Part shown: in pieces, positions 1 to 64,000 of the stretch
Position numbering within the stretch: position 1 is the stretch's first letter
Layout of the letters: each line of letters starts with the position of its first letter
NCBI GenBank assembly: GCA_002238855.1
Contig: MPND01000006.1
Span: 35,943 to 99,942, forward strand
DNA: 64,000 bases
Reading direction: 5' to 3'
Source of the DNA: SAR202 cluster bacterium bin90
Lineage (GTDB): Bacteria > Chloroflexota > Dehalococcoidia > Lucifugimonadales > JADFKI01
Position numbers and translations under genes: made by a program
The notes under the pieces: model-generated
The model's input: the letters and a program-made list of their open reading frames with translations, nothing else
Told to the model about the DNA's origin: nothing
Databases searched by the model: none

Positions 1-99
1 TTCGTTGTCGAACAGGCGGTCATTCACCGCTGTGCCCGCGTAGCCAATATCGTCCATATCCACATGTCCGGCGTACAGGCTGTCAAATTTCGTAATCAT
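1..99 (-). CDS. Partial CDS, N-terminal 33 codons only (gene continues past the window start); product unassigned
   Basis: Reverse complement of 1..99 reads MITKFDSLYAGHVDMDDIGYAGTAVNDRLFDNE and is open to the window edge. GGAGG (comp. 106..110) lies 6 nt upstream of the ATG. It is not in the ORF track because it is truncated. Confidence 0.45.
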   Translation of the reverse strand, partial: MITKFDSLYAGHVDMDDIGYAGTAVNDRLFDNE

Positions 100-197
100 G
101 AAGCGCCTCCAAGTTGTGTAGGATAGGCTTATTGTAGTCTGGCACAATCCAGTGTCAACAAGGCAAACAGGTTGACCGAATACTATCAGGTGATGAA

Positions 198-1022
198 GTG
201 ACTGAATTACAAGGCAAAATCGCGCTGGTCACGGGCGCGAGCCGTGGCGTAGGACGCGGCATCGCCCAAGAACTTGGCATCGCAGGCGCAACCGTGTATG
301 TGACGGGGCGCAGCGTAAGCGACGACTCAACGACCGAAGACCTCGGCGGCAGTGTGAACAGCACGGCTGAGCTTGTTACGCAGTCCGGTGGCGCTGGCAT
401 CTCCGTGCAATGCGACCATACTCGCGACGACGCCGTATTAGCGCTGTTCGAGCGCATTCGGCGCGAGCAAGGAAGACTGGACATTCTGGTGAACAATGTC
501 TGGGGCGGCTACGAGGACTTCGCCGCCGCGAACTTCGTCGCGCCATTCTGGGAGCAGCCGATGTGGCGCTGGGAGCTGATGTTCGATGCGGGAGTGCGCG
601 CCCATTTCACCGCAAGCCGTCTCGCCGCGTCCTTGATGATACCACGCAAACAGGGGCTTATCGTCAACATATCATCGGGTGACGAAGGCAAGTACCGCGG
701 ACAAGTGATGTACGACATCGCCAAGGAGGCAGTTGACCGCATGGCGTTCGGTATGGCGCTGGAACTTCGGCAGCACGGCATAGCCGCACTCGCTATCTAC
801 CCCGGTTTGACGCGCACCGAGCGTGTCCTGCGATACGCATCCGCCGAAGAACTCGGAACCTCGGAATCGCCGCGCTACGCAGGCCGCGCCATCGTCGCCC
901 TCGCCACGGACACCGAAGTCCTGCAGCGCAGCGGCGGCGCATACAAGACAGGCGAGCTGGCGTTGGAATACGGCTTCAAGGACACCGACGGCACGCAGCC
1001 ACCTCCGTTCACATTCGGATAA
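198..1022 (+). CDS. Short-chain dehydrogenase/reductase (SDR) family oxidoreductase
   Basis: N-terminal Rossmann motif ALVTGASRGVGRGIA, NNVWGG segment and a YxxxK-like YDIAK. Length is typical of SDRs. GTG start. Confidence 0.85.
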   Translation: MTELQGKIALVTGASRGVGRGIAQELGIAGATVYVTGRSVSDDSTTEDLGGSVNSTAELVTQSGGAGISVQCDHTRDDAVLALFERIRREQGRLDILVNNVWGGYEDFAAANFVAPFWEQPMWRWELMFDAGVRAHFTASRLAASLMIPRKQGLIVNISSGDEGKYRGQVMYDIAKEAVDRMAFGMALELRQHGIAALAIYPGLTRTERVLRYASAEELGTSESPRYAGRAIVALATDTEVLQRSGGAYKTGELALEYGFKDTDGTQPPPFTFG

Positions 1023-1209
1023 TGCGGATATTGAAAAGGCGAAAGACTACACGCCAAGCATCCGCAATGCAGGTTCAATCCGGCTTATTGAAACACCCCA
1101 CATGTCGCACTGAAACTTTACATATCCCCAAATCTCGTCTAAACTTTGGCAATCTGGCTGTTAAATTTAAACGACAGACAGGCCAACACCAATTAGGGAG
1201 GTTGATGTT

Positions 1210-1359
1210 ATGCCAAAGGGAAGTGTCCCTAAGCGTGAGGCAAAAAAGCCCAAAAAGAAAGCGCAGAAGCGAGACTCATACGCGGCGCCAGTCATAGCCA
1301 GCGACGCAGTAGAAGTCGTAGGCAAGCGGCGCAGGCGCAAGGAAGAAGTGGACTTCTAA
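1210..1359 (+). CDS. Small Lys/Arg-rich protein (49 aa), function unknown
   Basis: ATG at 1210 is preceded by GGGAGG (1195..1200). Translation is MPKGSVPKREAKKPKKKAQKRDSYAAPVIASDAVEVVGKRRRRKEEVDF, with stop TAA at 1357..1359. It falls below the 60-aa cutoff of the ORF track. Confidence 0.4.
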   Translation: MPKGSVPKREAKKPKKKAQKRDSYAAPVIASDAVEVVGKRRRRKEEVDF

Positions 1360-1368
1360 CCGCTACCA

Positions 1369-2151
1369 CTAATGGACCACGCGATATTCATCGCTCCCTG
1401 TCCATTCAACGTCCTTACGGGTGAGCTTCGACTCTGTATCGCTAAGGCTGGACCCGCCCAGCAGTTCCGGCAATTCCGCCAGCTCGGTTATGCGCGGCTG
1501 CGCTGTGTAGTCCGTGTGGTTGCCGTCCCGGTCCAGCAGCACGGCGTTGATGCCTGCATTCACGGCACCGGCGACATCCGATGTCAGCTGATCGCCAACA
1601 TGTACTGCGTGCTCAGGCTGCGTATTCGCACGTTCAAGTGCGCGCTCGAAAATCAGTAGGCTGGGCTTCTCTGCGCCAACTTCCTGTGAAGTAATTGAGA
1701 AGTCCAGATGCGGCTGCAGCCCCATGCTTTCGGCTAATTGATCGCCGCTCTGATTCATGTTGCTGATAAGCCCGACCGTCAGACCCATCTGCTTGCAGGC
1801 GTTCAGCGCAGGAATCGTATCGTCGTACAGAGCTAGACCATACTCAATCTTCCTGATGCGCCGCCATATCTGCCACGCCTCTTCCTGCGACACCTCCACG
1901 CCCGCGCCGCGCAGCACGCGCCTCTCGTACTCGGAGAAAAACACCCTATTCTCGTCACGACTGAGACTTCGCACCGGCTTCGTGGCGTTCTGGTGCGACA
2001 TGAATGCGTCAGCCAGGTTATAGCCGCGCAATATACCCTCCGGCGTTACGCTGATGCCAAAGTCGGCGAGCGCCTCGGACTGAATTTCATAGCGCGAGGG
2101 CTGAAAGCCGGCCAAAGTACCGTATAGGTCGAAGAAAACCGCAGTTATCAT
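1369..2151 (-). CDS. HAD-superfamily hydrolase (haloacid dehalogenase-like)
   Basis: Motif I DLYGTL directly after start MITAVFFDLYGTL, motif ISN, and C-terminal VGDxxxxDVxGAxxAG. Start moved to the ATG at 2151, which has GAGGA upstream, rather than 2184. Confidence 0.85.
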   Translation of the reverse strand: MITAVFFDLYGTLAGFQPSRYEIQSEALADFGISVTPEGILRGYNLADAFMSHQNATKPVRSLSRDENRVFFSEYERRVLRGAGVEVSQEEAWQIWRRIRKIEYGLALYDDTIPALNACKQMGLTVGLISNMNQSGDQLAESMGLQPHLDFSITSQEVGAEKPSLLIFERALERANTQPEHAVHVGDQLTSDVAGAVNAGINAVLLDRDGNHTDYTAQPRITELAELPELLGGSSLSDTESKLTRKDVEWTGSDEYRVVH

Positions 2152-2251
2152 ATTTCCTCGGCTTTTCAATTTTCCGTATCGCACAACGCGACCATGTTAC
2201 ATTATTACCCCAAGACCGACACATTAACGCTTCAGGATACCGGCAACTCTC

Positions 2252-3280
2252 ATGCTCGCTGGCAAACTTCCCATGGAACTGCTCTCGCGGCTGCTGTCCG
2301 ACATAGATGTTCGCGACCCACGCGTCGTGCTGGGCGCGCGCGCCGGTGAAGACGCCGCGCTCATCGACATGGGCGACCGCTACCTCGTTGCCAAGACCGA
2401 CCCCATAACCTTCGCCACGGACCTCATCGGATGGTATCTCGTGCAGGTCAACGCCAACGACCTCGCCTCAATGGGCGCGACTCCCCGCTGGCTTATGGCG
2501 ACCCTTCTGCTGCCGGAAGGCACCACGGAAGAGCAGACTGAGGCGATCTTCACTCAACTGCTGGAAGCGTGCAATTCGCTTGGCATCACGCTCATCGGCG
2601 GACACACCGAGATCACCTACAACCTGCCGCGTCCAATCGCAATGGGCGCAATGCTCGGCGAGGTCGCGAAGGACAGGGTGGTGCTGACATCGGGCGCTCA
2701 GGTTGGCGACAGCATCGTGCTCACGCAGGGCATCGCAATCGAAGGCACATCCATATTGGCGAGAGAAGCAGAGGACGCGCTCGCCGCTAAGGGCGTGCCG
2801 CAGCCGGCCATCGAGCGCGCGAAGTCGTTCCTGTTCACGCCGGGCATCAGCGTGGCGAAAGCCGCAACAATCGCCTGCGATACCGCAACCGTCCACGCGA
2901 TGCACGACCCCACCGAAGGCGGCGTTGCAACTGCGCTCCTAGAACTCGCCACGGCTGCGAGTGTTGGAATGACCATTGACGCAGTGCGAATACCCATATT
3001 GCCTGAGTGCCGCACCATCTGCGAAGCCCTCTCGCTAGACCCGCTCGGACTTATCGCATCCGGCGCGCTGCTCGCTACTCTGCCGCCCGCAGAAGCTGAG
3101 CAATTGGTCGCTACGCTCAATCAGGAGGGCATCCCCGCAAGCGTAATTGGCATCGTCACACCGGCATCCGAAGGCTTGCGGCTCGTATCGAACGGCACAT
3201 CGCGCCCGCTACCCACCTTCGAGCGCGATGAATTGGCCCGTTTCTTCGCCGACGATGGCACAGCTCCACAGGACGCATAG
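2252..3280 (+). CDS. AIR-synthase-related (PurM/HypE/ThiL-like) ATP-binding protein
   Basis: GEDAALID...LVAKTDPITF...VNANDLASMGATP and IGGHTE motifs are typical of the PurM-like superfamily. It has no SelD-type N-terminal Cys/Sec loop and no HypE C-terminal Cys. Confidence 0.7.
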   Translation: MLAGKLPMELLSRLLSDIDVRDPRVVLGARAGEDAALIDMGDRYLVAKTDPITFATDLIGWYLVQVNANDLASMGATPRWLMATLLLPEGTTEEQTEAIFTQLLEACNSLGITLIGGHTEITYNLPRPIAMGAMLGEVAKDRVVLTSGAQVGDSIVLTQGIAIEGTSILAREAEDALAAKGVPQPAIERAKSFLFTPGISVAKAATIACDTATVHAMHDPTEGGVATALLELATAASVGMTIDAVRIPILPECRTICEALSLDPLGLIASGALLATLPPAEAEQLVATLNQEGIPASVIGIVTPASEGLRLVSNGTSRPLPTFERDELARFFADDGTAPQDA

Positions 3281-3388
3281 TTCATTTCCCGGCACAGTCC
3301 CGCTCGGTAATTCATACCTGCCTGAGTCCCCTATGCTATCCTGTATTCAGCGATTATTACCTAGAATAAACATCGGAGTTAAACCTCA

Positions 3389-4753
3389 ATGCCCTATTCT
3401 TTCAGCCGCGTCGCGGTCGGTATAATAGCCGCCGTACTGTTCGCGGCAATGCTAACCGCCTGCTCGCAGCAGCCCGAACCGCAGCCGACCGCAGTCCCCA
3501 CAGCGGTTCCATCCGCCCCCACAGCAGCCCCTGAACCAGCGCCGACCACCGCTCCGGCGCCCGCGGCGACCACTGCGCCCGCACCCACGGCTGAGCCCGC
3601 GGCTACTGCTGCACCCACTGCCGAACCCGAACCGACGGCGATGGCTGAACCGGAAGCACCGGCGAAGAACTCATTCATCATTGGAGAGGGCACAATCGCC
3701 CGCTACAAGGTGGAGGAGGAACTTGCGCGACAAGGCTTCTTTGTAGCCACTGGCGAAACGACCGAAGTGGTCGGTCGCATCTCCTTCGACGACGACGGCG
3801 GGATCGTATCCGGCGAGAGCGGCATCGTATTGCAGGCAGCCACATTCAAGACGGACAGCGACCGCCGAGACCGCTTTGTGCGCGAGCGAACGCTTCAGAC
3901 CGCCGATTTCCCGGCGATTTCCTTCATTCCGACCTCTGCGGAAGGTCTGCCGTCACCGCTGAGCGAAGCAAGTGGCACTGTAGAGTTCACCCTCACCGGC
4001 GAACTCACCATCCGCGACCAGACGCGCCCGGTTACCTGGGATGTCGTGGCTGAATTCGGAGACGAGATCAAAGGCCTCGCCTCCCTTGAAACCACGTTTG
4101 AAGAGTTCGCGATGGAGAAGCCCAGCGTGGCGATCGTCATCAGCGTTGACGATACCATTCGCCTTGAGATCGACTTTGTGGGCACCTTCGAAGAGGCCGG
4201 CGCGATAAATGTTGACGGCGCCGATGACGAAGCCTACGCGCAGCTGCTCGGAGACGAGAGCGCGCCAGTCACCGTCATAGAGTTCTCCGACTTCCAATGA
4301 CCGTACTGCCAGAGTTTCGCCCTCGGGCCGGGGCGACAGATTATCGAGGACTTCGTTGAATCGGGCGAGGTTCGATTCGCATACCGCCATTTCATCGTAA
4401 TCGGCACGGAATCGGTGTTCGCCGCAATGGGCACCGAGTGCGCCGCGGAGCAGGATAAATTCTGGGAGTTCCACGACGCAATTTTCGACAACTGGAGCGA
4501 TGGCAGGCAGAACGGCTTTGGCTTCTTGTGGCTGCAAGGCACTGCCGAATCGCTGGCAATGGATACAACTCAATTCGAAGAGTGCATCCAAAGCGGTCGA
4601 GCATTCGAGCGCGTCAGGGCAAGCCAGATTGACGGCATGGGACGCGGCATCAACAGCACACCATCCGTATTCATCAACGGCGTTCGCGTCGGAGGCGCGG
4701 ACTACGAGGCATACCGCAGCGCAATCGAAGACGCGCTCGAGAGCAGCCCGTAG
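3389..4753 (+). CDS. Lipoprotein with Ala/Pro/Thr-rich linker, YceI-like domain and C-terminal DsbA-like thioredoxin domain; predicted selenoprotein with in-frame UGA at 4298..4300
   Basis: Lipobox LTAC near the N-terminus. YceI-like segment (ATFKTDSDRRDRFVRERTLQTADFPAISF). ORFs 3389..4300 and 4415..4753 are in the same frame with no other stop between them. Read-through gives VIEFSDFQ-[TGA]-PYCQSF...ECAAEQDKFWEFHD, the DsbA-family FQCPYC context with TGA at the first Cys. Confidence 0.6.
4317..4336 (+). promoter_or_regulatory. Candidate bacterial SECIS-like hairpin downstream of the in-frame UGA
   Basis: TCGCCC (4317..4322) pairs with GGGCGA (4331..4336) around an 8-nt G-containing loop. 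It starts 17 nt after the TGA, within the spacing expected for bacterial SECIS elements. Not folded computationally. Confidence 0.3.
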
Positions 4754-4825
4754 TCGGCGGCCAGCCCGTAGATTCCACTAGCACACCAACCAGGAAATCA
4801 TCGGCTGACCACCGGGATTTAGCTG

Positions 4826-5194
4826 CTATTCGGCATACACCGTAGTCTGGCTCTCAGGATGCGTCAGCGAGATGTGCGAAAAGTCCTCGCCATCAACAGC
4901 ACCGTGCCAGTGCTTCTCACCTGCGGGTATCAGCGCAGTGTCGCCCTCGCCAACCTCGATCTGCTCGGCTTCCGTCGCAACATACCCCTTGCCACTCAGC
5001 ACGAACAGAATCTGGTCGCTCGTGTGCGTGTGGAAATGGTTCTTCGCCCCGTTGAAGAAGCTCACCTTGTTGAAGTTGAAGTCGCCGCTCATGCCGCCGC
5101 CGACAATCCCCTCACCTTCGACCTTGCCTCCATAGAAGATCGGCGCATCGCTGCGGTCTTCCGGCTCGTTCTGGCCCTTCCTTATAATCTGCAT
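4826..5194 (-). CDS. Cupin domain protein
   Basis: Cupin motifs HTHTSDQILFVLSGKG and GDTALIPAGEKHWHG; about 120 aa. Confidence 0.75.
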   Translation of the reverse strand: MQIIRKGQNEPEDRSDAPIFYGGKVEGEGIVGGGMSGDFNFNKVSFFNGAKNHFHTHTSDQILFVLSGKGYVATEAEQIEVGEGDTALIPAGEKHWHGAVDGEDFSHISLTHPESQTTVYAE

Positions 5195-5299
5195 TTCGTA
5201 TCCCCCTTTGGAATGTTTCTCATAAATTGCTAGTGCGCGATGACACTTCGCCCATTATACGACCCATCACCCCTATCATGTCCATCCTGTTCATCGATG

Positions 5300-6628
5300 T
5301 TAGCCCCCGCTTGAACCCTCGCTCCGCCTGGGCTTGCCCGCCTGCGTAAGCGCCATCGCTCCCGTGAAGAACAGCGCCGCGATAAGCAGGAAGGCGAAGT
5401 CGTAGCTTCCGGTGCTATCGAATGACCAGCCCGCGAGAATGGGGCCAAGGAACGACGACACACCCATCGTTATGCTCATCACGCCCATGATGCTGCCGTA
5501 GAACCTGACGCCGAATGCGTCCTGAACGATGAGCGGCGTGAGCGCACCGAACGCGCCCAGGAAAAATCCGAAGCAGCCCACCACTATCCACACGAGCGGC
5601 AGCACCGCGCCGGCGGCTATCATCGGCAGCGGAATTGAAACTCCCGCAAAGTAAGTCAGCAGGACGAGGAAGCCTGACTGCCCGAACAGGTCTATCATCA
5701 GGGCGTACCGCGCCGTAATGCGGTCGGCGAGCAGACCCATAATGAACTTGCCTGTCATTCCGCAGCCGGCGAGGAGACTCAGCGCGATTGCCGCAGAGCC
5801 GGATGATACACCCTCCCCCGTCAGGTGAGCCGCGACTTGGGTGAGCACACCGGTATATGTGAGTGAGCCGAGCATCATCGCGACAGTTATCGCGTAGAAC
5901 GCCTTAGTTCGCGCGGACTCCTTAAGCGACCAGCCGGTCAGCACGACCGGAGCGCCATCAGAAGCCGCATCCCCCTCCCGCCCCCTGCTGCGCAAATTCT
6001 CCCTTGTCGGGAACTCGCGTACGACCAGGAGAGCGTACACCGTCATCAGTATGCCGATTACACCGAACAGCAGGTAAGTCCCCTGCCACGGAGACAGGTT
6101 TATGAACGCCCAGTGCCAAGACATGCCCAGCGCGAATGTAGTGAGATGGGGAAATGTCATGCCGCCGAAGTTGTTGCCCATGAGCGTGATGCCCATTACA
6201 CGGCCGCGCGAGCGCTGGAACCATATACCCACCAGCCTGCCAGCAGGCAGAATGGACGCGCCGGAAAAGCCCAGGTACTGTACGAAACTGAGCGCATACC
6301 AGTGCCAGAGCTCGGTCATCATGGGGCGCATCAGGTAGCTGATGACTATGAGAGCCATAGATGCGACAAGAATGTTCTTCGCGCCATGCCTGTCCATGAT
6401 GTAGCCGAGGTACGGCGCGATGAAGCTGCCGACAGCGGTGAAGGACAGCGAGAGGTTGATCTGAGTGCGCGTCCAGCCGAACTCCTGCTCCAGCGGCTCG
6501 ATCAGCAGCCCGAAGGCGTACTGCCCTGAGCCGACCGTGAGCATTGCGGCGAGAAACGGTGCGGAGATGACCCACCAGCCGGCATATATGGAAATCGGCC
6601 TGGGGCGCAGTGCGTTGAGCATCGGCAA
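5300..6628 (-). CDS. MFS transporter
   Basis: 442 aa with about 12 hydrophobic segments and an MFS-type loop (MDRHGAKN). Confidence 0.8.
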   Translation of the reverse strand: MPMLNALRPRPISIYAGWWVISAPFLAAMLTVGSGQYAFGLLIEPLEQEFGWTRTQINLSLSFTAVGSFIAPYLGYIMDRHGAKNILVASMALIVISYLMRPMMTELWHWYALSFVQYLGFSGASILPAGRLVGIWFQRSRGRVMGITLMGNNFGGMTFPHLTTFALGMSWHWAFINLSPWQGTYLLFGVIGILMTVYALLVVREFPTRENLRSRGREGDAASDGAPVVLTGWSLKESARTKAFYAITVAMMLGSLTYTGVLTQVAAHLTGEGVSSGSAAIALSLLAGCGMTGKFIMGLLADRITARYALMIDLFGQSGFLVLLTYFAGVSIPLPMIAAGAVLPLVWIVVGCFGFFLGAFGALTPLIVQDAFGVRFYGSIMGVMSITMGVSSFLGPILAGWSFDSTGSYDFAFLLIAALFFTGAMALTQAGKPRRSEGSSGG

Positions 6629-6740
6629 AGAGTATATCAGGTGATTAGTATTTCAGTTAGTCAGCGTATAATTTTGCTACGATATGCAGAATCTGCAAAT
6701 ATTCTGACAGTCCATTGATATGCTGTAGGAGCGCCAGTAT

Positions 6741-7598
6741 ATGAACAAATACGAAGTAGCCCTATCGTTTGCTGGAGAGCAGCGACATTACGTCGAAGAA
6801 GTGGCACGAGGACTTCAGAGCCGAGGAATCGCTGTATTCTACGATGAATTTGAGAAGGTCAGCCTGTGGGGGAAAAGCCTAACTGAGGAGTTTCATAGAA
6901 TATTCGAGAATGATGCTGGGCGAGTTGTCATGTTTATATCAAGAGACTACGTCCAGAAGGCTTGGCCAAGGCATGAACGGCGATCTGTCCTTAGCAAGGC
7001 AGTTCATGAATCAACAGAATATGTACTACCGGTGCGCTTCGACGATACCAAAGTTCCAGGACTGCCTACTGATGTCAGCTACCTGCCTGCAGAGGAATAC
7101 TCGCCCAGTGAACTCGCCGCGATGATCGGAGAGAAATTAGGTGTAACTCGGTTCGCAGCAAAAGCATCCGATGTACCTCCTCCGCGTATGACATCCCTAA
7201 CAGGTGAGGTGGTGTTTGACTACGGAAGCCATAATGGGCGTTTCGTGATAGGGCGAGATGTGCTGGAATTTGAAACAAAGTGGAGTAGGGCGAGCAACAC
7301 GAGCATTTACGTTTACAATGACCCTCCATCGATAAACGGCGTTGCGCTGGCTCCGCGTGACTGCGTGAGCATCGGGAAGGTTGTTGATGCCCAACTTCTC
7401 GATTTCACCTCGCGCAGTCGGACCCCTCAAATCGGGCAGATCGTGATGTTCCGAAACACAAAAGGCTTCTATGCAGCGGTACAGATTCTGGGCATCAAAC
7501 ACGGTGGTCGGGGTGACGACAACTATGAACTGCGCTTTCGTTACGTCATCCAATCTGATGGCTCGGACGACTTCACAAGTTTGAGCACTTCTAACTAA
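6741..7598 (+). CDS. TIR-domain protein with unassigned C-terminal domain of about 150 aa
   Basis: N-terminus YEVALSFAGEQRHYVEEVARGLQSRGIAVFYDEFE...VVMFISRDYVQKAWPRHERRSVL matches the bacterial TIR pattern (S-F-A-G start, FIS..Y...W...E with the conserved Glu). Residues about 140..285 match no family I can name. The gene and its flanks are visibly AT-richer than the neighbours. Confidence 0.75.
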   Translation: MNKYEVALSFAGEQRHYVEEVARGLQSRGIAVFYDEFEKVSLWGKSLTEEFHRIFENDAGRVVMFISRDYVQKAWPRHERRSVLSKAVHESTEYVLPVRFDDTKVPGLPTDVSYLPAEEYSPSELAAMIGEKLGVTRFAAKASDVPPPRMTSLTGEVVFDYGSHNGRFVIGRDVLEFETKWSRASNTSIYVYNDPPSINGVALAPRDCVSIGKVVDAQLLDFTSRSRTPQIGQIVMFRNTKGFYAAVQILGIKHGGRGDDNYELRFRYVIQSDGSDDFTSLSTSN

Positions 7599-7692
7599 GC
7601 TGGTTAGCTATCCCGCTTCGTTGCCGTCCAAGTCCTTAGATGATATAACTGACTCACTGAAAAACAGACCGACTTTCTGGAGGAATTTCCAC

Positions 7693-8634
7693 ATGGCTGA
7701 ATCGGACAAAACATTTCGCATCGCGATAATCGGACAGGCGGCATTCGGGGAGAGCGTGCTCAACGCACTTGTAGAGCACGGCGAGAACATCGTTGGCGTG
7801 TTCTGCCCACCCGACAGGGAAGGCAGGCCTGCCGACCCCATCAAGACCGCCGCCGAGGGACACGACATTCCCGTGCTGCAATACCGCCGCATGCGCAACC
7901 AGGACTGCATAGACGCATTCATGGCGCTGAACGCCGACCTATGCGTGATGGCATTCGTAACCGACATCGTGCCGGACGCCATCCTCGAAGCGCCCACTCA
8001 CGGCACGATCCAGTACCACCCCTCGCTTCTCCCGCTCCATCGCGGTCCGAGCTCCATCAACTGGCCCATAATCATGGGCGACGAGAAGACCGGTCTGACC
8101 ATTTTCTGGCCCGACAAGGGGCTGGACACCGGTCCCATCCTTCTCCAGAAGGAGACGCCCATAAGCCCAGACGACACGCTCGGTTCGGTCTATTTCGGCA
8201 GGCTGTTCCAAATGGGCGTTGACGCGATGGTGGAGTCCGTGGATATGGTGAAGGCCGGCACCGCGCCGCGAATCGAGCAGAACCACGACGACGCCACCTA
8301 CGAGGGCTGGTGCCGCGCCGAAGACGTCATCATCGACTGGGACAAGCCCGTCAGCGAGATATACAACATGATCCGCGGAAGCGACCCCAGCCCCGGCGCA
8401 GGCACAACCTTCGGCGAAGCAGGCATGCGCTTCTTCCGCGCGAGCAGTTCTGACGGCGAAGCAGGCGGCGCGCCCGGCGAGGTCACCGAAATCACCGACG
8501 AGGGCTTCCGCATCGCGGCAAACGGCGGCTCCATATTCGTCGGCAGGGTGCAGCAGGGCCGCGAGCGCAAGGTCAATGCCCCGGAGTGGATAGAAGCAGT
8601 CGGCCTGAAGGTAGGTGACAGGTTCGGGGGCTAG
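7693..8634 (+). CDS. Formyltransferase family protein (Fmt / 10-formyl-THF dehydrogenase N-terminal-like)
   Basis: HPSLLPLHRGPSSINWPIIMGDEKTGLTIFWPDKGLDTGPILLQKE is the formyl-transferase core motif. Start set at ATG 7693, with GGAGG at 7679..7683. Confidence 0.8.
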   Translation: MAESDKTFRIAIIGQAAFGESVLNALVEHGENIVGVFCPPDREGRPADPIKTAAEGHDIPVLQYRRMRNQDCIDAFMALNADLCVMAFVTDIVPDAILEAPTHGTIQYHPSLLPLHRGPSSINWPIIMGDEKTGLTIFWPDKGLDTGPILLQKETPISPDDTLGSVYFGRLFQMGVDAMVESVDMVKAGTAPRIEQNHDDATYEGWCRAEDVIIDWDKPVSEIYNMIRGSDPSPGAGTTFGEAGMRFFRASSSDGEAGGAPGEVTEITDEGFRIAANGGSIFVGRVQQGRERKVNAPEWIEAVGLKVGDRFGG

Positions 8635-8649
8635 CTTAACTTACACGAG

Positions 8650-8886
8650 CTATGCGGAGTGGAGTGGCTGCTTCGTTTCCTTGGGCTTAACCTCGACGTT
8701 GAGGGGAGATCCCGAGATGGACTTCAGACCGAGCACATGAAAGCTGAGGACTTTGCCTTGCGCGTCAAGGCGCACTTCAATACGGTCGTCGTCAGTGTCA
8801 TACGCGACGCCTTTGCCTTTCTCGAACACAACTTCGAGAAAATCTGCCTCCGAGTCGTACCAGAGTTTTATAGCGTCTTTTCCCAT
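8650..8886 (-). CDS. DUF2283 family small protein (often the antitoxin-like partner of DUF4258)
   Basis: KLWYDSEADFLEVVFEKGKGVAYDTDDDRIEVRLDAQGKVLSFHVLG matches the DUF2283 pattern. No partner gene is adjacent. Confidence 0.6.
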   Translation of the reverse strand: MGKDAIKLWYDSEADFLEVVFEKGKGVAYDTDDDRIEVRLDAQGKVLSFHVLGLKSISGSPLNVEVKPKETKQPLHSA

Positions 8887-8948
8887 ATGACAGTGCCTTC
8901 TCTAACGGGCTAACTCAAGCGTAACTTTACATCCACTGACTGACTAGG

Positions 8949-9794
8949 CTAACCTTCACGTCTCGCAGCCATGATGATGTGGCTGCCACTGTCGGCAAGC
9001 CCCGGTTTGCAGTTCATCAAACGTTCGAGGCTAACTGCGGTAGCCCAGGCTTGCGCGTCGTCATAGACGTCATCTAGGGCAGCCGACCCCTCAGAAGTTG
9101 TCACATTACTGCCTGCCAATTCCAGTACCGAACAGTCCGGTAACAAGTGACGCAGTTCCTCGCTGGTGAACATGTGCATAGGTGGATGTTGCATATTTAC
9201 TCTGGGTGAAGGGAATCCGGGATTGTCACCAGAATCCGCAAGCTGACGGACATGCCACTCTTCCGGTTCTTTGAGAACAGTCAGCGTTGGTCGGCGAACC
9301 AGATTGGCAATGTTGCCGTAACGACTCATAACGCTTATCAATAGCGTGCCTCCAGGTCGGACGACTCGAACAAGTTCAGATGCTGCCTGATGGCGGCATT
9401 CACATACATAAGATAACGCTCCGCCATAGCAGATAACGACATCGAAGTGACTATCGGGAAACATCGACAGGTCGGCAATGTCCGCAAGCACAAAGGCATC
9501 AACTCGTTCGAGGAGGCGCGCCTCTCCGACTTTCTCCTTCGCAAGCTGAAGCTGACGCCCCGATATGTCAAGGGCAGTGACCGTTGCGCCCATTTGGGCT
9601 GTTGCAGTGGTGAACCTACCCGGTCCGCAACCTGCATCGAGAACTCTATCCGCTCGGCTCACATAGCGTTCTATGAAGTCTGAGTGGATTATGGCTTGAA
9701 GACGTCCGTAAGGCGTGGTTTCAAGCCTATCCCATTCGAGGCTTCCATACGCGTCATAGAACTCCCCAGCATAGTCGGAATCGTACATGCTCAA
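8949..9794 (-). CDS. Class I SAM-dependent methyltransferase
   Basis: Motif I VLDAGCGPGRFT and motif II-like FDVVICYGGALSY. Confidence 0.8.
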   Translation of the reverse strand: MSMYDSDYAGEFYDAYGSLEWDRLETTPYGRLQAIIHSDFIERYVSRADRVLDAGCGPGRFTTATAQMGATVTALDISGRQLQLAKEKVGEARLLERVDAFVLADIADLSMFPDSHFDVVICYGGALSYVCECRHQAASELVRVVRPGGTLLISVMSRYGNIANLVRRPTLTVLKEPEEWHVRQLADSGDNPGFPSPRVNMQHPPMHMFTSEELRHLLPDCSVLELAGSNVTTSEGSAALDDVYDDAQAWATAVSLERLMNCKPGLADSGSHIIMAARREG

Positions 9795-9893
9795 ATGTAG
9801 GTCTCCAGGCAGCGTAGTTTTCTCAGCAGGGGAACATAAGGGTCAGAATCCCCAAAAGGATGAGCTTGAACGGGAATATGAAGGAGACTATGG

Positions 9894-10493
9894 TTACACA
9901 CCCACAGCCGAGCTATCGCCCTGCATCTCCTCCCACTCGTCCCGCAGAATCTCCATCTGGATGAACTCCAGCCCGCGGCGGCGTGTCTGCTTGACCTGCC
10001 GGAAGCCCGACTTGCCGAACGACTTCTGCGCGCGATGGTTCCAGTCGAGCGTGTGCAGGTAAACCCGCTTCATGTTCGTGTCCGTGAAGATATACTTCAC
10101 AAGCGTGTCCACCGCGTCAGTGCCGTAGCCCTTGCTCCAGTAGGCGCGGTCGCCGATCATTATGCCCAGTTCGGTCTCGCCCCGCCGCGTGTCGATGTCG
10201 TAGTACATGCAATTGCCGATGTGCTTGCCTGTAAGGTCATCGATGGCAAAACGCTTCGACCGCGAACTGGGATAGTCAATCTCCTCCTGCGAGTACCGCA
10301 GAAAGTCGTTGTACGCCATGTTCAGCGGGCGTGTAGCATCCAGCCTCGCAAGCTCCTCGTCCACGCGCCAGGTGTAGTCATCGAGAGCATCTTCAATGCG
10401 TTTCTCTCGAAGCACCACCTTCCTGCCCTCAAGCGAGATGGGATCAGCCGGCTCGGGCTTTCTTCGAGATAATGTGAAGGGCATTCTTAACAA
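9894..10493 (-). CDS. GNAT family N-acetyltransferase (RimJ/RimL-like)
   Basis: ELGIMIGDRAYWSKGYGTDAVDTLVKYIF and RAQKSFGKSGF motifs. The 5' end overlaps the upstream NUDIX gene by about 40-50 nt, so the start is uncertain. Confidence 0.75.
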   Translation of the reverse strand: MLRMPFTLSRRKPEPADPISLEGRKVVLREKRIEDALDDYTWRVDEELARLDATRPLNMAYNDFLRYSQEEIDYPSSRSKRFAIDDLTGKHIGNCMYYDIDTRRGETELGIMIGDRAYWSKGYGTDAVDTLVKYIFTDTNMKRVYLHTLDWNHRAQKSFGKSGFRQVKQTRRRGLEFIQMEILRDEWEEMQGDSSAVGV

Positions 10494-10914
10494 CTTTGAC
10501 CTCGTTATCGTAAGTCAGCGTTCTAATGGCTTCCGTCGCGGAAAGCCAGCGCACATAGTCGAACTCATGGTCATGGAGCGACAGGTCTCCGCCATTCGCG
10601 CTCATCAGGTAGAAGTACACCACCTTGTGACAGTCCGCGCCATCGCCATACCGCTCGAAGCAGTATTCAATGCTCTGGACGAACTCGTCAATGCTGACCT
10701 CCAGGCCCGTCTCTTCCGTTACCTCTCTCACGGCGGTCTGCTCTCGCGTCTCGCCGTCCTCGGGCGTGCCCTTCGGCAAACCCCAGATGACATGACCGGG
10801 TTGGGCGTCGAAACCGCAGACTACGATCTCCACATCATCCCCGCGCGCCCTTGCCACCACGCCGCCCATGGACTCCAATTCAATCAGATCAGCCAATACA
10901 CCGCTCCATCCCAT
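10444..10914 (-). CDS. NUDIX hydrolase
   Basis: Nudix box GLPKGTPEDGETREQTAVREVTEETGL. Confidence 0.8.
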   Translation of the reverse strand: MGWSGVLADLIELESMGGVVARARGDDVEIVVCGFDAQPGHVIWGLPKGTPEDGETREQTAVREVTEETGLEVSIDEFVQSIEYCFERYGDGADCHKVVYFYLMSANGGDLSLHDHEFDYVRWLSATEAIRTLTYDNEVKVVKNALHIISKKARAG

Positions 10915-11075
10915 CGCGGCACAATCGGCTCAAGCCGCGCTATGGGTGTTTCGCCGCTATTCTATTGGCTTGCGAGAAAGGGCGTCAAGGCGCGGTAGGT
11001 AGGCTTACGGGCATAATCAAGATTGACGGGACATATTCAGTGGGCACAATCTGTTCGAAATTCTGAAAGTATCGC

Positions 11076-11105
11076 TTGAAGCATCTCTGCCTTTCCCTGT
11101 ACAAT
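11076..11105 (+). promoter_or_regulatory. Putative sigma-70-type promoter of the pyr operon
   Basis: TTGAAG (11076..11081), an 18-nt spacer, then TACAAT (11100..11105), located about 25 nt upstream of the PyrR-binding leader. Confidence 0.4.
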
Positions 11106-11127
11106 AATCGCAACAATTTGATAGCTA

Positions 11128-11809
<682 letters not shown>

Positions 11810-11810
<1 letters not shown>

Positions 11811-12841
11811 TGACGACTGCCAGCCGCCGCGGACCCGTAAGGCAAGCGCCACCTGCACCCACGAACGGCGCCCGACCTTCAGCGCCCCGCCACATCCTCG
11901 ACCTCGACGACTTCTCACGCGAAGAAATCGAGATGGTCCTGCAGAACACCGAGGTGATGCGTGAAGTCCTGCAGCGCGACATCAAGAAAGTTCCCACCCT
12001 GCGCGGCAAGACGGTCATCACCGTCTTCTACGAAGCAAGCACGCGCACCCGCGTCTCATTCGAGCAGGCAGGCAAGATTCTCAGCGCGGATGTCATCAAC
12101 GTCTCCGGCAGCGGCAGTAGCGTGGAAAAGGGCGAGTCCCTCTACAACACCGCGCTAACCCTGCAAGCTATGAACGCCGACATCATAGTTGTGCGCCACC
12201 CGCACTCCGGCGCACCGCACTTCCTGTCGCGTTTCCTGGATTCCGCCGTCATCAACGCCGGCGACGGCATGCACGCGCACCCCACACAGGCGCTACTCGA
12301 CCTGTTCACCATCAAGTCACATCTCGGCAAGATCGAAGGCTTGAAGGTCGTCATAGTAGGCGACCTGCTATACAGCAGGGTGGCGCGCTCCAATCTCTGG
12401 GGCCTGACCAAAATGGGCGCCGATGTAACCCTCTGCGCACCGCCAACGCTGATTCCCCTCGACTTCCTGGGCGGCATCCGCAGCAACGGCAGCGACGCAT
12501 CCGACCATCCCTTCAGCGGCGTGAAAATTGAGACGAATGTGGAACGCGCGCTGGAGGACGCCGATGTGGTAATGGCGCTGCGCCTACAGACGGAGCGCCA
12601 GCTAGCCGGGCATCTGCCCACGCTGCGCGAGTATTCCCGGATGTACGGCATCAACCCGCGCCGCATGGAACTCGCCAAACCCAACGCGCTCGTGATGCAC
12701 CCCGGCCCCATGAACGAAGGCATCGAGATTGACCCCGAAGTGGCGCACGGCGCGCAGGCAGTCATCGAAGAGCAGGTAACAAACGGAGTCGCAGTACGAA
12801 TGGCGCTGCTCTACGCAGCCGTTACGCCCCGCGTTTCATAA
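11810..12841 (+). CDS. pyrB: Aspartate carbamoyltransferase catalytic subunit
   Basis: FYEASTRTRVSFE, HPTQALLD and ALVMHPGPMNEGIEI motifs. The ATG overlaps the pyrR stop (TGATG). Confidence 0.95.
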
Positions 12842-12846
12842 ACCAA

Positions 12847-12912
12847 TCTCCCGAGGGAGAGTGGGCTAAGGTGAGGAAGCAATCATCATTCCCGTAAAGG
12901 CGGGAATCTAGA
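12847..12912. repeat. REP-like hairpin pair (degenerate CTCCC-GA-GGGAG...GGTGAGG unit plus ATTCCCG-n6-CGGGAAT-CTAGAG unit)
   Basis: Intergenic between pyrB and the NUDIX gene. The second hairpin (12888..12907) recurs almost identically at 52238..52257. Confidence 0.6.
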
Positions 12913-12934
12913 GATACAACATCAAGGGGATAAT

Positions 12935-13318
12935 TTGAACGAAACACCACGCCAGCGAGCCACAGCAATAGTCGAGCGCGACGGTTGTATTCTGGTTGTG
13001 CGCGACAAGTTCAGGCCCGCGTTCATGCTTCCCGGCGGCGGCATCGACGAAGGCGAGTCCCCTGAAACCGCCGTGGCGCGCGAGCTGACCGAAGAGACGA
13101 CACTCACGGCAACCGCCGTTCAATACCTGTTCACACACGACGGCAAGTACAACCACCACCATGTTTTCAGCGTACAAGTAGATGGCGATGTGGACATCTC
13201 GCACGACCCGCTGGTAGTGGAATACGCCTGGTGGGACGGCGGCCCCGACGTGCCTGTACACCCGCACGTGAACGCGATCTTGGACAAGATGAAAGAGATA
13301 AGTGATGCTGCTAATTAA
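12935..13318 (+). CDS. NUDIX hydrolase (small, inserted between pyrB and pyrC)
   Basis: Nudix box LPGGGIDEGESPETAVARELTEETTL. The 3' end overlaps the pyrC start. Confidence 0.8.
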   Translation: MNETPRQRATAIVERDGCILVVRDKFRPAFMLPGGGIDEGESPETAVARELTEETTLTATAVQYLFTHDGKYNHHHVFSVQVDGDVDISHDPLVVEYAWWDGGPDVPVHPHVNAILDKMKEISDAAN

Positions 13319-14636
13319 AGGCGGACGGCTGATAGACCCATCGCAGGCCATAGACGGCATCCACGACCTGCTGATCGAGGACGGCGTGGTAAGCGGCATT
13401 GCCCAGCACATCGACCCGCCCGAGCACGCCGAGGTCATCGACGCCACCGGCATGATCGTCTCACCCGGCTTCATAGACGTACACTGCCACCTGCGCGAGC
13501 CCGGCTTCGAGGACAAGGAGACCATTGCGACCGGCACACTCGCCGCAGCGCGCGGCGGTTTCACCACCGTTTGCGCCATGCCCAACACCAACCCCACAAT
13601 GGATACAGCCGCCACGTTGGAGTACGTCCTGCGCAAGGCACGCGACGAAGCTGCAGTACGCGTCCTCCCCATCGGCTGCGTAACCAAGCAGAGCAAGGGT
13701 AAGCAGCTCGCCGAGATGGGCGAACTCGCGGAGGCGGGCGCAATCGGCTTCAGCGACGACGGCAACCCCGTCGCCGACTCCAACATCATGCGGCAGGCGC
13801 TCAGCTACAGCTCCGCGATGGGCTTGCCCATCATCAACCACTGCGAAGAGCCGGAGCTGTTTCACGGCGGCTCGATGAACGAAGGCTGGATATCCAACCG
13901 GCTCGGAGTCAAGGGCATCCCCAACTCCGCCGAGGACATCATGGTCGCCCGCGACATCGACCTCGCCCGGCTCACCGGCGGCCGCTACCATGTGGCGCAC
14001 CTCAGCACCTCCGGCGCGCTCGAACTCGTGCGCCGCGCCAAAGAGCGAGGCATGACGAATATCAGCGCCGAAGTGACACCCCACCACCTGACTCTGACCG
14101 ACGAGGCGATTCTCGGCAGAACAGCCGAAGGCATAAACGGCTCAGGAGCATACGATCCTCTGACTCCCGCAGCTTACGACACGCTAGCCAAGGTCAATCC
14201 GCCCCTGCGCGAGCAGACCGACATGGACGCGATGATCGAGGGCTTGCGAGACGGCACGATAGACCTCATCGCCACCGACCACGCGCCCCACAACCGCACC
14301 GACAAGGAATGCACCTTCCACGAAGCAGCATTCGGCATCAGCACCCTCGAAACCGCGCTCGGCCAGCTCATGTCCCTCGTCCACAGCGGCGCGATAGGAA
14401 TGCCCCTACTCATCGAGAAGCTAACCCTCGCCCCTGCCCGCTTCCTGAGCCGCAACGATCTCGGCACCCTGAAGCAGGGCGCACCCGCCGACATCACCAT
14501 CATCGACCCCAACGCCGAATGGATAGTCGACACCACCCAATTCGCCTCCAAAGGCAAGAACACCCCCCTCCAGGGCGCAACCCTGAAAGGCCGCGTCTAT
14601 GCTACGGTGGTTGCGGGAGAGGTAGTTTACCAATGA
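13302..14636 (+). CDS. pyrC: Dihydroorotase
   Basis: GFIDVHCHLREPG, MPNT, and ATDHAPH motifs of the multifunctional-type dihydroorotase. Confidence 0.95.
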   Translation: MMLLIKGGRLIDPSQAIDGIHDLLIEDGVVSGIAQHIDPPEHAEVIDATGMIVSPGFIDVHCHLREPGFEDKETIATGTLAAARGGFTTVCAMPNTNPTMDTAATLEYVLRKARDEAAVRVLPIGCVTKQSKGKQLAEMGELAEAGAIGFSDDGNPVADSNIMRQALSYSSAMGLPIINHCEEPELFHGGSMNEGWISNRLGVKGIPNSAEDIMVARDIDLARLTGGRYHVAHLSTSGALELVRRAKERGMTNISAEVTPHHLTLTDEAILGRTAEGINGSGAYDPLTPAAYDTLAKVNPPLREQTDMDAMIEGLRDGTIDLIATDHAPHNRTDKECTFHEAAFGISTLETALGQLMSLVHSGAIGMPLLIEKLTLAPARFLSRNDLGTLKQGAPADITIIDPNAEWIVDTTQFASKGKNTPLQGATLKGRVYATVVAGEVVYQ

Positions 14637-14713
14637 AGAGGCTATCAAATAAGGAAGTGCGCGAGGCTCTTGACAGGATTTATGCTAAGGAATCGTCGAA
14701 GTAAGATATAGAA

Positions 14714-15025
14714 TTGACGCAGATGCAATCGGCATCGATTCCGAAAGATGACTGGCAGTATGTTGATGAGGCCCGGTATGAATTTATAAGGAAGCAGGAA
14801 GAGATGAAGACGAATGAGTTAATAGGTAATGCCCATTTTGTTACTGACACCGACGGCAACAAGACCGCAGTACAGATAGATTATGCTGCTTGGGAAGAGT
14901 TATTGACTCTACTCGAAGACCTAGAGGACGCGGAGGAGATTAGGCGAAGCCGCGATTCAGGCGAAGAGGCGATTCCCTGGGAGCAGGCAAAGGCGGAACT
15001 GAGATCAAAGGGGATTGATGTATAG
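14714..15025 (+). CDS. Type II antitoxin (Phd/YefM- or RelB-like), partner of the RelE/ParE toxin
   Basis: C-terminal AVQIDYAAWEELLTLLEDLEDAEEIRRSRDSGEEAIPWEQAKAEL is typical of antitoxins paired with RelE/ParE toxins. It overlaps the toxin start. 23 further codons upstream (14633..14701) are in the same frame, separated by TAA 14702..14704. Confidence 0.65.
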   Translation: MTQMQSASIPKDDWQYVDEARYEFIRKQEEMKTNELIGNAHFVTDTDGNKTAVQIDYAAWEELLTLLEDLEDAEEIRRSRDSGEEAIPWEQAKAELRSKGIDV

Positions 15026-15269
15026 GGTCCTCACGATGCCTCGCGCCATCAGAGACATCGGGCGAATCCACTCACAATATACAAGACTGTTAGGCGAGCG
15101 TATCGACAGTCTCTCTGCAAATCCACGTCCACGGGGCACGAAGCGACTTCGCGGAAGAACGGACTACAGTTTGCGCGTGGGTGTCTATCGCATCCTGTAC
15201 GACATAGATGACAGAGAACGAGTTATTACCGTTCACCGTGTTCAACACCGACGAGAAGTCTATCGCTAA
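15018..15269 (+). CDS. relE: RelE/ParE family type II toxin
   Basis: ANPRPRGTKRLRGRTDYSLRVGVYRILYDIDDRERVITVHRVQHRREVY matches the RelE/ParE fold signature. AT-richer than the flanks. Confidence 0.8.
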   Translation: MYRVLTMPRAIRDIGRIHSQYTRLLGERIDSLSANPRPRGTKRLRGRTDYSLRVGVYRILYDIDDRERVITVHRVQHRREVYR

Positions 15270-15297
15270 TTTTGGAAAAATGGGAAAAGACGCTAAA

Positions 15298-16407
15298 ATG
15301 ACTAACCCCGCCCACTTAGTCCTCGAAGACGGCTCCACATACCGCGGCTACGCGTTCGGCGCGCAGGCCTCCGCATTCGGCGAGGTCGTCTTCGCCACAT
15401 CTATGACCGGCTACCAGGAAATGCTCACCGACCCGTCCTTCGCCGGGCAGATCGTCGTCCCCACATACCCGCTCATAGGCAACTACGGCATCAACTCCCG
15501 CGACATCGAATCGCGCAAGGTGCAGGTCTCCGGTTTCGTCGTGCGCGAGCACAGCCTGCGCCCCAGCCACTCATTGAGCGACATGACCCTCGACGCCTAC
15601 CTGCAATCCGAGGGCATCGCGGGCATCAGCGGCGTCGACACCCGCGCCATCACCCGCCGCCTCCGCACGCAGGGCGTCATGATGGGCGCAATCGGCGTTG
15701 ACGAGCCGCCTGAGGCCACGCTCGCCCGCCTGGAGGATATGCCCGCATACGGCGACCTAGATTTCGTACGGCAGGTCTCGACCGAGAGTGCCTATGACTG
15801 GGACAATCCCCTCTGGCAGACGCCCGCACCCGAGACAACCCGACGAGTTCTCGTCAGCGACTTCGGCCTGAAATATAACATCCTGCGCATGCTGCGCTCC
15901 CGCGGTTGCGAAGTCATCGCCATGCCAGCGACCGCAACGGCGCAGGACATCCTCGACCGCAACCCGGACGGCGTTATGCTCTCACCCGGACCCGGCGACC
16001 CTGAACTTCTCGACTATGCCGTAGAGACCACGAAAGGACTGCTAGGCAAGCTGCCCGTATTCGGCATCTGCCTCGGCAACCAGGTCGTCGGACGCGCGGT
16101 TGGCGGCAGCACCTTCAAGCTCAAGTTCGGCCATCGCGGCGCGAACCACCCGGTCAAGGACCTGCAGACCGGCCTCGTGCATATCACCTCCCAGAATCAC
16201 GGATACTCGGTCGATGCCGACACTCTGCCGCAGGAGGTCGAGGTCAGCCACATCAACCTGAACGACAACACCGTCGAGGGAATCCGCCACAAGTCACTGC
16301 CGGTAATGACCATCCAGTACCACTCAGAAGCGTCGCCCGGCCCCCTCGACAACGAGTACATGTTCGACCGCTTCATGGAGATGATCGACGATACGGAGGG
16401 CAAATAA
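15298..16407 (+). CDS. carA: Carbamoyl-phosphate synthase small (glutaminase) subunit
   Basis: LVLEDGSTYRGYAFGA, MTGYQEMLTDPSFAGQIV, GICLGNQ (catalytic Cys) and HRGANHPV. Start set at ATG 15298 (MTNPAHL). Confidence 0.95.
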   Translation: MTNPAHLVLEDGSTYRGYAFGAQASAFGEVVFATSMTGYQEMLTDPSFAGQIVVPTYPLIGNYGINSRDIESRKVQVSGFVVREHSLRPSHSLSDMTLDAYLQSEGIAGISGVDTRAITRRLRTQGVMMGAIGVDEPPEATLARLEDMPAYGDLDFVRQVSTESAYDWDNPLWQTPAPETTRRVLVSDFGLKYNILRMLRSRGCEVIAMPATATAQDILDRNPDGVMLSPGPGDPELLDYAVETTKGLLGKLPVFGICLGNQVVGRAVGGSTFKLKFGHRGANHPVKDLQTGLVHITSQNHGYSVDADTLPQEVEVSHINLNDNTVEGIRHKSLPVMTIQYHSEASPGPLDNEYMFDRFMEMIDDTEGK

Positions 16408-16410
16408 CCA

Positions 16411-17163
16411 GTGCCGAGTTTCATAACCATCGCCCATCGCGGCGCATCATCCTACGCCCCCGAGAACACCTTCGCTGCCTACGACAAGGCGCTGGCAATG
16501 GGCGTCAACCACATCGAACTCGATGTCCATCTGACCCGTGACGACCACATCGTTGTCATCCACGACGACACCGTGGACAGGACAACCGACGCTCAGGGCC
16601 GCGTGGCAGACTTCACCCTGAATGAGCTGCGCGCGCTGGACGCCGGAAGCTGGTTCAGCACTGAGTACGCGGGCGAGCGTATCCGCTCCCTCGGCGAGAC
16701 GCTGGAGCACTACAAGGGCAAGCTGCACTTCCACATCGAGATTAAGCAACGCGAAATTGCAGGCGGCCTTGCGCGCCGCACAATAGACATGGTTCGCGGA
16801 TACGGCCTGACCGACAGCGTAACCATAACCTCGTTCCAGATCGAGTGGATGAAAGAATCGGCAGCCTATGACTCAGAGCTGCCAAAGGGCTGGCTCGTAC
16901 CGATGGGCAATGTCCCCTGGGACGACTCGATCATCACGCAGTCCAAAGAACTTGGCCTCATGCAGATCTGCCCCCGCGCCGACCTGACAACTCCCGAACT
17001 GGTGGACAGACTCCACGGCGAAGGCTTCGTCGTTCGCTGCCACGGCCTGTTCAACGAAGACCTCATGCGCCACGCCGTAGATGTAGGCGCAGACGGCGCC
17101 ACCGTCAACTTCCCCGACAAGATGGCAGAGTATCTTAAAGCAAATGGTATCAGTCAACACTGA
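16411..17163 (+). CDS. Glycerophosphodiester phosphodiesterase family protein
   Basis: IAHRGASSYAPENTFAAY, ELDVHLTRDDHIVVIHDDTVDRTT and LDAGSWF motifs. GTG start. Lies between carA and carB. Confidence 0.85.
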   Translation: MPSFITIAHRGASSYAPENTFAAYDKALAMGVNHIELDVHLTRDDHIVVIHDDTVDRTTDAQGRVADFTLNELRALDAGSWFSTEYAGERIRSLGETLEHYKGKLHFHIEIKQREIAGGLARRTIDMVRGYGLTDSVTITSFQIEWMKESAAYDSELPKGWLVPMGNVPWDDSIITQSKELGLMQICPRADLTTPELVDRLHGEGFVVRCHGLFNEDLMRHAVDVGADGATVNFPDKMAEYLKANGISQH

Positions 17164-17239
17164 CGACACAACTGCAGACCTGCTACAATGATGCCAATCA
17201 TACACATCAAAATGTGATGCCGATTGAAAGTGCAGGTGA

Positions 17240-17485
17240 ATGATGCGAACCACTCTCGATATTGACAGTGCTCTCCTAGACAAGGTGGTTGACGCCACAG
17301 GAGAGAAGACGAAGAGCAAGGCAGTCAACTCTGCCCTGAAGGAATACATACGCCGGAAGCAAGTTCAAGAGTTCATCGACTCCTGGGGCAAGATAGTCGT
17401 TGATGATTACAGCAAGGAAGTTGAGGAAGCCAATAGAAAGAGGCACGAATTCCTAGACTCCATTGGAAGGGATTCTGACCGATGA
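17240..17485 (+). CDS. vapB: VapB-type antitoxin (DUF2191-like)
   Basis: MRTTLDIDSALLDKVVDATGEKTKSKAVNSALKEYIRRK is typical of the VapB/DUF2191 family. The 4-nt overlap with the PIN gene indicates an operon. Confidence 0.75.
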   Translation: MMRTTLDIDSALLDKVVDATGEKTKSKAVNSALKEYIRRKQVQEFIDSWGKIVVDDYSKEVEEANRKRHEFLDSIGRDSDR

Positions 17486-17871
17486 TTCTAGTGGAGTCTT
17501 CAGTCTTCATTCACGTACAGAAACTGCCCAACTCTAAAGAGGCCATAGAACTCGCCGCCCTGCTGACTTCAGGAGAAGTAGCAGTAACCGGTGCTGTGAT
17601 GATGGAGTGCATTCGGGTTGCCAGGTCCGCGGCAGAATTAGAATTTCTCATCGACAGCTTCTTGTCCTTTCACTACCTTGATATGGACCAGCAGACTTGG
17701 ATAATAGCTTCAAGGTTGAACAATCGTCTCCTACGCGAAGGCAATACGATGTCCGACTTTGACACTATAATCGCCGCAACCGCAATCCGGCACAATGTGC
17801 CTCTTTATACTCTCGATAAAGGATTTCAACGAGTAGCCGAACTCGCACTTTACGAACCGACACAACGCTAA
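17482..17871 (+). CDS. vapC: PIN-domain toxin VapC
   Basis: 129 aa with the spacing of conserved PIN acidic residues (N-terminal E at position 5 in place of the usual D, ...E..., DFDTIIAATA, TLD). Directly coupled to vapB. Confidence 0.75.
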   Translation: MILVESSVFIHVQKLPNSKEAIELAALLTSGEVAVTGAVMMECIRVARSAAELEFLIDSFLSFHYLDMDQQTWIIASRLNNRLLREGNTMSDFDTIIAATAIRHNVPLYTLDKGFQRVAELALYEPTQR

Positions 17872-17898
17872 GAAAAAGCAAAGAAAACAAAAGGGAAC

Positions 17899-20800
17899 AT
17901 GCAAACAGATTACGAAAAACCTTCCAAAGTCCTCGTCATAGGCTCCGGCCCCATCATCATCGGGCAGGCGGCGGAGTTTGACTACGCCGGCACGCAAGCA
18001 TGCAAGGCGCTCCGTGAAGAGGGAGTAACCACCGTGCTGGTCAACTCCAACCCCGCCACGATAATGACCGACGAGGACATCGCCGACATCGTCTATATCG
18101 AGCCTCTCACCGTCGAGGTGCTCAGGCGCATTATCGCCGCAGAGCGACCCGACGGCATCCTGCCCACGCTCGGCGGTCAGACCGGCCTGAACCTGGCCGT
18201 TGAACTCGCGGACGCCGGCATTTTGGACGAATACAACGTGCGACTGCTCGGCACACCCCTGAACACCATCCGCAACGCCGAGGACCGAGAGCTGTTCCGC
18301 CAGTTGCTATCAGACATCGGGGAACCCGTGCTCCCCAGCGCAATCGTCGAGTCAATGGAAGAAGCACACGAGGCACTGAAAGACCTGCCCCTACCCCTCG
18401 TCGTGCGCCCCGCATACACGCTCGGCGGCACCGGCGGCGGCATCTGCACCACGATGGACGAGTTCAACACCATCGTCGCAAGCGGTCTCGCCGCAAGCCC
18501 CATCAATCAGATTCTCCTCGAACGCTCCCTTATCGGCTGGAAGGAGATCGAGTACGAGGTGATGCGCGACGGCGCCGACAACTGCATCACCATCTGCAAC
18601 ATGGAGAACATCGACCCCATGGGCGTCCACACCGGCGACAGCATCGTCGTCGCGCCCAGCCAGACGCTGTCCGACAAGGAGTACCAGCTTCTGCGCTCCG
18701 TCAGCCTGAAGATCATCCGCGCGCTCGGCATCGAGGGCGGCTGCAACATCCAGATGGCGCTCGCAGCCGGCGATGTCGTCGCCGAGACGCTTCCCGGCGG
18801 TGGCGGCAAGGACAACGAGTACTACATCATCGAGGTCAACCCGCGCGTCAGCCGCAGTTCCGCCTTGGCAAGCAAGGCGACCGGCTATCCCATCGCCCGC
18901 GTTGCGGCAAAGATAGCCGTTGGCAAGCGCCTTGACGAGATCCCCAACGCCGTCACCCAACAGACGCTCGCCGCGTTCGAGCCCGCCCTAGACTACTGCG
19001 TGGTCAAGATACCCCGCTGGCCCTTCGACAAGTTCCCCGCCGGCGACCGCTCCATCAATACCCAAATGAAGGCGACCGGCGAGGTCATGGCAATCGACCG
19101 CTCCTTCGAAGCAGCATTCCAGAAGGCGGTGCGCTCCCTCGAAATCACCAACCGCGACATCCTCTGGGAAGACGCCGGCTGGGGAATGGACAAGCCGAGC
19201 AATGGCAACACGCCTGACACCCCTACCCCATCGCTCGAAGGATTGGACGAAGCCCGTCTTCCCCTGCACCCCAACGACGAGCGACTCTGGGCGCTGCTCT
19301 ACACCATGCGGCGCGGCGTCAGCCCCGAAGCCCTCTCCCGCGCAACCGGCATAGACCCCTGGTTCACCCGCGCCTTCCAGAACATCGCACTCATGGAGGA
19401 GGAACTGCTTTCCTCGCATCTCGACGAAGATGTACTCTGGCGCGCCAAGCGTCTGGGCTTCTCGGACGAAAAAATAGGCGAACTGACCGACCGCACGTCT
19501 CAAGAGGTGCGCGACCTGCGCCACCAGTGGGACCTCCGCCCCGTCTATAAGATGGTGGACACCTGCGCCGCCGAGTTCGAGGCTCTCACACCGTACTTCT
19601 ACAGCACCTACGAGGAAGAGAACGAAGCCACTCCGATGCAGACAAGCAAAGCGCTCGTCGTCGGCAGCGGCCCCATCCGCATCGGGCAGGGTATCGAGTT
19701 CGACTACTGCTCCGTGCATGCGGCGTGGGCGCTCAGTGAGGAAGGCGTCTCCAGCATCATCGCGAATTCTAACCCTGAGACCGTATCCACCGACTTCGAT
19801 ACCAGCGACCGCCTCTACTTCGAGCCACTCGATGAAGAGAGCGTGCTGGACATCCTGGAAAATGAGGCAGTCCCCGGAGACAATGCCGAGCTGAATTTCC
19901 CGCCCTCCATCGTGCAGTTCGGCGGCCAGACAGCAATCAACCTCTCGCAGACCCTCGACAGCGTTGAGATGCCCATTCTCGGGTCAACCGCCCGCTCCAT
20001 CGACATCGCCTCAGACCGCCACCTGTTCGAGGAGTTCCTAGCTAGGACAGGCATCCCGAATCCTCCCGGCGCAGCGGTCAGCAACCTCGAACAGGCGCTC
20101 AATGTCGCGCAGCGCGTCGGCTATCCCGTGCTGGTACGTCCCAGCTACGTACTCGGCGGCAGAGCAATGGAAATCGTGCAGAACGCCACCGAGCTTGTGC
20201 GCTACATGACCCACGCGTTCGAAGCGGGCATGGGCAGGCGCGTCCTGATAGACAAGTATTTCGAGGGCCGCGAGGTCGAGGTGGACGCCGTTTGCGACGG
20301 CGAGAACGTACTAATCCCCGGCATCATGGAGCATGTCGAGCGCGCGGGCGTCCACAGCGGCGACTCCATGGCGATATACCCCGGCGTCACGCTCACCGAA
20401 GCCGAAGTCGACACCATCGTGGACTACACAACGCGCATAGGCCGTGCCCTTCAGGTCAAGGGCCTCATGAATATCCAATATGTTGTCGTTGGCGGCGAGA
20501 CATATCGCAGTCCCGCGACAGGCGGCACAAATGGCAATCAGAATACGCAGGTATTCGTCATCGAGGTCAATCCCCGCGCCAGCCGCACTATCCCTTTCAT
20601 CTCGAAGGTAACGGGCGTGCCGATGATTCGCCTTGCCATTAAAGCGATGCTCGGCAAGAGCATCACTGAGGCAGGCTACGAGGGCGGCCTGTGGAAGCGC
20701 CAGAAGCTCGTCGCCGTGAAGGCACCCGTCTTCTCCATGTCCAAGCTCTCGGGCGTGGACACCTACCTAGGCCCTGAGATGAAGTCAACCGGCGAGGTCA

Positions 20801-21276
20801 TGGGCATCGACACCGACTTCTCTTCAGCAGTCGCCAAGGCACTGATCGCATCCGGCATGATGCTGCCCGAGAAAGGCTCCATCCTGCTCACCATCGCCGA
20901 CCGCGACAAGGCGGACGCCGTCCCAATGATTCGCCAGCTCGCCGAGGCAGGCTACGGCCTGTTCGCCACCGAGGGCACGGCAGGCATGATCCGCGGGCTT
21001 GGCATCGACGCCTTCGCCATCCCCAAGGCACACACCGGCGAGCACCCCAGCACGGTGGACATCGTCGCCGACGGCACCGTATCGGCAGTCGTAAACACCA
21101 TTGAAGGCGACCGCGAATCCCTCGAAGACGGCTTCGAAATCCGCCGCGCCGCAGTAGATCAGCGCATCCCCTGCTTCACATCCCTAGACACCGCCCGCGC
21201 CGCCGTCGAAAGCCTAATCGGAGGCGCCGCCAACTACAGCATCAAGCCCCTGCCGGAGTATCGGAAGCAAGAGTAG
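17899..21276 (+). CDS. carB: Carbamoyl-phosphate synthase large subunit
   Basis: 1125 aa with duplicated ATP-grasp halves (VLVIGSGPIIIGQAAEFDYAGTQ and ALVVGSGPIRIGQGIEFDYC) and a C-terminal MGS-like domain. Confidence 0.97.
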   Translation: MQTDYEKPSKVLVIGSGPIIIGQAAEFDYAGTQACKALREEGVTTVLVNSNPATIMTDEDIADIVYIEPLTVEVLRRIIAAERPDGILPTLGGQTGLNLAVELADAGILDEYNVRLLGTPLNTIRNAEDRELFRQLLSDIGEPVLPSAIVESMEEAHEALKDLPLPLVVRPAYTLGGTGGGICTTMDEFNTIVASGLAASPINQILLERSLIGWKEIEYEVMRDGADNCITICNMENIDPMGVHTGDSIVVAPSQTLSDKEYQLLRSVSLKIIRALGIEGGCNIQMALAAGDVVAETLPGGGGKDNEYYIIEVNPRVSRSSALASKATGYPIARVAAKIAVGKRLDEIPNAVTQQTLAAFEPALDYCVVKIPRWPFDKFPAGDRSINTQMKATGEVMAIDRSFEAAFQKAVRSLEITNRDILWEDAGWGMDKPSNGNTPDTPTPSLEGLDEARLPLHPNDERLWALLYTMRRGVSPEALSRATGIDPWFTRAFQNIALMEEELLSSHLDEDVLWRAKRLGFSDEKIGELTDRTSQEVRDLRHQWDLRPVYKMVDTCAAEFEALTPYFYSTYEEENEATPMQTSKALVVGSGPIRIGQGIEFDYCSVHAAWALSEEGVSSIIANSNPETVSTDFDTSDRLYFEPLDEESVLDILENEAVPGDNAELNFPPSIVQFGGQTAINLSQTLDSVEMPILGSTARSIDIASDRHLFEEFLARTGIPNPPGAAVSNLEQALNVAQRVGYPVLVRPSYVLGGRAMEIVQNATELVRYMTHAFEAGMGRRVLIDKYFEGREVEVDAVCDGENVLIPGIMEHVERAGVHSGDSMAIYPGVTLTEAEVDTIVDYTTRIGRALQVKGLMNIQYVVVGGETYRSPATGGTNGNQNTQVFVIEVNPRASRTIPFISKVTGVPMIRLAIKAMLGKSITEAGYEGGLWKRQKLVAVKAPVFSMSKLSGVDTYLGPEMKSTGEVMGIDTDFSSAVAKALIASGMMLPEKGSILLTIADRDKADAVPMIRQLAEAGYGLFATEGTAGMIRGLGIDAFAIPKAHTGEHPSTVDIVADGTVSAVVNTIEGDRESLEDGFEIRRAAVDQRIPCFTSLDTARAAVESLIGGAANYSIKPLPEYRKQE

Positions 21277-21310
21277 CGTAACTAAACCAGCTGAGTACAA
21301 GGTATAGGGA

Positions 21311-21661
21311 CTATCCTTGGTCACCTACGCGTTCTAACTCCGTAATCAACGGCGGCAGGTCCAGTTTGACAGTATCCCACACGACTTGCGGGTCTACGTC
21401 GCCGTACTGGTGAATCAGAAAATTACGCATGTCCGTCATGTCCTGCCAAGGCAGGTTGGGAAAAGACACTTTGGTCTCCTCTGTTACGCGCCCCGCTGCC
21501 TCGCCAATGATTTCAATACGGCGTACCACGGCATCTTGAAGCTGTACATTTTCTAGGAAGTCCACCATGGAACTCTCACGCAAGTAGGACACTGCAAGCT
21601 GAGCGGATTCCAGAATATCGTAGAGAAGCGCGTTATCCCGCTGTATATACGACCCTTGCAG
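21311..21661 (-). CDS. hepT: HepT-like HEPN toxin (DUF86)
   Basis: IEIIGEAAGRV...PWQDMTDMRNFLIHQYGDVDPQVVW contains the Rx4-6H HEPN motif (RNFLIH). The homologous N-terminus (RDNALLYDILESA) extends upstream of the track start at 21592. The frame is open to 21664 with only a CTG (21661) or ATA as a possible start. Confidence 0.75.
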   Translation of the reverse strand: MQGSYIQRDNALLYDILESAQLAVSYLRESSMVDFLENVQLQDAVVRRIEIIGEAAGRVTEETKVSFPNLPWQDMTDMRNFLIHQYGDVDPQVVWDTVKLDLPPLITELERVGDQG

Positions 21662-21956
21662 AACTCAGTATCGCGTCACGCCTTATTCTGTTCCCGCTGA
21701 CTTCAACCATACGCCTACTGACAATATCCACCTCTCGCCCGAAAATGCTCTCAAGTTCGTTACGCATGCGCACCAAAGCAAAGAGGCCATGCCGCGCGCT
21801 GTCCGCGTATGAGACCAGCAGATCGATATCGCTCTCGGACGTGAAGTCGTCCCTAAGCGCCGAACCGAATACCGACAGCTCGACGACGTCCCATCTCTTG
21901 CAAAATGCTTCAATTTCATTGGAGGGGACTTCTATGTCTATTTCTTCCATTGCCAT
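21633..21956 (-). CDS. mntA: MntA-like nucleotidyltransferase antitoxin
   Basis: ELSVFGSALRDDFTSESDIDLLV is the minimal nucleotidyltransferase GS...DxD motif. Overlaps hepT. Start set at ATG 21956 or 21950. Confidence 0.8.
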   Translation of the reverse strand: MAMEEIDIEVPSNEIEAFCKRWDVVELSVFGSALRDDFTSESDIDLLVSYADSARHGLFALVRMRNELESIFGREVDIVSRRMVEVSGNRIRRDAILSSARVVYTAG

Positions 21957-22107
21957 AACATCTTGCCTCGTACCAGACCTAGCATACAGAGGATACCACT
22001 TTCGTAATTCACCCGCGTACGGTACATAATTTTGTCCTGCCAAGACCCTCTTTCAATATGCTATCCTCCTACCATCACTAGTCATCATCAACAGCAACGA
22101 GGCCCCC

Positions 22108-24699
22108 TTGATCCCCCTCAGACTCACCGTCAACAACTTCATGTGCTACCGCGACGACGTGCCGCCCCTGCACTTCGAGAGCATCCACGTTGCCTGCCTC
22201 TGCGGGGACAACGGCCACGGCAAGACCGCCCTCCTCGACGCCATCACATGGGCTCTCTGGGGCATCGCGCGCGCCACACCAACCGGCACCGGCACGATCA
22301 ACGCCCTACGAATCGCCGACCTGGTGCATATGGGGCAGACCGACATGAGCGTCGAGCTGGACTTCACATCAGGCGACCAGCGATACCGCGTCATCCGCAG
22401 GCACACCGTCAGCACCGGCGGTCGTAGCAGCAGGACCACGCTCGAGCTGCAAATCGCGACCGACGACGAAAGCGAATCGTTTCGCTCCATAAGTCGAAAC
22501 TCCGTCCGCGAGACGAACGCACGCATCAGCGAAATCCTGAACATGGACTTCAAGACCTTCGTCAACACCGCGTACCTCGCGCAGGGCCAAGCAGACCTGT
22601 TCACCACCAGCACGCCCACCGAGCGCAAGCGGTGCCTCGCCGAAGTCCTGGACCTGTCCTATTACCAGCGTCTGTCTGAAGACGCCAACGCCCGAAGCCG
22701 CAGCATCCAGACCGAGATACAACAGACGCTCACCGCGATTAGCCTCCACTCGGAGGAAACTGCACGCAAGCCCGAGTACGAGAGCCGCCTGAACGACATT
22801 GACGCCTATATCGCCAGGGCTGCACCCCAAGCCGAAGCGCAGCGCAAGCAAGTCGAGACGCTTCGCGGTGAGGTGCAGCAACTCCAGGCGCTCGCATCCG
22901 AGTTCACTGCGCTCCAGCAGCGAACTCAGTCCGCCCAGGCCGACACCGTCCGCCTGCAACGGCAAGTCGGCGCAGACGAAAAGCGCATCGCCGCATATCA
23001 AGCCACAATCGCAGACGCGCCTCAAATCCTGAGCGGCTACGAATCACTTCAAACTGCACAGGCAGAGATTGAAAGACTTGACATCGCCCTATCTGAAAAG
23101 AGCCGCCTTGACGCACGGATCGCCGCCCTCTCGCAGACCATAGCGCGACAGGAAGAGCGCATCGCGTCCACGGTGAAGACATTGCGGCACCGAATATCCA
23201 CCGAGTTGGAGCCGCGCGTAAACCGCCTGCCGGAAATCAAGAAACTTCAGACTGCGATGCAGCACCGGAACACTGCTCTCACGCAGCAGGCCGCCTCAAT
23301 CGAACGACAGCGCACGGACACCGATGCAATCGCCGTTCGCATCCAGACGCTTGAGCAGAACAACGAGCGTCTGATGGAGCAGATGCAGGACACCCGACAG
23401 AAGTTCGACATGCTCGAACAAGGCGACACCACTTGCCCCCTCTGCAGCCAGCAGCTCGGTCCCGACGGGCAGCAACACTTACGCGCGGAGTACCGGCGCA
23501 TCGGCGTGGCGAGCCGGGCATCGTTCAATGACAACGACACCCAGATCGAAAACCTCACGCGCGAGCACAAAACATCAACCCAGACTCTGGCATCTATGGA
23601 ATCAAAGCAAATCACTGATAGCCGTACCCTCGCCGCTGATGAAGCAAATCTGGCGCGTGACGAACAGGACTCGCTGAAAGCCCAGCACGAATTGCAGCAG
23701 GCGTCCCAATCCCTCTCGGACGCCGAGCGCACCCTGCGAGACAAGTCTTTCGCGCAGGATGAGCGCAATGAGCTTGCAGAGTTGGGCACTTCCCTGGACG
23801 CGCTCCAATACGACGCCGAAGCGCACCAGCAAGTCCGCCGGCAAGTCGCCTCCCTGCGCAAATTCGACGCCGCGCACCACGCGCTCAACGAAGCGCATGC
23901 CAACCTGCCCGGTGTCAGTGAAGCCCTCCAAACCGGTCGCCAGATGCTCGCGAATCGGCAGGCGGAAATAGATGCCGCCGCTGAGCGAATTAGTACGCTG
24001 AAGCGGGACATCGAATCCCTGCCGGCGCTCACGACCAAGCTCAGCGAAGCAGTGCAAAGTAGCGAGAACCTGGAGACACAAATACGACAAGCAGAGATAG
24101 ACCGCGGCGTGCTGCAGAACAACATCAGTCGCTGCGAGAATCTGGAAGCTCAGATACGCGATCTGGAGAAGGAGCATCGCCGTCTCGCCCGAGACAAGAG
24201 CATCTACGACGAGTTGACCGTCGCATTCGGCAAGAATGGCATACAGGCGCTAGTCATAGAAAGCGCCATCCCACAGCTACAGGACGACGCCAACGAGATC
24301 CTTGGCCGCGTCACCGAAAACCGCATGCACCTGAAACTGGAACTAGACGAGAGCACATCCGAGCAGCTTGAGATACGCATCGCCGACGAGCTAGGCACTC
24401 GAGACTACCTCACATTCAGCGGCGGCGAGGCGTTCCGCATAAACTTCGCCCTCCGAATCGCGCTCTCCCGCCTGCTTGCCCGACGCTCAGGCGCACCGCT
24501 CCCCGTGCTGTTCATAGACGAGGGCTTCGGCTCGCAGGACAGAGCAGGCCAGGAACGCCTGACCGAAGCCATCCAGTCAATTCAGGACGAGTTCGAAAAG
24601 ATAATCGTCATCACCCACATCGACCAGATGAAAGAAGCCTTCCCCGTCCGAATAGAAGTCAGCAAGGGCGAAAGAGGCTCGACTTTCAGCATCGTGTAA
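22108..24699 (+). CDS. sbcC: SbcC/Rad50-like SMC-family ATPase
   Basis: N-terminal Walker A CGDNGHGKTALLDAITWALWG, a long Gln/Ala/Glu-rich coiled coil, central zinc hook CPLCSQQL, and C-terminal signature FSGGEAFRINFALRIAL followed by Walker B LFIDEGFGSQD. TTG start. No sbcD is adjacent. Confidence 0.85.
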   Translation: MIPLRLTVNNFMCYRDDVPPLHFESIHVACLCGDNGHGKTALLDAITWALWGIARATPTGTGTINALRIADLVHMGQTDMSVELDFTSGDQRYRVIRRHTVSTGGRSSRTTLELQIATDDESESFRSISRNSVRETNARISEILNMDFKTFVNTAYLAQGQADLFTTSTPTERKRCLAEVLDLSYYQRLSEDANARSRSIQTEIQQTLTAISLHSEETARKPEYESRLNDIDAYIARAAPQAEAQRKQVETLRGEVQQLQALASEFTALQQRTQSAQADTVRLQRQVGADEKRIAAYQATIADAPQILSGYESLQTAQAEIERLDIALSEKSRLDARIAALSQTIARQEERIASTVKTLRHRISTELEPRVNRLPEIKKLQTAMQHRNTALTQQAASIERQRTDTDAIAVRIQTLEQNNERLMEQMQDTRQKFDMLEQGDTTCPLCSQQLGPDGQQHLRAEYRRIGVASRASFNDNDTQIENLTREHKTSTQTLASMESKQITDSRTLAADEANLARDEQDSLKAQHELQQASQSLSDAERTLRDKSFAQDERNELAELGTSLDALQYDAEAHQQVRRQVASLRKFDAAHHALNEAHANLPGVSEALQTGRQMLANRQAEIDAAAERISTLKRDIESLPALTTKLSEAVQSSENLETQIRQAEIDRGVLQNNISRCENLEAQIRDLEKEHRRLARDKSIYDELTVAFGKNGIQALVIESAIPQLQDDANEILGRVTENRMHLKLELDESTSEQLEIRIADELGTRDYLTFSGGEAFRINFALRIALSRLLARRSGAPLPVLFIDEGFGSQDRAGQERLTEAIQSIQDEFEKIIVITHIDQMKEAFPVRIEVSKGERGSTFSIV

Positions 24700-24766
24700 C
24701 CGTCGCGATACCTTTCGGAAGACCGTACAATAGCAAGGGAGGGATACCGAAGTGTGCTAGAATCTG

Positions 24767-25123
24767 ATGGACATGAGCTTGTTTGAAGATAATCAGGCAT
24801 TTATTCGACAGAAAGCCGAGGAACATCAATCTGGACTTCTTGGACGGAAGATAATCTGGTCATATCATAGCGATGACAAGCTCAGCGCAGAAGGGCTTGC
24901 AGCCGCTGAAATAGAATGGTCTCTACAAAACTGCGAAGTCATAGAAATCTATCCTGATTCGCATCGTCGATTTCCTGACTGTTTGGTTATAGGCTACCTA
25001 GATTCTGGGGAACCTTTCCACGCGGTCATAGCAATGGATAACATCAGAGACAGATTGCTAATGGTAACCGTTTACATGCCGAATGAAGAGGTATGGCAAG
25101 ATGACTGGAAAACAAGAAAATAG
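24767..25123 (+). CDS. DUF4258-domain toxin-like protein
   Basis: About 118 aa with IIWSYHSDDKLSAEGLAAAEIEWSLQNCEVIE...PFHAVIA...MVTVY, matching the DUF4258 pattern. AT-richer region. An extended -10-like TGCTAGAAT lies at 24755..24763. Confidence 0.6.
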   Translation: MDMSLFEDNQAFIRQKAEEHQSGLLGRKIIWSYHSDDKLSAEGLAAAEIEWSLQNCEVIEIYPDSHRRFPDCLVIGYLDSGEPFHAVIAMDNIRDRLLMVTVYMPNEEVWQDDWKTRK

Positions 25124-25403
25124 CGGAAGATGCTACTTTTGCCAGGGTCCATTGAAGAAAGGCAAAACAACAATCCCTCGTGTCTTGCCGGACGATACTG
25201 TGGTTGTGGTAAAGCGTGTGCCCGCCGAAATCTGCATCCAGTGCCATGAACCATATTTGTACGGGGAGACTATCGACAAGATTACGGCGATGGTGGACCA
25301 AATTAAGCCATTCCGCGCTGAAGTCTTGGTTGTGTCCTATAATGAGGATCTGCCAGATAGATCAGAGGCCTCTCCAAACGTCGTTGGTATTGAACCTCGC
25401 TAG
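25083..25403 (+). CDS. YgiT/MqsA-type zinc-finger antitoxin-like protein
   Basis: CYFCQG...n...CIQCHEPY is a two-CxxC zinc ribbon typical of the MqsA N-terminal/YgiT family. Overlaps the DUF4258 gene. An alternative start is at ATG 25101. Confidence 0.65.
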   Translation: MKRYGKMTGKQENSGRCYFCQGPLKKGKTTIPRVLPDDTVVVVKRVPAEICIQCHEPYLYGETIDKITAMVDQIKPFRAEVLVVSYNEDLPDRSEASPNVVGIEPR

Positions 25404-25446
25404 TTCATGAAACCCTCAGTTAATGGGTTGTCCTATCCATTAGAAT

Positions 25447-26124
25447 CTACAGCTCGATCTCCTGCATTTCCGGCGACACCACCAACTCCGCATCGGTCTC
25501 CGCCTGCACCTCTTCAGCAGTCCAGCCCGGCGCAACCTCGCGCAGCACCAGCCCTTCCTCCGTCACCTCCATCACCGCAATGTCCGTGACAATCAGGTCA
25601 ACGCAGCCCTTCCCCGTCAGCGGGTAGCTGCACTCCTGCACCACCTTCGACTGACCGCCGCGGTCCGTATGCTCCATCGCCACAATAACGCGCCTTGCGC
25701 CCACCGCAAGGTCCATCGCGCCGCCCACATTCCCCACTCCCCGCTCTGGCAGCATCCAGTTTGCAAGGTCACCCGACGCCGACACCTGCAGCGCGCCCAG
25801 CACCGTCACATCTATATGCCCGCCCCGGATCATCGCGAACGCGTCCGCCGAGTGAAAGAACGACATCCCCGGATACCACGCCAGAAAGTGCCCGCTAGCG
25901 TTCGTCAGATCAACATCCTCATCACCCTCCTCCGCCATCGGCCCGAAGTTCAGCACCCCACTCTCGCTGTGATACAGCACATCGCGCCCCTCCGGCACGA
26001 ACTGCGAGCACAACGAAGGTATGCCGATGCCTAGATTCACCACATCGCCGTCCTGCAGCTCCTTCGCCACGCGCATAGCAATGATTTCCCTGTCCAGCCT
26101 GTATTTCTCTTCCGTCACAGCCAT
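25447..26124 (-). CDS. 3-oxoacid CoA-transferase subunit B
   Basis: REIIAMRVAKELQDGDVVNLGIGIP...SESGVL motif (catalytic Glu context) and MVGGAMDL-like GGAMDLAVGA. Start set at ATG 26124. Confidence 0.9.
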   Translation of the reverse strand: MAVTEEKYRLDREIIAMRVAKELQDGDVVNLGIGIPSLCSQFVPEGRDVLYHSESGVLNFGPMAEEGDEDVDLTNASGHFLAWYPGMSFFHSADAFAMIRGGHIDVTVLGALQVSASGDLANWMLPERGVGNVGGAMDLAVGARRVIVAMEHTDRGGQSKVVQECSYPLTGKGCVDLIVTDIAVMEVTEEGLVLREVAPGWTAEEVQAETDAELVVSPEMQEIEL

Positions 26125-26140
26125 TAAGTAAAGCTCCAAT

Positions 26141-27388
26141 TCATGATGCCACCCCGCTCTGAGCCACCTGACGTACAGGATACAACAACCCCGCAATGAC
26201 GCCAACGACTGAAAACACCGCCATCACCACCAACCCAGTCAACAGCGACCCACTCACCTCCGCAACAACTCCCACAATCATCGGACCAGCAGCAAACCCC
26301 AATCCCGCAAACATCGCCACCAGCGCGCTCACCGCAGCCACTTCGCGCGGCAGAATCCCCTCGAACTCGAACGGCAGCATCTCCATCGCGGGCACCGCTA
26401 TCCACACCAGCCCCAGCGCCGTGATTGCCACTGCCAGCAGCACAGCATCCGTAGTCAGCACGATCGCCAGCGCAAGCACCACATTCAGCACAGCAGGCAC
26501 CGCAAGCAGCACTCGCCGGTTGCTCAGCTTACGATTCACCCATCCACCCGCGAGCGCACCCGGTATCAGCCCGTAGTACAGGAAGCCCAGCAGTGGCCCA
26601 CCCAGCGTTATCTCGATGCCTCTGTCCTCCAGCAGCAGCGTCGGCAGAAAAGTAACAATCCCCGTCCACACCGACGCCAGCGAGAACATCACTATCGCCA
26701 CAAGCCAGCCCTGCCTGTATTTCCGCAGTGCAGCAAGCGGGCTAGTCGGCTGATTCGCCAGCGCGTCGCCCATATCCTGCACCGGCGCCCTGCTCTCCCG
26801 CGCCGCAAGCATGAACACCACCGCCTGCACCGCCACGAACCCCGCCTGCAGGTAGTACGCGCCGCGCCAGCTCCCCAGCGCAACTATCAGCAACGCGCCC
26901 GTGCTCACCGCAACCGCAAGAAGCAAACTGTGCTGGGAAAGTCCCACAGCATTGATTAGCGCATACTGCCGCCTGACCGCCCACTGGTGAAACAACAGCG
27001 GGCGCACCGCAATCGTCAGAGAGTGGAACAGCACAGCCAGGAACCGCGCAACGAACAGCATCGCGAATCCGTTCGCAAACCCCTGCAACAGCAGCAACGG
27101 CGCAACGATCCACATTGACAGCCGCGTAACCGCCACCGGACTAAAGCGGGAAAACCACACTCCGAACGGCAGCACAGCCACCGCCGCCGTCACCCACCAC
27201 ACACCCTGCAGCAGCCCCGCTTGCAGCGGACTCAGCGCCAGGTCCTGCGCGATAAACGGCAGGAACACCCCCAGCACAAACGACGACAACCGCAAGCTGC
27301 TAAGCTGCAGGTGCGACAGCAGCAACACCGCCCACCCCCGCAGCGATGTGCGCTCTACACCGTCAGACAATGCGGTTGGAGATTGCAT
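26141..27388 (-). CDS. MFS transporter
   Basis: 415 aa with about 12 TM segments. Stop is 17 nt upstream of the subunit B start. Confidence 0.75.
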   Translation of the reverse strand: MQSPTALSDGVERTSLRGWAVLLLSHLQLSSLRLSSFVLGVFLPFIAQDLALSPLQAGLLQGVWWVTAAVAVLPFGVWFSRFSPVAVTRLSMWIVAPLLLLQGFANGFAMLFVARFLAVLFHSLTIAVRPLLFHQWAVRRQYALINAVGLSQHSLLLAVAVSTGALLIVALGSWRGAYYLQAGFVAVQAVVFMLAARESRAPVQDMGDALANQPTSPLAALRKYRQGWLVAIVMFSLASVWTGIVTFLPTLLLEDRGIEITLGGPLLGFLYYGLIPGALAGGWVNRKLSNRRVLLAVPAVLNVVLALAIVLTTDAVLLAVAITALGLVWIAVPAMEMLPFEFEGILPREVAAVSALVAMFAGLGFAAGPMIVGVVAEVSGSLLTGLVVMAVFSVVGVIAGLLYPVRQVAQSGVAS

Positions 27389-27716
27389 TAATGGAATTGC
27401 GGACTTTCAGGATAGCGAGATTAGTGATTTCCGAAGCCATGCACGGCTTAAACACGGGAGATTAGGTGACATAAACCTATATGCAGTATAATGCTGTTGA
27501 AACGGAGTGGGGAACATACGCCCATTTCACTATAAGCGTTCTCGCAAGGGGGCGTATTTTTCGTTTCTGGGACATGTGAAATAAGGAGGTTGACTATGAC
27601 TTAGCAACCGGCAGCACACATACGGCGGGCGGCTTGCGCCCAATCTTCTGAGAACGTTCCTAAAATGCTGGAACGTTTCTTGGTTTCTGGCATCTGAAGA
27701 TTTTTTATGGAGGGAT

Positions 27717-28418
27717 ATGTTGAACACAAGAGATATAGACAATCGGGTTACCGGTGCATTTGACGAATTAGTAAATGAGGCTTCACGTTCGCGCCTTCTT
27801 GGTGAGATTGCTTTTCAACCTTACGGACGGCATGAGAAAACCATAGAGGACTTGTTCCGCACTGCATTGCGCTCTCAATTTGGCGAGCGCGTAAGAATTC
27901 CATCTAATCAGACTAAAGAGCATTACAATAAACTGCACGACATCGTCGTATTACACAATTCAGTGACACTTGCGAAGTTTGAGGTTAAGACGCCTTTTAC
28001 CGATACCCCTGGAATTCGCGGCAAGACTCGCAAGCCTGAACATTTGCCCAAAGACATGAATGCGCTTAAAGCAGCACTAGAAACTGGAGCATCGTCAGCA
28101 TACGCTTTGATCACCCCTATCGGGTGCTATCCAGTGGATCCTAATGTCACCATGACTGTTCTCAATAGTAGATCATTAAAAAAGAATGAGGAAGCCATAA
28201 AGGCAAAGTATCAAATACAGTGGCCGACTAGGCCCGATTATGAAACCAATCCGCTACACGGCAAGCAAGAAGTGGACAGAGCCATGAAGCAACTTGCGGA
28301 TGAACGGAGGCTTAAAGTGAAGCGTGTAAAGGGCTGGCAAAAAGTTGTGCTACCTAAACCCAAGCCTAACATATACACCTTCATCGACTGCGCCCTCTAC
28401 AAAGTTCAGCTAAAATAA
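27717..28418 (+). CDS. Hypothetical protein, possible PD-(D/E)xK nuclease fold
   Basis: 233 aa with GGAGGG 4 nt upstream of the ATG. Segment KLHDIVVLHNSVTLAKFEVKT fits a D-x(13)-E-x-K arrangement. Opposite strand to all neighbours and clearly AT-richer. I recognise no family. Confidence 0.5.
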   Translation: MLNTRDIDNRVTGAFDELVNEASRSRLLGEIAFQPYGRHEKTIEDLFRTALRSQFGERVRIPSNQTKEHYNKLHDIVVLHNSVTLAKFEVKTPFTDTPGIRGKTRKPEHLPKDMNALKAALETGASSAYALITPIGCYPVDPNVTMTVLNSRSLKKNEEAIKAKYQIQWPTRPDYETNPLHGKQEVDRAMKQLADERRLKVKRVKGWQKVVLPKPKPNIYTFIDCALYKVQLK

Positions 28419-28493
28419 CTCGCCTTGAACATACAGGCGGCAGACGCAATATACGCCTGCTGACTATCTTGAGAAAACAGCGCACAAACAAAG

Positions 28494-28536
28494 ACCCCGT
28501 GCGTATCAGCCTGATTCCGCACGGGGTTCTCTTTCC
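28494..28536 (+). terminator. Intrinsic terminator after the 27717..28418 gene
   Basis: ACCCCGTGCG (28494..28503) pairs with CGCACGGGGT (28518..28527), followed by TTCTCTTTCC. Confidence 0.6.
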
Positions 28537-28627
28537 ATCAAAAAGCCCTAAAGAGTGTTAACAGCGCAACCATTAACATCATCAACCCCGCGCCCTGTAT
28601 CCACAGTGCGCGGTAGATGTCGGCGCG

Positions 28628-28981
28628 CTACCGCTTCTCACCCTCGATGATACGCCTGAAGCGCGGACGGAGCTTAGCCAGTCCCGGATCATACTCGCCC
28701 AGCGGATATTCGTCTGGGTGCCCTTCCACCCATGCCAGGGTGATCTCGCGGATAAGGTCGTCATTCACGAGCCGGTTCCTTGCCCTGTCAATGACAAATG
28801 CCTTGATCTCTCGGCGCTTCTTTATCACTCCGAGTATGTAGAAGGGCAACCAGAAAGGGAGGAGAACCACGCGGACGAGAATCCTCAGAAGAGACATCTG
28901 GTCGCCAAATGCCTCGTGCGCGGCGCGGCCTTCGTGCCTGCCTATCTCCGCGCGCCAGTCACGGCGTGGCTCCCTGGACAT
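28628..28981 (-). CDS. Hypothetical membrane protein
   Basis: 117 aa with one strongly hydrophobic stretch, LLRILVRVVLLPFWLPFYILGVI. No family recognised. Confidence 0.45.
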   Translation of the reverse strand: MSREPRRDWRAEIGRHEGRAAHEAFGDQMSLLRILVRVVLLPFWLPFYILGVIKKRREIKAFVIDRARNRLVNDDLIREITLAWVEGHPDEYPLGEYDPGLAKLRPRFRRIIEGEKR

Positions 28982-29008
28982 ATTTTCCTTTCACGAAAGC
29001 AGCGTCAC

Positions 29009-29920
29009 CTACGCATACTTCCCCGTAAGCTGTGGCGTCGTGCCTTCGTTCCCCGCGGACTCCCACTCGTGGCGCGTCTCGCGGCCCCAGGTGCGCTTCA
29101 GATCGTCCTGCACGTTCAGGTGCAACTTGCCCAGGCCCTCGACTTCTATATCGATCGTGTCGCCGTCCTGGATCGCGCTCAGCCCGAAGTGGTTCGTGCC
29201 CGTCGCTATAACATCGCCAGGTCCAAGTGAATGGACGGATGTCACCCACTCAATGACGCGCGGAATCTTATGCGCCATGTCGTCCGTGTTGAAGTCCTGG
29301 CAAAGCCTGTCGTTCACCCACAGCTTCACCGGAAGGCTCTGCGGGTCGGCAATCTCATCGGCTGTAACCAGGTACGGCCCCATCGGCGCGAATGTCTCGC
29401 GAGACTTCATCTGGTAGAACGCCGGTATCCCACGCGCCGACACATCGATGAAGTTCAAGTAGCCGAAGATGTAGTCGTATGCGTCCTCCGCCTTGACCTG
29501 CCACGCGGGCTTGCTGATGACCAGCCCAAGCTCCGCCTCGTGCTCGAATATCGACGAACCCACATCCGGCAGCAATATGGTGTCGCCGTTTCCGATGACA
29601 GCGTTAGGCGACTTGTTGAACGCATTTATCGGTGCAGGCTCCGAGCGCGTGCCGTTCTCCATGTAGTTCACGGCCATGCAGATGATGTTCAGCGGCCCCG
29701 GCGCGGGAGAGCGCAACCGCACGCTCGACAGCGGCACACCGTCGCTCGCGGCAATCGCCTCCTCCAGGTGAGACTTGTGCGTATCGAAGTCCGCAATCAA
29801 CCCCGAAAGGATGTCCTGCGGAGACACATGCGGAATATGCTCCGCAGCAGCAGACAGGTCCACCACATTGTCGCCCTTGACCGCCCCCAGCTTGAAATCA
29901 TCGAAAAATACCAGCTTCAT
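29009..29920 (-). CDS. Fumarylacetoacetate hydrolase (FAH) family protein
   Basis: FEHEAELGLVI, GYLNFIDVSAR and GDVIATGT motifs of the FAH fold. Confidence 0.85.
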   Translation of the reverse strand: MKLVFFDDFKLGAVKGDNVVDLSAAAEHIPHVSPQDILSGLIADFDTHKSHLEEAIAASDGVPLSSVRLRSPAPGPLNIICMAVNYMENGTRSEPAPINAFNKSPNAVIGNGDTILLPDVGSSIFEHEAELGLVISKPAWQVKAEDAYDYIFGYLNFIDVSARGIPAFYQMKSRETFAPMGPYLVTADEIADPQSLPVKLWVNDRLCQDFNTDDMAHKIPRVIEWVTSVHSLGPGDVIATGTNHFGLSAIQDGDTIDIEVEGLGKLHLNVQDDLKRTWGRETRHEWESAGNEGTTPQLTGKYA

Positions 29921-29985
29921 GGTCTATCTCCCTTCGTTCGTTATGTCTTTCAGTGCCTCAGTGTATCAGCCATCATTCCAAGTTG

Positions 29986-30240
29986 TCAGCAACGAGGCTC
30001 CTGAGAAGTCAGATGCCACTCGCCGCAACGACCCTCGTAGTACGCTCGCAGATAGGTGCCTCTGGTCACCGCGCTTTCCGCTGCGCTATGCGCCGTCTCG
30101 CCATCGTCGTACACAATCTTCTTGCATCGCCCGCAGCGAGTTCTGCCCTTCTCATCCGTGTAGTCCGCAGGACGTGAAGTGAACCTGATTACGATCCAGG
30201 CTATTGCGACTACAATCAGAATCGTGACTATGATTTCCAT
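29986..30240 (-). CDS. Small membrane-anchored protein with Cys-rich (zinc-ribbon-like) tail
   Basis: N-terminal TM helix IIVTILIVVAIAWIVI, then CGRCKK...GRCGEWH. Function unknown. Confidence 0.4.
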   Translation of the reverse strand: MEIIVTILIVVAIAWIVIRFTSRPADYTDEKGRTRCGRCKKIVYDDGETAHSAAESAVTRGTYLRAYYEGRCGEWHLTSQEPRC

Positions 30241-30260
30241 AGCAACAGCCCTGCTAGACC

Positions 30261-30971
30261 TTAAATCTTCACAATGCGGTTCACATAGATCGCGGGCGTA
30301 TGCACGCCATGTCCGTCGATTTCACCGACCTCAACCACCTCATCGACTTCCATGATGGTCGTGCGCGCCGCCGTCGCCATCACCCCGTTGAAGTTGCGCG
30401 AAGTGCCGCGATAAACGATATTGCCAAGCGGATCGCCCTTGTGCGCCCGCAGCAGCGCGAAGTCCGCCTTCAGCGCATACTCCAGCACATGCTCTTTGCC
30501 GTCGAATACACGCGTCTCCTTGCCCTCTGCCAGCAGCGTCCCCGCGCCCGTAGGCGTATAGAACGCCGGTATGCCCGCCCCTCCGATGCGTATCCGCTCC
30601 GCAAGCGTCCCCTGCGGCACAAGCTCAAGCTCCACCTTCCCCTCACGATAGGCACGCTCATAGGAAGTAGGTCGGGACGGAGATGGCGACACCGGAAAAG
30701 ACGCCACCACCTTCTTGATCTGCTCGTTGTCCACCAGTATGCCGATGTCGATGGGACGATCCCCCGGAATCGTGCCGAAGCCGATAACGCTCGCAAGACC
30801 CGCCGTATTGCTGATGATCGTCAGATCTTTAGCGCCATGGTCACGCAGCGCCCGAATCAGGTTCTGCGGCGTGCCACCCGGCCCCGCAAACCCGTCAATC
30901 ATCAGAATAGCGCCATCCGGAATATCCGCCACCGCCTCATCGAACGACCCCACAACCTTGTTTATCGCCAT
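30261..30971 (-). CDS. 3-oxoacid CoA-transferase subunit A
   Basis: FDEAVADIPDGAILMIDGFAGPGGTPQNLIRAL and ELELVPQGTLAERIRIGGAGIPAFYTPTG motifs. Start set at ATG 30971. Confidence 0.9.
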   Translation of the reverse strand: MAINKVVGSFDEAVADIPDGAILMIDGFAGPGGTPQNLIRALRDHGAKDLTIISNTAGLASVIGFGTIPGDRPIDIGILVDNEQIKKVVASFPVSPSPSRPTSYERAYREGKVELELVPQGTLAERIRIGGAGIPAFYTPTGAGTLLAEGKETRVFDGKEHVLEYALKADFALLRAHKGDPLGNIVYRGTSRNFNGVMATAARTTIMEVDEVVEVGEIDGHGVHTPAIYVNRIVKI

Positions 30972-31059
30972 ACCCTCAAGCACCTCAAACAGAAAGCAAT
31001 TGCAACGCGCATTCTAACATGGTTGCGCCACGACTATATCCTGCACAAGAACGCGCATA

Positions 31060-31398
31060 TCACGCCCCCGCCCTCGACCGTCTCGGCGGCGCGAACACCA
31101 CCAGCACCGCCAGCGTCTCCGTAATCGAGTGGAAGCGATGCGGCACGTCCGTCTCCACGAATATGACCGCGCCCGGTCCGATCTCCCTGTCCTCGTCTCC
31201 CACCTGCATCCGCGCCGACCCGCTCACCACGTAATAGATTTCATCCTCACTGTGCGGCTGCTGCGGGTCAGTGTCGCCCGCCGGCAGCACATACAGCCCC
31301 AGGCTAAGCGTACCCGTCTCCGCTGTGAAAAACTCCAGGTAGCGCTCGCCCAGTTCCGCATGCGCCACCGCTAGGTCCTCCATCTTCCATATATCCAT
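31060..31398 (-). CDS. Cupin domain protein
   Basis: HSEDEIYYVVSGSARMQVGD and GAVIFVETDVPHRFH cupin motifs. Confidence 0.7.
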   Translation of the reverse strand: MDIWKMEDLAVAHAELGERYLEFFTAETGTLSLGLYVLPAGDTDPQQPHSEDEIYYVVSGSARMQVGDEDREIGPGAVIFVETDVPHRFHSITETLAVLVVFAPPRRSRAGA

Positions 31399-31472
31399 AA
31401 TTCGCTGAATCCCCCTTCAAAACACTCATTTTCTTTTCAATCGTCCGCGCATATCATAAACTGAAAGCCATT

Positions 31473-31937
31473 ATGAGCATAAGCATACGTAACGCAACCC
31501 CCGCAGATATAGACCGCATCGCCGAGTTCCAGCAGGCGATGGCAATGGAAACCGAAAACAGAACGCTAGACCCCTCTGTCAGCACACAGGGCATAACAGC
31601 CATATTCGACGACCCGCTCAAGGGATTCTACATTGTCGCGGTATCCAGCTCCGATGAAGTCGTCGGCAGTCTGCTCATCACCTACGAGTGGAGCGACTGG
31701 AGCAACGCCAACCACTGGTGGATCCAGAGCGTCTATGTCGATGCCGCCTGGCGACGCAAGGGTGTGTACCGCACCATGTACGAGCATATTCTTGGATTGA
31801 CCAAGGGACGCAGCGACATCTGTAGCATCCGCCTCTACGTCGAGCGCTCCAATTCCGTCGCCCAGCAGACCTACAAGAGCCTCGGCATGAGCCACTCCCA
31901 CTATGACATGTACGAAATAGACCTGACTCAGCCTTAA
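31473..31937 (+). CDS. GNAT family N-acetyltransferase
   Basis: WIQSVYVDAAWRRKGVYRTMYEHI is the acetyl-CoA binding motif A. Confidence 0.8.
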   Translation: MSISIRNATPADIDRIAEFQQAMAMETENRTLDPSVSTQGITAIFDDPLKGFYIVAVSSSDEVVGSLLITYEWSDWSNANHWWIQSVYVDAAWRRKGVYRTMYEHILGLTKGRSDICSIRLYVERSNSVAQQTYKSLGMSHSHYDMYEIDLTQP

Positions 31938-31967
31938 GGGATTACCAATTCAGAAGAATTTACTTCC

Positions 31968-32004
31968 TTGACATACAACCATATGAGCAATATGGTTAAC
32001 CATA
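31968..32004 (+). promoter_or_regulatory. Putative vapBC promoter with overlapping operator half-sites
   Basis: TTGACA (31968..31973), a 17-nt spacer, then TATGGT (31991..31996). Half-sites are AACCATA (31977..31983), TATGGTT (31991..31997) and AACCATA (31998..32004). Confidence 0.4.
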
Positions 32005-32006
32005 CA

Positions 32007-32246
32007 ATGAAGACTACCTTGAACATAGATGACACCGTGATGCAGCGGCTGCGCGAAGAAGCTACCAAGCGCGGTACAACCATGTCGGCGCTTGTAGAAG
32101 CCGGACTGCGGCTTGTCTTGGACGAAGGCGCGTCGTTTGCTAATGACATCGAGCAACTGCCCGAATTGCCTCGATGGAACAGCGGTGGACACTTGGTTGA
32201 TATTTCGAATCGCGCAGAGCTCTATCGTGTAATGGAAGAAGAGTAG
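32007..32246 (+). CDS. vapB: VapB-type antitoxin (DUF2191-like)
   Basis: MKTTLNIDDTVMQRLREEATKRGTTMSALVEAGLRLVL. Start moved to ATG 32007. Confidence 0.75.
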   Translation: MKTTLNIDDTVMQRLREEATKRGTTMSALVEAGLRLVLDEGASFANDIEQLPELPRWNSGGHLVDISNRAELYRVMEEE

Positions 32247-32247
32247 C

Positions 32248-32682
32248 TTGCTGGTCTTCGACACGAATATACTGCTGTATGCAATAGACGAGGCATCAGG
32301 CTTTCACAAACCCTGCCTGGAATCAATTGAAGAGGCTCGTAGAGACCCCTCTCCTGCATTCCTGACATGGAATGTCTGCTATGAGTTCCTACGAGTTAGT
32401 ACACATCCCCGGGTTCTGCGTTCACCTATGACATCAGCGGATGCCTGGCAATTCATTCGGACAATATTAGATTCACCTGGATTCGCTCTTCTCAGGTCCA
32501 CGGAACGCCATGCCGCCGTGCTATCTCAGACCCTTTCCGAGTTGCCATATATTTCCGGCAACATCTTCCACGATTTGCACACTGCCGTACTAATGCGTGA
32601 AAACGGCATCAGTCGAATTTGCACGCGAGATACAGATTTCCATAGATTTCCATTTCTAGACGTTGTAGACCCGCTGCGCTAA
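32248..32682 (+). CDS. vapC: PIN-domain toxin VapC
   Basis: LVFDTNILLYAIDE...E...NIFHDLHTAVLMRENGISRICTRDTDF carries the PIN acidic residues. TTG start 2 nt after the vapB stop. Confidence 0.8.
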   Translation: MLVFDTNILLYAIDEASGFHKPCLESIEEARRDPSPAFLTWNVCYEFLRVSTHPRVLRSPMTSADAWQFIRTILDSPGFALLRSTERHAAVLSQTLSELPYISGNIFHDLHTAVLMRENGISRICTRDTDFHRFPFLDVVDPLR

Positions 32683-32703
32683 CCTCGCACCAAGGAGAAT
32701 TCC

Positions 32704-33120
32704 ATGCTCCCAGACAACATCCGCGACTTCATCGCCAGCAACGACAAGGCTGTCCTGAGCACATTCCGGCGCAACGGCCAGGCTCAGCTCAGCATCGTAG
32801 TAGTCGGCGCCCACGACGACGGCGCCGCTTTCACAACCACCGAGGACCGCGCCAAGCTCCTCAACCTGCGCCGCGACCCGCGCTGCTCACTCCTCGTATC
32901 GCAGGATAGCTGGTGGGGATTCGTCGTCCTAGAAGGCACGGCGCGCATCCTGGCGCCCGACACAACCGACCCCGAAGAACTCAGGCAGGCATTCCGCGAC
33001 GTCTATCGCTCCATATCAGGCGAGCATCCCGACTGGGACGAATACGACCGCGCAATGGTCGAGGACAAGCGCGCCGTCGTCATCGTAGTTCCCGACCGCA
33101 TCTACGGGACGGCGCCATAG
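32704..33120 (+). CDS. PPOX-class (pyridoxamine 5'-phosphate oxidase-like) probable F420-dependent enzyme
   Basis: AVLSTFRRNGQAQLSIV...DRAKLLNLRRDPRCSLLV matches the split-barrel PPOX family pattern. Confidence 0.7.
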   Translation: MLPDNIRDFIASNDKAVLSTFRRNGQAQLSIVVVGAHDDGAAFTTTEDRAKLLNLRRDPRCSLLVSQDSWWGFVVLEGTARILAPDTTDPEELRQAFRDVYRSISGEHPDWDEYDRAMVEDKRAVVIVVPDRIYGTAP

Positions 33121-33126
33121 AAGACG

Positions 33127-33555
33127 ATGGACACGATCACCCGGGAGGAGTTCACCGACCGCCTCGTCCGGCTCTGCGTCAACAGCGGGCTGCGAGGCGT
33201 GCCACGCAAGGCAAGAGACCGGCACATCCTGTCGAAGGGCATCACTCTGACACTCGACCTGAAGGCAGAGTACACCGAAGAAGAGGTGAATCAAGAACTG
33301 AAAACATGGCTGACTGAGGTCGGAGGCACGCTCCGCCGCCTCAGCCATGTGCGTCTGCGTCGCCTGCTCATCGACGAGGAGTATCTCGGCAGAAGCAAAG
33401 ACGGCTCCCGCTACTGGGTGGCACTCGGATCAAGGAATCACCCCGCCTTCGAGCCTGCCGTGCAGGACATCGATGTCAGTGAACTGCTCCGAACAGGCAG
33501 GGAAGAGGCCGAGCGCCGTAAGCAGATGTACCAGCAAAAGCAGATGGAATCGTAG
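33127..33555 (+). CDS. DUF2087 domain protein
   Basis: The segment YTEEEVNQELKTWLTEVGGTLRRLSHVRLRRLLIDEEYLGRSKDGSRYW resembles the DUF2087 C-terminal pattern. Confidence 0.5.
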   Translation: MDTITREEFTDRLVRLCVNSGLRGVPRKARDRHILSKGITLTLDLKAEYTEEEVNQELKTWLTEVGGTLRRLSHVRLRRLLIDEEYLGRSKDGSRYWVALGSRNHPAFEPAVQDIDVSELLRTGREEAERRKQMYQQKQMES

Positions 33556-33598
33556 AGAAACGAAGCAATCCTAGCCCCTCTCCAGGAGCATCAAGCCG

Positions 33599-34324
33599 TC
33601 ATTCGCGCGGATTGAATATCTCGTACCCCTCGCGCGGATTCGGCCCCTGCAGGCTGAGATCATCCCCGCAAAGCCAGAACGACAGGCTCGGCGACACCGG
33701 CGGCGGCTGGTCCCTCGGCGGTATCACAATCAGGTCGCCAATGAAGTAAGCCCTGAAACACCCGTCTCGCTTCGAACTCTCAATGGGATAAACGATGCTG
33801 CCGTCGAAAGTCCACGTCTCCTCGCCCGTCTCCACCATTCTCGTACCCGAAATGTACACCGATCCGGTAGCGCCATCGAACTTGCCTGTACCCTCCACGA
33901 TCCGCAGCACCCGCTTCCATAGCCAGGTGTCGCCGCTCTCCGAAGGGCACACAAACCCAAGCGTTTGCGTCATCACCAGTCCGTCGCCCTCAGCCGTCTC
34001 CCAGGTGAAACTGGTCTGTCCCTCAGCCGGCGTGCTGCACGACCCATGCTGCCCCGTAACCCCCGACCAGTCGTCATGAGCGATGAACTTCACAGTACCC
34101 GCATCCATCTCACCCGCGTCGAACTCGCCCTCCATTTCCAGCCGGCACCGGCCAGTCTCATCGCACTCCTCGGGATTCACCACCTCCGAAGTCCCCGTAC
34201 CGCTCCCCACGAAGTCTTGCGTTCCACCGTCAGCCTCGACATCGCCGCCCATCAAAACGAAAAGTGTCAAAGCTCCCATCAGCGCAACCGCGACCGCCAG
34301 TGAAGTCAACAGAATCTTGCTCAT
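33599..34324 (-). CDS. Secreted or membrane-anchored hypothetical protein
   Basis: N-terminal signal/anchor SKILLTSLAVAVALMGALTLFVLM. No family recognised. 1-nt overlap with the upstream membrane-protein gene. Confidence 0.5.
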   Translation of the reverse strand: MSKILLTSLAVAVALMGALTLFVLMGGDVEADGGTQDFVGSGTGTSEVVNPEECDETGRCRLEMEGEFDAGEMDAGTVKFIAHDDWSGVTGQHGSCSTPAEGQTSFTWETAEGDGLVMTQTLGFVCPSESGDTWLWKRVLRIVEGTGKFDGATGSVYISGTRMVETGEETWTFDGSIVYPIESSKRDGCFRAYFIGDLIVIPPRDQPPPVSPSLSFWLCGDDLSLQGPNPREGYEIFNPRE

Positions 34325-34713
34325 CAGATGTGGCTCTCCGATGCTTCGTCTCTATCAATCTGCAAGGCAACACCATATACCAGCCCGACCAGCGGAACAA
34401 GCGCATACACCAGAGCAAGCACCGACTGCGCGGTATAGCCGCCATCCCCGACTTCCAGAAACACATGCACATCCCCGCCGATACTCGCCGCAAGCAGCAG
34501 ACCAATCACAGTACGGCTCCATCCCACTTCCAGTGTGCTGGGTTTCAGCAGCATCACCACCAGGGCCAATGCAGCAATGGGATGAAGTATAAGATGCAGG
34601 AAGACTTCCCACGCGCCCACGCCCTCATCGAGTCCGAAAGCTACTCCGCCTACCACCGCATAGATCAGGTGGACGACCGCAAGCGCAAGAATGACATATC
34701 CGACAATCCTCAT
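34324..34713 (-). CDS. Hypothetical integral membrane protein (about 4 TM)
   Basis: Four hydrophobic segments. Forms an apparent operon with 33599..34324. Confidence 0.5.
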   Translation of the reverse strand: MRIVGYVILALAVVHLIYAVVGGVAFGLDEGVGAWEVFLHLILHPIAALALVVMLLKPSTLEVGWSRTVIGLLLAASIGGDVHVFLEVGDGGYTAQSVLALVYALVPLVGLVYGVALQIDRDEASESHI

Positions 34714-34738
34714 TCTCGCGTCCTCCCGAATCTATCCG

Positions 34739-35146
34739 CTACGCTCGCCCCACCTCGTACTCCGCAAACTCCGCTGGCGAAATAATGTCCACACCCTGAA
34801 ATCTCTCAAGCACCAGCAGGTCGCTGTCCCCCGTAACGATACAGTCAGCATTCCCTGCCACCGCCGTTCCAAGAATCGCATCGTCATCCGGGTCGCGGCA
34901 GACTTGTGTCTCGAAAATCACAGGCTCCACGATTTCCAACTCCGGCATGAGCGTATCTGTCGCAGTCTCGACCTCTCCTAGTTCATATCCAAATTTGCGC
35001 TGAAGAGTGCGGGTAAATTCTTCCAGGATAAAATCTGACACGACTATCGTATGATTGCTCTGCGCGAAGTGTTCAAGGAGCCTTCTGCAGACGCCATTGC
35101 GGATGAATGCAGAAATAAGGAAGTTGGTGTCGATTACTATTCTCAC
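34739..35146 (-). CDS. PIN-family toxin (TIGR00305-like)
   Basis: MRIVIDTNFLISAFI...DDDAILGTAVAGNADCIVTGDSDLLVL. Confidence 0.8.
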   Translation of the reverse strand: MRIVIDTNFLISAFIRNGVCRRLLEHFAQSNHTIVVSDFILEEFTRTLQRKFGYELGEVETATDTLMPELEIVEPVIFETQVCRDPDDDAILGTAVAGNADCIVTGDSDLLVLERFQGVDIISPAEFAEYEVGRA

Positions 35147-35361
35147 GAGACGCGATCATACACGTCCTGTTCAGAATAAATCCCCATTTCCTCAGCTTTA
35201 GCAGTCATTTGATCGGCAACTGTACGGAACTTATGAACAAAGACATACTTCTTCGCTGCTTCGAGAAACGCCTCTTCAACGGAGATTCCTTTGTTCCGTG
35301 CCAACGCCTCCAATTCCGCCACCATATCATCTGGCACAGCAATGGTTATTTTCCTTGCCAC
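35143..35361 (-). CDS. Antitoxin of the PIN toxin (RHH-like)
   Basis: KITIAVPDDMVAELEALARNKGISVEEAFLEA. 4-nt overlap with the PIN gene. Start set at GTG 35361, which has AGGAGG 8 nt upstream. Confidence 0.65.
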   Translation of the reverse strand: MARKITIAVPDDMVAELEALARNKGISVEEAFLEAAKKYVFVHKFRTVADQMTAKAEEMGIYSEQDVYDRVS

Positions 35362-35437
35362 GAGCCAACCTCCTGATTCATCCCGATATCTACGCACAGT
35401 CTAACACGAACGGCATGACCATCCGACACCACTAATC

Positions 35438-36802
35438 CTACCCATCCATCCTCGCCACCAACTCCCCCGCAATCCCCGTATAGCCCGCCGGCGTCAGCTC
35501 CATCAGCCGCTTCTTGTCGCTCGCAGGCAAATCCAGCCCGCCCACGAACTTCCGCATATCCTCACCTGTAACGCTCCGCCCCCGCGTGAACCCCTTCAGC
35601 AGCTCGTATGCATCCTCCCCACCCTGTTTCCGCATCACCGTCTGCACCGCCTCCGCAAGCACCTCCCACGCTTCATCCAGTTCAGCGGCAAGCAGCTCCT
35701 CGTCCACCGCAACCTGCCGCAGCCCCCGCTGTGCCGACTTCAGCCCCACCAGACCATGCCCGATCGCAGGTCCCAGGTTCCGCAGCGCAGACGAGTCCGT
35801 CAGGTCCCGCTGCAGACGCGACACCGGCAGCTTCGTCGCCAGGTGCTCCAGCAGCGCATTGCTTATCCCCAGGTTCGCCTCCGAGTTCTCGAAGTTGATC
35901 GGGTTAACCTTGTGCGGCATCGTCGATGAGCCCACCTCACCTTCGACGGCCCTCTGCCTGAACACCCCCATGGATATGTACGACCACATATCACGGTCAA
36001 AGTCCAGCAATACCGTGTTGAACCGTATCAGCGCATGGAAGATCTCCGCGATGTAGTCGTGCGGCTCGATCTGAGTCGTCAGCGGATTATGCGTCAGCCC
36101 CAGCCGCTCCACGAACCCCCGCGATATGGCTTGCCAGTCCGCATCCGGGTAGGCGATCGCATGCGCATTGTAGCTTCCCACCGCGCCGTTGAACTTCCCC
36201 AGGTACTCCGCGCACTCGATCTGCCGCATCTGCCGCCGCCACCGGTACACGAATACCGCAAGCTCCTTGCCCAACGTAGTCGGCGACGCAGCCTGCCCGT
36301 GCGTCCGCGCCAGCAGCGCCGTATCAGCATTCGCCTCAGCCAGCACCGCCACCCCGTCCACCAGTGCGCGCGCCTGTGGCAGCCACTCCTCCTCCAGCGC
36401 ACCCTTGACCATCAGCGCGTGCGACAGATTGTTGATGTCCTCAGACGTGCAGCAGAAATGCACCCACTCGCCAACATCCTCCAGCGACGTCCCTGCCAGC
36501 CTCTCACGGATGTAGTACTCCACCGCCTTCACATCGTGATTCGTCGTGCGCTCGATTGCCTTTACACGGTTCGCAGCCTCGTCATCGAAGTCATCAACCA
36601 GACCTTGCAGATACTCCCGCTCCGCACCCGTCAGCGCCCGCATATCCGAGATGTCAGCGCAGCCCGCCATCTCCACCAACCACTCAACTTCAACCTGCAC
36701 GCGCCGCTTTATCAGCGCCCACTCCGAGAGATGCTCCGCAAGCCCGCTCACCTGAGTCGCATACCGTCCGTCCAAAGGCGTAATCGCCCGAATCGTACTC
36801 AC
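35438..36802 (-). CDS. purB: Adenylosuccinate lyase
   Basis: ITPLDGRYA start and the fumarate-lyase signature GSSTMPHKVNP. 454 aa. Confidence 0.95.
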   Translation of the reverse strand: MSTIRAITPLDGRYATQVSGLAEHLSEWALIKRRVQVEVEWLVEMAGCADISDMRALTGAEREYLQGLVDDFDDEAANRVKAIERTTNHDVKAVEYYIRERLAGTSLEDVGEWVHFCCTSEDINNLSHALMVKGALEEEWLPQARALVDGVAVLAEANADTALLARTHGQAASPTTLGKELAVFVYRWRRQMRQIECAEYLGKFNGAVGSYNAHAIAYPDADWQAISRGFVERLGLTHNPLTTQIEPHDYIAEIFHALIRFNTVLLDFDRDMWSYISMGVFRQRAVEGEVGSSTMPHKVNPINFENSEANLGISNALLEHLATKLPVSRLQRDLTDSSALRNLGPAIGHGLVGLKSAQRGLRQVAVDEELLAAELDEAWEVLAEAVQTVMRKQGGEDAYELLKGFTRGRSVTGEDMRKFVGGLDLPASDKKRLMELTPAGYTGIAGELVARMDG

Positions 36803-36845
36803 CGATAACTCCCTATCCTATCAATCATGTATTTCGTGTCAGCCT

Positions 36846-37778
36846 CTAGCCGACATACCTGTCATACACCAACTTCGCCGCCGCCAGGTCCCACATCGCC
36901 ATCCCCAGCGACTTGAACAGCGTAATGTCGTCATCACCACGCCTGCCCGCCTTCACGCCGCCCACCACCTGCCACAACTCGCTCACCTGCTCCCACAGCA
37001 GCAAGCCCTTTGATGTCGGCATCAGCAGTTCCCCGCACTCAATCTTCGCCTGCTCGATGCTGTCCACGGCGATGAAGTCCGACCGACCGATCGTGGCGTC
37101 ATCCAGCTCCGTAACATACTCATTCGCGCCGCCCACAGCGCAGATATGCGTACCCGGCCGAAGCCACCCACCACGGAACACAGGCTTCGGTGAGTTCGTA
37201 ATCGTAACAAGGATATCCGCCGACTCCACCACCTCAAGTGGCGTAACCGCCGCCAGCACCTCGATGCCAAGTCTCTCCGCCATTTCACGCGCAAAACCAC
37301 TGCGGTTCTCTGCGTTTCGGCTGTACACGCGCACTTGCTCAATCGGGCGCACGCTGCATATCGCCTCCAGTTGCGCCCCCGCCTGAAATCCGCTGCCCAG
37401 TATGCCCACTTCAGCGGAGTCCTCACGCGACATATACTTCGCGCTCACACCCGAAGCCGCGCCCGTCCGCCTCCGTCCGAGCTGGTTCGCCTCCAGCACG
37501 GCAAGCAGGTCCCCCGTCTCCACGCTGTAAAGTAGCACGAAAAACTGGTACTTGCCGTCAACGATGGAATAAACCTTGAACCCGAACACACCCTGCTCGT
37601 GCAGCGCAGCCGTCATGTGCGCCAGCATCAGCCCAGGCCCTGCAATCGTGTGTCCGCGCGGCATGTTGGTCGCAGCAGATATCGCCTGCTGCTTCAGCAC
37701 CGCCTCCACCACCGGCACGGCATCTTCAACCGTCAGCAGGCGTTCGACATCGGCGTCAGTTATCCACAAAGGAGTCAT
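36846..37778 (-). CDS. Ornithine cyclodeaminase / mu-crystallin family protein
   Basis: VGILGSGFQAGAQLEA Rossmann motif and overall OCD-family layout. Confidence 0.8.
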   Translation of the reverse strand: MTPLWITDADVERLLTVEDAVPVVEAVLKQQAISAATNMPRGHTIAGPGLMLAHMTAALHEQGVFGFKVYSIVDGKYQFFVLLYSVETGDLLAVLEANQLGRRRTGAASGVSAKYMSREDSAEVGILGSGFQAGAQLEAICSVRPIEQVRVYSRNAENRSGFAREMAERLGIEVLAAVTPLEVVESADILVTITNSPKPVFRGGWLRPGTHICAVGGANEYVTELDDATIGRSDFIAVDSIEQAKIECGELLMPTSKGLLLWEQVSELWQVVGGVKAGRRGDDDITLFKSLGMAMWDLAAAKLVYDRYVG

Positions 37779-37878
37779 AGGGAAATCACGCTGTATCCCT
37801 TCACTCTGAATAGGAGAAGATGTGAATCTCAGTCAACCCGAACTCGTGCCAAGCCTTACGCAATCCTAACGAAAAACA

Positions 37879-37931
37879 CCTTCCCCCTTTGATGGGGGAA
37901 GGCTGCGATGGAGGTAAAAATCCTCTCCATC
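37879..37931. repeat. REP-like composite repeat, family A
   Basis: CCTTCCCCC-TTTGAT-GGGGGAAGG (37879..37902), followed by GATGGAGGTAAAAATCCTCTCCATC. Confidence 0.7.
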
Positions 37932-37968
37932 CGTTGCATCCATGTTGGATCTTAGCTCCGCACTGCAC

Positions 37969-38787
37969 CTAGCTCCGCACTGCAATAATCCCCAGCCAGC
38001 TTCGCGGCACATGCGTAATCTCCATCTCGTCGAATGTCTGTCGCACGCCCGATTGCAGCGCTTCGCTCGCTTCCTTCAGTGGCACGCCCGGCAGCGTACC
38101 CTCGATGAAGTCCTGGAATCCGCTGATGTCCAGCCAGCCCTCGATAGGCACCTGCACAGTCTCAATGTTCTGCCGCACTATGGTCATTCCATGTGCTTCC
38201 AGAAGCTCACGGTACTGGTCCACCGTAAGCTGCTTGCGCGACTCAACCTTCTCCGCCCTGCCAGGCCTCAGGCCATACTCGCGCCGCAGCGTGCGGATCG
38301 ACTTGAACATCCACTTGCGATAGTACGCCTCGCTCTCAGGAGGATGGCTACCCTCGTAGAACGATGTATTGAAGGCAAATTTGCCGCCAGGATTCAGCGA
38401 CCTTGCGATGTCGTCGAGCAGCGCGTCCTTGTCCGGAATGTAGTGGATGGCGTTGCAGAAGACCACCGTATCCACCGACTCCTTGAGCGAATCGGACAGC
38501 CCCTCGACTTGGCTGTGGACGAACTGAATGGCGGCATCGCGCCTGTCCTTCAGGTTCTCCATCGCCTGCTTCAGGGCACCCGCCGAATGGTCAACCGCGA
38601 TGACCACGGACTCGCGGGCGTTGTTCAGGCGTCCCACAATCAGGTTGGTTACACCGCCCGTGCCGCACGCAAGGTCCACAATGCGTCTGTCCATGCTGAG
38701 GTCAGCCATATCCACGAGCTGAGCATTCAACCCTTCATAGAAGGTGTTCTGCGAAAACTTGGAGAAAGAATAATCATCGGTTGTCAT
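37969..38787 (-). CDS. Class I SAM-dependent methyltransferase
   Basis: Motif I VDLACGTGGVT and a post-I acidic residue. 272 aa. Confidence 0.8.
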   Translation of the reverse strand: MTTDDYSFSKFSQNTFYEGLNAQLVDMADLSMDRRIVDLACGTGGVTNLIVGRLNNARESVVIAVDHSAGALKQAMENLKDRRDAAIQFVHSQVEGLSDSLKESVDTVVFCNAIHYIPDKDALLDDIARSLNPGGKFAFNTSFYEGSHPPESEAYYRKWMFKSIRTLRREYGLRPGRAEKVESRKQLTVDQYRELLEAHGMTIVRQNIETVQVPIEGWLDISGFQDFIEGTLPGVPLKEASEALQSGVRQTFDEMEITHVPRSWLGIIAVRS

Positions 38788-39047
38788 GGCACGCCTCCCG
38801 GCTCTGGCGCTCTGCTAGGCAACGCAATTATAACGGATAAACGGCGCAAAAGGAATTAACAGCAGTTTAACCCCGCGCCACTTTTACCATGCCGTTAACC
38901 ATGGCAGTTACATCCCACTCCGTCCAGCCCCTCACTTGCATCCAATGATATGCTGAACGAGCATCCTATGACGCAGCTCCGCAGCACGATGCCGGATGCG
39001 AGGCAAGTCGAACTAAGCGACTCCACTCAGACAAGCGAGGTAGAACC

Positions 39048-39791
39048 ATGGGCAGACTCGATGGCAAGACGGCAATAATAACCGGCGCGGCGCGAGGACA
39101 GGGCGCAGATGAGGCGCTGCTATTCGCTCTGGAAGGCGCGAATGTAGTCTTCGGCGATGTCCTTGACGACGAGGGCATGGCGGTCGAGCGGCAGATCAGG
39201 GAGATTGGCGGCAATGCGTCCTACGTGCGCCTCGACGTTACGAGCGACGACGACTGGTCTGCAGCCGTCGAGCTTGCGGAAGAGCGCTTCGGCAGCCTCG
39301 ACATCGTAGTAAACAACGCCGCCATCAACCTGCCTTCCGATGACAGAGATGCGTGGGACAAGATGATGGACGTGAATGTGAGAGGCGTCCACCTGGGCAC
39401 CCAACATTCCATTCCCGCAATGAAGCGAGCCGGTGGCGGCTCAATCGTCAACATCTCGTCCGTTGCGGGCTTGCTCGGACGCAAGGGGACGCCCTACGCA
39501 TACACAGCATCAAAGGGCGCAGTCCGCCTGCTGACAAAGGCCGTCGCAATCGACTACGCCGCCGACAACATCCGCTGCAACTCAATCCATCCGGGCCCCA
39601 TCGACACAGAAATGCTCGCGGGTACGACGCCAACCGCTGAGGCTATGGAGGTACGCAGGCACGAAGTCCCCCTGCAGCGAATCGGAGTAGTGCGCGACAT
39701 CGCGCTCGCCGTCCTGTTCCTCGCATCCGACGAGTCCTCGTGGATTACGGGCGCGGAACTCGCCGTAGACGGCGGCATAACCGCCCAGTAG
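39048..39791 (+). CDS. SDR family oxidoreductase (FabG / hydroxysteroid dehydrogenase-like)
   Basis: TGAARGQG, NNAAI, and catalytic YTASKGAV. Confidence 0.9.
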   Translation: MGRLDGKTAIITGAARGQGADEALLFALEGANVVFGDVLDDEGMAVERQIREIGGNASYVRLDVTSDDDWSAAVELAEERFGSLDIVVNNAAINLPSDDRDAWDKMMDVNVRGVHLGTQHSIPAMKRAGGGSIVNISSVAGLLGRKGTPYAYTASKGAVRLLTKAVAIDYAADNIRCNSIHPGPIDTEMLAGTTPTAEAMEVRRHEVPLQRIGVVRDIALAVLFLASDESSWITGAELAVDGGITAQ

Positions 39792-39884
39792 TCTGGCTTC
39801 CTGTTTACAGGCCTTTTAGGTTGTTCCCGCAGACTGGGCGAGTACGCAGACTTGTCCAGTACACAATCCGTAAGCGACCGCCAA

Positions 39885-40265
39885 TCACATCCGCTGCACC
39901 AGCTCGATCCGCACATCGCCCGGAGCGCGAACAAACGCAATCTTGATGTCCGGGCGAAGCTGCATCGGCTCCAGGTCGAACTCCGCGCCCTTCTCCTTCA
40001 GCTCGGCAGCGGCCTGTTCGATGTCATCAACCTTGAACCCGAAATGGTCCAGCCCCAGGTGGGGATCAACGGGCCCCGTCGGCACGTTCTCATCGGCAGC
40101 AGCAATAAATATCGTCAGCCCGTTGACATCGAGGTCAATGCGTGGCTGCCCGTCGCTCTGCACCGACTCGATGATCTTCACGCCAAACATCGTCTCGAAG
40201 TACTTCGCAGTCTCCATCGGCGAAACACTGCGCAGGTGAATATGGTCGTAAGTATATGTCGTCAT
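39885..40265 (-). CDS. VOC (glyoxalase/bleomycin-resistance/dioxygenase) family protein
   Basis: YDHIHLRS...LDHFGFKVDDIEQA...RIELVQ is the paired beta-alpha-beta-beta-beta pattern. Confidence 0.75.
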   Translation of the reverse strand: MTTYTYDHIHLRSVSPMETAKYFETMFGVKIIESVQSDGQPRIDLDVNGLTIFIAAADENVPTGPVDPHLGLDHFGFKVDDIEQAAAELKEKGAEFDLEPMQLRPDIKIAFVRAPGDVRIELVQRM

Positions 40266-40482
40266 CGCTGCCCTCCTACAAGGCTGTCTTTCTCATCACA
40301 CTCTGCCACGGCATTATACCAGCGAGTTGAGCACACCTTCGCTGGCGAACACGGCAACGTGTTAACCCAACGTGATAACCCGTCATGATAATATGAACGA
40401 AAGCGCTCTTTCTGCAATTGCCACCAGTACATAGAAAGAGGCGTATTGGCATGCCAGTGAAAACAGGAAGGAGGTAACCAAA

Positions 40483-41613
40483 GTGGACACGAAAACGCAG
40501 GATCGCCTGGATGGCCTGCTGCAGGACTTCGACGAGCTTAGAGACCGTCAGGTCGGCTACCCCTGCAATCAGGACTTCGACTACTCTGCCCTCTTACCCT
40601 TCCTCAGCTACTGCCCCAATAACGTCGGCGACCCCTTCCACGACAGCAATTTCCTCAGCAACACACACGACATGGAGCGCGAGGTCATCAACAGATTCGC
40701 CGACATGATGCACCTCCCGCAGGACGATGCGTGGGGATATGTCACATCCGGCGGCACCGAGGGCAATATGTACGGCCTCTACATGGGACGCGAGATGTTC
40801 CCTGACGGCGTCGTGTACTTCTCGCAGGACACCCATTACAGCGTCGTGAAGATTCTGCGCGTCCTGAAAGCGCGCAACATCATGATCAAGAGCCAGGACA
40901 ACGGTGAGATTGACTACGACGACCTCTACGAGACCGTCCGCATCAACCGCGACGTACCCGCAGTGTTCATCGCCAACATCGGCACCACCATGAAAGGCGC
41001 GATTGACGATGTAAGCCGGTTCCGGGAAATAGCCGACGACCTCGCCATCACGAACTACTACATCCACGCCGACGCAGCGCTCAGCGGCATGATCCTCCCG
41101 TTCGTGGACGACCCGCAGCCATTCGGATTCGACGCCGGCTTCGACAGCGTAGCGGTCAGCGGCCATAAGATGATCGGCTCGCCCATGCCATGCGGCGTCG
41201 CTCTCACCAGGCGCGACTATGTAGGCCGCGTCGCGCGCTCCATCGAGTATGTCGGCGTGCTGGACACCACCCTCACAGGCTCGCGCAACGCCATCACACC
41301 GATGATGCTCTGGTACGCATTCCAGCAGCAGGGACCGGACGGCTTCCGCAGAATTGTTAACGACTGCATTGAGGTCGCCGAGTACGCCGTTACCCGTTTC
41401 AACGACAGCGGCATACCCGCGTGGCGTAACAAGAACTCTGTCACGGTGGTCTTCCCCAAGCCGTCACCCGAAATCATACGGAAGTGGCAGCTCGCACCCT
41501 ATGAGGACATCGCGCACCTCATAACAATGCCGCATGTCACTCGCGAAAAAATAGACTTGGTTATTGACGACTGCCTGCGCGACCTGCAGGCGAGTTCGAA
41601 GTCAGGAGAATAA
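40483..41613 (+). CDS. PLP-dependent group II decarboxylase, histidine decarboxylase-like
   Basis: SGGTEGN and SGHKMIGSPMPCGV (PLP lysine) motifs. About 376 aa. GTG start with GGAAGGAGG upstream. Confidence 0.75.
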   Translation: MDTKTQDRLDGLLQDFDELRDRQVGYPCNQDFDYSALLPFLSYCPNNVGDPFHDSNFLSNTHDMEREVINRFADMMHLPQDDAWGYVTSGGTEGNMYGLYMGREMFPDGVVYFSQDTHYSVVKILRVLKARNIMIKSQDNGEIDYDDLYETVRINRDVPAVFIANIGTTMKGAIDDVSRFREIADDLAITNYYIHADAALSGMILPFVDDPQPFGFDAGFDSVAVSGHKMIGSPMPCGVALTRRDYVGRVARSIEYVGVLDTTLTGSRNAITPMMLWYAFQQQGPDGFRRIVNDCIEVAEYAVTRFNDSGIPAWRNKNSVTVVFPKPSPEIIRKWQLAPYEDIAHLITMPHVTREKIDLVIDDCLRDLQASSKSGE

Positions 41614-41621
41614 ACGGCATA

Positions 41622-42014
41622 ATGAACAGAATCATCGTAATGGCTAAGAACGAAGTCGGCGTCATAGCCGACATCAGCCGCGCCCTCGCAGACGAGGGGA
41701 TCAACATAGAATCAATCAGCGCCGAGGGATTGGACGAGAAGGGAGTCATCACCCTGGTAGCCGACAACGACGACGGAGCCTTGCGCGTTCTAACCCACGC
41801 CGGATTCAAGACGGTCTCAGACGAATCGCTCGTTCTCAGGCTCAAGGACGAGCCCGGCGCGCTGGCAAAAGTGGCAGAGCGATTCAAGAATGCGGGCGTG
41901 AACATACAAAGCCTCCACATCGTCGACCGCAGAAACGGCCACGCAATCGTAGCCCTCTCCGCCGACGACCGCGCCAAAGCCGAAACGCTCGTGGACGGCG
42001 CATCCATCGTATAG
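41622..42014 (+). CDS. ACT-domain protein (tandem ACT)
   Basis: Two repeats of a beta-alpha-beta-beta-alpha-beta-like pattern (VMAKNEVGVIADISRALADEGINIESI and LRLKDEPGALAKVAERFKNAGVNIQSL). Confidence 0.7.
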   Translation: MNRIIVMAKNEVGVIADISRALADEGINIESISAEGLDEKGVITLVADNDDGALRVLTHAGFKTVSDESLVLRLKDEPGALAKVAERFKNAGVNIQSLHIVDRRNGHAIVALSADDRAKAETLVDGASIV

Positions 42015-42099
42015 CCTCTCTCGACAAAATCCCTTACGCCCTCCCCCGACATTGTGATATATTACACAACATGAAACTCCTTGAACTAACCGCTGTGGC

Positions 42100-42789
42100 A
42101 TGCTAGTCCGCAACGGTCTCTTGGTAACGAGCGCCGCGCTCATGCTCGTTACGCTATACATGGTCTTCCTCTGGGTGCCCACCGAGCTTAACCTCGGTGT
42201 GTCCCAGCGCATCTTCTATTTCCACGTTCCCCTCGGATGGCTCGGCATGATCTCCATCGTCGTCGTAGCCGTCGCCAGCATCGTTCACCTCATCACCGGC
42301 AGCCAGTGGTGGGACGACCTCGCCTACACTACGGCAGAGTTGGGCGTCGTCTTCGCCAGCCTCATCCTTGTAACCGGCGTCATCTGGGCGCGCGGCGATC
42401 TCGGCTGGTGGTGGACCTGGGACGCCAAGCTCACCACAACCCTCGTCCTCTGGTTCATATATGTCGGCTACCTGATGGTTCGCGCCTACTCCCCGAAGGG
42501 CTCCCAGAGCGCGCGCTTCGCATCGGTAATCGCACTGTTCGGAGCGATAGACGCACCCATCATCTACATGGCAACCGTCTGGTGGAGTTCCGCCCATCCC
42601 GAACTCAACGTAGGCCCTGTCGCCAACGACCGCGACGCCATCGGCTCCAACAAGATTTACTTGACGCTCCTCGTCGCGGTCTTAGCCTTCACGATCTTCT
42701 ACATACACCTCGTCGTCGAACGCTTCCACCTGCGCCGCGCCGAATCAGCACTCGACAGACTGCACCAGTCATTCGCGGCACGCTTCTAG
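42100..42789 (+). CDS. ccmC: Cytochrome c maturation heme exporter protein CcmC
   Basis: Trp-rich WGxxWxWD-type motif LGWWWTWDAKL, flanking His residues, and 6 TM segments. Confidence 0.85.
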   Translation: MLVRNGLLVTSAALMLVTLYMVFLWVPTELNLGVSQRIFYFHVPLGWLGMISIVVVAVASIVHLITGSQWWDDLAYTTAELGVVFASLILVTGVIWARGDLGWWWTWDAKLTTTLVLWFIYVGYLMVRAYSPKGSQSARFASVIALFGAIDAPIIYMATVWWSSAHPELNVGPVANDRDAIGSNKIYLTLLVAVLAFTIFYIHLVVERFHLRRAESALDRLHQSFAARF

Positions 42790-42803
42790 CACAATAATTT
42801 ATT

Positions 42804-42851
42804 CCTTCCCCCTCGATGGGGGAAGGTCAGGATGGGGGTGAAATCCTCATC
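42804..42851. repeat. REP-like composite repeat, family A
   Basis: CCTTCCCCC-TCGAT-GGGGGAAGG (42804..42826), then TCAGGATGGGGGTGAAATCCTCATC. Confidence 0.7.
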
Positions 42852-42881
42852 TGGAATCTAGCCCCCGTTCCGGAGACGCAA

Positions 42882-43175
42882 ATGCGAAGCATCATCATCG
42901 CAGCAGCAGCCATCATCCTTCTGGCAGCCACGCTCGCCCCCGTTGCCGTGGCAGCCGCCTACGACGGCGCACCCATAGTAAGCTCCACGGTTGAAACGCC
43001 CGCCCAGCAGCAACGCGGCGAAGCCGAACTACCCTGGCTTTTCGCCGTCTATGTCATCACCTGGGCAGCATTCTTCGCCTACGTCTTCATCATGTCCCGC
43101 AGACAGCGCGAAATGCAGCGCGAAATCGACACCCTAAAACGCGCCCTCGATGCTAAAATAGACCCGGAGCAATAG
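42882..43175 (+). CDS. ccmD: CcmD-like small heme exporter protein
   Basis: Single TM helix LFAVYVITWAAFFAYVFIM followed by basic SRRQREMQRE. Its position between ccmC and ccmE supports the call. Start set at ATG 42882. Confidence 0.6.
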   Translation: MRSIIIAAAAIILLAATLAPVAVAAAYDGAPIVSSTVETPAQQQRGEAELPWLFAVYVITWAAFFAYVFIMSRRQREMQREIDTLKRALDAKIDPEQ

Positions 43176-43176
43176 T

Positions 43177-43210
43177 CCCCTCTCCCTGAGGGAGAGGGTT
43201 AGGGCGAGGG
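43177..43210. repeat. REP-like repeat, family A-prime
   Basis: CCCTCTCCC-TGA-GGGAGAGGG-TTAGGGCGAGGGG. Confidence 0.7.
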
Positions 43211-43269
43211 GAAATGTAATTAGTGGCCTCAAGCACTGAAGTCTCACACACTTTAATGGGCGATCAGAT

Positions 43270-43773
43270 ATGACCTACGACACGGCACAACCCCAAATGG
43301 AAGAAGAATCCCCCGGCCTATTCGCCGGCAAAGGCAAGTTCATCATCGCCGCCGCGGTGCTGCTCGGTGCGCTCTTCTACCTTGGCTTCATCGCCTTCCA
43401 GAGCGCGACCGTGTACTCCTACACCGTAACCGAGCTAACCGGCCTCGGCCCCACGCCCGAAGGCAAGCTCGTGCGCGTAAGCGGCAGTCTCGTTGAGGAC
43501 ACCTTTGTCCGACCCGACGGCTCCACCATGGCGCACTTCACCCTCACAGACAAAGAAGACGGCGGTATACAGTTCGTCTCCGCCCAGCATGACGGCGTCC
43601 TACCCGACCTCTTCTTCAACCCACACTCCGAGATCATCCTCGAAGGCACATACCGCCCCGACGGCGTCTTCGACAGCCAGAACGTCCTCGTCAAGTGCCC
43701 CTCCAAGTACATCGAAGCCACCGATGACGGCTCATACGACGAGGCCGACTACCCCAAGGAACAGGTCAACTAA
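43270..43773 (+). CDS. ccmE: Cytochrome c maturation heme chaperone CcmE, CxxxY variant
   Basis: N-terminal TM anchor and OB-fold segment GKLVRVSGSLV. The heme-binding position reads VLVKCPSKY (Cys in place of the canonical His of HxxxY). Confidence 0.75.
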   Translation: MTYDTAQPQMEEESPGLFAGKGKFIIAAAVLLGALFYLGFIAFQSATVYSYTVTELTGLGPTPEGKLVRVSGSLVEDTFVRPDGSTMAHFTLTDKEDGGIQFVSAQHDGVLPDLFFNPHSEIILEGTYRPDGVFDSQNVLVKCPSKYIEATDDGSYDEADYPKEQVN

Positions 43774-43813
43774 ATCCTGTCTATCCTGTTAACCCCTGTC
43801 CCCGCGTCTAGCT

Positions 43814-45412
43814 CTAGACCGCAATCGCCCCATCCACATACAGCAACTCCAGCGCCTGCCACGCCGCCTTGGCTGCCTCCACCGCCATCCCCGGCTCCAT
43901 CCCCTCGCACAGTGACGCAATCACCTCCGAAGCCGTCCCCTGACCATCCAGCCTGTTCAACAGATGCGACACCAGCCCGCTGCACGGAATTCCTTCAGGG
44001 TGCGCGTCCGTAACCAGACCCACTCCCCACACGAACCTGTCCTCCTCCAGCACCGGCTGCCTCTGCAGCCGCACCCCATCCGCAAGACGCAGCCGCGCTC
44101 CGTCCGGCAGTCCCTCTTCACGCCTTCGTACTCGCTCCGATTCCACAGCCGTCACACTATCCCCGAACGCCGGCGGCAGCAGCCCCTTCGACAGCACCGC
44201 CCGCTCATAACCCCGCGCAGGCTGACCAGCGACCAGCTGTATGAACGACTGTCTAGGCGTCAGCAGCGGGTCGTCCTCCAGCAGCCGCCGCGCCTCCCAG
44301 AAGTACGAGTCCGCAGTGCGATTGCTCGAATAAAACAGCCGCGCCAGCTCCCGGAAATGCCCATACTCCCTGTAATACATCAGCTCGTACATCTTCCCCG
44401 CAGGTCCCGCAATCGTCGCGTCCTCCAGCGCGGACGCCACCACAACCGACGCCAGCGCAGCATACGTCAGCGCCAGATGCACCCCCGACGAAAACAGCGG
44501 ATCAACGAAGCATCCCGCATCCCCAACCAATATGTACCCCGGCCCCGACAGCGACCTGCACCGATAAGACCAGTCCCGCACCACCTCCGGCTCCGACACC
44601 ATCTTCGCGCCTTCCAGCATCCCCACAAGATACGGCGCAGCCGCAATCTGCGCTTCCAGGAAGCCCCGCGCACCCTGTTCCCGTATCCCGCGCTGTCCCG
44701 CCTCCGCGTCCACAACCGCACCCACGCTCGACCAGCCTTCCCGCAGAGGAATATTCCACAGCCACCCGTCCGCCTGAGACTCGATCAGGATGTTTCCCGC
44801 ATCCGGCTCCGGCAGCCGCTTCCCGCCCTCGTAGTACCCATACACCGCCAGGTTGCGAAAGAACTCATCCCACTCACGCAGCCCAAGTTGCCGCGCAAGC
44901 ACACCGCTCTGCCCGCTCGCATCCACCACATACCCTGCTGGCAACTCCACCTCGCCCGACGAACCGTCAACCGCCCGGCACCGTACCGCAATGGCACTCC
45001 CGCCCTCATCGAATGCCACCCTCGTAACCTGCCACCCCTCGCGCACATCCACACCCGACCGCCGCGCATTATTCAGCAGTATCGCGTCAAACTCAGGCCG
45101 CCACACCTGGTACGAGTGCGGATATGTCGCGTGCGTCTCCCTGAAGTACCAGCTCCACGGCTCCCGCTCGGTGCCCCAGATCATCGTCGCGCCCGGCTTC
45201 ACCGTGAACCCCGCCTGCCGCACCTCGTCCATCACGCCAAGGCTCTCAAGGATAGGAATGCTCCCCGGCAGCAGCGACTCCCCCACATGCGCGCGCGGAA
45301 AACGCTCCCGCTCCAGCAGCACGACATCCAGCCCCATGCGCGCAAGCAACGCGCTGACGCACGCCCCCGCAGGCCCGCCCCCGATAACTATGATTGGCTT
45401 ATCAACCGGCAT
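43814..45412 (-). CDS. Flavin-dependent halogenase-like FAD oxidoreductase (PltA/CmlS-like)
   Basis: GGGPAG FAD motif, GESLLPG, GFTVKPGATMIWG (conserved Lys context), WxWxIP motif GWLWNIP, and FVDPLFSSGVHLA. Confidence 0.7.
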   Translation of the reverse strand: MPVDKPIIVIGGGPAGACVSALLARMGLDVVLLERERFPRAHVGESLLPGSIPILESLGVMDEVRQAGFTVKPGATMIWGTEREPWSWYFRETHATYPHSYQVWRPEFDAILLNNARRSGVDVREGWQVTRVAFDEGGSAIAVRCRAVDGSSGEVELPAGYVVDASGQSGVLARQLGLREWDEFFRNLAVYGYYEGGKRLPEPDAGNILIESQADGWLWNIPLREGWSSVGAVVDAEAGQRGIREQGARGFLEAQIAAAPYLVGMLEGAKMVSEPEVVRDWSYRCRSLSGPGYILVGDAGCFVDPLFSSGVHLALTYAALASVVVASALEDATIAGPAGKMYELMYYREYGHFRELARLFYSSNRTADSYFWEARRLLEDDPLLTPRQSFIQLVAGQPARGYERAVLSKGLLPPAFGDSVTAVESERVRRREEGLPDGARLRLADGVRLQRQPVLEEDRFVWGVGLVTDAHPEGIPCSGLVSHLLNRLDGQGTASEVIASLCEGMEPGMAVEAAKAAWQALELLYVDGAIAV

Positions 45413-45434
45413 AAGAAATTACGCGTCACAAGCA

Positions 45435-45461
45435 AATGGAGAGGAAAATATCCTCTCCATT
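45435..45461. repeat. Perfect 10-bp hairpin related to the second half of family A repeats; possible terminator of the CDGSH gene
   Basis: AATGGAGAGG-AAAATAT-CCTCTCCATT. The same GATGGAG...CTCCATC module occurs at 37907..37931 and 53434..53467. Confidence 0.55.
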
Positions 45462-45487
45462 CTACAAATTATCTACAGCCGTTAAAG

Positions 45488-45688
45488 CTACGCCTCGAAC
45501 CCTGCCGGGCGGTGCGTCCCGTCACAGAACGGCTTGTTGTCCGACTTACCGCAGCGGCACAGGAACACCATTTCGCTGTCCCCGTCGATGGCAATCTCAT
45601 TGCCGTCCGCATCCATAATCTTGATGCCACCCTGCACCATCAGGGGCCCATTCTTCCGTGTCGTAACCGTCGTATCTGCCATTTTCAT
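45488..45688 (-). CDS. CDGSH iron-sulfur domain protein
   Basis: CRCGKSDNKPFCDGTH is the CDGSH 2Fe-2S motif. Start set at ATG 45688, because the longer ORF would translate a REP repeat. Confidence 0.8.
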   Translation of the reverse strand: MKMADTTVTTRKNGPLMVQGGIKIMDADGNEIAIDGDSEMVFLCRCGKSDNKPFCDGTHRPAGFEA

Positions 45689-45720
45689 TCCCCTTTCTCG
45701 TTCTTTTGCTCTCAATAGTC

Positions 45721-45756
45721 CCCTCTCCCCGCGGGAGAGGGTTAGGATGGGGGTGA
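45721..45756. repeat. REP-like repeat, family A-prime
   Basis: CCCTCTCCC-CGC-GGGAGAGGG-TTAGGATGGGGGTGA. Confidence 0.7.
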
Positions 45757-45777
45757 TGTAGTGCCCCATCAATCCTA

Positions 45778-47619
45778 TCAATCGTTACGCGCTTCCAACG
45801 CCCTGATCAGCTCCGGCACAACCTCGATATAGTCTCCCACAATCCCGAAGTCCGCCGACTGGAATATCGGCGCCCGTGCGCTGCTGTTGATCGCCACCAC
45901 AGTACCTGCCTTGCCAATTCCGACCGTATGGTTGAACACCCCGCTCAGCGCAACGGCAAAGTACAGGTTCGGCGAAACAGACTTGCCCGACAACCCTATC
46001 TGGTACTGGCGCGGCAGCCACCCCAGTTCGGTAACATCGCGCGTCGCTCCCAACGGCGCGCCTAGCGCATCGGCAAGCTCCCGAAGCAGCGGCAGGTTCT
46101 CCGGCCCGCCAATGCCCTTGCCCACGCTCACTATTGTATGCGCGCTGTCAAGTTCCGCCCCCTCCGCCGACTCATCCGCCACTCGCTCGACAATCTTCAC
46201 CCGCGACTCGCCCAGACCATCCAGCGATAAAGATCTCACATCAGCCTCAACGCCTTCGTCTGGCACGACTGGAGTCAGCAACCCCGGCCTCACAGTCGCC
46301 ATATAGGGCTTCGTATTCGAAAGTATCGGCGCAACGATATTACCCCCGAAAGCAGGCTTCAGCTGCACCAGCCGACCCTCGTCATCCACCTCCAGCCCGA
46401 TGCAGTCCCCCGTCAGTCCCAGCGACAGCCTGCCCGCCAGCCGCGCAGCAAGCTCCCTGCCCATCACCGTCGAACCTAGCAGCACCGCGTATGGGCTATG
46501 CTCACGTATCGCGTCCGCCAGAACGGCAGTGTACTGCGACACTTCGTAATCTGCCAACCGCCCGTCCTGCGCCACCCACACCGCATCAGCGCCATACGCA
46601 GTCAGCGCGTCCGCATGCTGCGCCACATCATCACCAATCAGCACCGCCTCCAAGCATGTCCCCAGCGAATCCGCCAGCTCGCACGACCGCCCAAGCAACT
46701 CCAGCGTAACCGGACGCAACTCTCCACCCAGCGTCTCCGCGAGCACCCAGATAGCACCAGCATCCCCGCCCTCACGCCGTCCTCCGCGTGCAATCGCCAC
46801 ATCGGAAGACTCGCTCCCACCACCATCGAAAGCCCCACGCCCATCGAGATACGCCATCAGCTCACCAACCGCCTCATCCGCCGCTTTGTCCCGTACAACA
46901 ATGCCCTCGCGCTCCGGCTCGATGGAGTAAATCTCGCTCACCCACGTCGGCGACCCGTCCGTACCAAACACCGACAGGTCATCGCTTAGGTCGGCAGCGG
47001 CAAGCGTCTCAACGGGCTTCTCAGCAGCCGCCTGCCGCTCCGCCCGCCTCGGATATATCTCCGGTGCCACATCCTCAGTCACCGTTATGAGCGCAGGCAG
47101 TTCGCACCGCACCACATCATGCCCTTCATCTGTGATTCGCTCCACCGTAACGGATGAACCGCCATCCGAAGCACCCACCTCAAGATGCCGCACCGCGCTC
47201 ACTTGCGGCAGGTCCAGCATCTCCGCGATCTCCGCGCCCACCTGCCCCGTCTCCGCATCCACGCTGTTGCGCCCGCATATAATCAGGTCATACTCATCCT
47301 GCTTCAGCGCCAGTGCCAGCGCCCTTGCCGTAGCCAGCGTGTCGCTCCCCGCAAACGCCCTGTCGTTCAGATGCACCGCGCTATCCGCGCCCATCGCCAG
47401 GCACTGCACCAGCGCATCCCGCGCCTGCGGCGGCCCCATCGTGAACACCACCACCTCCGCGTCATGCGCCTGCTTCAGATTGACGGCAAGCGACATCCCA
47501 AGCACATCGAAGGGATTCACCTCACTCGGCACACCATCGCGCACGACCCGCCGCGTTTCGTTGTCAAACTTCAGCAGCGAGACCACCGGAACCTGCTTGA
47601 TGCAAACTGCAATCTTCAT
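45778..47619 (-). CDS. Fused electron transfer flavoprotein beta-alpha (EtfB-EtfA) polypeptide
   Basis: The N-terminus MKIAVCIKQVPV...DLIICGRNSVDAETGQVG is EtfB-like. The C-terminal half, IVSVGKGIG...ATRDVTELGWLPRQYQIGLSGKSVSPNLYFAVALSGVFNHTVGI, is EtfA-like. It is a single 613-aa ORF. Confidence 0.85.
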   Translation of the reverse strand: MKIAVCIKQVPVVSLLKFDNETRRVVRDGVPSEVNPFDVLGMSLAVNLKQAHDAEVVVFTMGPPQARDALVQCLAMGADSAVHLNDRAFAGSDTLATARALALALKQDEYDLIICGRNSVDAETGQVGAEIAEMLDLPQVSAVRHLEVGASDGGSSVTVERITDEGHDVVRCELPALITVTEDVAPEIYPRRAERQAAAEKPVETLAAADLSDDLSVFGTDGSPTWVSEIYSIEPEREGIVVRDKAADEAVGELMAYLDGRGAFDGGGSESSDVAIARGGRREGGDAGAIWVLAETLGGELRPVTLELLGRSCELADSLGTCLEAVLIGDDVAQHADALTAYGADAVWVAQDGRLADYEVSQYTAVLADAIREHSPYAVLLGSTVMGRELAARLAGRLSLGLTGDCIGLEVDDEGRLVQLKPAFGGNIVAPILSNTKPYMATVRPGLLTPVVPDEGVEADVRSLSLDGLGESRVKIVERVADESAEGAELDSAHTIVSVGKGIGGPENLPLLRELADALGAPLGATRDVTELGWLPRQYQIGLSGKSVSPNLYFAVALSGVFNHTVGIGKAGTVVAINSSARAPIFQSADFGIVGDYIEVVPELIRALEARND

Positions 47620-47633
47620 GGCACAAATAAATC

Positions 47634-47672
47634 CCTTCCTCCTTGATGGGGAAAGGCTAGGATGGGGGTGAA
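47634..47672. repeat. REP-like composite repeat, family A (imperfect)
   Basis: CCTTCCTCC-TTGAT-GGGGAAAGG-CTAGGATGGGGGTGA. Confidence 0.65.
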
Positions 47673-47710
47673 TCTATGTAGAGAAGTTGGCGACTAGGAG
47701 GGATACTTAC

Positions 47711-47986
47711 TCAGCCTCGAATATTCTCCCGCACCCGATCCGCAAATCCGGCAGGCGCAGTCTGCGTCGGCATACCTCGCAGCGCATTAATCGTCTCGCG
47801 CAGCGTGCGGAAGAACGCCTCGCACAAATGGCAGTCGCTCAGGTGCGTGCGAATTCTCGTTTCCAGCGTCGCGTCAAGCTCCCCGTCGATGTAGTCCGAC
47901 GAGTGCGCGCGCGCCTCTTCACAGGGCTGCGGCAATGCGCTGCGCCCAATCAATCTGAGAATGCGGGACCTAAAGGACATCATCAT
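47711..47986 (-). CDS. Soluble zinc-binding (zf-HC2 / ZAS-type) anti-sigma factor
   Basis: C-x26-H-x3-C-x2-C arrangement (PCEEARAH...RTHLSDCHLCEAFF). 91 aa with no TM segment. Divergent from the ECF sigma gene. Confidence 0.65.
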   Translation of the reverse strand: MMMSFRSRILRLIGRSALPQPCEEARAHSSDYIDGELDATLETRIRTHLSDCHLCEAFFRTLRETINALRGMPTQTAPAGFADRVRENIRG

Positions 47987-48103
47987 TTTTTCGCCCAGAA
48001 CTCAACCTCTAGCCAAGTGCAAGTATATCAGCAAACCTACATGGCGCAAGCCGACAGACTTTTACTTATTGGATGCTCTCACTTACAATTGGATGCAAGA
48101 GAT

Positions 48104-48652
48104 ATGTCTAATCAACACGAAACAACAGCACAAGACTCAGCGCCGGAGACCTTCGACGAAATCGTCGAGGCGTATTCGGACTTCGTGTACAACGTCGCCT
48201 ACAAGATGATGGGCAACCCGCACGACGCCGAAGAAGTCGCGCAGGAAGCCTTTATCTCCGCATTCCGCGCCTTCGACCGCTTTCGTGGAGAGTCCCGCGT
48301 AACCACCTGGCTCTATCGCATCACCGTGAACGCCGCGCTCATGCGAATCAGACGCGAGAAGCGCGCCCGCGAACTGCGCTGGGTCGGCATAGAGAACCTT
48401 GAAGTCCCAAGCTGGGAAGAAGCGCCGGAACCCTCCGCGATCAACTCTGAGCTGGGCGACAAAATTCAGGAAGGCATCGCGATGCTGCAGCCCGAACTCC
48501 GCGCAGCCGTAGTGCTGCGAGATGTCGCAGGCCTGTCCAGCAGGGAAGCCGCCGAAGCCCTCGACATCACCGTCTCATCCCTGAAATCCCGCCTCCACCG
48601 CGCCCGCGTCCTCCTCCGCCAGCACCTCGCCGAATACGCCCCTAGGCGCTAG
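48104..48652 (+). CDS. ECF-subfamily RNA polymerase sigma-70 factor
   Basis: Region 2 DAEEVAQEAFISAFRAFDRFRGESRVTTWLYRITVNAAL and region 4 VVLRDVAGLSSREAAEALDITVSSLKSRLHRAR. Start set at ATG 48104. Confidence 0.85.
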   Translation: MSNQHETTAQDSAPETFDEIVEAYSDFVYNVAYKMMGNPHDAEEVAQEAFISAFRAFDRFRGESRVTTWLYRITVNAALMRIRREKRARELRWVGIENLEVPSWEEAPEPSAINSELGDKIQEGIAMLQPELRAAVVLRDVAGLSSREAAEALDITVSSLKSRLHRARVLLRQHLAEYAPRR

Positions 48653-48657
48653 GCGCC

Positions 48658-48710
48658 ATCGGCGTCAACCGAACCCCAATCACCTCCTCGCACCACGCCG
48701 CAACCGCAAG
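48658..48710 (-). pseudogene. Relic copy of the amidase 3' end
   Basis: By hand alignment, 49 of 53 nt are identical to 49616..49668, the true amidase C-terminal codons. It translates as ILAVAAWCEEVIGVRLTPMA, compared with LLAVAAWCEAVVGVRLTPMG. Confidence 0.7.
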
Positions 48711-48742
48711 AATGGCAATGATTTCCGCGCTGTGTGCGGCTG

Positions 48743-49528
48743 TCAGGACTGCTGTTGGCGCAGGCGAGCAATTTCTTCCAGCAACTCGCGTTCACGCGCC
48801 TCTGATTCATCGGCGCGCGCTGCAGCAGCTTGGGCACGCGCTTCGGCGATTTGGGCACGCGCTTCCTCTTCAGCTATGCGCACTTCGGCAGCTTGGGCAC
48901 GCGCTTCGGCAACGGTGATCCTGTGCAGCGTCATGCCGGTTTCAGGGTCCAGCGCATCGAATTCCTGCCCATCCCAGTGGAACACCAAGTTCAGCAGCTC
49001 GCTGTATCCCCTCAACGAACCATCTTCATCTGCCAGAATCTCATACGGCTGATACACGCCGTCAACCAGCCTCTCGCCCGCAAGCGGCTGCCCGTAATAT
49101 TCGCCGCCCTTATGGTCGAACCGCCAGTATTCCTGCACCCCAAGCCTCTCATACAACTCGCGCTTGTGGCCAAGGTCGTTCGCCGCAGTGCTCTCAGAAG
49201 CCACCTCCATCACGAAATCGGGGACCTTGCCAATCTCCCATACCAAGTAGTTAGGCATTTCGCTATCGCGAATATACACCGCATCCACGCCGAAGGCGAT
49301 GAGGAAGTCCGGAGCGACGCGCCGGTTGCCGTTGGTTTCGTCGTAGAGTATGAACCCTCCCCCGGTGGCAAACACATCCGGGCTGTCTTTGTACATCTCA
49401 AACAGGATGCCTATCACTCGGTACAGGGGTGGAAATTGCAGCACTCGGTCCTCCGGCTCCGGCTCGTCGTAGAAACTCTTGGGATACTTCTCAAGCCAAG
49501 ATTTAGTAACTGTCTTGGTAGTCGCCAT
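48743..49528 (-). CDS. Uma2-family (DUF820) putative endonuclease with C-terminal Ala/Glu/Arg coiled-coil tail
   Basis: RVAPDFLIAFGVD...YLVWEIGKVPDFVMEVASEST...K...GVQEYWRFD fits the Uma2 PD-(D/E)xK pattern. The tail is AEARAQAAEVRIAEEEARAQIAEARAQAAAARA, encoded by the repeated TTGGGCACGCGCTTCGGC. Start at ATG 49528 with GGAGG upstream. Confidence 0.75.
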   Translation of the reverse strand: MATTKTVTKSWLEKYPKSFYDEPEPEDRVLQFPPLYRVIGILFEMYKDSPDVFATGGGFILYDETNGNRRVAPDFLIAFGVDAVYIRDSEMPNYLVWEIGKVPDFVMEVASESTAANDLGHKRELYERLGVQEYWRFDHKGGEYYGQPLAGERLVDGVYQPYEILADEDGSLRGYSELLNLVFHWDGQEFDALDPETGMTLHRITVAEARAQAAEVRIAEEEARAQIAEARAQAAAARADESEARERELLEEIARLRQQQS

Positions 49529-49605
49529 GCGAAGCCTCCGACATCCGTTTATGACTTCCATACGCCTGCATTATAACGCAGCCCCGAGACGAAGTTCATC
49601 ACATA

Positions 49606-50961
49606 CTACGTCCCCATCGGCGTCAACCGCACCCCAACCACCGCCTCGCACCACGCCGCCACCGCAAGCAGCCTCGCCTCCTCGAAGTGCCCCGCCACAA
49701 GCTGCACGCCCAGCGGCATCCCGCCCTCGCTCAGCCCCGACGGCAGCGTAATCTCCGGGAATCCTCCGAACGTCCACGGCGACTGGAACTTCGGATCGCC
49801 CGTAGTCTCGCGGCTCGGCGGCGCAGCAGCAGGAGTAGTCGGCATCAGCAGCGCATCATAGCCCCCAATCGCCGATTGCACACCACGTCTGAACTCACTC
49901 TGCAAATGCTTCGCCTTCAGGTACTCCAGCGCAGGCGTCCCCAACCCCTGCTCGATCAGTCCATGCACATTAGCCGAGAATTCGTCCGCCCGCACCGCAA
50001 AGTTGCCCTCGTGCACCTGCGCCCCCTCCACCGACATCAACGCACGCTGACCCACCAGCGCCGCATCAAAGTCCACCGGCAGCGACACCTCCTCGACCGC
50101 CGCACCCGCATCGCGCAGCTTCTCAGCCATCGATTCCGTGTTCGCGCGCGTCTCATCATCGCACTGCTCCATGAAGAACTGCCGCACCAGCCCGATTCGC
50201 GGCGGCCCGATCTTCGTCTGCGCCGCCCCCAGATAGTCCTCCACAGGTCGCTCCGACGAGTCCGCATCGTTGATGTCATGGCCCGCCAGCACATTCAACA
50301 TCAGTGCCGCATCCTCCACGCTCCGCACCATCGGCCCCATCGTATCCAGCGACTCCGACACCGGATACACGCCATGCCTGCTGACCCGCCCAAACGTCGG
50401 CTTCAGCCCCACAATCCCGTTGTACGAAGATGGCCGCACGATCGATCCCCCGGTCTGCGACCCCAGCGCAGCGGGAAACATCCCCACCGCCGCGCCCACC
50501 GCAGACCCGCTGCTCGACCCGCCCGGCGTATGCACCGCATTCCACGGGCTCACCGTAGGCGAGGGATCCCCGCACGCAAACTCAGTCGTAACCGTCTTGC
50601 CCATTATCACCGCGCCCGCCTGCCTCAGCAGCGCAACCGTCGTCGCGTCATACTCCGGCACAAACTCCGCGTATATCGTCGAGCCGCTAGTCGTCAACAC
50701 TCCCCGCGTGAAGTAGATGTCCTTGATGCCCACCGGCACCCCATGCAGCGGCCCCCGCGCTCCCTCGCTCGCCAGTTCACTGTCCCGCTCCCTCGCCGCC
50801 GCCATCGCAGCATCACCGTCCAGCGTAACCCACACCTTCAGCGCACCATCCAGCGCATCACACCGCGCCAGCAGCGCCTCCATCAGTTCCGCCGCCGACA
50901 CAGCCCTGCTCCGAATCATCCCCGCCGCCTCAACCACCCCAAGCTCATGCATCTCACTCAT
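49606..50961 (-). CDS. Amidase (amidase-signature family, GatA-like)
   Basis: The GGSSSGSA motif and the KD..F context are typical of AS-family amidases. 451 aa. Confidence 0.9.
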   Translation of the reverse strand: MSEMHELGVVEAAGMIRSRAVSAAELMEALLARCDALDGALKVWVTLDGDAAMAAARERDSELASEGARGPLHGVPVGIKDIYFTRGVLTTSGSTIYAEFVPEYDATTVALLRQAGAVIMGKTVTTEFACGDPSPTVSPWNAVHTPGGSSSGSAVGAAVGMFPAALGSQTGGSIVRPSSYNGIVGLKPTFGRVSRHGVYPVSESLDTMGPMVRSVEDAALMLNVLAGHDINDADSSERPVEDYLGAAQTKIGPPRIGLVRQFFMEQCDDETRANTESMAEKLRDAGAAVEEVSLPVDFDAALVGQRALMSVEGAQVHEGNFAVRADEFSANVHGLIEQGLGTPALEYLKAKHLQSEFRRGVQSAIGGYDALLMPTTPAAAPPSRETTGDPKFQSPWTFGGFPEITLPSGLSEGGMPLGVQLVAGHFEEARLLAVAAWCEAVVGVRLTPMGT

Positions 50962-51157
50962 AGCATCTCCATATCATGGAAAGTTAGGTTATTTCGACTC
51001 GCTCCCCGCCATTCCTGCGAAGCATCTCTCTGTCCTGAACAGAGCCAGCCCCTTGCACAAACACGGGAAGCAGGAACCCACGCATCCCATCAGCAATAAG
51101 ATTACCGACTAACTGATATACTGACAATCCGACAGACCACCTCATGAGGAGTATCTT

Positions 51158-51595
51158 ATGCCCCGCCTAACCAATCAGCAACTCAACGAATTCCTGAACT
51201 CCGGCGCACACCTTATGAAACTCGCCACCCTCACGTCAGAAGGCTACCCCTACGTCGCGCCCATCTGGTACGACTACGATGGCGAGGAATTCTATGTCGC
51301 CGGCAGGCGCACGGCAAACTGGGTGTCGCACATCCGTTACGACGGGCGCGTGTCCTGTTGCATCGACACCTGTGAAGCGCCCTACACCCGCGTTATCGTC
51401 GAAGGCACTGCCAGGATTGTTGACAGCGCTTGGATGGGCGACTGGAAGCACTGGGCAGTCCGCTACCAGGGCGAGGAAGCAGGCACCCGATACTACGAAG
51501 AAACCAAGCACATGCCCCGCGCCTACATCCGCATCACCCCCCGCAAGATAACCACCTGGGCAGGACCAGGCTGGCACCCCCGCTACCAGGAATAG
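51158..51595 (+). CDS. PPOX-class (pyridoxamine 5'-phosphate oxidase-like) family protein
   Basis: LATLTSEGYPYVAPIWYDYDGEEFYVAGR matches the split-barrel family pattern. Confidence 0.7.
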   Translation: MPRLTNQQLNEFLNSGAHLMKLATLTSEGYPYVAPIWYDYDGEEFYVAGRRTANWVSHIRYDGRVSCCIDTCEAPYTRVIVEGTARIVDSAWMGDWKHWAVRYQGEEAGTRYYEETKHMPRAYIRITPRKITTWAGPGWHPRYQE

Positions 51596-51611
51596 CCCTG
51601 CGCTTCTACGT

Positions 51612-51636
51612 CCCTGCTCCCTGGGGGTGAGGGTAA
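51612..51636. repeat. Degenerate REP-like unit (CTCCCTGGGGGTGAGGG type)
   Basis: TCCCTGCTCCCTGGGGGTGAGGGTA. A similar unit occurs at 53348..53375. Confidence 0.45.
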
Positions 51637-51812
51637 AGACCTGCTCAGTCCCCATGTGGCCCCATGTGGCTAGTTGTTCGATGGCGAATTCGCCTTTTTC
51701 AGCGGCATCCACAAGCAACAATCTGTGATATAATCCACCGCAGACATTTAGTCTCATATATGTCTCAGCAGGAAAAAGCGCATTCAGGTAGACGGATGTA
51801 CAGGAGGTGGAG

Positions 51813-52226
51813 ATGGATGCACTAAGACGAGTGGTGGGAGCAGTGTTGCTTCTGACTGCCGTGCTAGTCGGCATATACTTCGTCGTCGACCAGCTTGAAA
51901 TCCTGCCCTTCCTCTGGCCGCCGCTCAACTACTTGATGGCCGTTGCTGCAGCGCTCGGCGTCATCTTCGCCTACCTGCGAAAGCACAGCCTCGAAGCAGC
52001 AGGCCTCGACCGCATCGTAACGCGTCGCTACCTCGAAGCCAACATCCTCTTCTACGGCTTCATCGCAATCGCAATGCTCTTCTTCTGGAACTGGTTCGAC
52101 CTGCTAGTCGATACCGACCCGCAAGACACCGACCGCCACATAGTCTGGATCATCGTCGACACCGTGGGCCCTCTGCTATGGGGCGCGCTCGGCATGCACC
52201 TCCTGCGCGGCGGCAACGACGACTAG
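51813..52226 (+). CDS. Small 4-TM membrane protein, paralog 1 of 3
   Basis: Shares the FFWNWF.LL and W.IVD...P.L.GA.G..LL motifs with the next two genes. AGGAGG lies 6 nt upstream of ATG 51813. Confidence 0.65.
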   Translation: MDALRRVVGAVLLLTAVLVGIYFVVDQLEILPFLWPPLNYLMAVAAALGVIFAYLRKHSLEAAGLDRIVTRRYLEANILFYGFIAIAMLFFWNWFDLLVDTDPQDTDRHIVWIIVDTVGPLLWGALGMHLLRGGNDD

Positions 52227-52237
52227 ACATGCCCGTC

Positions 52238-52257
52238 ATTCCCGCTCAGGCGGGAAT
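52238..52257. repeat. REP-like hairpin, family B
   Basis: ATTCCCG-CTCAGG-CGGGAAT followed by CCAGAG. Same unit as at 12888..12907. Confidence 0.65.
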
Positions 52258-52327
52258 CCAGAGATGGACGCCCGAAGCGGGCAATCGGTAGTGACAACGT
52301 AACCGCAGACGAAAGGAGCGGCAACGC

Positions 52328-52771
52328 ATGGACATCCTCAAGAAAATCGTAGGCATAATCCTGCTCGTGGTAGCGGTAGTAGTAGCCGTACACACCATAG
52401 TAGAACCACTCTACTTCGACAGCAGCCAGTCCGGAAGCGGCAACAGCGAAGGCGTTTGGGCGATCATCAACCCGCTCTCTGCAATAACCGTGATTCTCGG
52501 CCTCATCTTCGGCTACTTGCGCAAGCGCGACGCAGACGCCGCAGACGAAACAACGGTCACCCGCGAATTCCTCACAGCCAACACAATCTTCTTCGGCTTC
52601 CTATTCATCGGCATAATGTTCTTCTGGAACTGGTTCAACCTGCTCAGCCCCGCATTCAACGCCATCGGCCCCGACGCCGTCGCTCTCACATGGATCATCG
52701 TCGACGCAGGCCTGCCCATCCTCGCCGGCGCACTCGGCGTTCACCTCCTCCTCGCTGGCACCGAGGAATAG
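52328..52771 (+). CDS. Small 4-TM membrane protein, paralog 2 of 3
   Basis: MDILKKIVGIILLVVAVVVAVHTIVEPLY...FFWNWFNLLSPAFNAIGPDAVALTWIIVDAGLPILAGALGVHLL. Highly similar to paralog 3. Confidence 0.7.
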   Translation: MDILKKIVGIILLVVAVVVAVHTIVEPLYFDSSQSGSGNSEGVWAIINPLSAITVILGLIFGYLRKRDADAADETTVTREFLTANTIFFGFLFIGIMFFWNWFNLLSPAFNAIGPDAVALTWIIVDAGLPILAGALGVHLLLAGTEE

Positions 52772-52790
52772 GTCGTTGTAGCGCTTAATG

Positions 52791-52815
52791 CCCTTCCCTC
52801 TTTGATAGGGGAAGG
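52791..52815. repeat. REP-like repeat, family A (imperfect)
   Basis: CCCTTCCCTCTTTGATAGGGGAAGG, followed by an AGCCTGTCCC...GGCATGGG module. Confidence 0.55.
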
Positions 52816-52900
52816 TTAAAGCCTGTCCCGGCGAAGGCATGGGATTGCTGCGAAACGGAAATCGCGCTATGGAAGTAGCAGACAAAAGGAGCAACAACTA

Positions 52901-53335
52901 ATGGACATGCTCAAGAAAATCATAGGCATCTTGCTCATCGTCGTCGGTGCCGCCGTCGCCATCCACACCGTAGTCGAGCCGCTCTACCACGCATCGAGCG
53001 AATCCCAGCCATACGCCCCGCTATGGAACATCCTCGACCCCATCATGGCGGTCGCCATCGTCCTGACCATCATCTTCGGCCACATCCGCAAGCGCAACGC
53101 GTGTGCTGAGAATGAGACGGTCGTCACCCGCGAGTTCCTGTCGGCAAATGTCGTCTTCTACGGCATCGTATTCATCGGCATCATCTTCTTCTGGAACTAT
53201 TTCAACCTGCTCAGCCCCGCATACAACGCCATCGGCCCCGACGCCGTCTCCCTCGCATGGATTATCATCGACGCCGCACTCCCACTACTGCTCGGCGCAA
53301 TGGGCGTATCCATGCTCAAAACCGAAGACGCCTGA
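52901..53335 (+). CDS. Small 4-TM membrane protein, paralog 3 of 3
   Basis: MDMLKKIIGILLIVVGAAVAIHTVVEPLY...FFWNYFNLLSPAYNAIGPDAVSLAWIIIDAALPLLLGAMGVSML. Confidence 0.7.
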   Translation: MDMLKKIIGILLIVVGAAVAIHTVVEPLYHASSESQPYAPLWNILDPIMAVAIVLTIIFGHIRKRNACAENETVVTREFLSANVVFYGIVFIGIIFFWNYFNLLSPAYNAIGPDAVSLAWIIIDAALPLLLGAMGVSMLKTEDA

Positions 53336-53383
53336 TCCCTACCAGGCCTGTCCCTTCTCTCTCTGGGTGAGGGCAGCAAAAAA

Positions 53384-53467
53384 CCTTCCCCCTCGATGGG
53401 GGAAGGCTGTAGCCCGTCCTGAGCTTGTCAATGGGATGGGGAAAGGGAGAAAAATTCCTCCCCATCC
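53384..53467. repeat. REP-like composite repeat, family A (full-length)
   Basis: CCTTCCCCC-TCGAT-GGGGGAAGG (53384..53406) plus GGATGGGGA...TCCCCATCC, a 9-bp stem (53434..53467). Confidence 0.7.
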
Positions 53468-53496
53468 TCCAAATCCTGTTAGCTCCGCCCTATCAC

Positions 53497-54477
53497 CTAC
53501 TCAAACGTCAGCGACACCTTCAGCGCCCCGTCCTCGCGCGACTCCGCCAGGTCGAACGCCTCCTGCACTCGCTCCACCGGGAACTGGTGCGTCACAAACG
53601 GCGCCATATCAATCTCGCCCTTTGTGATGAAGTCAGCCGCAAGCTGGAACGCCGGCAGCCCCGGCTCGTCCTGCGCTCCGAACGTCGTATACAGGTCCAG
53701 CCGCTTGCGGAAGAAAGTATCCCAGTCGAACGGTATTCGCTCCATCGTCGGCGGAAGCCCGAACACCGCAATCGTGCCCAGCGGCTTCACCACCTTCAGC
53801 GCCTGGTTCAGCGTCTCCACGCTTCCGCACGCCTCGATCACCACATCCGCGCCCTCGCCGCCCGTCAGGTCCAGCACAGCATCAGTCGCCCGGTTGCCCG
53901 TAACATCAATCGTGTGATCAACACCCATCCTTGCGCCATGCTCTCGCCGCGCCTCCACCGGCTCCACCGCGATGATACGGTGCGCTCCCAGCCGCCGAAG
54001 CATGAAGTCATGGAACAGCCCGACCGATCCCTGCCCCAGCACCGCAACCGTCTTGCCCAGCAGCGGCGGTAGCTTGCGCGCCCCGAACACCACCGTCCCC
54101 AATTGCTGTGCCATCAGCAGGTGCGCCGGCGGCACATCCTTTGGCAGCTTCAGCAAAAACTGCTCCTCGATCATCTGGTACCCGGCAAATACCTTCGACT
54201 TCCAGATATTCGGCGCCGTCAGCACCAGGTCCCCCTCAGAGAACGAAGTGTCGCCCGGATCAACAACCTCGCCCACGCCCTCGTGCCCCGGATACCCGTG
54301 CGGCAGCGGAAACTCGTGCGCGTTCCAGCCCATATACACGATATGCAGGTCGCTCCCGCATATCGACCCCAGCATCGTCTTCACCAAGGCATGCCCCGGC
54401 TCCAACGCAGGTATGGGCACCTCATCGCAGCGCAATTCCCTCAGTCCTGTCGCCACCGCCGCAGGCATCATAGTCAT
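53497..54477 (-). CDS. Zinc-dependent medium-chain alcohol/threonine dehydrogenase family protein
   Basis: The GSICGSDLH and GHEGVGEV zinc-ligand motifs and the GQGSVG Rossmann motif. Start set at ATG 54477. Confidence 0.85.
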   Translation of the reverse strand: MTMMPAAVATGLRELRCDEVPIPALEPGHALVKTMLGSICGSDLHIVYMGWNAHEFPLPHGYPGHEGVGEVVDPGDTSFSEGDLVLTAPNIWKSKVFAGYQMIEEQFLLKLPKDVPPAHLLMAQQLGTVVFGARKLPPLLGKTVAVLGQGSVGLFHDFMLRRLGAHRIIAVEPVEARREHGARMGVDHTIDVTGNRATDAVLDLTGGEGADVVIEACGSVETLNQALKVVKPLGTIAVFGLPPTMERIPFDWDTFFRKRLDLYTTFGAQDEPGLPAFQLAADFITKGEIDMAPFVTHQFPVERVQEAFDLAESREDGALKVSLTFE

Positions 54478-54678
54478 CTCAGATTTCCTTTCCACATCGC
54501 CAATTCGCGCGTCTGCTACAATCCTCAAACACTGCCTGAAATTGTGTACCTATGGTCTGTTCCTGTCAAGAAAATGAGAAACATGTGGGGCTGCGCATCA
54601 TCACCAATAACAAATCCCTTCCCCCATGTTTGGTTGACAGGGGTATATAGAGTCTGAAACAAGAGAGTTTCATCTAAT

Positions 54679-54745
54679 CTGTCATTCTGAACGCAGCGTC
54701 TCAACCCACTGTCATTCTGAACGCAGCGCAGCGGAGTGAAGAATC
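54679..54745. repeat. Family C repeat: 20-nt unit CTGTCATTCTGAACGCAGCG duplicated with 30-nt period, then CAGCGGAGTGAAGAATC
   Basis: Copies at 54679..54698 and 54709..54728 are identical. It lies in a 540-bp noncoding stretch. Confidence 0.7.
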
Positions 54746-54870
54746 TAAAATTCCTGCTATAGGACCGGCCCATTTGTTATTAAGGATGCTAGATTCCTCA
54801 TTTCTTGCTGAATGACAAGGAAAATCCGGACGACATAGAGTACAGAAATGTCACACCTTGAATCCTGAAT

Positions 54871-54951
54871 ACCCTACCCCTATGAACCTTCAATGGGGAA
54901 AGGCTAGAGCCTGCCCCTTCGAAGGCAGGGGATGGAGGGTGAAATATCCCC
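54871..54951. repeat. Degenerate family A composite repeat
   Basis: CCTTCAATGGGGAAAGG-CTAGAGCCTGCCCCTTCGAAGGCAGGGGATGGAGGGTGAAATATCCCC. Confidence 0.55.
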
Positions 54952-54953
54952 AA

Positions 54954-55028
54954 ATCCAGCGCATGGCGAGAACGCTAGCGGCGCTCGATGACTTAGACCC
55001 ATCACCAATGAGGCAACTCAATGCCCCT
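54954..55028 (+). pseudogene. higB: Decayed HigB (plasmid-maintenance killer family) toxin remnant
   Basis: The frame reads PQIQRMARTLAALDDLDPSPMRQLNAP, resembling the central HigB segment (P-Q-D-I-Q..ARRKL..L..A..L.DL..PP.NRLE). The N-terminus is replaced by a REP repeat, and the C-terminal half is missing because higA starts at 55021. Confidence 0.35.
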
Positions 55029-55311
55029 GATCAACCCGCCTCACCCCGGCGAAATTGTCAAATATGAATGCCTTGAGCCACTGGGCTTGACGGTTACAAG
55101 AGCGGCCGAAGGCTTGGGCGTAACCCGTCAAGCGCTCTCCGAACTCGTCAACGAAAGGACTGGGGTATCGGTGGAGATGGCAATTCGCCTCTCTCGGGCG
55201 TTCGGTTCGACTCCGGAAACCTGGCTGCGAATGCAGATGGCTTATGACCTTTGGCAAGCTCGTGAAAGAGCGGCGCAAATCAAAGTCGAAAACTTCGTAT
55301 CAGCCGATTAA
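55021..55311 (+). CDS. higA: HigA-family antitoxin (XRE-type HTH)
   Basis: HPGEIVKYECLEPLGLTVTRAAEGLGVTRQALSELVNERTGVSVEMAIRLSRAFGSTPETWLRMQ matches the HigA pattern. Confidence 0.85.
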   Translation: MPLINPPHPGEIVKYECLEPLGLTVTRAAEGLGVTRQALSELVNERTGVSVEMAIRLSRAFGSTPETWLRMQMAYDLWQARERAAQIKVENFVSAD

Positions 55312-55324
55312 TGACACACCACAG

Positions 55325-56683
55325 CTAACGCCCACCCGCCACCAGCCGGTATATCCCCCCATCGAACGACAGGATAAACATCTCCCGGCTCTGGTCCTCC
55401 CCGAACGACGAGATCTCCAGCCTGCTATCCACAAGCTCCAGTTGCTCCGTCACCCGCCCGTCCTCATATCGCAGCCCCCATATCTTCCCGCTGCAAAAGT
55501 CCCCATAGATGTATGCGCCATACAGCGAAGGCAGCCTGTCCCCCCGATACACATACCCGCCCGTCACCGAACAACCCCCATCCCTGCCATACTCCGCAAC
55601 CGGCAACTCAAACCCCTGCGCATCGCACCCGCGACTCGGCTTGAAGCACGAACTGCCCTCCATGACATTCCAGCCATAGTTCAGCCCCCGCCTGACGATG
55701 TCCACCTCCTCGAACCTGTTTTGTCCCACATCCGCCATCCACAACTCCCCGCTCTCCCTGTCAAACGAAAACCGCCACGGATTCCGAATGCCATAAGCCC
55801 AGATCTCGCCCCTCGCGCCCTCCACCCCGACGAACGGGTTGTCCGCCGGTATCGCATACGACCCCGTTTCGTCCAGCGTACTCACATCTATACGAATGAT
55901 CGACCCGAGCAGCGTGGACAGGTCTTGCCCGTTCCCCTGCGGATCGCCCCTGCTCCCTCCATCCCCAAGTCCGACATACAGATACCCGTCAGGCCCAAAC
56001 GCAATCTGCCCGCCGTTGTGATTGGAATGCGGCTGCTCGACCTCCAAAATGACCCGCTCGCTGTCAGGATCAGCGACTCCGCCGCCCACCGTGAATCGCG
56101 ACAGCACCGACCTCCGCGGGTTCGCCGCCGAGTAATACACATAGAAGTAACCGTTCGCAGAGTATTCTGGATCAAACGCAAGCCCCAGCAGCCCCTCCTC
56201 ATTCCCCCTGTCGCTCACCCGCTCCTCGATGTCCAGAAAGACATCCGCCTCCTCCACACCCTGCTCGTTCGCAAAACTCACGATCACCCCGCGTTGCAGC
56301 ACGACGAACAGCCTGTCGCTCCCATCCTCCGCATAGGCCATCCCCACCATACGCTTGAACGACAGCTCCGGAAAAACCCGCTCGACCTCCATCTTCTCCA
56401 GCGCCTCCGGCCGGATTGACGGCGGAGACTCGTCCCGCAGCTTCGAGGGCACGGCAGTGGATAAGGCGACGGCGTCTCTTGCGGCAGCAGCCTCGCTCGA
56501 TTCGGAAGCCGTCGCAGGTGTCGGTGTCGTCACGGTGGGCGGTAACGCAGCCACAATGGTCGGCGAGGGCAAAACGACAGGAATCGCCGTAGATTGCCGT
56601 ACATACGCCGTACTGTTATCCACGCACCCGACCGTCACCACCAGCGATAGCAGACCCAGCACACCTATCATCAATCTCATCAC
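55325..56683 (-). CDS. PQQ-dependent sugar dehydrogenase (glucose/sorbosone dehydrogenase family), lipoprotein
   Basis: Lipobox VTVGC, HNGGQIAFGPDGYLYVGLGDGG, and GLRNPWRFSFD-like IRNPWRFSFD beta-propeller motifs. Confidence 0.85.
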   Translation of the reverse strand: MMRLMIGVLGLLSLVVTVGCVDNSTAYVRQSTAIPVVLPSPTIVAALPPTVTTPTPATASESSEAAAARDAVALSTAVPSKLRDESPPSIRPEALEKMEVERVFPELSFKRMVGMAYAEDGSDRLFVVLQRGVIVSFANEQGVEEADVFLDIEERVSDRGNEEGLLGLAFDPEYSANGYFYVYYSAANPRRSVLSRFTVGGGVADPDSERVILEVEQPHSNHNGGQIAFGPDGYLYVGLGDGGSRGDPQGNGQDLSTLLGSIIRIDVSTLDETGSYAIPADNPFVGVEGARGEIWAYGIRNPWRFSFDRESGELWMADVGQNRFEEVDIVRRGLNYGWNVMEGSSCFKPSRGCDAQGFELPVAEYGRDGGCSVTGGYVYRGDRLPSLYGAYIYGDFCSGKIWGLRYEDGRVTEQLELVDSRLEISSFGEDQSREMFILSFDGGIYRLVAGGR

Positions 56684-56823
56684 AACGAAATTATACCAAC
56701 TCGACGCCCACCCTTCCGTGCTGACGCCCTCTTACGACCCGTCATCGGCGCGGCGCGATGTTAAAATGGTCTATATGAGGATGTGCATCCCAAATATGCC
56801 GACACTCGACTAAAGGACTGACC

Positions 56824-57204
56824 TTGCAACAGACCATGCCCCGCACCACTATCGCCATCGCCGCCATCTTCGGCCTCATCTCCGTCATTGCGGGCGCAGC
56901 AGGCACGCACGCCCTCCGCGACACCCTTGAAGCAAGCTCCCTCAGCACCTTCGAGACAGCCGCCCGCTTCCAGATGTACCACGCACTAGCACTGCTAGCC
57001 GTCGGCATCCTCTCCATGCGCTGGCAGACCCGCATCCTAACCGCATCCGCCGCCCTCTTCACCCTCGGCATCCTGCTCTTCAGCGGCAGCCTCTACATGC
57101 TCGCCCTCACCGGCATCGGCATCTTCGGCGCAATCGCCCCCATCGGCGGCATCTCCCTAATGGCAGCCTGGGCATCCCTAGCCCTAGCCGCCCTCCGCCG
57201 CTGA
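56824..57204 (+). CDS. DUF423 family membrane protein
   Basis: 126 aa with 4 TM segments and the FETAARFQMYHALALL motif typical of DUF423/YgdD. Confidence 0.7.
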   Translation: MQQTMPRTTIAIAAIFGLISVIAGAAGTHALRDTLEASSLSTFETAARFQMYHALALLAVGILSMRWQTRILTASAALFTLGILLFSGSLYMLALTGIGIFGAIAPIGGISLMAAWASLALAALRR

Positions 57205-57280
57205 CATAGCACCAATTCTCCTTGTGTTATGCTTCCCTGTGTAGACGATGGAATGGGAAAGCAATTAAGAGGAAAGAGCA

Positions 57281-57487
57281 ATGCAACTCACGGTGACTCT
57301 TTACCAGGACGAGGACGAGGTCTGGGTCGTCGAATGTCCGGCTATACCCGGCTGTGTAAGCCAAGGTCAAACAAGGTCAGAGGCTCTCAACAATATTCGC
57401 GAGGCAATTACTCTATGCCTCGAAGTACGCGCCGAGCAAGGCTACCCACTGACCGTAGAGACCGAGCAGGTGGAAGTGGCGCTATAA
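57281..57487 (+). CDS. hicB: HicB-family antitoxin
   Basis: VTLYQDEDEVWVVECPAIPGCVSQGQTRSEALNNIREAITLCLE is the HicB N-terminal fold pattern. Confidence 0.8.
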   Translation: MQLTVTLYQDEDEVWVVECPAIPGCVSQGQTRSEALNNIREAITLCLEVRAEQGYPLTVETEQVEVAL

Positions 57488-57708
57488 TGCCTCCACTTCC
57501 CAACCTGAGTGGCAGGGAAGCCGTTAGGAACTTCCAGCGTTTTGGTTGGAATGTAGCTCGGCAAAGGGGCAGTCACATTATCCTGACAAAGCAGGGCGAA
57601 ATTGCAACCCTGTCTGTCCCGAACCACAGGCGTGTCTCTAAAGGGACCCTACGAACTCTGATTCGTTCAGCAAGACTCACAGTTGACGAGTTCTGCGACG
57701 CTCTTTGA
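57487..57708 (+). CDS. hicA: HicA-family toxin
   Basis: LSGREAVRNFQRFGWNVARQRGSHIILTK...VPNH...GTLRTLIRSA. The ATG overlaps the hicB stop by 1 nt. It is hidden inside the longer track ORF 57229..57708. Confidence 0.8.
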   Translation: MPPLPNLSGREAVRNFQRFGWNVARQRGSHIILTKQGEIATLSVPNHRRVSKGTLRTLIRSARLTVDEFCDAL

Positions 57709-57715
57709 GATGAAT

Positions 57716-57741
57716 CATCCCTAGTCCTCGCCGCCCTCCGC
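57716..57741 (+). pseudogene. Relic copy of the DUF423 gene 3' end
   Basis: CATCCCTAGTCCTCGCCGCCCTCCGC is identical to 57173..57198 (CATCCCTAGCCCTAGCCGCCCTCCGC) at 24 of 26 nt. Confidence 0.65.
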
Positions 57742-57834
57742 TCAAAATAATCCCGCGTCTATCCCCTCCATCCACATCCCTCCCCCGTCTGGTATCATAT
57801 CCCCCATCAAAATCACCAGACGGAGGACAGACAC

Positions 57835-58560
57835 ATGCCCAACAGCACAGACATGAAGCAACGAATACGCGACGGCGAAATTCTCATCGGTGTATCGGTG
57901 CCCATCAACGCTTCAAAGAGCCAGATGGAGGACATCATCGGCAAGGACGACTACGCCTTCATCCACACCGACAGCCAGCACGGCCCCTTCAACGAAGAGA
58001 CACTCGTACAGTTCTGCGGGTACGCCGCCGAACTCGACATCCCCGCGCAGTTCCGCATTAAGCACACCCGCCACGCATACCTCATCGGCAACATCCTCGA
58101 CCTCGGCCCCGCTGGCATCGAAGTGCCTCAGGTTGAAGACCTCTCCGTAGCGCAGGAAGCGGTGGACTACTTCTACTATCCCCAGTTCGGCAAGCGCAGC
58201 TGGGGTGGCGCAGCCCGCTGGAAGGTGCAGGGGCGCGAGGACAGGCTCGAGTACGCCGAGTGGTGGAACAGCCACGGCTGGCTCTGCCTCCAGATGGAGT
58301 CCATCAAGGCAACCAGCGACGCTCCCCAGCTCGCCATGGAAGGCGTCGATTGCCTCACCTGGGGTCCCAACGACCTTCTCGGCGACATCGAGAAGCACCC
58401 CAAGCATCCCTTCCAGACCGTTGACGACTGCGTGCAGCACGTGCTCAAGGAGCTGGAAGGCACCACAACCCGCGTATCCTTCCGCAGCTACGACCCCGCC
58501 CTTCGTACCAAATACATCGACATGGGCGTCACCATCCTCATGGAAAACGCCAAGCCATAG
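57835..58560 (+). CDS. HpcH/HpaI aldolase / citrate lyase beta family protein
   Basis: About 241 aa with a TIM-barrel aldolase pattern (FIHTDSQHGP, LQMESIKA, GPNDL). Confidence 0.7.
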   Translation: MPNSTDMKQRIRDGEILIGVSVPINASKSQMEDIIGKDDYAFIHTDSQHGPFNEETLVQFCGYAAELDIPAQFRIKHTRHAYLIGNILDLGPAGIEVPQVEDLSVAQEAVDYFYYPQFGKRSWGGAARWKVQGREDRLEYAEWWNSHGWLCLQMESIKATSDAPQLAMEGVDCLTWGPNDLLGDIEKHPKHPFQTVDDCVQHVLKELEGTTTRVSFRSYDPALRTKYIDMGVTILMENAKP

Positions 58561-58654
58561 TCCAGAACCAACTTCGATGGACAGGAAAGTCAGGTTTACT
58601 CCCTGCTATCCTGTCCATCCCTTCTATTCTTGCAAGAATCCCTGGAGGAACCCC

Positions 58655-59491
58655 ATGGCTGACCGTATCCGAGTAGGCAACGCCGAAATAGTCTTCGCAC
58701 TCGACATGATCCCACCTGCGCGCCCGCCCGACGCCTTCTTCGAGGGCGTCACCGCGGCAGACTGGGAGCCATACCAGGACATCCTCGAAGACGGCCAGAT
58801 CCAGCTCTACTACGGCCACTTCTTCGTCCGCTCCATGGGCAAGACAGTAATGGTTGACACCGGCATGGGCCCCGGCCCCCACGCCGACCGCGGCAACGTC
58901 AGGGGCGACCTCCTCAACGCAATCCGCGCTCAAGGTGCAAACCCCGAGGACATCGACATAGTCGCCCACACCCACCTGCACGGCGATCACGTCGGCTGGA
59001 ACGTCGACCACACCGGCGACGGGCCCAAGCCCTACTTCCCCAACGCCCGCTACCTCGTCCCGCGCCTCGACTGGGAGCACTTCACCCAGCCCGAGCACCT
59101 CGCATACTCGCCGCAGGTCCGCGACAGCGTCATCCCCCTCGAAGAGCTGGGACTGATGGACCTCGTCGACGGCGGTCACCACATCACCGACGAAATGACC
59201 ACCTTCGACACTCCCGGCCACACACCCGGCCACCAGATAATCCTAATCAGCTCGCAAGGCGAAAAGGCGATGATTGTTGGCGACGCCATCCACAGCAGCG
59301 TCCAGATACAGGAGCCAGACTGGTGCGCCGGCGTTGACACCAGCAAGCCCGACAGCCGCCGCAGCCGCCACGGCATCCTGCAGCGCGCCGAAGACGAAGG
59401 CTATGTCATCGCAGCCGGCCACTTCCACCCCGACCAGCACATCGGCAAGGTCATCCGCTCCAACGGCCGCCGCCTCTGGCAGGTCCTGTAA
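58655..59491 (+). CDS. MBL-fold metallo-hydrolase
   Basis: HTHLHGDHVGWN (HxHxDH) and TPGHTPGH motifs. Start at ATG 58655 with GGAGG at 58644..58648. The 428-aa track ORF extension overlaps the aldolase gene. Confidence 0.85.
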   Translation: MADRIRVGNAEIVFALDMIPPARPPDAFFEGVTAADWEPYQDILEDGQIQLYYGHFFVRSMGKTVMVDTGMGPGPHADRGNVRGDLLNAIRAQGANPEDIDIVAHTHLHGDHVGWNVDHTGDGPKPYFPNARYLVPRLDWEHFTQPEHLAYSPQVRDSVIPLEELGLMDLVDGGHHITDEMTTFDTPGHTPGHQIILISSQGEKAMIVGDAIHSSVQIQEPDWCAGVDTSKPDSRRSRHGILQRAEDEGYVIAAGHFHPDQHIGKVIRSNGRRLWQVL

Positions 59492-59515
59492 GCAAACGCA
59501 CTCGAAGGTGAAATC

Positions 59516-60442
59516 ATGTCAGTAATGGTAACCGGCGGCAACGGCTTCATCGGCAGGCGCATCGTCCGCGAGCTATCTGACCGCGGCGAGCAGGTCGTCT
59601 GCTTCGACCTCGCGCCGCCATCCGCGCAGCAGGACGGCGTATCCTACTACCGCGGCGACGTAACCCAGCTCCCGCACATCCTCGAAGCCTGCAACACCCA
59701 CGGAGTAACGCGCATCGTCCACATGGCAGCCCTCCTCCCACCCGACACCGAAGACCGCCCCCACTTCAGCATGCAGGTCAACATCGGCGGCACAAACAAC
59801 GTCTTTGAGGCAGCACGCTGGTGCGGCATCGAGCGCGTCGTATACGCCAGTTCCATAGCGGTCTACGGCGTACAGGAGACATTCGGCGACAGGCCCGTCA
59901 ACGAAGACGACCTACCCGCGCCACACAACCTCTACGGCATGACCAAGGCAGTCAACGACTTCTCCGCAGCCCGCTACCGTGAACTCTACGGCCTCGACCT
60001 GCGAGGCATCCGCATCTGCACCGTATTCGGGCATGGTCGCGTAACAGGCATGACCGGCATGATCGGCGGTCTCATGATCTCGCTCCCCGCCATAGGCAAG
60101 CCCATAGACCTGCCTTTCGATCCCACCGAGCTCTCACCAATGATTCACGCCGAGGACGCCGCCCAGATATTCGTCCGCGCCGCCCTCGCCGAAAACCTCA
60201 ACCACCCCGTCTACATCAGCGGCGGCCACCTCTGCGACATCGGCGATATGGCGGACATCGTGCGAGACATCATCCCTGACGCGCATATCACGACCGGCGA
60301 TCGCAAGGTCCCGCACATATACCTCGTTGACAACAGCCGCATGCTCGCCGACATAGGCTACGAGATAGCCCCGCTCGAATTGCGAATCCGAGACCACATC
60401 AACGACGCCCGCCAAGAGGCAGGGCTAGACCCCGTTTCATAG
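59516..60442 (+). CDS. NAD-dependent epimerase/dehydratase family protein
   Basis: The VTGGNGFIGRRIV Rossmann motif and the catalytic YGMTK (YxxxK). Confidence 0.85.
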   Translation: MSVMVTGGNGFIGRRIVRELSDRGEQVVCFDLAPPSAQQDGVSYYRGDVTQLPHILEACNTHGVTRIVHMAALLPPDTEDRPHFSMQVNIGGTNNVFEAARWCGIERVVYASSIAVYGVQETFGDRPVNEDDLPAPHNLYGMTKAVNDFSAARYRELYGLDLRGIRICTVFGHGRVTGMTGMIGGLMISLPAIGKPIDLPFDPTELSPMIHAEDAAQIFVRAALAENLNHPVYISGGHLCDIGDMADIVRDIIPDAHITTGDRKVPHIYLVDNSRMLADIGYEIAPLELRIRDHINDARQEAGLDPVS

Positions 60443-60444
60443 CC

Positions 60445-61620
60445 TTGACACGCATAGAATCCTCGCTCCCATCCCTCCTGATCTCCATCCCCGAAGGCGT
60501 CATCGACCTCGGCTGGGGCCACCCGTCCCCGCATCTGCACCCGACCGACATGCTGCGCCGCGCAACAGAAATCGCCCTTGCTGATGGTACCCCCGTCCCC
60601 CTTCAGTACGGAGCCACACAGGGCTACGGCCCCCTCCTGCACTCCCTCGCCGACTTCCTCACCGCCCAGGAGTCCTACACATCGCCCGTGTCACCCAGCG
60701 AACTCTTCCTAACCGCCGGCGCATCGCAGGCGATAGACCACACCACCACGCTCTTCACGCAGACCGGCGACACCGTGTTCGTCGAAGAGCCGACCTACTA
60801 CCTCATCCAGAGCATCTTCGAGGACCACGGCCTCAATGTCGTAGGCGTCCCCACCGACGCTAACGGCCTGCGTACGGACGCCCTCGAAGCGATGCTAAAC
60901 TCCCCCGACACACCGCGCCCCAGAATGCTATACATCATCCCCACCTACCAGAACCCTAGCGGCAGCGTCCTCCCCGCCGACCGCCGCCGCACCCTCGTCG
61001 AACTCGCACAGCATCACGACTTCCTAGTCCTAGCCGACGAGGTATACAACCTGCTCCATTACGGCACGCCACCTCCCCCACCAATCGCATCCTTCGACGA
61101 CTCCGAAGACGGCTGCGTAATCTCGCTCGGCTCATTCTCCAAGATTCTCGGCCCCGGCCTCCGCACCGGCTGGCTTCAGGCTCGCCCTCCGATAATTCAG
61201 CGCTTCGCCAACGCCGGCCTCACAATCAGCGGCGGCGGCCTCAACCACTTCACATCCACGCTAGTCCACGCCGTCCTCGAACACGGCATGCTGCAAGACA
61301 ACATCGCCCTACTTCGCCGCACCTACGCCCAGCGCGTCTCAGCAATGGCAACGGCCCTCCGCGACCACCTCGGCGACGCCGTCGAGTTCACCGCACCCGG
61401 CGGCGGATACTTCTTCTGGCTCACCTTCACCGACGGCACCAACACCGACGACCTGCTGCCAGTCGCGCAGGAACACGGCGTAAACTACCGCCCCGGCACC
61501 GCCTTCTCCGCATCCAACTCATTCACCAACGCCATCCGCCTCGCCTTCGCCCTCTACGAACCCGACACCCTCACCGAAGGCATCCACCGCATCGCAAAGT
61601 CGCATAGAGAATTGAGATAA
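60445..61620 (+). CDS. PLP-dependent aminotransferase (class I/II fold)
   Basis: YQNPSG and SFSKILGPGLRTGW (PLP lysine) motifs. TTG start. Confidence 0.85.
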   Translation: MTRIESSLPSLLISIPEGVIDLGWGHPSPHLHPTDMLRRATEIALADGTPVPLQYGATQGYGPLLHSLADFLTAQESYTSPVSPSELFLTAGASQAIDHTTTLFTQTGDTVFVEEPTYYLIQSIFEDHGLNVVGVPTDANGLRTDALEAMLNSPDTPRPRMLYIIPTYQNPSGSVLPADRRRTLVELAQHHDFLVLADEVYNLLHYGTPPPPPIASFDDSEDGCVISLGSFSKILGPGLRTGWLQARPPIIQRFANAGLTISGGGLNHFTSTLVHAVLEHGMLQDNIALLRRTYAQRVSAMATALRDHLGDAVEFTAPGGGYFFWLTFTDGTNTDDLLPVAQEHGVNYRPGTAFSASNSFTNAIRLAFALYEPDTLTEGIHRIAKSHRELR

Positions 61621-61682
61621 TATAAGCAAACGGCGAGCGTCCGGTAACAGTTCCGCACAATTCGCGTGTTACTATAGAATGT

Positions 61683-61889
61683 ATGAACGGCAGGGAGTTT
61701 GTCAGGAGAGCCCGACGTTACGCTCGCAGAAATAGATTGATCTTCGACTTTGATCCCACTCGCGGTAAGGGCAGCCATGGCAAGCTCACCATTGGCGGTC
61801 GCAGCACAATCGTACAGCACGGCGAGATTCCACGACGCACTTTCGCCGCAATGCTCAGACAACTCGAAATTCATCGTGAGGAGTTCTAG
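61683..61889 (+). CDS. hicA: HicA-family toxin
   Basis: GREFVRRARRYARRNRLIFDFDPTRGKGSHGKLTIGGRSTIVQHGEIPRRTFAAMLRQLEI. Confidence 0.75.
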   Translation: MNGREFVRRARRYARRNRLIFDFDPTRGKGSHGKLTIGGRSTIVQHGEIPRRTFAAMLRQLEIHREEF

Positions 61890-61892
61890 GCA

Positions 61893-62402
61893 ATGCGATA
61901 TGCATTCCCATGCGACATTGTTTTGGATCACGAAGAGGCAAAGGCTACGGGACGAGAAGCCTATGTGATAACTTTTCCCGATGTTCCCGAAGCGATCTCA
62001 GGCGCCTGGTCCTGGCAAGAGGCTTTGGAGATGGCAGAGGATTGCTTGGCGGTCGCCCTTAGCATTTATGTTGATAAGTGCGAAGACATCCCTACACCCA
62101 GCCCACTCGCCGATGGCCAAGTCCTCATCGCTGTTCCCATCATCGTAGCCGCAAAGCTCACCCTCTACACAGCCATGCGCGAACAGGACCTGAGCGCCCA
62201 AGACCTCAAAGCCAAGTTGGATATGTCCGATCACACTATCCAAACGCTCCTAACCCCTCATCGCTTCTCTCACATCAGCCAGATCGAGCGCGCACTCAAG
62301 GCCGTTGGCCGCTCCCTGATAGTCGAAGACATGGAAACAGGTCTGACGAAACCCTCTCATCATCCCATTATGAAAGAGCGAGATGCAGCACCGGCAGCAT
62401 AG
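61893..62402 (+). CDS. hicB: HicB-family antitoxin with C-terminal HTH
   Basis: YVITFPDVPEAISGAWSWQEALEMAEDCLAVAL (HicB fold), followed by an HTH-like segment TAMREQDLSAQDLKAKLDMSDHTIQTLL. Confidence 0.75.
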   Translation: MRYAFPCDIVLDHEEAKATGREAYVITFPDVPEAISGAWSWQEALEMAEDCLAVALSIYVDKCEDIPTPSPLADGQVLIAVPIIVAAKLTLYTAMREQDLSAQDLKAKLDMSDHTIQTLLTPHRFSHISQIERALKAVGRSLIVEDMETGLTKPSHHPIMKERDAAPAA

Positions 62403-62416
62403 CCGATTCTGAGAGT

Positions 62417-62521
62417 CCCGGCACCGTCTTCACCGCATACAGCACATTTTTCTAACACCATCTGCCCCACTTCGCCCTCTACGAACCCGAAATACTCGCC
62501 GAAGGTATCCGCCGCCGCGCA
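62417..62521 (+). pseudogene. Relic copy of the aminotransferase 3' end
   Basis: Aligns with 61492..61596 over about 105 nt (roughly three quarters identical by hand), including the perfect 20-mer TTCGCCCTCTACGAACCCGA (61546..61565 = 62471..62490). It translates PGTVFTAYSTFF*HHLPHFALYEPEILAEGIRR, compared with PGTAFSASNSFTNAIRLAFALYEPDTLTEGIHR. Confidence 0.75.
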
Positions 62522-62621
62522 CTTTTATGTAGGTCAGCGCGGCGCCTGGGCATGAAATCCTCTGCTTCCCACCCTCAACCATGCTAAAATTACTCAGCAC
62601 ATTTTCATTCGGGGTACACCT

Positions 62622-64000
62622 ATGCCAGACTTCTTGACCGGCGACGAAATACGAGAAAAGTTCCTCAGCTACTTCGAGGCGCAGGGACACACTAGGCACG
62701 CGAGCTCATCGCTGATCCCGGTCGGCGACCCCACGCTCCTACTGACTACCGCTGGCATGGTCCAGTTCAAACCCTACTTCACCGGCGAGGCGGAGCCGTC
62801 CAACAGGCGCGCCACCACCTCCCAGAAGTGCTTCCGCACCCCTGACATCGAGGAGGTCGGCGACGCCACCCACAACACCCTCTTCGAAATGCTTGGCAAC
62901 TTCAGCTTCGGCGACTACTTCAAGTCAAACGCCGTCGATTTCGCCGTCGAGCTTATGACCGAAGGCTACGGTATCCCGCTCGACAAATTCTCCGCCGCAA
63001 TCCACAACACCGACGAGGAGACCCGCGGCCTGTGGGAGGCAAAAGGCATTCCCGCCGACAAGGTGTACAGCTACGGCGACGACGAAAACTGGTGGGGACC
63101 GGCAGGCGACGAAGGCCCCTGCGGACCCTGCAGCGAGCTTCACTACGACTACGGCGCAGAATTCGGCTGCCTGCAGGACGACTGCGCCCCCAACTGCACC
63201 AACGTAATGGCGGACGGCGTCGTCTGCGACCGCTACGTCGAGTTGTGGAACCTCGTCTTCATGCAGTACTACCACCACCTCGACGGCACGCGCACACCTC
63301 TGCCCGCGCCCAGCGTGGACACCGGCATGGGCTTCGAGCGACTAGTCCGCATCCTGCAAGATGTAAACACCGCCTACGAGACCGACCTCTTCACGCCCAT
63401 CATCGCCGCCGTAGAGCGCGTCAGCGGCAAGAGCTACGACAACCCCGACGACACCTACGCCATCCGCGTGGTCGCAGAGCACGGTCGCAGCGTAACCTTC
63501 CTCATCGCAGACGGCGTAGTCCCCGGCAATGAAGGTCGCGGCTACGTCCTGCGCCGGGTCATCCGCCGAGCCATCCGCTACGCCCGCAGGCTGGGCATCG
63601 AAGGCAACTTCCTCGGCGAAATTGCCGACGCCACCATCGACAGAATGGGCAAGGTCTACCCCGAACTCGTAAACAACCGTGACTTCATTCTCACCGTGCT
63701 CCGCCTCGAAGAAGAACGCTTCCAGCAGGCATTCCAGAACGGCTACAACATGCTCACGGAAGCATTGGAAGATGTGAAAACCCTCGACGGCTCAACCATG
63801 TTCCGCCTCTGGGACACCTACGGCTTCCCACCCGAAATGACGCAGGAAATCGCTGCTGAGCAGGGCGTTTCCGTGGACACCGAAGGCTTCGAGCGCGAGA
63901 TGGAAGCGCAGCGCCAGCGCGGCAGGGCGTCCGCCCAGTTCGGCGAGGAGCTTGCCAAGATCCAGCAGTACCAGAGCCTCGGCGTAGGCGCAACCCAATT
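62622..64000 (+). CDS. alaS: Alanine--tRNA ligase, N-terminal part (continues beyond the window end)
   Basis: Translation from ATG 62622 is MPDFLTGDEIREKFLSYFEAQGHTRHASSSLIPVGDPTLLLTTAGMVQFKPYF...FEMLGNFSFGDYFK...WGP.GPCGPCSE, which are class II AlaRS motifs. It is open to position 64000, so it is absent from the ORF track. Confidence 0.95.
   Translation, partial: MPDFLTGDEIREKFLSYFEAQGHTRHASSSLIPVGDPTLLLTTAGMVQFKPYFTGEAEPSNRRATTSQKCFRTPDIEEVGDATHNTLFEMLGNFSFGDYFKSNAVDFAVELMTEGYGIPLDKFSAAIHNTDEETRGLWEAKGIPADKVYSYGDDENWWGPAGDEGPCGPCSELHYDYGAEFGCLQDDCAPNCTNVMADGVVCDRYVELWNLVFMQYYHHLDGTRTPLPAPSVDTGMGFERLVRILQDVNTAYETDLFTPIIAAVERVSGKSYDNPDDTYAIRVVAEHGRSVTFLIADGVVPGNEGRGYVLRRVIRRAIRYARRLGIEGNFLGEIADATIDRMGKVYPELVNNRDFILTVLRLEEERFQQAFQNGYNMLTEALEDVKTLDGSTMFRLWDTYGFPPEMTQEIAAEQGVSVDTEGFEREMEAQRQRGRASAQFGEELAKIQQYQSLGVGATQ

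What the first reader, a model, noticed from the sequence alone, without database searches (positions are those of the whole stretch)
3389..4753. In-frame TGA at the first Cys of a DsbA CPYC motif: probable selenocysteine-containing YceI-DsbA fusion lipoprotein
**Reading frame.** ORF 3389..4300 ends at TGA 4298..4300. ORF 4415..4753 is in the same frame (4415-3389 = 1026 nt), and no other stop lies between 4301 and 4753.

**Read-through product.** Reading through gives ...APVTVIEFSDFQ-[TGA]-PYCQSFALGPGRQIIEDFVESGEVRFAYRHF...ECAAEQDKFWEFHD... This is the DsbA-like thioredoxin signature (EFxDFQCPYC) with the TGA exactly at the nucleophilic Cys of CxxC. That position is the classic Sec/Cys interchange site in thiol oxidoreductase selenoproteins.

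**Supporting feature.** A GC hairpin (4317..4322 / 4331..4336) starts 17 nt downstream, where a bacterial SECIS would sit.

**Architecture.** The combination of lipobox, Ala/Pro/Thr linker, YceI-like domain and Sec-DsbA is itself unusual.
Basis: partly seen in the sequence, partly recalled or inferred. Interest (0 to 1): 0.75.

Follow-up and report, generated by a model that had tools for sequence, protein, structure and literature searches.

The report
Selenocysteine YceI–DsbA fusion lipoprotein gene
A gene that databases split in two at a TGA "stop" is almost certainly one gene for a membrane-anchored selenoprotein, a lipid-binding YceI barrel fused to a disulfide-forming DsbA-like enzyme whose active-site cysteine is replaced by selenocysteine; the enzyme type is known, but this fusion has not been described.

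Summary
ORF 3389..4300 ends at TGA 4298..4300 and the same frame stays open to TAG 4754..4756. The read-through protein is lipobox + Ala/Pro/Thr linker + YceI + Thioredoxin_4/DsbA, with the TGA at the first Cys of CPYC.

The selenocysteine reading is strongly supported:
- 118 of 120 database homologs stop at the same column.
- All 13 relatives with DNA in hand carry TGA there, never another stop or a Cys codon, followed by 148-151 open codons.
- The downstream part has dN/dS 0.12-0.18 at dS above 1.
- Distant relatives have Cys in that column.
- Synonymous sites in codons +1..+13 are almost frozen (p = 2e-5) over a 7-bp hairpin with a G-containing loop, 16 nt after the UGA.
- The same stem sits in standalone Sec-DsbA genes only about 44% identical in protein, and those overlap a VKOR gene.
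- TGA is otherwise a normal stop in the window.

Not verified: selA, selB, selD and tRNA-Sec are absent from the 64 kb, and I could not search the whole genome. Published work shows only that some Dehalococcoidia use selenocysteine heavily.

UxxC DsbA/DsbG-like selenoproteins are known. The YceI fusion is a new variant, and public databases annotate it as a truncated "YceI family protein".

The parts
3389..4756 (+). Complete selenoprotein coding sequence (454 codons plus TAG stop), read through TGA 4298..4300
   Evidence: Single open frame apart from the TGA. Both halves are conserved in relatives.
3389..3463 (+). Lipoprotein signal peptide ending in lipobox L-T-A-C (Cys25 = 3461..3463)
   Evidence: Sequence MPYSFSRVAVGIIAAVLFAAMLTAC. 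M1, R7, A24, C25 and S26 are invariant in 28 homologs. The weak N-terminal match to the lipoprotein model NF041057 covers aa 16-89.
3464..3670 (+). Low-complexity Ala/Pro/Thr/Glu-rich linker (about aa 26-94), variable in length among homologs
   Evidence: Translation. Truncated homologs range from 276 to 363 aa and differ mainly here.
3737..4177 (+). YceI-like lipid/polyisoprenoid-binding beta-barrel domain (aa 117-263)
   Evidence: PF04264, 65.9 bits against a cutoff of 23.7. Closest solved structure is T. thermophilus TT1927b, 1WUB.
4244..4732 (+). DsbA/BdbD-type thioredoxin-fold domain (aa 286-448) interrupted by the TGA
   Evidence: PF13462, 101.5 bits, and PF01323, 39.7 bits. Best PDB match is B. 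subtilis BdbD 3EU3, E = 5e-20. NF041057 scores 145.5 bits.
4298..4309 (+). Active-site motif U-P-Y-C; TGA 4298..4300 is the predicted selenocysteine codon (residue 304)
   Evidence: TGA in all 13 relatives with DNA in hand. Cys in the aligned column of P0258, P0240, P0254, P0261 and P0180.
4317..4336 (+). Predicted bacterial SECIS hairpin: stem 4317-4323 / 4330-4336 (7 bp), loop 4324-4329 CGGGCC; starts 16 nt after the UGA
   Evidence: Centroid and consensus fold. 100% of cells paired, one compensatory C-G to U-A change (L008) and one U-A to U-G change (window). Single occurrence in the window. Same stem in L102 and L103.
4301..4339 (+). Block of suppressed synonymous variation (codons +1..+13 after the UGA) covering the hairpin
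   Evidence: Mean codon entropy is 0.15 here against 1.11 elsewhere, permutation p = 2e-5. It is the lowest sliding window in the region.
4658..4663 (+). Thr-Pro of the conserved cis-proline loop of the thioredoxin fold (…INSTPSVFING…)
   Evidence: Aligns with the ATPTIYVN loop of BdbD in the HMMER alignment. Conserved in all relatives.
4754..4756 (+). True stop codon (TAG)
   Evidence: Relatives end at the equivalent place with TAA or TAG, never TGA.

Best explanation
3389..4756 is one gene for an extracytoplasmic, lipid-anchored selenoprotein.

Steps shown or strongly supported:
- The in-frame UGA at 4298 is conserved, and the downstream DsbA-like sequence is translated in this frame.
- A conserved RNA element lies 16 nt after the UGA, where a bacterial SECIS would sit.

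Steps inferred:
- During translation the hairpin 4317-4336 acts as a SECIS. It recruits SelB carrying Sec-tRNA(Sec) to the UGA, so selenocysteine is inserted as the nucleophilic residue of a U-P-Y-C redox motif.
- After export and lipidation at Cys25, a long flexible Ala/Pro/Thr linker holds a YceI beta-barrel and a DsbA/BdbD-type thioredoxin domain at the outer face of the cytoplasmic membrane.
- The DsbA domain most likely works as a thiol-disulfide oxidoreductase, forming a selenylsulfide in place of the usual disulfide and acting on exported proteins.
- Its standalone sister genes are translationally coupled to VKOR, the quinone-dependent re-oxidase of DsbA in bacteria that lack DsbB. This points to an oxidase role tied to membrane quinones.
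- The YceI domain, from a family that binds polyisoprenoid or quinone-type lipids, probably places the enzyme at the membrane lipid/quinone pool or binds such a lipid.
- When Sec insertion fails, for example under selenium shortage, termination at UGA would release a 303-aa YceI-only lipoprotein.
For: (1) Conserved stop at one column. 118 of 120 homolog clusters (55-98% identity) end at ...E[F/Y]SDFQ.
(2) In 11 Dehalococcoidia/Chloroflexota genomes from GTDB representatives, plus L100 and L101, the codon is always TGA. It is followed by 148-151 open codons ending in TAA or TAG.
(3) Downstream dN/dS is 0.12-0.18 with dS 1.0-1.5.
(4) Cys homologs exist...FSDFQCPYC... in P0258, P0240, P0254 and P0261, and CSHC in P0180.
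(5) There is an RNA-level constraint. In codons +1..+13, GCC, CTC, GGG and GGG are each fixed in all 12 sequences and CGA in 11 of 12. Four-fold and six-fold degenerate codons elsewhere show 3-5 variants. Entropy is 0.15 against 1.11, p = 2e-5.
(6) The consensus fold is a 7-bp stem with a 6-nt G-containing loop. All cells pair, with one compensatory and one wobble change. [quoted passage not shown]
(7) Standalone membrane-anchored Sec-DsbA genes (L102 with UVHC, L103/L104 with UPHC; about 44-46% protein identity) match 21-23 of 24 hairpin nucleotides, against about 64% identity elsewhere. Each overlaps a VKOR gene.
(8) TGA is a normal stop for 15 other long ORFs in the window, and none of them has a meaningful in-frame extension.
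(9) The domain is closest to the curated seleno-lipoprotein family NF041057 (145.5 bits). A 2026 review lists that family as the UxxC 'DsbG-like' selenoprotein (PMC13188914).
(10) Dehalococcoidia MAGs are among the most selenoprotein-rich bacteria in BSepDB, with 46-49 genes. That database lists only species carrying the Sec pathway (PMC13326102).
(11) The domains are supported by Pfam and by BdbD 3EU3 and TT1927b 1WUB.
Against: - No selA, selB, selD or tRNA-Sec was found in the 64-kb window or in any fetched locus. The rest of the genome could not be searched.
- Folding 4298-4370 alone is no more stable than shuffled sequence (z = +1.21).
- Covariation support is thin because the element is nearly invariant: one compensatory pair, and 38 of 500 shuffles reach the observed score.
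- Nothing here shows selenium in the protein.
- The roles assigned to the DsbA and YceI domains rest on homology and on gene neighbourhood in sister genes, not on any test.
- No VKOR or DsbB is present in this window.
Confidence: 0.88

Rival explanations
1. The UGA is recoded, but to something other than selenocysteine. One route is Cys delivered by a SelB-like factor with a Sec-type tRNA charged with cysteine. Another is low-level near-cognate or suppressor read-through giving Trp, Cys or Arg. The hairpin would then be a general read-through stimulator.
For: The sequence evidence shows recoding and an RNA element but does not identify the inserted residue. No Sec machinery was seen in the sequence available. 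From my own knowledge, not tested here, UGA-to-Cys systems with selC-like tRNAs have been proposed in some bacteria.
Against: - The site is the nucleophilic Cys of a CxxC motif, the classic Sec/Cys exchange position, and the closest curated family is a known seleno-lipoprotein.
- If Cys were wanted, TGC or TGT would do. Yet no relative uses it across dS above 1.
- Trp or Arg at this position would destroy the redox site.
- The class contains selenoprotein-rich members.
Confidence: 0.06
2. TGA is a genuine stop. The locus is a YceI lipoprotein gene followed by a separate, internally initiated or decaying DsbA-like fragment, which is how gene callers annotate it.
For: Automatic annotation calls a 303-aa 'YceI family protein' plus a 108-133-aa Thioredoxin_4 ORF. 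A YceI-only lipoprotein does exist in a related genome, L017. Sec insertion is never fully efficient, so the truncated product is probably made as well.
Against: - The 38 codons between the TGA and the first called start (GTG 4415), including P-Y-C and FALGPGRQIIEDF, are conserved in frame in every relative.
- The internally started fragment would lack a signal peptide, the first beta strand and the whole CxxC motif.
- dN/dS of 0.12-0.18 at saturated dS rules out a pseudogene.
- The stop is always TGA, never TAA or TAG, whereas the real terminal stop varies between TAA and TAG.
Confidence: 0.03
3. Sequencing or assembly error, or genome-wide reassignment of UGA (genetic code 4 or 25).
For: None beyond the bare presence of an in-frame TGA.
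Against: Five independent assemblies and 13 other genomes read TGA. Sixteen of 65 long ORFs in the window end in TGA at their natural ends, for example pyrR overlapping pyrB and the full-length ETF and amidase-neighbour genes. No other gene has an in-frame TGA.
Confidence: 0.01

Closest known systems
NCBIfam NF041057, 'Rcas_1661 family thioredoxin-like (seleno)lipoprotein', listed as the UxxC 'DsbG-like protein' selenoprotein family in PMC13188914
   Same: A Chloroflexota-type lipoprotein with a thioredoxin-fold domain and a Sec/Cys-x-x-Cys motif. It is the best curated match: 145.5 bits over profile positions 73-246, plus a weak match of the signal/linker region.
   Different: The score is below the family cutoff of 190 bits. 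This protein has a YceI domain of about 170 aa inserted between the linker and the thioredoxin domain, which that 247-position model does not contain.
DsbA-like UxxC selenoproteins from marine metagenomes (Sargasso Sea, PMC1088965; 'DsbA-like protein form 1', PF01323/COG2761)
   Same: Sec replaces the first Cys of the CxxC in a DsbA-like fold. A SECIS hairpin with a G in the loop lies just after the UGA.
   Different: Those proteins were assigned to COG2761/PF01323 (FrnE-type). This one matches PF13462 far better (101.5 bits against 39.7) and is fused to YceI. No fusion is mentioned in those papers.
Bacillus subtilis BdbD (PDB 3EU3) and Gram-positive/actinobacterial DsbA-MdbA enzymes that partner with BdbC or VKOR (e.g. 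M. tuberculosis Rv2969c, PDB 4K6X/4JR4)
   Same: Closest solved structures by sequence (E = 5e-20 for BdbD). Shared features are a membrane-tethered extracytoplasmic DsbA-type oxidase, a CPxC-type motif and an aligned cis-Pro loop. Sister Sec forms are coupled to VKOR, as mycobacterial DsbA is (titles and abstracts).
   Different: Those enzymes use Cys, not Sec. They are anchored by a transmembrane helix or a simple lipobox and have no YceI domain.
YceI family (PF04264), e.g. T. thermophilus TT1927b polyisoprenoid-binding protein (PDB 1WUB); E. coli YceI
   Same: The N-terminal globular domain matches PF04264 above threshold and TT1927b weakly. It is a secreted or lipoprotein form, as in L017.
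   Different: Known YceI proteins are single-domain. Here the barrel is covalently joined to a redox domain. Whether it binds a ligand was not tested.

Membership tests
Bacterial selenoprotein gene (SelB/SECIS-dependent UGA decoding) | In-frame UGA conserved among orthologs, with the coding frame continuing downstream | tested here: met
   TGA in 13 of 13 relatives with the motif, followed by 148-151 open codons. dN/dS is 0.12-0.18.
Bacterial selenoprotein gene (SelB/SECIS-dependent UGA decoding) | Cys-containing homologs align Cys with the UGA | tested here: met
   P0258, P0240, P0254, P0261, P0249 and P0180 have C at the aligned column. BdbD CPSC also aligns there.
Bacterial selenoprotein gene (SelB/SECIS-dependent UGA decoding) | Stem-loop immediately 3' of the UGA with a small apical loop containing G (bacterial SECIS) | tested here: met
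   7-bp stem and 6-nt loop CGGGCC, 16 nt after the UGA. Synonymous-site suppression, p = 2e-5. Conserved in paralogous genes. Covariation itself is weak, with one compensatory pair.
Bacterial selenoprotein gene (SelB/SECIS-dependent UGA decoding) | selA, selB, selD and tRNA-Sec present in the same genome | not testable with these tools
   None in the window or the fetched loci. Support is class-level only, from BSepDB.
Bacterial selenoprotein gene (SelB/SECIS-dependent UGA decoding) | Selenium demonstrated in the protein | not testable with these tools
   Needs 75Se labelling or mass spectrometry.
NF041057 Rcas_1661 family thioredoxin-like (seleno)lipoprotein | Whole-protein score at or above the curated cutoff (190 bits) | tested here: not met
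   145.5 bits for the read-through protein and 137.1 bits for the domain alone. The standalone L102 form also falls short at 143.1 bits.
NF041057 Rcas_1661 family thioredoxin-like (seleno)lipoprotein | Lipoprotein signal followed by a thioredoxin-like domain with U/CxxC | tested here: met
   Lipobox LTAC, and UPYC in a Thioredoxin_4 domain. An extra YceI domain lies between them.
DsbA/BdbD-type thiol-disulfide oxidoreductase (PF13462 Thioredoxin_4) | Pfam domain above gathering score, CxxC-type motif, cis-Pro loop | tested here: met
   101.5 bits against a cutoff of 23.2. The UPYC motif and the T-P loop align to BdbD.
DsbA/BdbD-type thiol-disulfide oxidoreductase (PF13462 Thioredoxin_4) | Membrane re-oxidase partner (DsbB/BdbC/VKOR) | tested here: inconclusive
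   VKOR overlaps the standalone Sec-DsbA genes in L102 and L103/L104. No VKOR is in this window, and the rest of the genome was not searchable.
YceI family (PF04264) | Pfam domain above gathering score | tested here: met
   65.9 bits against a cutoff of 23.7, aa 117-263. Weak match to 1WUB.
YceI family (PF04264) | Binds a polyisoprenoid or quinone-type lipid in the barrel | not testable with these tools
   Needs a structure of the fused protein or a binding assay. The structure tool would not accept the read-through sequence.
SelD (selenophosphate synthetase), for the upstream gene 2252..3280 | Score above the TIGR00476 cutoff and an N-terminal Gly-rich loop with Cys/Sec before the catalytic Lys | tested here: not met
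   81.5 bits against a cutoff of 125; thiL and hypE score higher, also below their cutoffs. The N-terminus MLAGKLP has Gly where SelD has Cys/Sec (the SelD motif is from my own knowledge).

The most novel reading that the evidence does not exclude
The YceI barrel holds a membrane isoprenoid quinone and presents it to the neighbouring U-P-Y-C site. The fusion would then be a self-contained, quinone-coupled selenoenzyme: a DsbA that is re-oxidised without DsbB or VKOR, or conversely a selenol-based quinone or lipid-hydroperoxide reductase at the membrane surface.

A second layer is possible. Selenium supply would decide whether the gene yields a YceI-only lipoprotein (termination at the UGA) or the full redox enzyme.

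The idea rests on one contrast. Standalone sister genes have a transmembrane anchor and a translationally coupled VKOR. The fusion has replaced both with a lipobox, a linker and YceI, and has no VKOR nearby.
Probability: 0.12. Interest if true: 0.75.

Novelty: new variant of a known kind. Interest (0 to 1): 0.5.

Why it matters
- Annotation. Hundreds of database entries for this family are cut at the UGA and named 'YceI family protein' or 'hypothetical protein', with an orphan Thioredoxin_4 fragment behind them. Recognising the gene corrects the annotation of an abundant Dehalococcoidia clade and adds a domain architecture to the bacterial selenoproteome.
- Biology. The gene joins a lipid/quinone-binding barrel to a selenium-based disulfide catalyst at the outer membrane face of bacteria that lack a classical periplasm. 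Its sister genes are coupled to VKOR. Together these give a testable handle on how oxidative protein folding is wired to the quinone pool in Chloroflexota, and on why Sec rather than Cys is kept at this site.
- RNA. The almost invariant 24-nt hairpin, shared by paralogs that are only about 45% identical in protein, is a clean candidate for the SelB recognition element of this lineage.

Tried and rejected
- Upstream AIRS gene (2252..3280) as SelD: rejected. It scores below cutoff, thiL and hypE score higher, and it has no Cys/Sec loop.
- Sec machinery in the window: SelA-, SelB- and SelD-sized ORFs turned out to be SbcC, MFS, adenylosuccinate lyase, a flavoprotein, ETF, amidase, GSDH, metallo-beta-lactamase-fold, epimerase, aminotransferase and others. 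Precomputed gene calls for about 40 kb of the window showed nothing either. One look-up found no record.
- tRNA-Sec: ARAGORN found no tRNA in the window or in 13 loci. Rfam gave only the PyrR leader, and only sub-threshold noise around the hairpin.
- Single-sequence folding of 4298-4370: not better than shuffles, so folding energy alone is not used as evidence.
I ran the 150-aa downstream segment instead.
- Metagenome scan for more family DNA: returned only distant YceI proteins (50% identity or less), none fused to DsbA. It added nothing to the SECIS alignment.
- Other selenoprotein candidates in the window: TGA at 57202 (+) and 33430 (-) looked possible but are adjacent or antisense ordinary genes.
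- Genome-wide UGA reassignment: rejected on stop-codon usage.
- Literature search for YceI plus selenoprotein: zero papers. BSepDB supplements are not held as text.
Full report
**1. The observation**

ATG 3389 opens a frame that meets TGA at 4298..4300. The same frame then continues without any stop to TAG 4754..4756.

The conceptual product has these parts:
- a lipoprotein signal peptide ending in the lipobox L-T-A-C (Cys25);
- an Ala/Pro/Thr-rich linker of about 70 residues;
- a YceI domain (PF04264, 65.9 bits, aa 117-263);
- a Thioredoxin_4/DSBA domain (PF13462, 101.5 bits, aa 286-448).

The TGA falls exactly where the first Cys of the CPYC motif should be (...VIEFSDFQ-U-PYC...). Five independent assemblies of the identical gene, from ENA, NCBI, Logan and JGI, all read TGA. 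A base-calling error is therefore excluded.

**2. Is the stop conserved?**

A search of 5.8 billion proteins with the read-through sequence gave 549 hits. All of the best 120 (55-98% identity) cover only the N-terminal two thirds of the query. Of these, 118 end at the same column...E[F/Y]SDFQ. One of the two exceptions ends in FSDFL at the same column and the other looks frameshifted.

I fetched DNA for 12 species-level relatives. All are Dehalococcoidia or Chloroflexota MAGs, and several are closed chromosomes. Two further divergent members were added later.
- In every one that has the motif, the codon is TGA, never TAA, TAG, TGC or TGT.
- The frame then stays open for 148-151 codons and ends in TAA or TAG.
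- Downstream of the TGA, dN/dS is 0.12-0.18 while dS is 1.0-1.5.

That segment is therefore translated in this frame and is not a decaying remnant. The 38 codons between the TGA and the first start a gene caller can find (GTG 4415) are among the best conserved. They include the second Cys of the redox motif.

The one related locus without the motif, L017, encodes a YceI-only lipoprotein with no DsbA part. This shows what the ancestral unfused YceI gene looks like.

**3. Cys in the aligned column**

I ran the exhaustive search of 1.84 billion cluster representatives with the 150-aa downstream segment. It found the family's own orphan fragments and then standalone membrane-anchored proteins of 220-300 aa at 40-46% identity. 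These read ...[FY][SA]DFQ-C-P[YF]C... (P0258, P0240, P0254, P0261, P0249) or ...FGDFQ-C-SHC... (P0180). The closest solved structure, B. subtilis BdbD, aligns its CPSC there as well.

No single-stretch hit of about 450 aa appeared, so no Cys version of the YceI-DsbA fusion was seen. None of 80 distant YceI loci from metagenomes carries a DsbA domain.

**4. The RNA element**

RNAfold's centroid for 4298-4370 is a single hairpin: stem 4317-4323 / 4330-4336, loop CGGGCC. The folding energy of the whole 73 nt is no better than shuffled sequence (z = +1.21), so I do not lean on energy.

The comparative signal is much stronger.
- Across 10-12 sequences whose synonymous sites are otherwise saturated, the codons for A-L-G-P-G-R-Q are GCC, CTC, GGG, CC(A/G), GGG, CGA, CAG almost without exception.
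- Four-fold and six-fold degenerate codons elsewhere in the gene use 3-5 different codons.
- Mean codon entropy is 0.15 inside codons +1..+13 and 1.11 outside, permutation p = 2e-5.
- The least variable sliding window in the whole region is exactly codons +1..+12.
- GGG and CGA are not the Gly and Arg codons this gene prefers elsewhere (mostly GGC and CGC/CGT). Codon bias therefore does not explain the freeze.

RNAalifold recovers the same 7-bp stem with all cells paired. One sequence (L008) carries a double change, C-G to U-A. It is achieved by a synonymous TTC to TTT change plus an Arg to Gln replacement. The window itself carries U-A to U-G. With so little variation the covariation statistics are weak: 38 of 500 shuffles reach the observed score.

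[quoted passage not shown] Here the stem starts 16 nt after the UGA and the loop has three G. The numerical limits of the bSECISearch model that I remember were not re-checked.

**5. Sister genes**

Two more distant downstream-fragment hits, P0164 and P0212, led to loci L102 and L103/L104. Each has three features:
- a short ORF encoding a transmembrane anchor that ends ...VEFGDFQ;
- a TGA, followed by VHC... or PHC... and a full DsbA-like domain;
- a VKOR gene (PF07884) that overlaps the stop codon.

These proteins are only about 44-46% identical to the window's domain. Even so, 21-23 of the 24 hairpin nucleotides are identical, against about 64% identity in the rest of the first 180 nt. Third-codon positions match 7 of 8 inside the hairpin and 23 of 51 outside. 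In L103 only the last two loop bases differ (CGGGCC to CGGGGU).

Two things follow. The hairpin is selected as RNA in independent gene contexts, as expected for a lineage's SelB-binding site. And this thioredoxin domain belongs functionally with VKOR, which makes it a DsbA-type oxidase.

**6. Alternatives**

- *Genome-wide UGA reassignment* is excluded. Sixteen of 65 long ORFs in the window end in TGA at sensible places, and none of the other 15 has a meaningful in-frame continuation. The two further TGA sites that looked possible are ordinary neighbouring or antisense genes.
- *A two-gene or pseudogene reading* is contradicted by section 2.
- *Insertion of a residue other than Sec* cannot be excluded from sequence alone. 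It is unlikely: the site is a CxxC nucleophile, a Cys codon would be one mutation away yet is never used, and the closest curated family is a seleno-lipoprotein.

**7. What could not be shown**

No selA, selB, selD or tRNA-Sec lies in the window or in any fetched locus.

The AIRS-domain gene immediately upstream (2252..3280) is syntenic in all relatives and was a tempting SelD candidate. It scores below cutoff for selD (81.5 against 125). It scores higher, though still below cutoff, for thiL and hypE. It also has Gly where SelD has its catalytic Cys/Sec.

Class-level support comes from the literature. BSepDB lists only species that carry the Sec pathway, and two Dehalococcoidia MAGs are in its top ten with 49 and 46 selenoprotein genes (PMC13326102). 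Marine Dehalococcoidia single-cell genomes encode Sec-containing formate dehydrogenases (PMC5736913).

**8. Comparison with what is known**

UxxC selenoproteins with DsbA-like and DsbG-like folds have been known since 2004-2005 (PMC1088965; PMC13188914). The nearest curated model is NF041057, the 'Rcas_1661 family thioredoxin-like (seleno)lipoprotein', which the 2026 review calls DsbG-like.
- The read-through protein scores 145.5 bits against it, below the 190-bit cutoff.
- The standalone VKOR-linked form scores 143.1 bits.

Both are therefore sister lineages of that family, not members.

The closest structures are BdbD (3EU3) and Gram-positive or actinobacterial DsbA/MdbA proteins for the C-terminal domain. 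For the YceI domain it is the polyisoprenoid-binding TT1927b (1WUB).

What is new is the architecture: a YceI barrel between the lipid anchor and a Sec-DsbA domain.
- No paper in the searchable library mentions YceI together with selenoproteins.
- No NCBIfam model covers the fusion.
- Public names for the family are 'YceI family protein', 'polyisoprenoid-binding protein YceI' or 'hypothetical protein', all for the truncated product.
- I could not check whether BSepDB already holds these genes under a DsbA/DsbG-like heading.

**9. Mechanism**

*Shown or strongly supported:*
- one gene;
- a conserved UGA at the redox nucleophile;
- translation continuing downstream;
- a conserved RNA hairpin at the SECIS position;
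- lipoprotein targeting signals;
- YceI and DsbA/BdbD-type domains.

*Inferred:*
- SelB-dependent Sec insertion;
- a selenylsulfide-forming oxidase activity on exported proteins, linked to the quinone pool as in the VKOR-coupled sister genes;
- a lipid or quinone-binding or positioning role for YceI;
- co-production of a YceI-only lipoprotein when Sec insertion fails.

On the last point, bacterial recoding is partial, about 30-40% in E. coli according to the abstract of PMC4513850 listed. All members of the family keep a second conserved Cys pair in the helical insert (…TEC… and …EEC…). It may be a structural disulfide like those in actinobacterial DsbA proteins. That comparison is from my own knowledge and was not tested.

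**10. Verdict**

It is a new variant of a known kind of selenoprotein. It matters for annotation and raises a moderately interesting mechanistic question about the YceI-DsbA-quinone link. Interest is 0.5. Confidence that this is a Sec-decoding gene is about 0.88.

Noticed in passing
window 2252..3280 (+): An AIR-synthase-family gene (AIRS + AIRS_C) lies directly upstream of the selenoprotein gene in every relative. It scores below cutoff for thiL, hypE and selD alike, and its N-terminus MLAGKLP has Gly where SelD has Cys/Sec. Its function is unknown. It is not the selenophosphate synthetase one might hope for next to a selenoprotein.
   Followed up: partly
L102 9818..10896; L103 7..1114; L104 14..941: Standalone membrane-anchored Sec-DsbA genes (UVHC / UPHC) are split by gene callers into a 56-60-aa ORF and a 150-aa ORF. 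Each overlaps a VKOR gene and carries the same SECIS stem as the window's gene. This looks like a second mis-annotated selenoprotein family, a Sec-DsbA/VKOR operon.
   Followed up: partly
L017 2974..3825: A related Dehalococcoidia chromosome (OZ220464.1) encodes a YceI-only lipoprotein (283 aa, about 50% identical) with no DsbA domain. It is the likely unfused ancestor type.
   Followed up: partly
window 4439..4441 and 4583..4585 (Cys351 and Cys399 of the read-through protein): A second pair of cysteines (…GTEC… and …FEEC…) is conserved in all fusion, standalone Sec and Cys forms. It may be a structural disulfide in the helical insert of the DsbA domain.
   Followed up: no
window 11127..11247 (+), with genes to about 21276: A PyrR-binding leader (Rfam RF00515, 58.8 bits) lies ahead of a pyrimidine operon. 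Pfam hits support pyrR (Pribosyltran), pyrB (OTCace) and pyrC (Amidohydro_1/DHOase). I did not scan the next two ORFs (15208..16407 and 17899..21276); from position and size they are probably carA and carB. The TTG start listed for pyrR at 11181 overlaps the leader, so the real start is probably near 11244.
   Followed up: no
window 6741..7598 (+); 21.3-24.7 kb; 34.3-35.1 kb; 57229..57708; 61893..62402: The window holds several defence or toxin-antitoxin-type genes: a TIR_2 domain protein, a HepT/nucleotidyltransferase pair next to an SbcC-like ATPase (863 aa), a PIN/RHH pair, and HicA-like and HicB-like genes.
   Followed up: no
window 42100..47619: A fused ETF beta-alpha protein (613 aa), a CDGSH zinc-finger protein and a FixC/halogenase-like flavoprotein sit together on the minus strand. 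On the plus strand next to them are the cytochrome c maturation genes: 42100..42789 (229 aa) matches in size the Cytochrom_C_asm (CcmC-type) gene of L019, and 43270..43773 (167 aa) matches its CcmE gene. This suggests an electron-transfer module beside extracytoplasmic haem handling.
   Followed up: no
window 4298..4301: The base after the UGA is C in all fusion genes (UGA-C). From general knowledge this is a weak termination context in bacteria and would favour recoding. L102 has UGA-G.
   Followed up: no

What the first reader, a model, noticed from the sequence alone, without database searches (positions are those of the whole stretch)
6629..7692. Stand-alone TIR-domain protein with an unassigned C-terminal domain in a single-gene AT-rich islet
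**TIR domain.** The first ~130 aa of 6741..7598 carry a bacterial TIR pattern: ALSFAGEQR..., VFYDEFE, and FISRDYVQKAWPRHER with the conserved Glu that is catalytic in NAD-cleaving TIRs.

**C-terminal domain.** The C-terminal ~150 aa (GEVVFDYGSHNGRFVIGRDVLEFETKWSRASNTSIYVYND...FRYVIQSDGSDDF) look like a beta-rich domain that I cannot place in any family.

**Context.** The gene and both flanks are clearly AT-richer than the neighbours. It sits between the divergent 5' ends of an MFS transporter gene and a formyltransferase gene. No ThsA-like, STING, CBASS or other known partner is adjacent.

Bacterial TIR proteins are recurrent anti-phage NADase or signal-generating modules. A one-gene TIR plus novel sensor/effector domain is therefore a plausible undescribed defence gene.
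Basis: partly seen in the sequence, partly recalled or inferred. Interest (0 to 1): 0.7.

Follow-up and report, generated by a model that had tools for sequence, protein, structure and literature searches.

The report
Stand-alone TIR protein with novel sensor-like domain
A single inserted gene encodes a likely NAD-cleaving TIR immune enzyme fused to a previously undescribed beta-rich domain, and the computational evidence points to an untested one-gene anti-phage defence that has spread between bacterial phyla.

Summary
Window 6741..7598 (+) encodes a 285-aa soluble protein. Its N-terminal half is a TIR domain (Pfam TIR_2, 56 bits) with an invariant catalytic Glu (E79). Its C-terminal ~133 aa form a confidently modelled all-beta domain (pLDDT 90) that matches nothing in Pfam, NCBIfam, PADLOC, PHROGs, PDB or BFVD.

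The gene is a compositional outlier (GC3 0.51 vs 0.74). It is a true single-gene insertion: related contigs have the MFS and formyltransferase genes adjacent with no TIR gene between them. It is under purifying selection (dN/dS ~0.1).

The two-domain family is large (1393 hits) and has moved between phyla, with up to 91% identity across phyla. Its members sit next to defence and mobile-element genes far more often than a control set does. No neighbour is universal, although 14 loci carry an optional HExxH partner.

The C-terminal domain is a promiscuous module. It is also fused to SEFIR, AbiH, AbiJ, deaminase, HNH, caspase and kinase domains.

Best reading: a single-gene, abortive-infection-type TIR defence with a new sensor domain. 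Function is untested. The window's own copy sits among housekeeping genes. The literature tools failed, so prior description could not be excluded.

The parts
6741..7598 (+). CDS of the 285-aa TIR-CTD protein (stop codon included)
   Evidence: ORF listing. An identical protein is called on 12 public contigs. 1393 homologues were found. dN/dS is 0.10-0.11. The protein has no TM segment or signal peptide (maximum KD(19) 0.98) and a pI of 5.9.
6741..7145 (+). TIR domain, residues 1-135
   Evidence: Pfam TIR_2 at 56 bits over residues 6-115. Best solved relatives are AbTIR and 7uwg at E = 2e-5. The PADLOC, NCBIfam and PHROGs hits all fall within this half.
6963..6977 (+). W75-x3-E79 catalytic motif (WPRHE); the E79 codon GAA is at 6975-6977
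   Evidence: The motif aligns to WTNYE of AbTIR. E79 is conserved in 75/75 and W75 in 74/75 family members.
7146..7196 (+). Conserved basic, Pro-rich linker and N-terminal extension of the CTD (residues 136-152, TRFAAKASDVPPPRMTS)
   Evidence: K141, A142, S143, P148 and T151 are invariant in alignment A1. The segment's pI is 10.8. It is modelled partly packed on the CTD. Closer CTD relatives include it, while distant ones start at about residue 150.
7197..7595 (+). Unassigned all-beta C-terminal domain (CTD), residues 153-285
   Evidence: AF2 model with pLDDT 89.9, pTM 0.85 and 8 strands. No family or fold match. 672 clusters at 50% identity carry the domain in many architectures.
6629..6740 (.). 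Upstream AT-rich spacer (GC 0.375) with TATAAT at 6667-6672 and the AGGAG RBS at 6727-6731
   Evidence: Sequence read directly. GC content. The consensus promoter scan did not call a full -35/-10 pair here.
7599..7692 (.). Downstream spacer (GC 0.468) before the formyltransferase ATG at 7693
   Evidence: No intrinsic-terminator-like site was found.
6648..6664 (.). Left arm of the inverted repeat that brackets the inserted gene (GTATTTCAGTTAGTCAG)
   Evidence: 15 of 17 positions are complementary to 7649-7665. 2 of 300 shuffles reach this score. The repeat is conserved in syntenic L006 and L010, and more weakly in L013. It is absent around homologues elsewhere.
7649..7665 (.). Right arm of the bracketing inverted repeat (CTGACTCACTGAAAAAC)
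   Evidence: The arm lies 28 nt before the formyltransferase ATG. The left arm lies about 20 nt from the MFS start.

Best explanation
The gene encodes a cytoplasmic, self-contained immune protein of the TIR class.

**Shown**
- It has an N-terminal TIR domain with the catalytic Glu intact, fused through a conserved linker to a new all-beta domain.
- The two-domain unit is conserved as a block under purifying selection.
- It moves horizontally as a single gene.
- It tends to land among defence and mobile-element genes.
- The beta domain is a portable module attached to many other conflict-system effectors.

**Inferred**
- The C-terminal domain is the sensor or regulatory module. It recognises a conserved infection cue (a phage component, or a host molecule altered by infection).
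- On recognition it releases or nucleates self-association of the TIR domains. Self-association is what activates known TIR enzymes.
- The assembled TIR active site, with E79 as the catalytic residue, then cleaves NAD+.
- The cell is depleted of NAD+ and infection aborts. The TIR may also release ADPR or cyclic-ADPR products.
- In about one locus in six, a downstream HExxH (zincin-like) protein, once fused to the TIR-CTD protein, probably modulates or extends the response. The window's copy works without it.
For: - **TIR identity and catalytic motif:**
- **Block conservation of both domains and the linker:** 64-79% identity over the full length in more than 120 clusters. dN/dS is about 0.1.
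- **No conserved neighbour:** the largest non-TIR neighbour cluster is in 8 of 80 loci.
- **Single-gene insertion:** empty sites L095-L098. GC and GC3 are outliers in the window, and the gene is GC-poorer than its flanks in 69 of 80 homologous loci, p = 6e-13.
- **Cross-phylum transfer:** up to 91% identity between phyla.
- **Defence context.**
  - Top neighbour families are AAA_21/AriA, Schlafen-AlbA_2, AbiLi, GajB-like UvrD, type I R-M, further TIR proteins, transposases and integrases.
  - The neighbour ORFs matched 352 PADLOC families, against 1 in a matched control.
  - One homologue sits beside a CBASS operon and a CAP12-type TIR gene.
- **CTD fusions:** TIR (29 of 96), SEFIR, AbiH, AbiJ_NTD4, AAA_21, deaminases, HNH, caspase and kinases.
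- **Cellular location:** the protein is soluble, with no signal peptide.
- **No adjacent effector:** no ThsA, SAVED or Ago partner is present.
Against: - There is no functional evidence of any kind.
- The window's copy lies between housekeeping genes. It has been retained at one locus across genomes that differ by 6-33% in neighbouring proteins, which is more stable than many defence genes.
- Both domains are strongly conserved, with no sign of the diversification common in phage-protein sensors.
- The CTD also occurs with cadherin/RTX, PKD, CsgG, matrixin and astacin domains, which are extracellular contexts, so it may be a general binding module.
- The invariant Trp four residues before the Glu is, from memory of work on AbTir, linked to cyclic-ADPR formation. 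That would fit a signalling TIR rather than a pure NAD+ depleter.
- The TIR half modelled poorly (pLDDT about 40-70).
- The PADLOC comparison counts families rather than proteins, and the control loci come from different organisms.
Confidence: 0.55

Rival explanations
1. The protein is a signal-generating TIR of the Thoeris ThsB type. The CTD senses infection and the TIR makes a cyclic-ADPR-type or other NAD-derived messenger. An effector encoded elsewhere in the genome reads that messenger, so the gene is one half of a split system.
For: - W75-x3-E79 is invariant and aligns with the AbTIR motif. From memory, that Trp is needed for cyclisation in AbTir.
- There is a weak ThsB1 profile hit, E = 9e-5.
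- Other TIR genes and cyclic-nucleotide systems occur near some homologues.
Against: - No ThsA-like, SLOG, Macro or SIR2 gene lies within 10 kb or in the annotated remainder of the window.
- No neighbour recurs across 80 loci.
- The gene transfers between phyla on its own, which is hard to reconcile with dependence on an unlinked partner.
Confidence: 0.15
2. The protein is a host-interaction factor. It would be a Tcp-like TIR protein that symbionts use to interfere with TIR-based innate immunity of an animal host (many relatives appear to come from sponge-microbiome MAGs). That would explain its spread across unrelated symbiont phyla.
For: - The closest 60 or more relatives are MAGs from more than 10 phyla at 60-91% identity.
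- Several bin names (RHO, COS, SB06xx, OM1) match, from memory, published sponge-microbiome studies.
- Solved relatives include TcpB and PdTIR.
Against: - There is no signal peptide or recognisable secretion signal.
- The same family occurs at 41-57% identity in bacteria not tied to an animal host by their names or sources, including Sphingomonas (one a pasture MAG), Novosphingobium, Azospirillum and Pseudomonas.
- The CTD is fused to Abi-type and other intracellular conflict effectors.
- Neighbours are anti-phage and mobile-element genes.
- The habitat of the samples could not be verified here.
Confidence: 0.07
3. The protein is a selfish or stress-responsive NADase toxin, not aimed at phage. 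The CTD would act as an autoinhibitory or ligand-gated switch that responds to a metabolic or envelope cue. The gene would persist as an addiction-like element or a dormancy trigger.
For: - It is often adjacent to toxin-antitoxin genes and IS elements.
- It lies on small Prescottella equi plasmids next to a 'putative T/A antitoxin'.
- It has been retained long-term in a housekeeping context under purifying selection.
- The strong conservation of the CTD suggests a conserved ligand.
Against: - No cognate antitoxin gene is conserved next to it.
- Its association with dedicated anti-phage systems is much stronger than in the control.
- CTD fusions include AbiH and AbiJ-type abortive-infection domains.
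Confidence: 0.15
4. The TIR acts non-enzymatically as a protein-protein scaffold, or on a substrate other than NAD+ (for example nucleic acids, as reported for some plant TIRs).
For: TIR domains are ancestrally adaptor modules. The TIR half could not be modelled confidently.
Against: The catalytic Glu and its surrounding motif are invariant across 75 sequences spanning 41-100% identity, which is not expected for a pure scaffold.
Confidence: 0.05

Closest known systems
AbTir and other stand-alone bacterial TIR NADases (PDB 7uwg, 8g83, 7uxr)
   Same: These are the best solved-structure relatives of the TIR half, at E = 2e-5 over residues 3-104. They share the W-x3-E catalytic motif. Both are single proteins with a TIR domain plus one accessory domain.
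   Different: AbTir carries an N-terminal coiled-coil region and a C-terminal TIR (from memory). Here the TIR is N-terminal and is followed by a new all-beta domain. Similarity is confined to the TIR core.
Thoeris ThsB (TIR sensor and signal generator)
   Same: It is a TIR protein thought to sense infection itself. There is a weak ThsB1 profile match, E = 9e-5.
   Different: No ThsA effector is adjacent or anywhere in the annotated window. No neighbour is conserved across 80 loci. The match is partial.
PADLOC candidate PDC-S66 (single-gene TIR candidate)
   Same: It is the best PADLOC hit, E = 1e-12, and is a single-gene TIR-containing candidate.
   Different: Only profile positions 147-242 of 282 align, to residues 2-100 here. 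In PDC-S66 the TIR is therefore C-terminal, behind a different N-terminal region. The CTD is not covered.
Retron-TIR / RT-TIR (NCBIfam NF042941, PADLOC RT-TIR_XII)
   Same: The TIR sub-type is similar: E = 2.5e-12, 46 bits over residues 2-102.
   Different: There is no reverse transcriptase domain and no ncRNA. The score of 46 bits is far below the 600-bit cut-off.
SPARTA TIR-APAZ, and the CBASS and Pycsar TIR effectors (TIR-SAVED, CAP12-type TIR)
   Same: The logic is the same: a TIR NADase held inactive until a fused or partner sensor domain triggers oligomerisation. Foldseek matches with the full model are weak, E about 2e-3.
   Different: There is no APAZ or Ago, no SAVED, and no cyclase partner. 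TM-scores are 0.31 or less. The SAVED_TIR profile scores only E = 0.035.
HmuY-family all-beta proteins and Tudor/SH3-like barrels (for the CTD only)
   Same: Two independent weak signals point to HmuY-like proteins. Foldseek's top PDB hits are 8b6a, 4gbs, 6eu8, 3u22 and 3h8t, and 3 of 43 CTD sequences match Pfam HmuY weakly. The GxxVVxxNxxGxYAA hairpin aligns to the KDM4B Tudor domain at E = 0.09.
   Different: All signals are below significance (E >= 3.9e-3, TM <= 0.41). The CTD is about 60 residues shorter than HmuY. No haem ligands can be inferred.

Membership tests
TIR domain superfamily (Pfam TIR_2, PF13676) | Profile match above the curated gathering score | tested here: met
   56.2 bits against a 28-bit cut-off, E = 6e-15, residues 6-115.
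TIR domain superfamily (enzymatic NADase subclass) | Conserved catalytic Glu in the position of AbTIR, SARM1 and ThsB | tested here: met
   E79 aligns to the Glu of AbTIR's WTNYE motif and is invariant in 75 of 75 homologues.
TIR domain superfamily (enzymatic NADase subclass) | NAD+ cleavage activity | not testable with these tools
   This needs a biochemical assay.
Thoeris (ThsA + ThsB) | ThsB-type TIR protein matching ThsB profiles over its full length | tested here: inconclusive
   ThsB1 profile at E = 9e-5, covering only residues 3-99 and profile positions 166-260 of 303.
Thoeris (ThsA + ThsB) | Adjacent ThsA effector (SIR2/SLOG, Macro/TM or similar) | tested here: not met
   None is present within 10 kb or in the other annotated parts of the window. 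No neighbour is conserved across 80 loci.
PADLOC PDC-S66 | Full-length match to the PDC-S66 profile | tested here: not met
   Only profile positions 147-242 of 282 match, and the domain order differs.
Retron-TIR anti-phage reverse transcriptase (NF042941) | Score above the equivalog cut-off, and an RT domain | tested here: not met
   46 bits against a 600-bit cut-off. Only the TIR part aligns, and no RT domain is present.
SPARTA (TIR-APAZ + short pAgo) | APAZ domain and an adjacent short Argonaute | tested here: not met
   There is no Ago or APAZ in the Pfam tables. Foldseek TM is 0.31 or less.
CBASS / Pycsar TIR effectors | SAVED or another nucleotide-sensor domain, plus a cyclase operon | tested here: not met
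   SAVED_TIR profile at E = 0.035. There is no SMODS or cyclase gene nearby in the window.
HmuY-like fold (for the CTD) | Significant sequence or structure match to HmuY-family proteins | tested here: inconclusive
   Foldseek E = 3.9e-3 to 0.75 with TM 0.26-0.41. Pfam HmuY matched 3 of 43 sequences, best E = 0.026. All of these are sub-threshold.
Anti-phage defence system (generic operational definition) | Enrichment of family members next to known defence genes | tested here: met
   146 neighbour ORFs matched 352 PADLOC families at E <= 1e-10, with AriA, AbiLi, type I R-M and GajB among the top families. 142 control ORFs matched 1 family. The Pfam census agrees. This is a crude count of families, not a genome-wide statistic.
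Anti-phage defence system (generic operational definition) | Protection against phage when expressed | not testable with these tools
   This needs phage-challenge experiments.

The most novel reading that the evidence does not exclude
The C-terminal domain is a previously unnamed, widespread sensor or adaptor module of prokaryotic conflict systems. It is present in at least 672 clusters at 50% identity. It occurs alone, in tandem arrays of up to five copies, and fused to at least ten effector classes. It would gate those effectors in response to one conserved cue. The TIR-CTD form would then be a new stand-alone defence system that has swept across more than 10 bacterial phyla sharing a habitat (possibly the sponge holobiont).
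Probability: 0.35. Interest if true: 0.72.

Novelty: new variant of a known kind. Interest (0 to 1): 0.55.

Why it matters
TIR enzymes are a shared immune currency of bacteria, plants and animals, and what differs between systems is how infection is sensed. This case offers a compact 285-aa unit in which a new, well-folded beta domain is the only candidate sensor.

The same domain is wired to many other effectors: SEFIR, Abi-type domains, deaminase, nuclease, caspase and kinase. Identifying its ligand would therefore explain the triggering of a whole set of uncharacterised systems at once.

The family is abundant in poorly studied phyla such as Chloroflexota, Latescibacterota, Acidobacteriota and Gemmatimonadota, where almost no defence systems have been validated. 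Its near-identical copies in different phyla give a clear example of defence-gene exchange within a community.

If the optional zincin-like partner proves functional, it would add a protease-linked TIR variant.

Tried and rejected
- **Literature.** The paper search and paper reading failed on every attempt. No literature check was possible. All statements about published systems rest on my own knowledge and are marked as such.
- **Foldseek with the full-length model.** It gave only weak TIR-driven matches, so I re-modelled the CTD alone. That model still found no fold match in PDB or BFVD. No AlphaFold DB library was available.
- **Profile of 43 diverse CTDs.** Against PDB sequences and Pfam it gave only sub-threshold Tudor and HmuY leads. 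These are not accepted as assignments.
- **Obligatory partner gene.** All-against-all clustering of 1560 ORFs from 80 loci found none. It did reveal the optional HExxH partner, which has no Pfam or PHROGs match.
- **Inverted repeat as the terminal repeat of a mobile cassette.** Rejected, because the repeat is absent around homologues in 74 other loci. It is more likely paired promoter or operator motifs of the two flanking genes.
- **Phage or plasmid origin.** Only one weak partial relative turned up in IMG/VR, and one CTD hit among phage records. Among plasmids there were 22 records, of which only one was full-length, at 30% identity. The family is mainly chromosomal.
- **SbcC-like 863-aa ORF (22108..24699) as a possible defence ATPase.** It matches an SbcC-like PHROG and looks like a housekeeping gene.
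Full report

Yes. An ATG-initiated ORF of 285 aa occupies 6741..7598 on the + strand. An AGGAG ribosome-binding site lies 9 nt upstream, and a perfect TATAAT box sits at 6667-6672.

The N-terminal half is a TIR domain:
- Residues 6-115 match Pfam TIR_2 at 56 bits against a 28-bit cut-off.
- The best solved relatives are AbTIR-type TIR domains. In that alignment WPRHE lies over WTNYE, which places E79 on the AbTIR Glu.
- Across 75 family members spanning 41-100% identity, E79 is invariant and W75 is conserved in 74.

The C-terminal half is unassigned:
- It has no hit in Pfam, NCBIfam, PADLOC or PHROGs.
- It has no PDB sequence or profile hit better than E = 0.09.
- Modelled alone, it folds confidently (pLDDT 89.9, pTM 0.85) into an eight-strand all-beta domain.
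- That model has no convincing structural neighbour. The best PDB hit is E = 3.9e-3 with TM 0.26, and the best viral hit has TMq 0.36.
- The only leads are sub-threshold and are not accepted as assignments. One is HmuY-family proteins, seen both by Foldseek and by weak Pfam hits in 3 of 43 sequences. The other is a Tudor-like hairpin motif.

The protein has no signal peptide or transmembrane segment.

**2. The islet**

The gene's GC (0.502) and GC3 (0.507) lie about 3.6 standard deviations below those of 30 other genes in the window (0.607 +/- 0.029 and 0.744 +/- 0.064). The two spacers are at 0.375 and 0.468.

It is a true single-gene insertion. In four metagenomic contigs (L095-L098) the orthologous MFS and formyltransferase genes are divergently adjacent, with a spacer of about 300 bp and no TIR gene.

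The insertion is not recent:
- Three related Dehalococcoidia genomes (L006, L010, L013) carry the gene at the same site at 75-79% identity. Their flanking proteins are 67-94% identical.
- dN/dS is 0.10-0.11, within the range of the neighbours (0.05-0.16).

So the gene is functional and is kept by selection.

**3. The family**

The full two-domain architecture, including a conserved Pro-rich linker, recurs in 1393 database hits. The top 120 are all about 283-290 aa at 64-79% identity. A genome scan found 177 loci.

Similarity does not follow taxonomy:

| Pair | Protein identity |
|---|---|
| Bryobacterales vs Gemmatimonadota | 91% |
| Deltaproteobacteria vs Longimicrobiales | 86% |
| Gammaproteobacteria vs Gemmatimonadota | 82% |
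| Verrucomicrobiota vs Acidobacteriota | 79% |

More distant members (41-57%) occur in Sphingomonas, Novosphingobium, Azospirillum and Pseudomonas.

Homologues are GC-poorer than their flanks in 69 of 80 loci (mean -5.6 points, Wilcoxon p = 6e-13). The family is essentially absent from viral contigs and PHROGs, and it is rare on plasmids. Annotated relatives are labelled only 'TIR domain protein' and sit near IS256 and toxin-antitoxin genes.

Many of the closest relatives are MAGs whose bin names I recognise, from memory, as coming from sponge-microbiome studies. I could not verify this.

**4. Partners and neighbourhood**

Clustering 1560 ORFs from 80 loci found no universal neighbour. The largest non-TIR cluster is present in 8 loci.

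Fourteen loci, thirteen of them labelled Dehalococcoidia MAGs, have a ~184-aa gene directly downstream:
- It carries the motif HETVHLLNP…NNLEEGVAV, a zincin-like HExxH followed by a Glu.
- In P0039 (locus L091) it is fused to the TIR-CTD protein.
- It has no Pfam or PHROGs match.
- Another homologue (L011) is followed by a different HExxH protein with a weak Peptidase_M78 hit, and then a HicB-like gene.
- The window lacks any such partner.

A census of the 146 nearest neighbour ORFs (at least 150 aa, de-replicated) gave these as the most recurrent families: AAA_21/AriA-like, AAA_15, Schlafen-AlbA_2, AbiLi, UvrD/GajB-like, type I R-M subunits, further TIR proteins, DDE transposases and integrases. 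At E <= 1e-10 these ORFs matched 352 PADLOC families. A control of 142 ORFs, processed the same way from formyltransferase-centred loci plus the rest of the window, matched one family. One homologue lies between transposases, a CAP12-type TIR gene and a complete CBASS operon.

The window's own copy is in a metabolic neighbourhood with only scattered PIN/VapB and HicB pairs. No ThsA-like, SIR2, SLOG, Macro, SAVED or Ago gene is present.

**5. The C-terminal domain is a portable module**

A full-library search with residues 137-285 found 672 clusters at 50% identity, 399 of them at E <= 1e-10.

Among the best 150:
- 42 carry a TIR of the same type as the window's (by an HMM built from this family's TIR half).
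- The rest have the domain alone, at either terminus, or in tandem arrays of two to five copies.

A Pfam scan of 96 of these representatives shows these fusion partners:
- TIR_2 (29 proteins), SEFIR, AbiH, AbiJ_NTD4 and AbiEii-type AAA_21.
- Cytidine deaminases, HNH, caspase and metallophosphatase.
- Ser/Thr kinases and pentapeptide repeats.
- Extracellular-type domains: cadherin with RTX, PKD, CsgG, matrixin and astacin.

This is the signature of a binding or sensor module that conflict systems have recruited repeatedly. The extracellular fusions are a warning that its ligand may be generic.

**6. Mechanism**

- **Shown:** an intact TIR catalytic motif, block conservation of both domains, single-gene mobility, a defence-rich context at family level, and promiscuous use of the C-terminal domain with effectors.
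- **Inferred:** the C-terminal domain senses a conserved infection cue and licenses self-association of the TIR domains. The assembled active site, with E79 as the catalytic residue, then consumes NAD+ and aborts infection. I put this at about 0.55.

| Rival | Confidence | Main reason for the weighting |
|---|---|---|
| Signalling TIR with an unlinked effector | 0.15 | Favoured by the invariant Trp. Disfavoured by solitary transfer and the lack of any recurrent partner. |
| Non-phage NADase toxin or stress switch | 0.15 | Fits the toxin-antitoxin neighbours and stable retention. No conserved antitoxin is present. |
| Tcp-like host-interaction factor | 0.07 | Fits the habitat pattern. Disfavoured by the lack of a secretion signal and by homologues in taxa not tied to an animal host. 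|
| Non-enzymatic scaffold or a different substrate | 0.05 | Disfavoured by the invariant catalytic Glu. |

**7. Comparison with known systems**

The protein is a member of the TIR superfamily; that test was met. It is not a member of any of the following:
- Thoeris: there is no ThsA.
- PDC-S66: the match is partial and the domain order is reversed.
- Retron-TIR: 46 bits against a 600-bit cut-off, and no RT domain.
- SPARTA: no APAZ or Argonaute.
- CBASS or Pycsar TIR effectors: no SAVED domain or cyclase operon.

It probably works like the sensor-gated TIR NADases. The sensor domain is new to every library available here.

**8. Novelty and score**

I rate it a new variant of a known kind: a TIR immune effector with a new accessory domain and a stand-alone architecture. 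Interest is moderate (0.55).

- Candidate single-gene defence families are now found often, and nothing here is demonstrated.
- On the other side, the family is large and sits in poorly studied phyla. The C-terminal module links many uncharacterised systems and gives a directly testable question.
- The literature tools failed throughout, so I cannot exclude that this architecture has already been described.

Noticed in passing
window 6648-6664 and 7649-7665: A 17-nt inverted repeat (15/17 complementary) brackets the inserted TIR gene. Each arm lies about 20-28 nt from the start of a flanking gene (MFS on one side, formyltransferase on the other) and next to a TATA-like box. It is conserved in syntenic L006 and L010 (20/21 in L010) and more weakly in L013. 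It is absent around homologues in 74 other loci. It is probably a pair of promoter or operator motifs for the two divergent genes, split apart by the insertion, rather than the ends of a mobile element.
   Followed up: partly
L014:10949-11503, L016:10946-11500, L017, L018, L020, L021, L023, L032, L034, L052, L053, L077, L012:10936-11496; fused in L091 (P0039): An optional ~184-aa downstream gene carries the conserved motif HETVHLLNP...NNLEEGVAV (zincin-like HExxH plus Glu). In one genome it is fused to the TIR-CTD protein. It has no Pfam or PHROGs match and is absent from the window.
   Followed up: partly
L011:10849-11882: A different 246-aa gene overlaps the stop codon of a TIR-CTD homologue by 4 bp. 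It has a weak Peptidase_M78/IrrE-like HExxH hit (E = 0.06) and is followed by a HicB-like antitoxin gene. This is a second, unrelated metallopeptidase-like neighbour.
   Followed up: partly
window 8949-9794 (-) and 8650-8886 (-): A SAM-methyltransferase gene has low GC3 (0.52), and a small DUF2283 gene lies next to it. Both are present in the window and in L002, L003 and L005 but missing from L001, which carries an identical TIR protein. This is a second strain-variable islet 1.3 kb downstream.
   Followed up: partly
L012:1-20855: A homologue (P0083) sits on an 8-Mb contig in a mobile or defence island. The island contains DDE and Tn3 transposase genes, a CAP12/Pycsar-type TIR gene, a complete CBASS operon (SMODS, Cap2, JAB, SAVED) and a large helicase-nuclease gene.
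   Followed up: no
P0134 (864 aa), P0135, P0254, P0121, P0199: The C-terminal module forms tandem arrays of 2-5 copies. It also occurs with CsgG, and with cadherin, RTX and DUF4214 domains. These are probably extracellular proteins, which is odd for a cytoplasmic immune sensor.
   Followed up: partly
L029 vs L030; L041 vs L047/L089; L075 vs L078: Family members are nearly identical in different phyla or genera: Bryobacterales vs Gemmatimonadota 91%, Deltaproteobacteria vs Longimicrobiales 86%, and Blastomonas vs Novosphingobium 98%. This indicates recent horizontal transfer.
   Followed up: yes
L028:7459-8379 and 9917-10846; L032:9983-10849; L077:9986-10687: One Latescibacterota locus holds two paralogous copies 1.5 kb apart. 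In two Dehalococcoidia loci the gene is split or truncated (98 + 181 aa, and 233 aa), which suggests occasional decay.
   Followed up: no
L121 (Prescottella equi plasmid pRSRe2287, 14.3 kb) 6479-7447: Small P. equi plasmids encode a 322-aa 'TIR domain protein' whose C-terminal part is 39% identical to the CTD. It is followed by a 'putative T/A antitoxin' and lies among PIN and addiction genes.
   Followed up: no
window ~17000-17300, 24400-24800, 27150-28000, 31800-31900: These are further GC-poor patches of the same depth as the TIR islet. The first coincides with the VapB/PIN pair seen in L002. The others were not examined.
   Followed up: no
window 7146-7196 (residues 136-152): The inter-domain linker (AKASDVPPPRMTS) is as conserved as the domains themselves. 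K141, A142, S143, P148 and T151 are invariant in 27 sequences. That is unusual for a flexible linker and may mark a docking or processing site.
   Followed up: no

What the first reader, a model, noticed from the sequence alone, without database searches (positions are those of the whole stretch)
48649..49668. Uma2-family endonuclease gene flanked by a duplicated amidase 3' end
**Duplication.** On the minus strand the amidase (49606..50961) ends with ...LLAVAAWCEAVVGVRLTPMGT*. After the Uma2 gene (48743..49528), a second copy of those codons appears at 48658..48710. By hand count, 49 of 53 nt are identical to 49616..49668. The copy reads ILAVAAWCEEVIGVRLTPMA, has lost its stop, and abuts the sigma-factor stop codon.

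**Pattern.** The order is again host gene with an intact 3' end, then a single cargo gene with its own SD, then a relic 3' end.

**Why it matters.** Uma2/DUF820 proteins are PD-(D/E)xK putative endonucleases of unknown role that are hugely amplified in some genomes. Evidence that one copy behaves as inserted cargo with a gene-end duplication is a clue to how the family spreads.
Basis: seen in the sequence. Interest (0 to 1): 0.65.

Follow-up and report, generated by a model that had tools for sequence, protein, structure and literature searches.

The report
Nuclease gene insertion displaced amidase tail
In a sponge-associated Dehalococcoidia genome, a small self-promoted nuclease gene (Uma2 family) was inserted long ago into the last codons of an amidase gene. 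The gene end was copied in the process, so the amidase stayed whole and its original end survives downstream as a scar; this is a tidy insertion footprint, not a general signature of how this gene family spreads.

Summary
The repeat is real: 48656-48710 and 49614-49668 match at 51 of 55 nt, flanking a Uma2 gene (PF05685).

Sixteen related genomes were informative at this junction. Six are empty: the amidase stop overlaps the stop of a convergent ECF sigma gene. The window's downstream copy therefore is the original amidase end, with its stop intact at 48643-48645. The upstream copy is the new end.

Eight genomes share identical insertion junctions, so this was one old event. Synonymous divergence (dS) reaches 0.9 and dN/dS is 0.05-0.2, so the gene has been kept under selection. 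The scar decays progressively in other lineages.

The nearest relative lacks Uma2. At the same point it carries a different coiled-coil nuclease gene.

A second tail duplication in the window surrounds a HicAB-like pair.

The same promoter-plus-Uma2 cassette sits in a cobalamin operon in another genome, without any duplication. None of 68 other Uma2 loci shows a host-tail repeat; tandem arrays are what recur.

My reading is cargo-independent recombination, probably homology-anchored illegitimate recombination. It resembles Rhs/T6SS tail displacement and e14 in icd. Insertion is well supported; the mechanism is inferred.

The parts
49606..50961 (-). Amidase gene (451 aa), intact. Its last ~20 codons are the 'new' tail.
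   Evidence: Pfam PF01425 E 3.6e-97, profile 1-445/445. Orthologs in 17 genomes.
49614..49668 (-). Upstream repeat copy: the functional (new) amidase tail, ending ...TPMGT* at 49606-49608.
   Evidence: All Uma2-bearing genomes end ATG NNN CCN TAG, whereas empty sites end ATG GYG CCT AVC GYC TAG.
49529..49605 (-). Left part of the cassette: terminus (G)GATGAAC at 49600-49594, extended -10 box TGCGTTATAAT (TATAAT at 49575-49570), SD GGAGG at 49539-49535.
   Evidence: Read from sequence. The same stretch is conserved at the amidase site in 7 genomes and at the cob site in L112, where 23/23 nt (GGCTTTTGGCTGCGCTATAATGC) match L007. The simple sigma-70 scan did not call it, because there is no -35 match, so the promoter is inferred.
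48743..49528 (-). Uma2-family PD-(D/E)xK nuclease gene (261 aa): variable N-terminus, nuclease core, C-terminal heptad-repeat coiled coil.
   Evidence: PF05685 58.7 bits. PDB relatives 6okh and 9y1l. PADLOC candidate defence family PDC-S03, E 2.6e-11. D74, E108 and K122 invariant in 32 homologs. dN/dS 0.05-0.2. Metatranscriptome contigs cover only this ORF.
48793..48910 (-). 21-nt (7-aa, AEARAQA-like) tandem repeats inside the Uma2 C-terminus. Copy number varies between genomes.
   Evidence: family D1. L005 has 96 nt more. Alignment A1.
48711..48742 (-). 32-nt 3' flank of the cassette (CAGCCGCACACAGCGCGGAAATCATTGCCATT) between the Uma2 stop and the relic.
   Evidence: Conserved, though diverged, in all amidase-site copies except L105. 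Not shared with the cob-site copy.
48643..48710 (-). Relic: the native amidase tail (55-nt repeat 48656-48710 plus the native last codons APSA and stop TAG at 48645-48643), displaced downstream. It overlaps the sigma gene end.
   Evidence: Collinear with the functional tails of empty-site genomes L010-L014 through the stop and into the sigma gene.
48104..48652 (+). ECF sigma factor gene, convergent. In the native arrangement its stop (48650-48652) overlaps the amidase stop.
   Evidence: Sigma70_r2, Sigma70_r4_2 and Sigma70_ECF. 182-aa gene calls in public contigs.
47711..47986 (-). zf-HC2 anti-sigma factor gene (context only).
   Evidence: PF13490, E 1e-7.
61492..61620 (+). Second instance: the new (functional) tail of the aminotransferase 60445-61620.
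   Evidence: It has N358 and S386 where about 88 orthologs have G and A.
61683..62402 (+). Second instance, cargo: hicA-like (61683-61889) and hicB-like (61893-62402) genes with their own TAnAAT box.
   Evidence: HicA_toxin E 2.6e-4 (below the Pfam cut-off); HicB_lk_antitox E 4e-8.
62417..62521 (+). Second instance: decayed relic of the native aminotransferase tail (79% over 106 nt, with stops and frameshifts), continuous with the native alaS promoter region.
   Evidence: Empty sites L110 and L111 run from the aminotransferase stop through ~84 nt straight to alaS.

Best explanation
**What it is (shown).** A cassette of about 0.9 kb was inserted once, long ago, into the very end of an amidase gene. 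The cassette holds its own promoter and 5'UTR, a Uma2-family nuclease gene and a 32-nt 3' flank. The insertion point is where the amidase converges on an ECF sigma gene and overlaps it. The last ~55-63 nt of the amidase now exist twice. The upstream copy completes the amidase. The downstream copy is the native tail, pushed ~0.96 kb away, still carrying its stop and still overlapping the sigma stop.

**What happened afterwards (shown).** The arrangement is inherited in a clade of sponge-associated Dehalococcoidia. The Uma2 gene is kept under purifying selection and appears in sponge metatranscriptome contigs. The scar decays in most lineages.

**How it arose (inferred, about 0.4-0.45).** A DNA fragment carrying 'amidase tail + cassette' was integrated by the host's own recombination. 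One end was anchored by homology in the amidase body. The other end joined illegitimately just upstream of the resident tail. This is homology-facilitated illegitimate recombination (HFIR). Only products that left both the amidase and the sigma 3' end intact survived. Uma2 did not catalyse the event.

**What the repeats allow (inferred).** The two repeats allow gene conversion, precise loss of the cassette (probably what happened in L008), and movement of the cassette between related genomes by ordinary homologous recombination. The junction therefore behaves as a small recombination hot spot that also accepts another nuclease gene.
For: - **Empty sites.** L010-L014 and L020 have the amidase stop overlapping the sigma stop (...CCGATGGTGCCTACCGCCTAGGGGCGTATTC). 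The window relic ...CCGATGGCGCCTAGCGCCTAGGGGCGTATTC is collinear with this through the stop.
- **One event.** The window, L005, L016 (= L006), L007, L009, L017 and L105 share the left junction (TAG-NAT-GGGATGAAC). All but L105 share the right junction (...GAAATCAYYGCC-TTGCGG).
- **Old and functional.** The Uma2 tree is roughly congruent with flanking-gene trees. Uma2 dS is about equal to flank dS (0.34-1.0), and dN/dS is 0.05-0.2.
- **Relic decay series.** Full length in the window and L005; a shared ~37-nt internal deletion in L016, L007, L009 and L017; only the last ~17 nt, fused to the Uma2 ORF, in L105.
- **Independent of the cargo.** The HicAB case has the same anatomy, and its relic is continuous with the native alaS promoter. 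Its new tail carries N358/S386 where about 88 orthologs have G/A, while the L109 relic keeps the common codons. This suggests the tail arrived with the cargo.
- **No mobility machinery.** No integrase, transposase or terminal inverted repeats lie in or beside the insert.
- **Recombination is active here.** Identity between the window and L005 is mosaic, 67-100% across 11 kb. The Uma2 core has 5 differences in 510 nt (dS 0.044, against 0.21-0.32 in the flanks), while the 5'UTR and N-terminus are of another allele type.
- **Hot spot.** L008 and L015 carry a different nuclease gene at the same point, and L005 carries both.
- **Loss.** L008 is the nearest relative of the window in three flanking genes, lacks Uma2 and has a single native-type tail.
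- **Expression.** Metatranscriptome contigs cover 48746-49084 and 49279-49516 only.
- **Precedent.** HFIR has been proposed for the analogous T6SS/Rhs tail displacements (PMC5361080).
Against: - The original event is too old to show a donor tract. At the Uma2 site the two tail copies are almost identical (4 differences), which fits fill-in of a staggered break equally well.
- HFIR needs a donor that already had the cassette behind an amidase tail, so it pushes the first insertion back one step.
- Natural competence is unknown in these uncultured bacteria.
- The window relic is only 1-2 nt from the consensus of functional tails despite the age of the insertion. This needs an extra assumption: gene conversion, or refreshment by recombination with an empty-site allele.
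- No excised (joined) form was seen in contigs of 8 runs. Contigs drop rare variants, so this is weak evidence.
- The empty cob site could not be fetched, so the exact ends of the mobile unit rest on one two-site comparison.
Confidence: 0.6

Rival explanations
1. Staggered-break insertion. Two nicks ~60 nt apart in the amidase tail gave long overhangs. The cassette was captured between them (end joining or template switching), and fill-in duplicated the target. On this reading the repeat is a very long target-site duplication.
For: The anatomy is exactly target-insert-target. The two copies differ at only 4/55 (window) and 5/54 (L005) positions, and their inferred ancestors could have been identical. 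The 3-5 nt between the new stop and the cassette terminus GGGATGAAC, and the 32-nt 3' flank that is absent at the cob site, look like filler.
Against: The two scars in the window differ in length (~60 vs ~105-130 nt), so the stagger is not fixed. In the HicAB case the new tail differs from the native type at otherwise conserved residues, and the homology ends exactly at the stop codon. The same cassette at the cob site and cargo B at the same junction show no duplication.
Confidence: 0.2
2. Site-specific integration of a larger integrative element whose attP mimicked the amidase tail, as e14 and phage 21 do in icd. The element later decayed until only Uma2 was left.
For: The footprint is identical to icd/e14/icdC: the gene is completed by an element-borne tail and the native tail is left as a pseudogene on the far side (PMC13626634).
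Against: No integrase, excisionase or other element genes are present in any of 8 filled genomes. In every one the insert is the single Uma2 gene, plus cargo B in L005. No phage contig carries this tail or this Uma2 subfamily. The HicAB insert is also only ~0.8 kb.
Confidence: 0.08
3. Uma2 is a homing-type selfish nuclease. It cuts the empty amidase/sigma junction, and break repair copies the gene in. The duplicated, slightly altered tail protects the filled allele from cutting.
For: The cargo is a PD-(D/E)xK nuclease with conserved catalytic residues. There is presence/absence polymorphism at one precise site among close relatives. The Uma2 core is near-identical between genomes that differ by 7% in the flanks. 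A close copy sits at a second site.
Against: The near-identical tract lies inside the gene and excludes both repeats and flanks, the opposite of the co-conversion expected from homing. The same scar surrounds a HicAB pair. For most pairs Uma2 dS equals flank dS, which indicates long vertical residence. No host-tail repeats were found at 68 + 3 other Uma2 loci. The window's new tail differs from its relic at only 4 of 55 positions, and in other Uma2-bearing genomes (L007, L017) the new tail differs from the window relic at only 2-3, so it would not obviously escape cleavage.
Confidence: 0.07
4. The relic is the remnant of a second, tandem amidase paralog that decayed, or the repeat is an assembly artefact.
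For: None beyond the repeat itself. One distant genome (L024) does have a second amidase copy, but it is inverted and ~5 kb away.
Against: Six empty-site genomes have no room for a paralog, because the stops overlap. The relic is collinear with the native tail and with the sigma overlap. The structure is spanned by contigs from several independent runs and assemblies.
Confidence: 0.02

Closest known systems
C-terminal displacement with orphan tails in Rhs, CdiA and T6SS effector-immunity loci (Jackson et al. 2009; Poole et al. 2011, PMC3150448; Kirchberger et al. 2017, PMC5361080)
   Same: A conserved gene body receives a new 3' end together with a linked downstream gene. The former 3' end is pushed downstream and survives as a fragment that shares a short homologous stretch with the gene. 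No recombinase is present in the insert. HFIR followed by ordinary homologous recombination is the proposed route.
   Different: In those systems the tail is a polymorphic toxin domain, the linked gene is its immunity protein, and displacement is adaptive. Here the tail is ~20 ordinary residues of a metabolic enzyme, essentially unchanged, and the cargo is an unrelated nuclease (or a TA pair). The duplication is a by-product.
e14 / phage 21 integration into icd of E. coli, leaving the icdC pseudogene (Hill et al. 1989; PMC13626634)
   Same: The element inserts into the 3' end of a housekeeping gene and supplies a replacement tail, and the native tail remains as a pseudogene at the other end. 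Recombination between the copies removes the element and makes a chimeric but functional gene. This matches what L008 looks like.
   Different: e14 is a 15-kb prophage with its own integrase and a defined att core. Here the insert is one gene of 0.9 kb with no recombinase.
Minimal mobile elements / recombination hot spots between conserved flanking genes (Neisseria; recalled from memory, Saunders and Snyder 2002)
   Same: One junction between two conserved genes is empty or holds alternative small cargos in related genomes (empty, Uma2, cargo B, or both). There are no mobility genes, and exchange is by homologous recombination in the flanks.
   Different: Tail duplication is not a described feature of those elements. 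Competence and transformation are unknown in these Dehalococcoidia.
Free-standing homing endonuclease genes fused to or following a duplicated gene C-terminus in organelle genomes (e.g. Allomyces atp6; recalled from memory)
   Same: A nuclease ORF lies behind a gene whose C-terminal codons are duplicated, with the native tail displaced.
   Different: There the nuclease is thought to drive the insertion. Here the evidence points away from that: same scar with other cargo, no co-conversion, long vertical residence.
Uma2 / DUF820 / TT1808 family, PF05685 (Steczkiewicz et al. 2012, PMC3424549)
   Same: The cargo is a clear member: a predicted PD-(D/E)xK nuclease of unknown role with lineage-specific expansions.
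   Different: This subfamily has a C-terminal heptad-repeat coiled coil of variable length and travels with its own promoter.

Membership tests
Uma2 family (PF05685) | Sequence match to the family profile above the curated cut-off | tested here: met
   58.7 bits vs cut-off 27, E 6.8e-16. PDB relatives 6okh and 9y1l, 'putative restriction endonuclease domain'.
Uma2 family (PF05685) | Conserved PD-(D/E)xK-type catalytic residues | tested here: met
   P73-D74, E108 (MEVAS) and K122 are invariant in 32 homologs of 54-95% identity.
Uma2 family (PF05685) | Nuclease activity | not testable with these tools
   No biochemical data. The family is only 'predicted endonuclease' in the literature.
C-terminal displacement loci (Rhs/CDI/T6SS effector-immunity) | New 3' end plus linked gene, with the old 3' end retained downstream and sharing a homologous stretch | tested here: met
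   Uma2 site; HicAB site.
C-terminal displacement loci (Rhs/CDI/T6SS effector-immunity) | The variable tail encodes a toxin domain and the linked gene its immunity protein | tested here: not met
   The tail is the last ~20 residues of an amidase, nearly identical in both copies. The linked gene is a nuclease. So this works like that family but is not a member.
Integrase-borne element in a gene 3' end (e14/icd type) | Direct repeat of the gene tail at both ends of the insert | tested here: met
Integrase-borne element in a gene 3' end (e14/icd type) | Tyrosine or serine recombinase encoded in the element | tested here: not met
   The only ORF with family support between the repeats is Uma2. The same holds in 8 genomes.
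Transposon / insertion sequence | Transposase, terminal inverted repeats, and a short fixed-length target duplication | tested here: not met
   No transposase and no terminal inverted repeats (pairs I1-I4 are unrelated). Repeats are 55-63 and ~105-130 nt. The cob-site copy has no repeat.
Homing endonuclease gene | Presence/absence polymorphism at one precise site among relatives | tested here: met
Homing endonuclease gene | Co-conversion of flanks; gene younger than its surroundings | tested here: not met
   Uma2 dS is about equal to flank dS for 20 of 21 pairs. The one recent tract (window vs L005) is internal to the ORF and excludes the repeats.
Homing endonuclease gene | Cleaves the empty target site | not testable with these tools
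   Needs an enzyme assay.
Recombination hot spot / minimal mobile element | Alternative cargos or none between the same conserved flanking genes, with no mobility genes | tested here: met
   Empty (6 genomes), Uma2 (7), cargo B (2, plus 24 contigs carrying P0256) and both (1).
Recombination hot spot / minimal mobile element | Transfer by homologous recombination in the flanks | tested here: inconclusive
   Mosaic identity and allele swaps are seen. Cargo B occurs in two clades at the same point. No transfer event was delimited end to end.
Anti-phage defence gene (PADLOC candidate PDC-S03) | Profile match to the candidate family | tested here: met
   E 2.6e-11, partial coverage (residues 66-136). 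The family is itself only a candidate.
HicAB toxin-antitoxin (second instance) | HicA and HicB profile matches in adjacent genes | tested here: inconclusive
   HicB_lk 33.8 bits is above the cut-off of 27. HicA 21.5 bits is below the cut-off of 27.

The most novel reading that the evidence does not exclude
Sponge-associated Dehalococcoidia may have a recombinase-free way of acquiring small defence-type cassettes (nucleases, TA pairs). The incoming DNA would carry a copy of the target gene's tail as a portable homology arm. The resulting direct repeats would then serve for precise loss, re-insertion and spread by ordinary recombination. Two scars in 64 kb would scale to dozens per genome, making tail displacement a general, lineage-wide mode of accessory-gene turnover rather than a peculiarity of toxin loci.
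Probability: 0.15. Interest if true: 0.65.

Novelty: new variant of a known kind. Interest (0 to 1): 0.4.

Why it matters
This is a well-resolved natural example of how a compact bacterial genome with overlapping gene ends can take in a foreign gene without damaging either neighbour. Empty, filled, doubly filled and decayed alleles are all at hand.

It extends the 'displaced tail' footprint, known from polymorphic-toxin loci and from prophages in icd, to ordinary enzyme genes and single-gene cargo that carries no recombinase.

For the Uma2 family it gives three concrete facts:
- a defined mobile unit (promoter + ORF, left end GGGATGAAC) found at two chromosomal sites;
- long-term purifying selection and expression;
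- tandem duplication, not tail-duplicating insertion, as the recurrent mode of amplification.

It does not reveal what Uma2 proteins do. The link to a candidate defence family, and to a second nuclease cargo at the same hot spot, makes a phage-defence test reasonable.

Tried and rejected
- **Flanking repeats at other Uma2 loci.** A scan of 68 diverse Uma2 loci (80 were fetched; 68 had enough flanking sequence) gave four hits. Three were tandem Uma2 arrays and one a 46-nt intergenic repeat. None was a host-gene tail.
- **Paralog site** gyrB-acetyltransferase-Uma2 (L106-L108): no repeat.
- **Terminal inverted repeats or att-like cores** around the insert: none.
- **RNA structure** in the relic or the functional tail, either strand: z-scores -0.6 to +1.2, so no signal.
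- **Phage or plasmid origin.** No viral contig carries the amidase tail pattern or this Uma2 subfamily. No phage record matched and only one cyanobacterial plasmid did.
- **Homology between Uma2 and cargo B:** hhalign probability 0.06%, so rejected. Cargo B nevertheless has its own PD-(D/E)xK-like domain by fold.
- **Excised or empty alleles in the same metagenomes:** no joints in contigs of 8 runs.
- **Similarity of the two cargos' promoter regions (TGCGCTATAATG).** I judged this to be the ordinary extended -10 box of these genomes, not shared ancestry, because alaS and hicA have similar boxes.
- **Empty cob-operon site.** This could not be obtained.
- **A donor tract in the amidase body next to the insert:** not detectable, because the event is too old.


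Full report
**1. The observation.** The window holds a 55-nt direct repeat, 48656-48710 and 49614-49668. It is 51/55 identical with start-to-start spacing of 958 nt, and a self-BLASTN gives E 6e-16. On the minus strand the order is:
- amidase 49606-50961 (PF01425, full profile);
- a 77-nt spacer;
- a 261-aa ORF, 48743-49528, that matches Pfam Uma2 (58.7 bits; cut-off 27);
- 32 nt;
- the second repeat copy;
- the stop of a convergent ECF sigma gene at 48650-48652.

Four public assemblies and contigs from five sponge-metagenome runs carry the same structure.

**2. Which copy is the original.** A scan of species-representative genomes with the amidase returned 17 loci from Dehalococcoidia MAGs, and three more came from look-ups of Uma2 homologs.
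- In six genomes (L010-L014, L020) there is no intergenic DNA. The amidase ends ...CCG ATG GTG CCT ACC GCC TAG, and this TAG overlaps the sigma stop on the other strand (...GCCTAGGGGCGTATTC).
- The window's downstream copy continues ...CCG ATG GCG CCT AGC GCC TAG GGGCGTATTC. This is the same sequence, frame, stop and sigma overlap.
- The 'relic' is therefore the native amidase end, stop included (48645-48643). The end now used by the amidase (...PMGT*, 49606-49608) is the new one.
- The decayed-paralog alternative is excluded.

**3. One old insertion, then decay of the scar.**
- Uma2 occupies this junction in the window, L005, L016 (= L006), L007, L009, L017 and L105. All share the left junction (new stop, 3-5 nt, then GGGATGAAC...TGCGCTATAATG...GGAGG...ATG). 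All except L105 share the right junction (...GAAATCAYYGCC.TT|TTGCGG).
- Trees of the amidase, ETF, sigma and PNPOx genes place these genomes together, and the Uma2 tree is roughly congruent.
- Pairwise dS of the Uma2 core (0.34-1.0) tracks that of the flanking genes. dN/dS is 0.05-0.2.
- The scar forms a series: full length in the window and L005 (49/54 in L005); one shared ~37-nt internal deletion in L016, L007, L009 and L017; only the last ~17 nt in L105, where the Uma2 ORF has run into them and ends ...QQQTNA* on the old amidase stop.
- Metatranscriptome contigs from a sponge sample cover the Uma2 ORF only (48746-49084 and 49279-49516), not its neighbours. This fits an own promoter, but it is weak evidence.

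**4. The junction is a hot spot.**
- L008 is the nearest relative of the window in ETF, sigma and PNPOx (93-97% DNA identity). It has no Uma2.
- L008 instead carries a 241-aa gene ('cargo B') inserted exactly at the overlapping stops, with no duplication (...TCTAGCG|ATTGAACGG...GCGCTGA|GGGGCG). L015, from the otherwise empty clade, has cargo B at the same point. L005 has amidase-Uma2-relic-cargo B-sigma.
- One cargo B protein is found on 24 contigs, always at this junction.
- Cargo B has no Pfam family. An AlphaFold model (pLDDT 88) shows a ~100-residue helix followed by a domain that Foldseek matches to NucS/EndoMS, MspJI and Cap4 nuclease domains (best E 9e-4). D163, E182, S184 and T186 are invariant.
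- Cargo B is not homologous to Uma2 by profile comparison.
- Uma2 itself matches a PADLOC candidate defence family (PDC-S03, E 2.6e-11).
- L008's single tail looks like a join of a functional-type left part and a relic-type right part. This is what recombination between the two repeats would leave, but only a few sites are informative, so it remains an inference.

**5. The scar is not specific to Uma2.**
- In the same window the aminotransferase 60445-61620 has its last ~105-130 nt repeated at 62417-62521 (79% over 106 nt). A hicA-like and a hicB-like gene lie in between.
- Two related genomes (L110, L111) have the empty site, with the aminotransferase stop followed by 84 nt and then alaS. The window relic is continuous with that native alaS promoter region.
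- Here the new tail differs from the native type. It has N358 and S386 where about 88 orthologs have G and A, while the relic in L109 still has the common GGCGCA codons.
- This favours a tail that came in with the cargo over a copy made from the resident tail.

**6. Nor is the scar typical of Uma2.**
- A Uma2 that is 92% identical over the core to the L007 copy (dS 0.48) lies in another genome between cobD and an aminotransferase of a cobalamin operon (L112). By its aminotransferase (96%), that genome belongs with the empty-site L010 lineage.
- DNA shared with the amidase-site cassettes begins at GGGATGAAC, with 23/23 identical nucleotides across the promoter compared with L007, and ends at the Uma2 stop. 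The cobD stop lies inside GGGATGAAC, and the next gene starts 7 nt after the Uma2 stop. Both neighbours are full length, and there is no flanking repeat.
- The unit that moves is therefore promoter + 5'UTR + ORF, and it can insert without any duplication.
- A more distant paralog (57% identical) sits behind an acetyltransferase next to gyrB in two genomes, again without a repeat.
- Among 68 diverse Uma2 loci from metagenomes, the only strong flanking repeats were tandem Uma2 arrays (L030/L032/L038, L078; L052 by an HMM count) and one intergenic repeat.
- This subfamily is absent from phage collections and nearly absent from plasmids.

**7. Recombination inside the cassette.** Between the window and L005 the amidase differs at about 7% of sites. 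The Uma2 core (49400-48890) differs at only 5 of 510, with 346 nt identical (dS 0.044, against 0.21-0.32 in the flanks). The 5'UTR and first 36 codons are far more diverged (dS 0.89), and the L005 version resembles L017. These are recombination patches. They exclude both repeats, so they are not transfers of the whole cassette and are not what homing would leave.

**8. Mechanism.**
- Shown: insertion; displacement of the native tail; a single origin; decay of the scar; alternative cargos at the junction; independence from the cargo's identity; no recombinase or transposase.
- Inferred as most likely (0.4-0.45): homology-facilitated illegitimate recombination of a fragment carrying 'gene tail + cassette', filtered by selection for intact neighbours. 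This is the route proposed for the analogous displacement of T6SS and Rhs tails (PMC5361080).
- A staggered break with fill-in (about 0.2) fits the Uma2 site equally well, but fits the HicAB tail less well.
- An e14-like element that has since decayed (about 0.08), and Uma2-driven homing (about 0.07), are disfavoured for the reasons above.

**9. What remains unexplained.**
- The window relic is only 1-2 nt from the consensus of functional tails, although the insertion predates splits with dS 0.5-0.9.
- The 32-nt non-coding flank next to it has diverged about 22% between the window and L016.
- Gene conversion from the functional copy, or refreshment by recombination with an empty-site allele, would account for the relic's preservation. 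Neither is shown.
- There is no RNA-structure signal in the relic.

**10. Verdict.**
- This is a real and well-documented insertion footprint.
- It is a new variant of a known kind (tail displacement).
- It is informative about genome plasticity in these symbionts.
- It defines the mobile unit of one Uma2 lineage.
- It is not evidence that Uma2 genes spread by duplicating host gene ends.

Noticed in passing
window 61492-62521: Second gene-tail duplication: an aminotransferase tail is repeated around a hicA-like/hicB-like pair. Empty sites exist in L110 and L111, and the relic is continuous with the native alaS promoter.
   Followed up: yes
L008 7415-8140; L015 ~7436-8077; L005 6037-6804; L113-L118 2501-3163: 'Cargo B' is an unannotated 213-255-aa protein family: a long N-terminal helix plus a C-terminal PD-(D/E)xK-like domain (NucS/EndoMS-like by fold). 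It is always inserted at the overlapping amidase/sigma stops, has its own TATAAT box, and causes no duplication. About 40 homologs were found, all without names.
   Followed up: partly
L112 2930-3793: The same promoter + Uma2 cassette sits inside a cobalamin biosynthesis operon (cobD-Uma2-aminotransferase) in a genome of the empty-amidase-site lineage. The cobD stop codon lies in the cassette terminus GGGATGAAC. The empty cob site could not be fetched.
   Followed up: partly
window 48793-48910: 21-nt (heptad, AEARAQA-like) tandem repeats encode the Uma2 C-terminal coiled coil. Copy number differs between genomes: L005 has 96 nt more and P0004 has more still.
   Followed up: partly
window 49361-49015 vs L005: A 346-nt stretch of the Uma2 core is identical between two genomes whose flanking genes differ by ~7%. 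The 5'UTR and first 36 codons belong to different allele types. These are recombination patches inside the cargo.
   Followed up: yes
window 37872-37918, 42796-42842, 47626-47672; 43170-43210, 45713-45753: Two families of REP-like palindromic intergenic repeats (e.g. CCTTCCCCCTCGATGGGGGAAGG...GGATGGGGGTGAA). The related loci L009-L020 show many 35-55-nt intergenic repeats of the same general kind.
   Followed up: no
window 51807-53400: Three tandem paralogous genes for ~140-aa membrane proteins (70-77% DNA identity). The array is conserved in all related loci.
   Followed up: no
L030, L032, L038 (up to 4 copies), L052, L078: Tandem same-strand arrays of Uma2 paralogs with ~1-1.2 kb period occur in other bacteria, several from sponge metagenomes. 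This is the recurrent amplification pattern in the survey.
   Followed up: partly
L049 1-69 = 1195-1263; L063 1-99 = 2447-2545: Two short metagenome contigs holding one Uma2 ORF each have identical ends. They are either small circular molecules or, more likely, collapsed tandem arrays.
   Followed up: no
window 48643 (run X6, labelled 'viral metagenome'): A contig in run X6 leaves the window sequence at the sigma stop and continues into the cargo B 3' end. Cargo-B alleles therefore co-occur with Uma2 alleles in natural populations.
   Followed up: no
L024 7384-8125, 9337-9436, 10596-10982, 12032-13354: In a distant relative the amidase is followed by ~260-nt tandem repeats, dispersed copies of them, and a second, inverted amidase paralog.
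   Followed up: no
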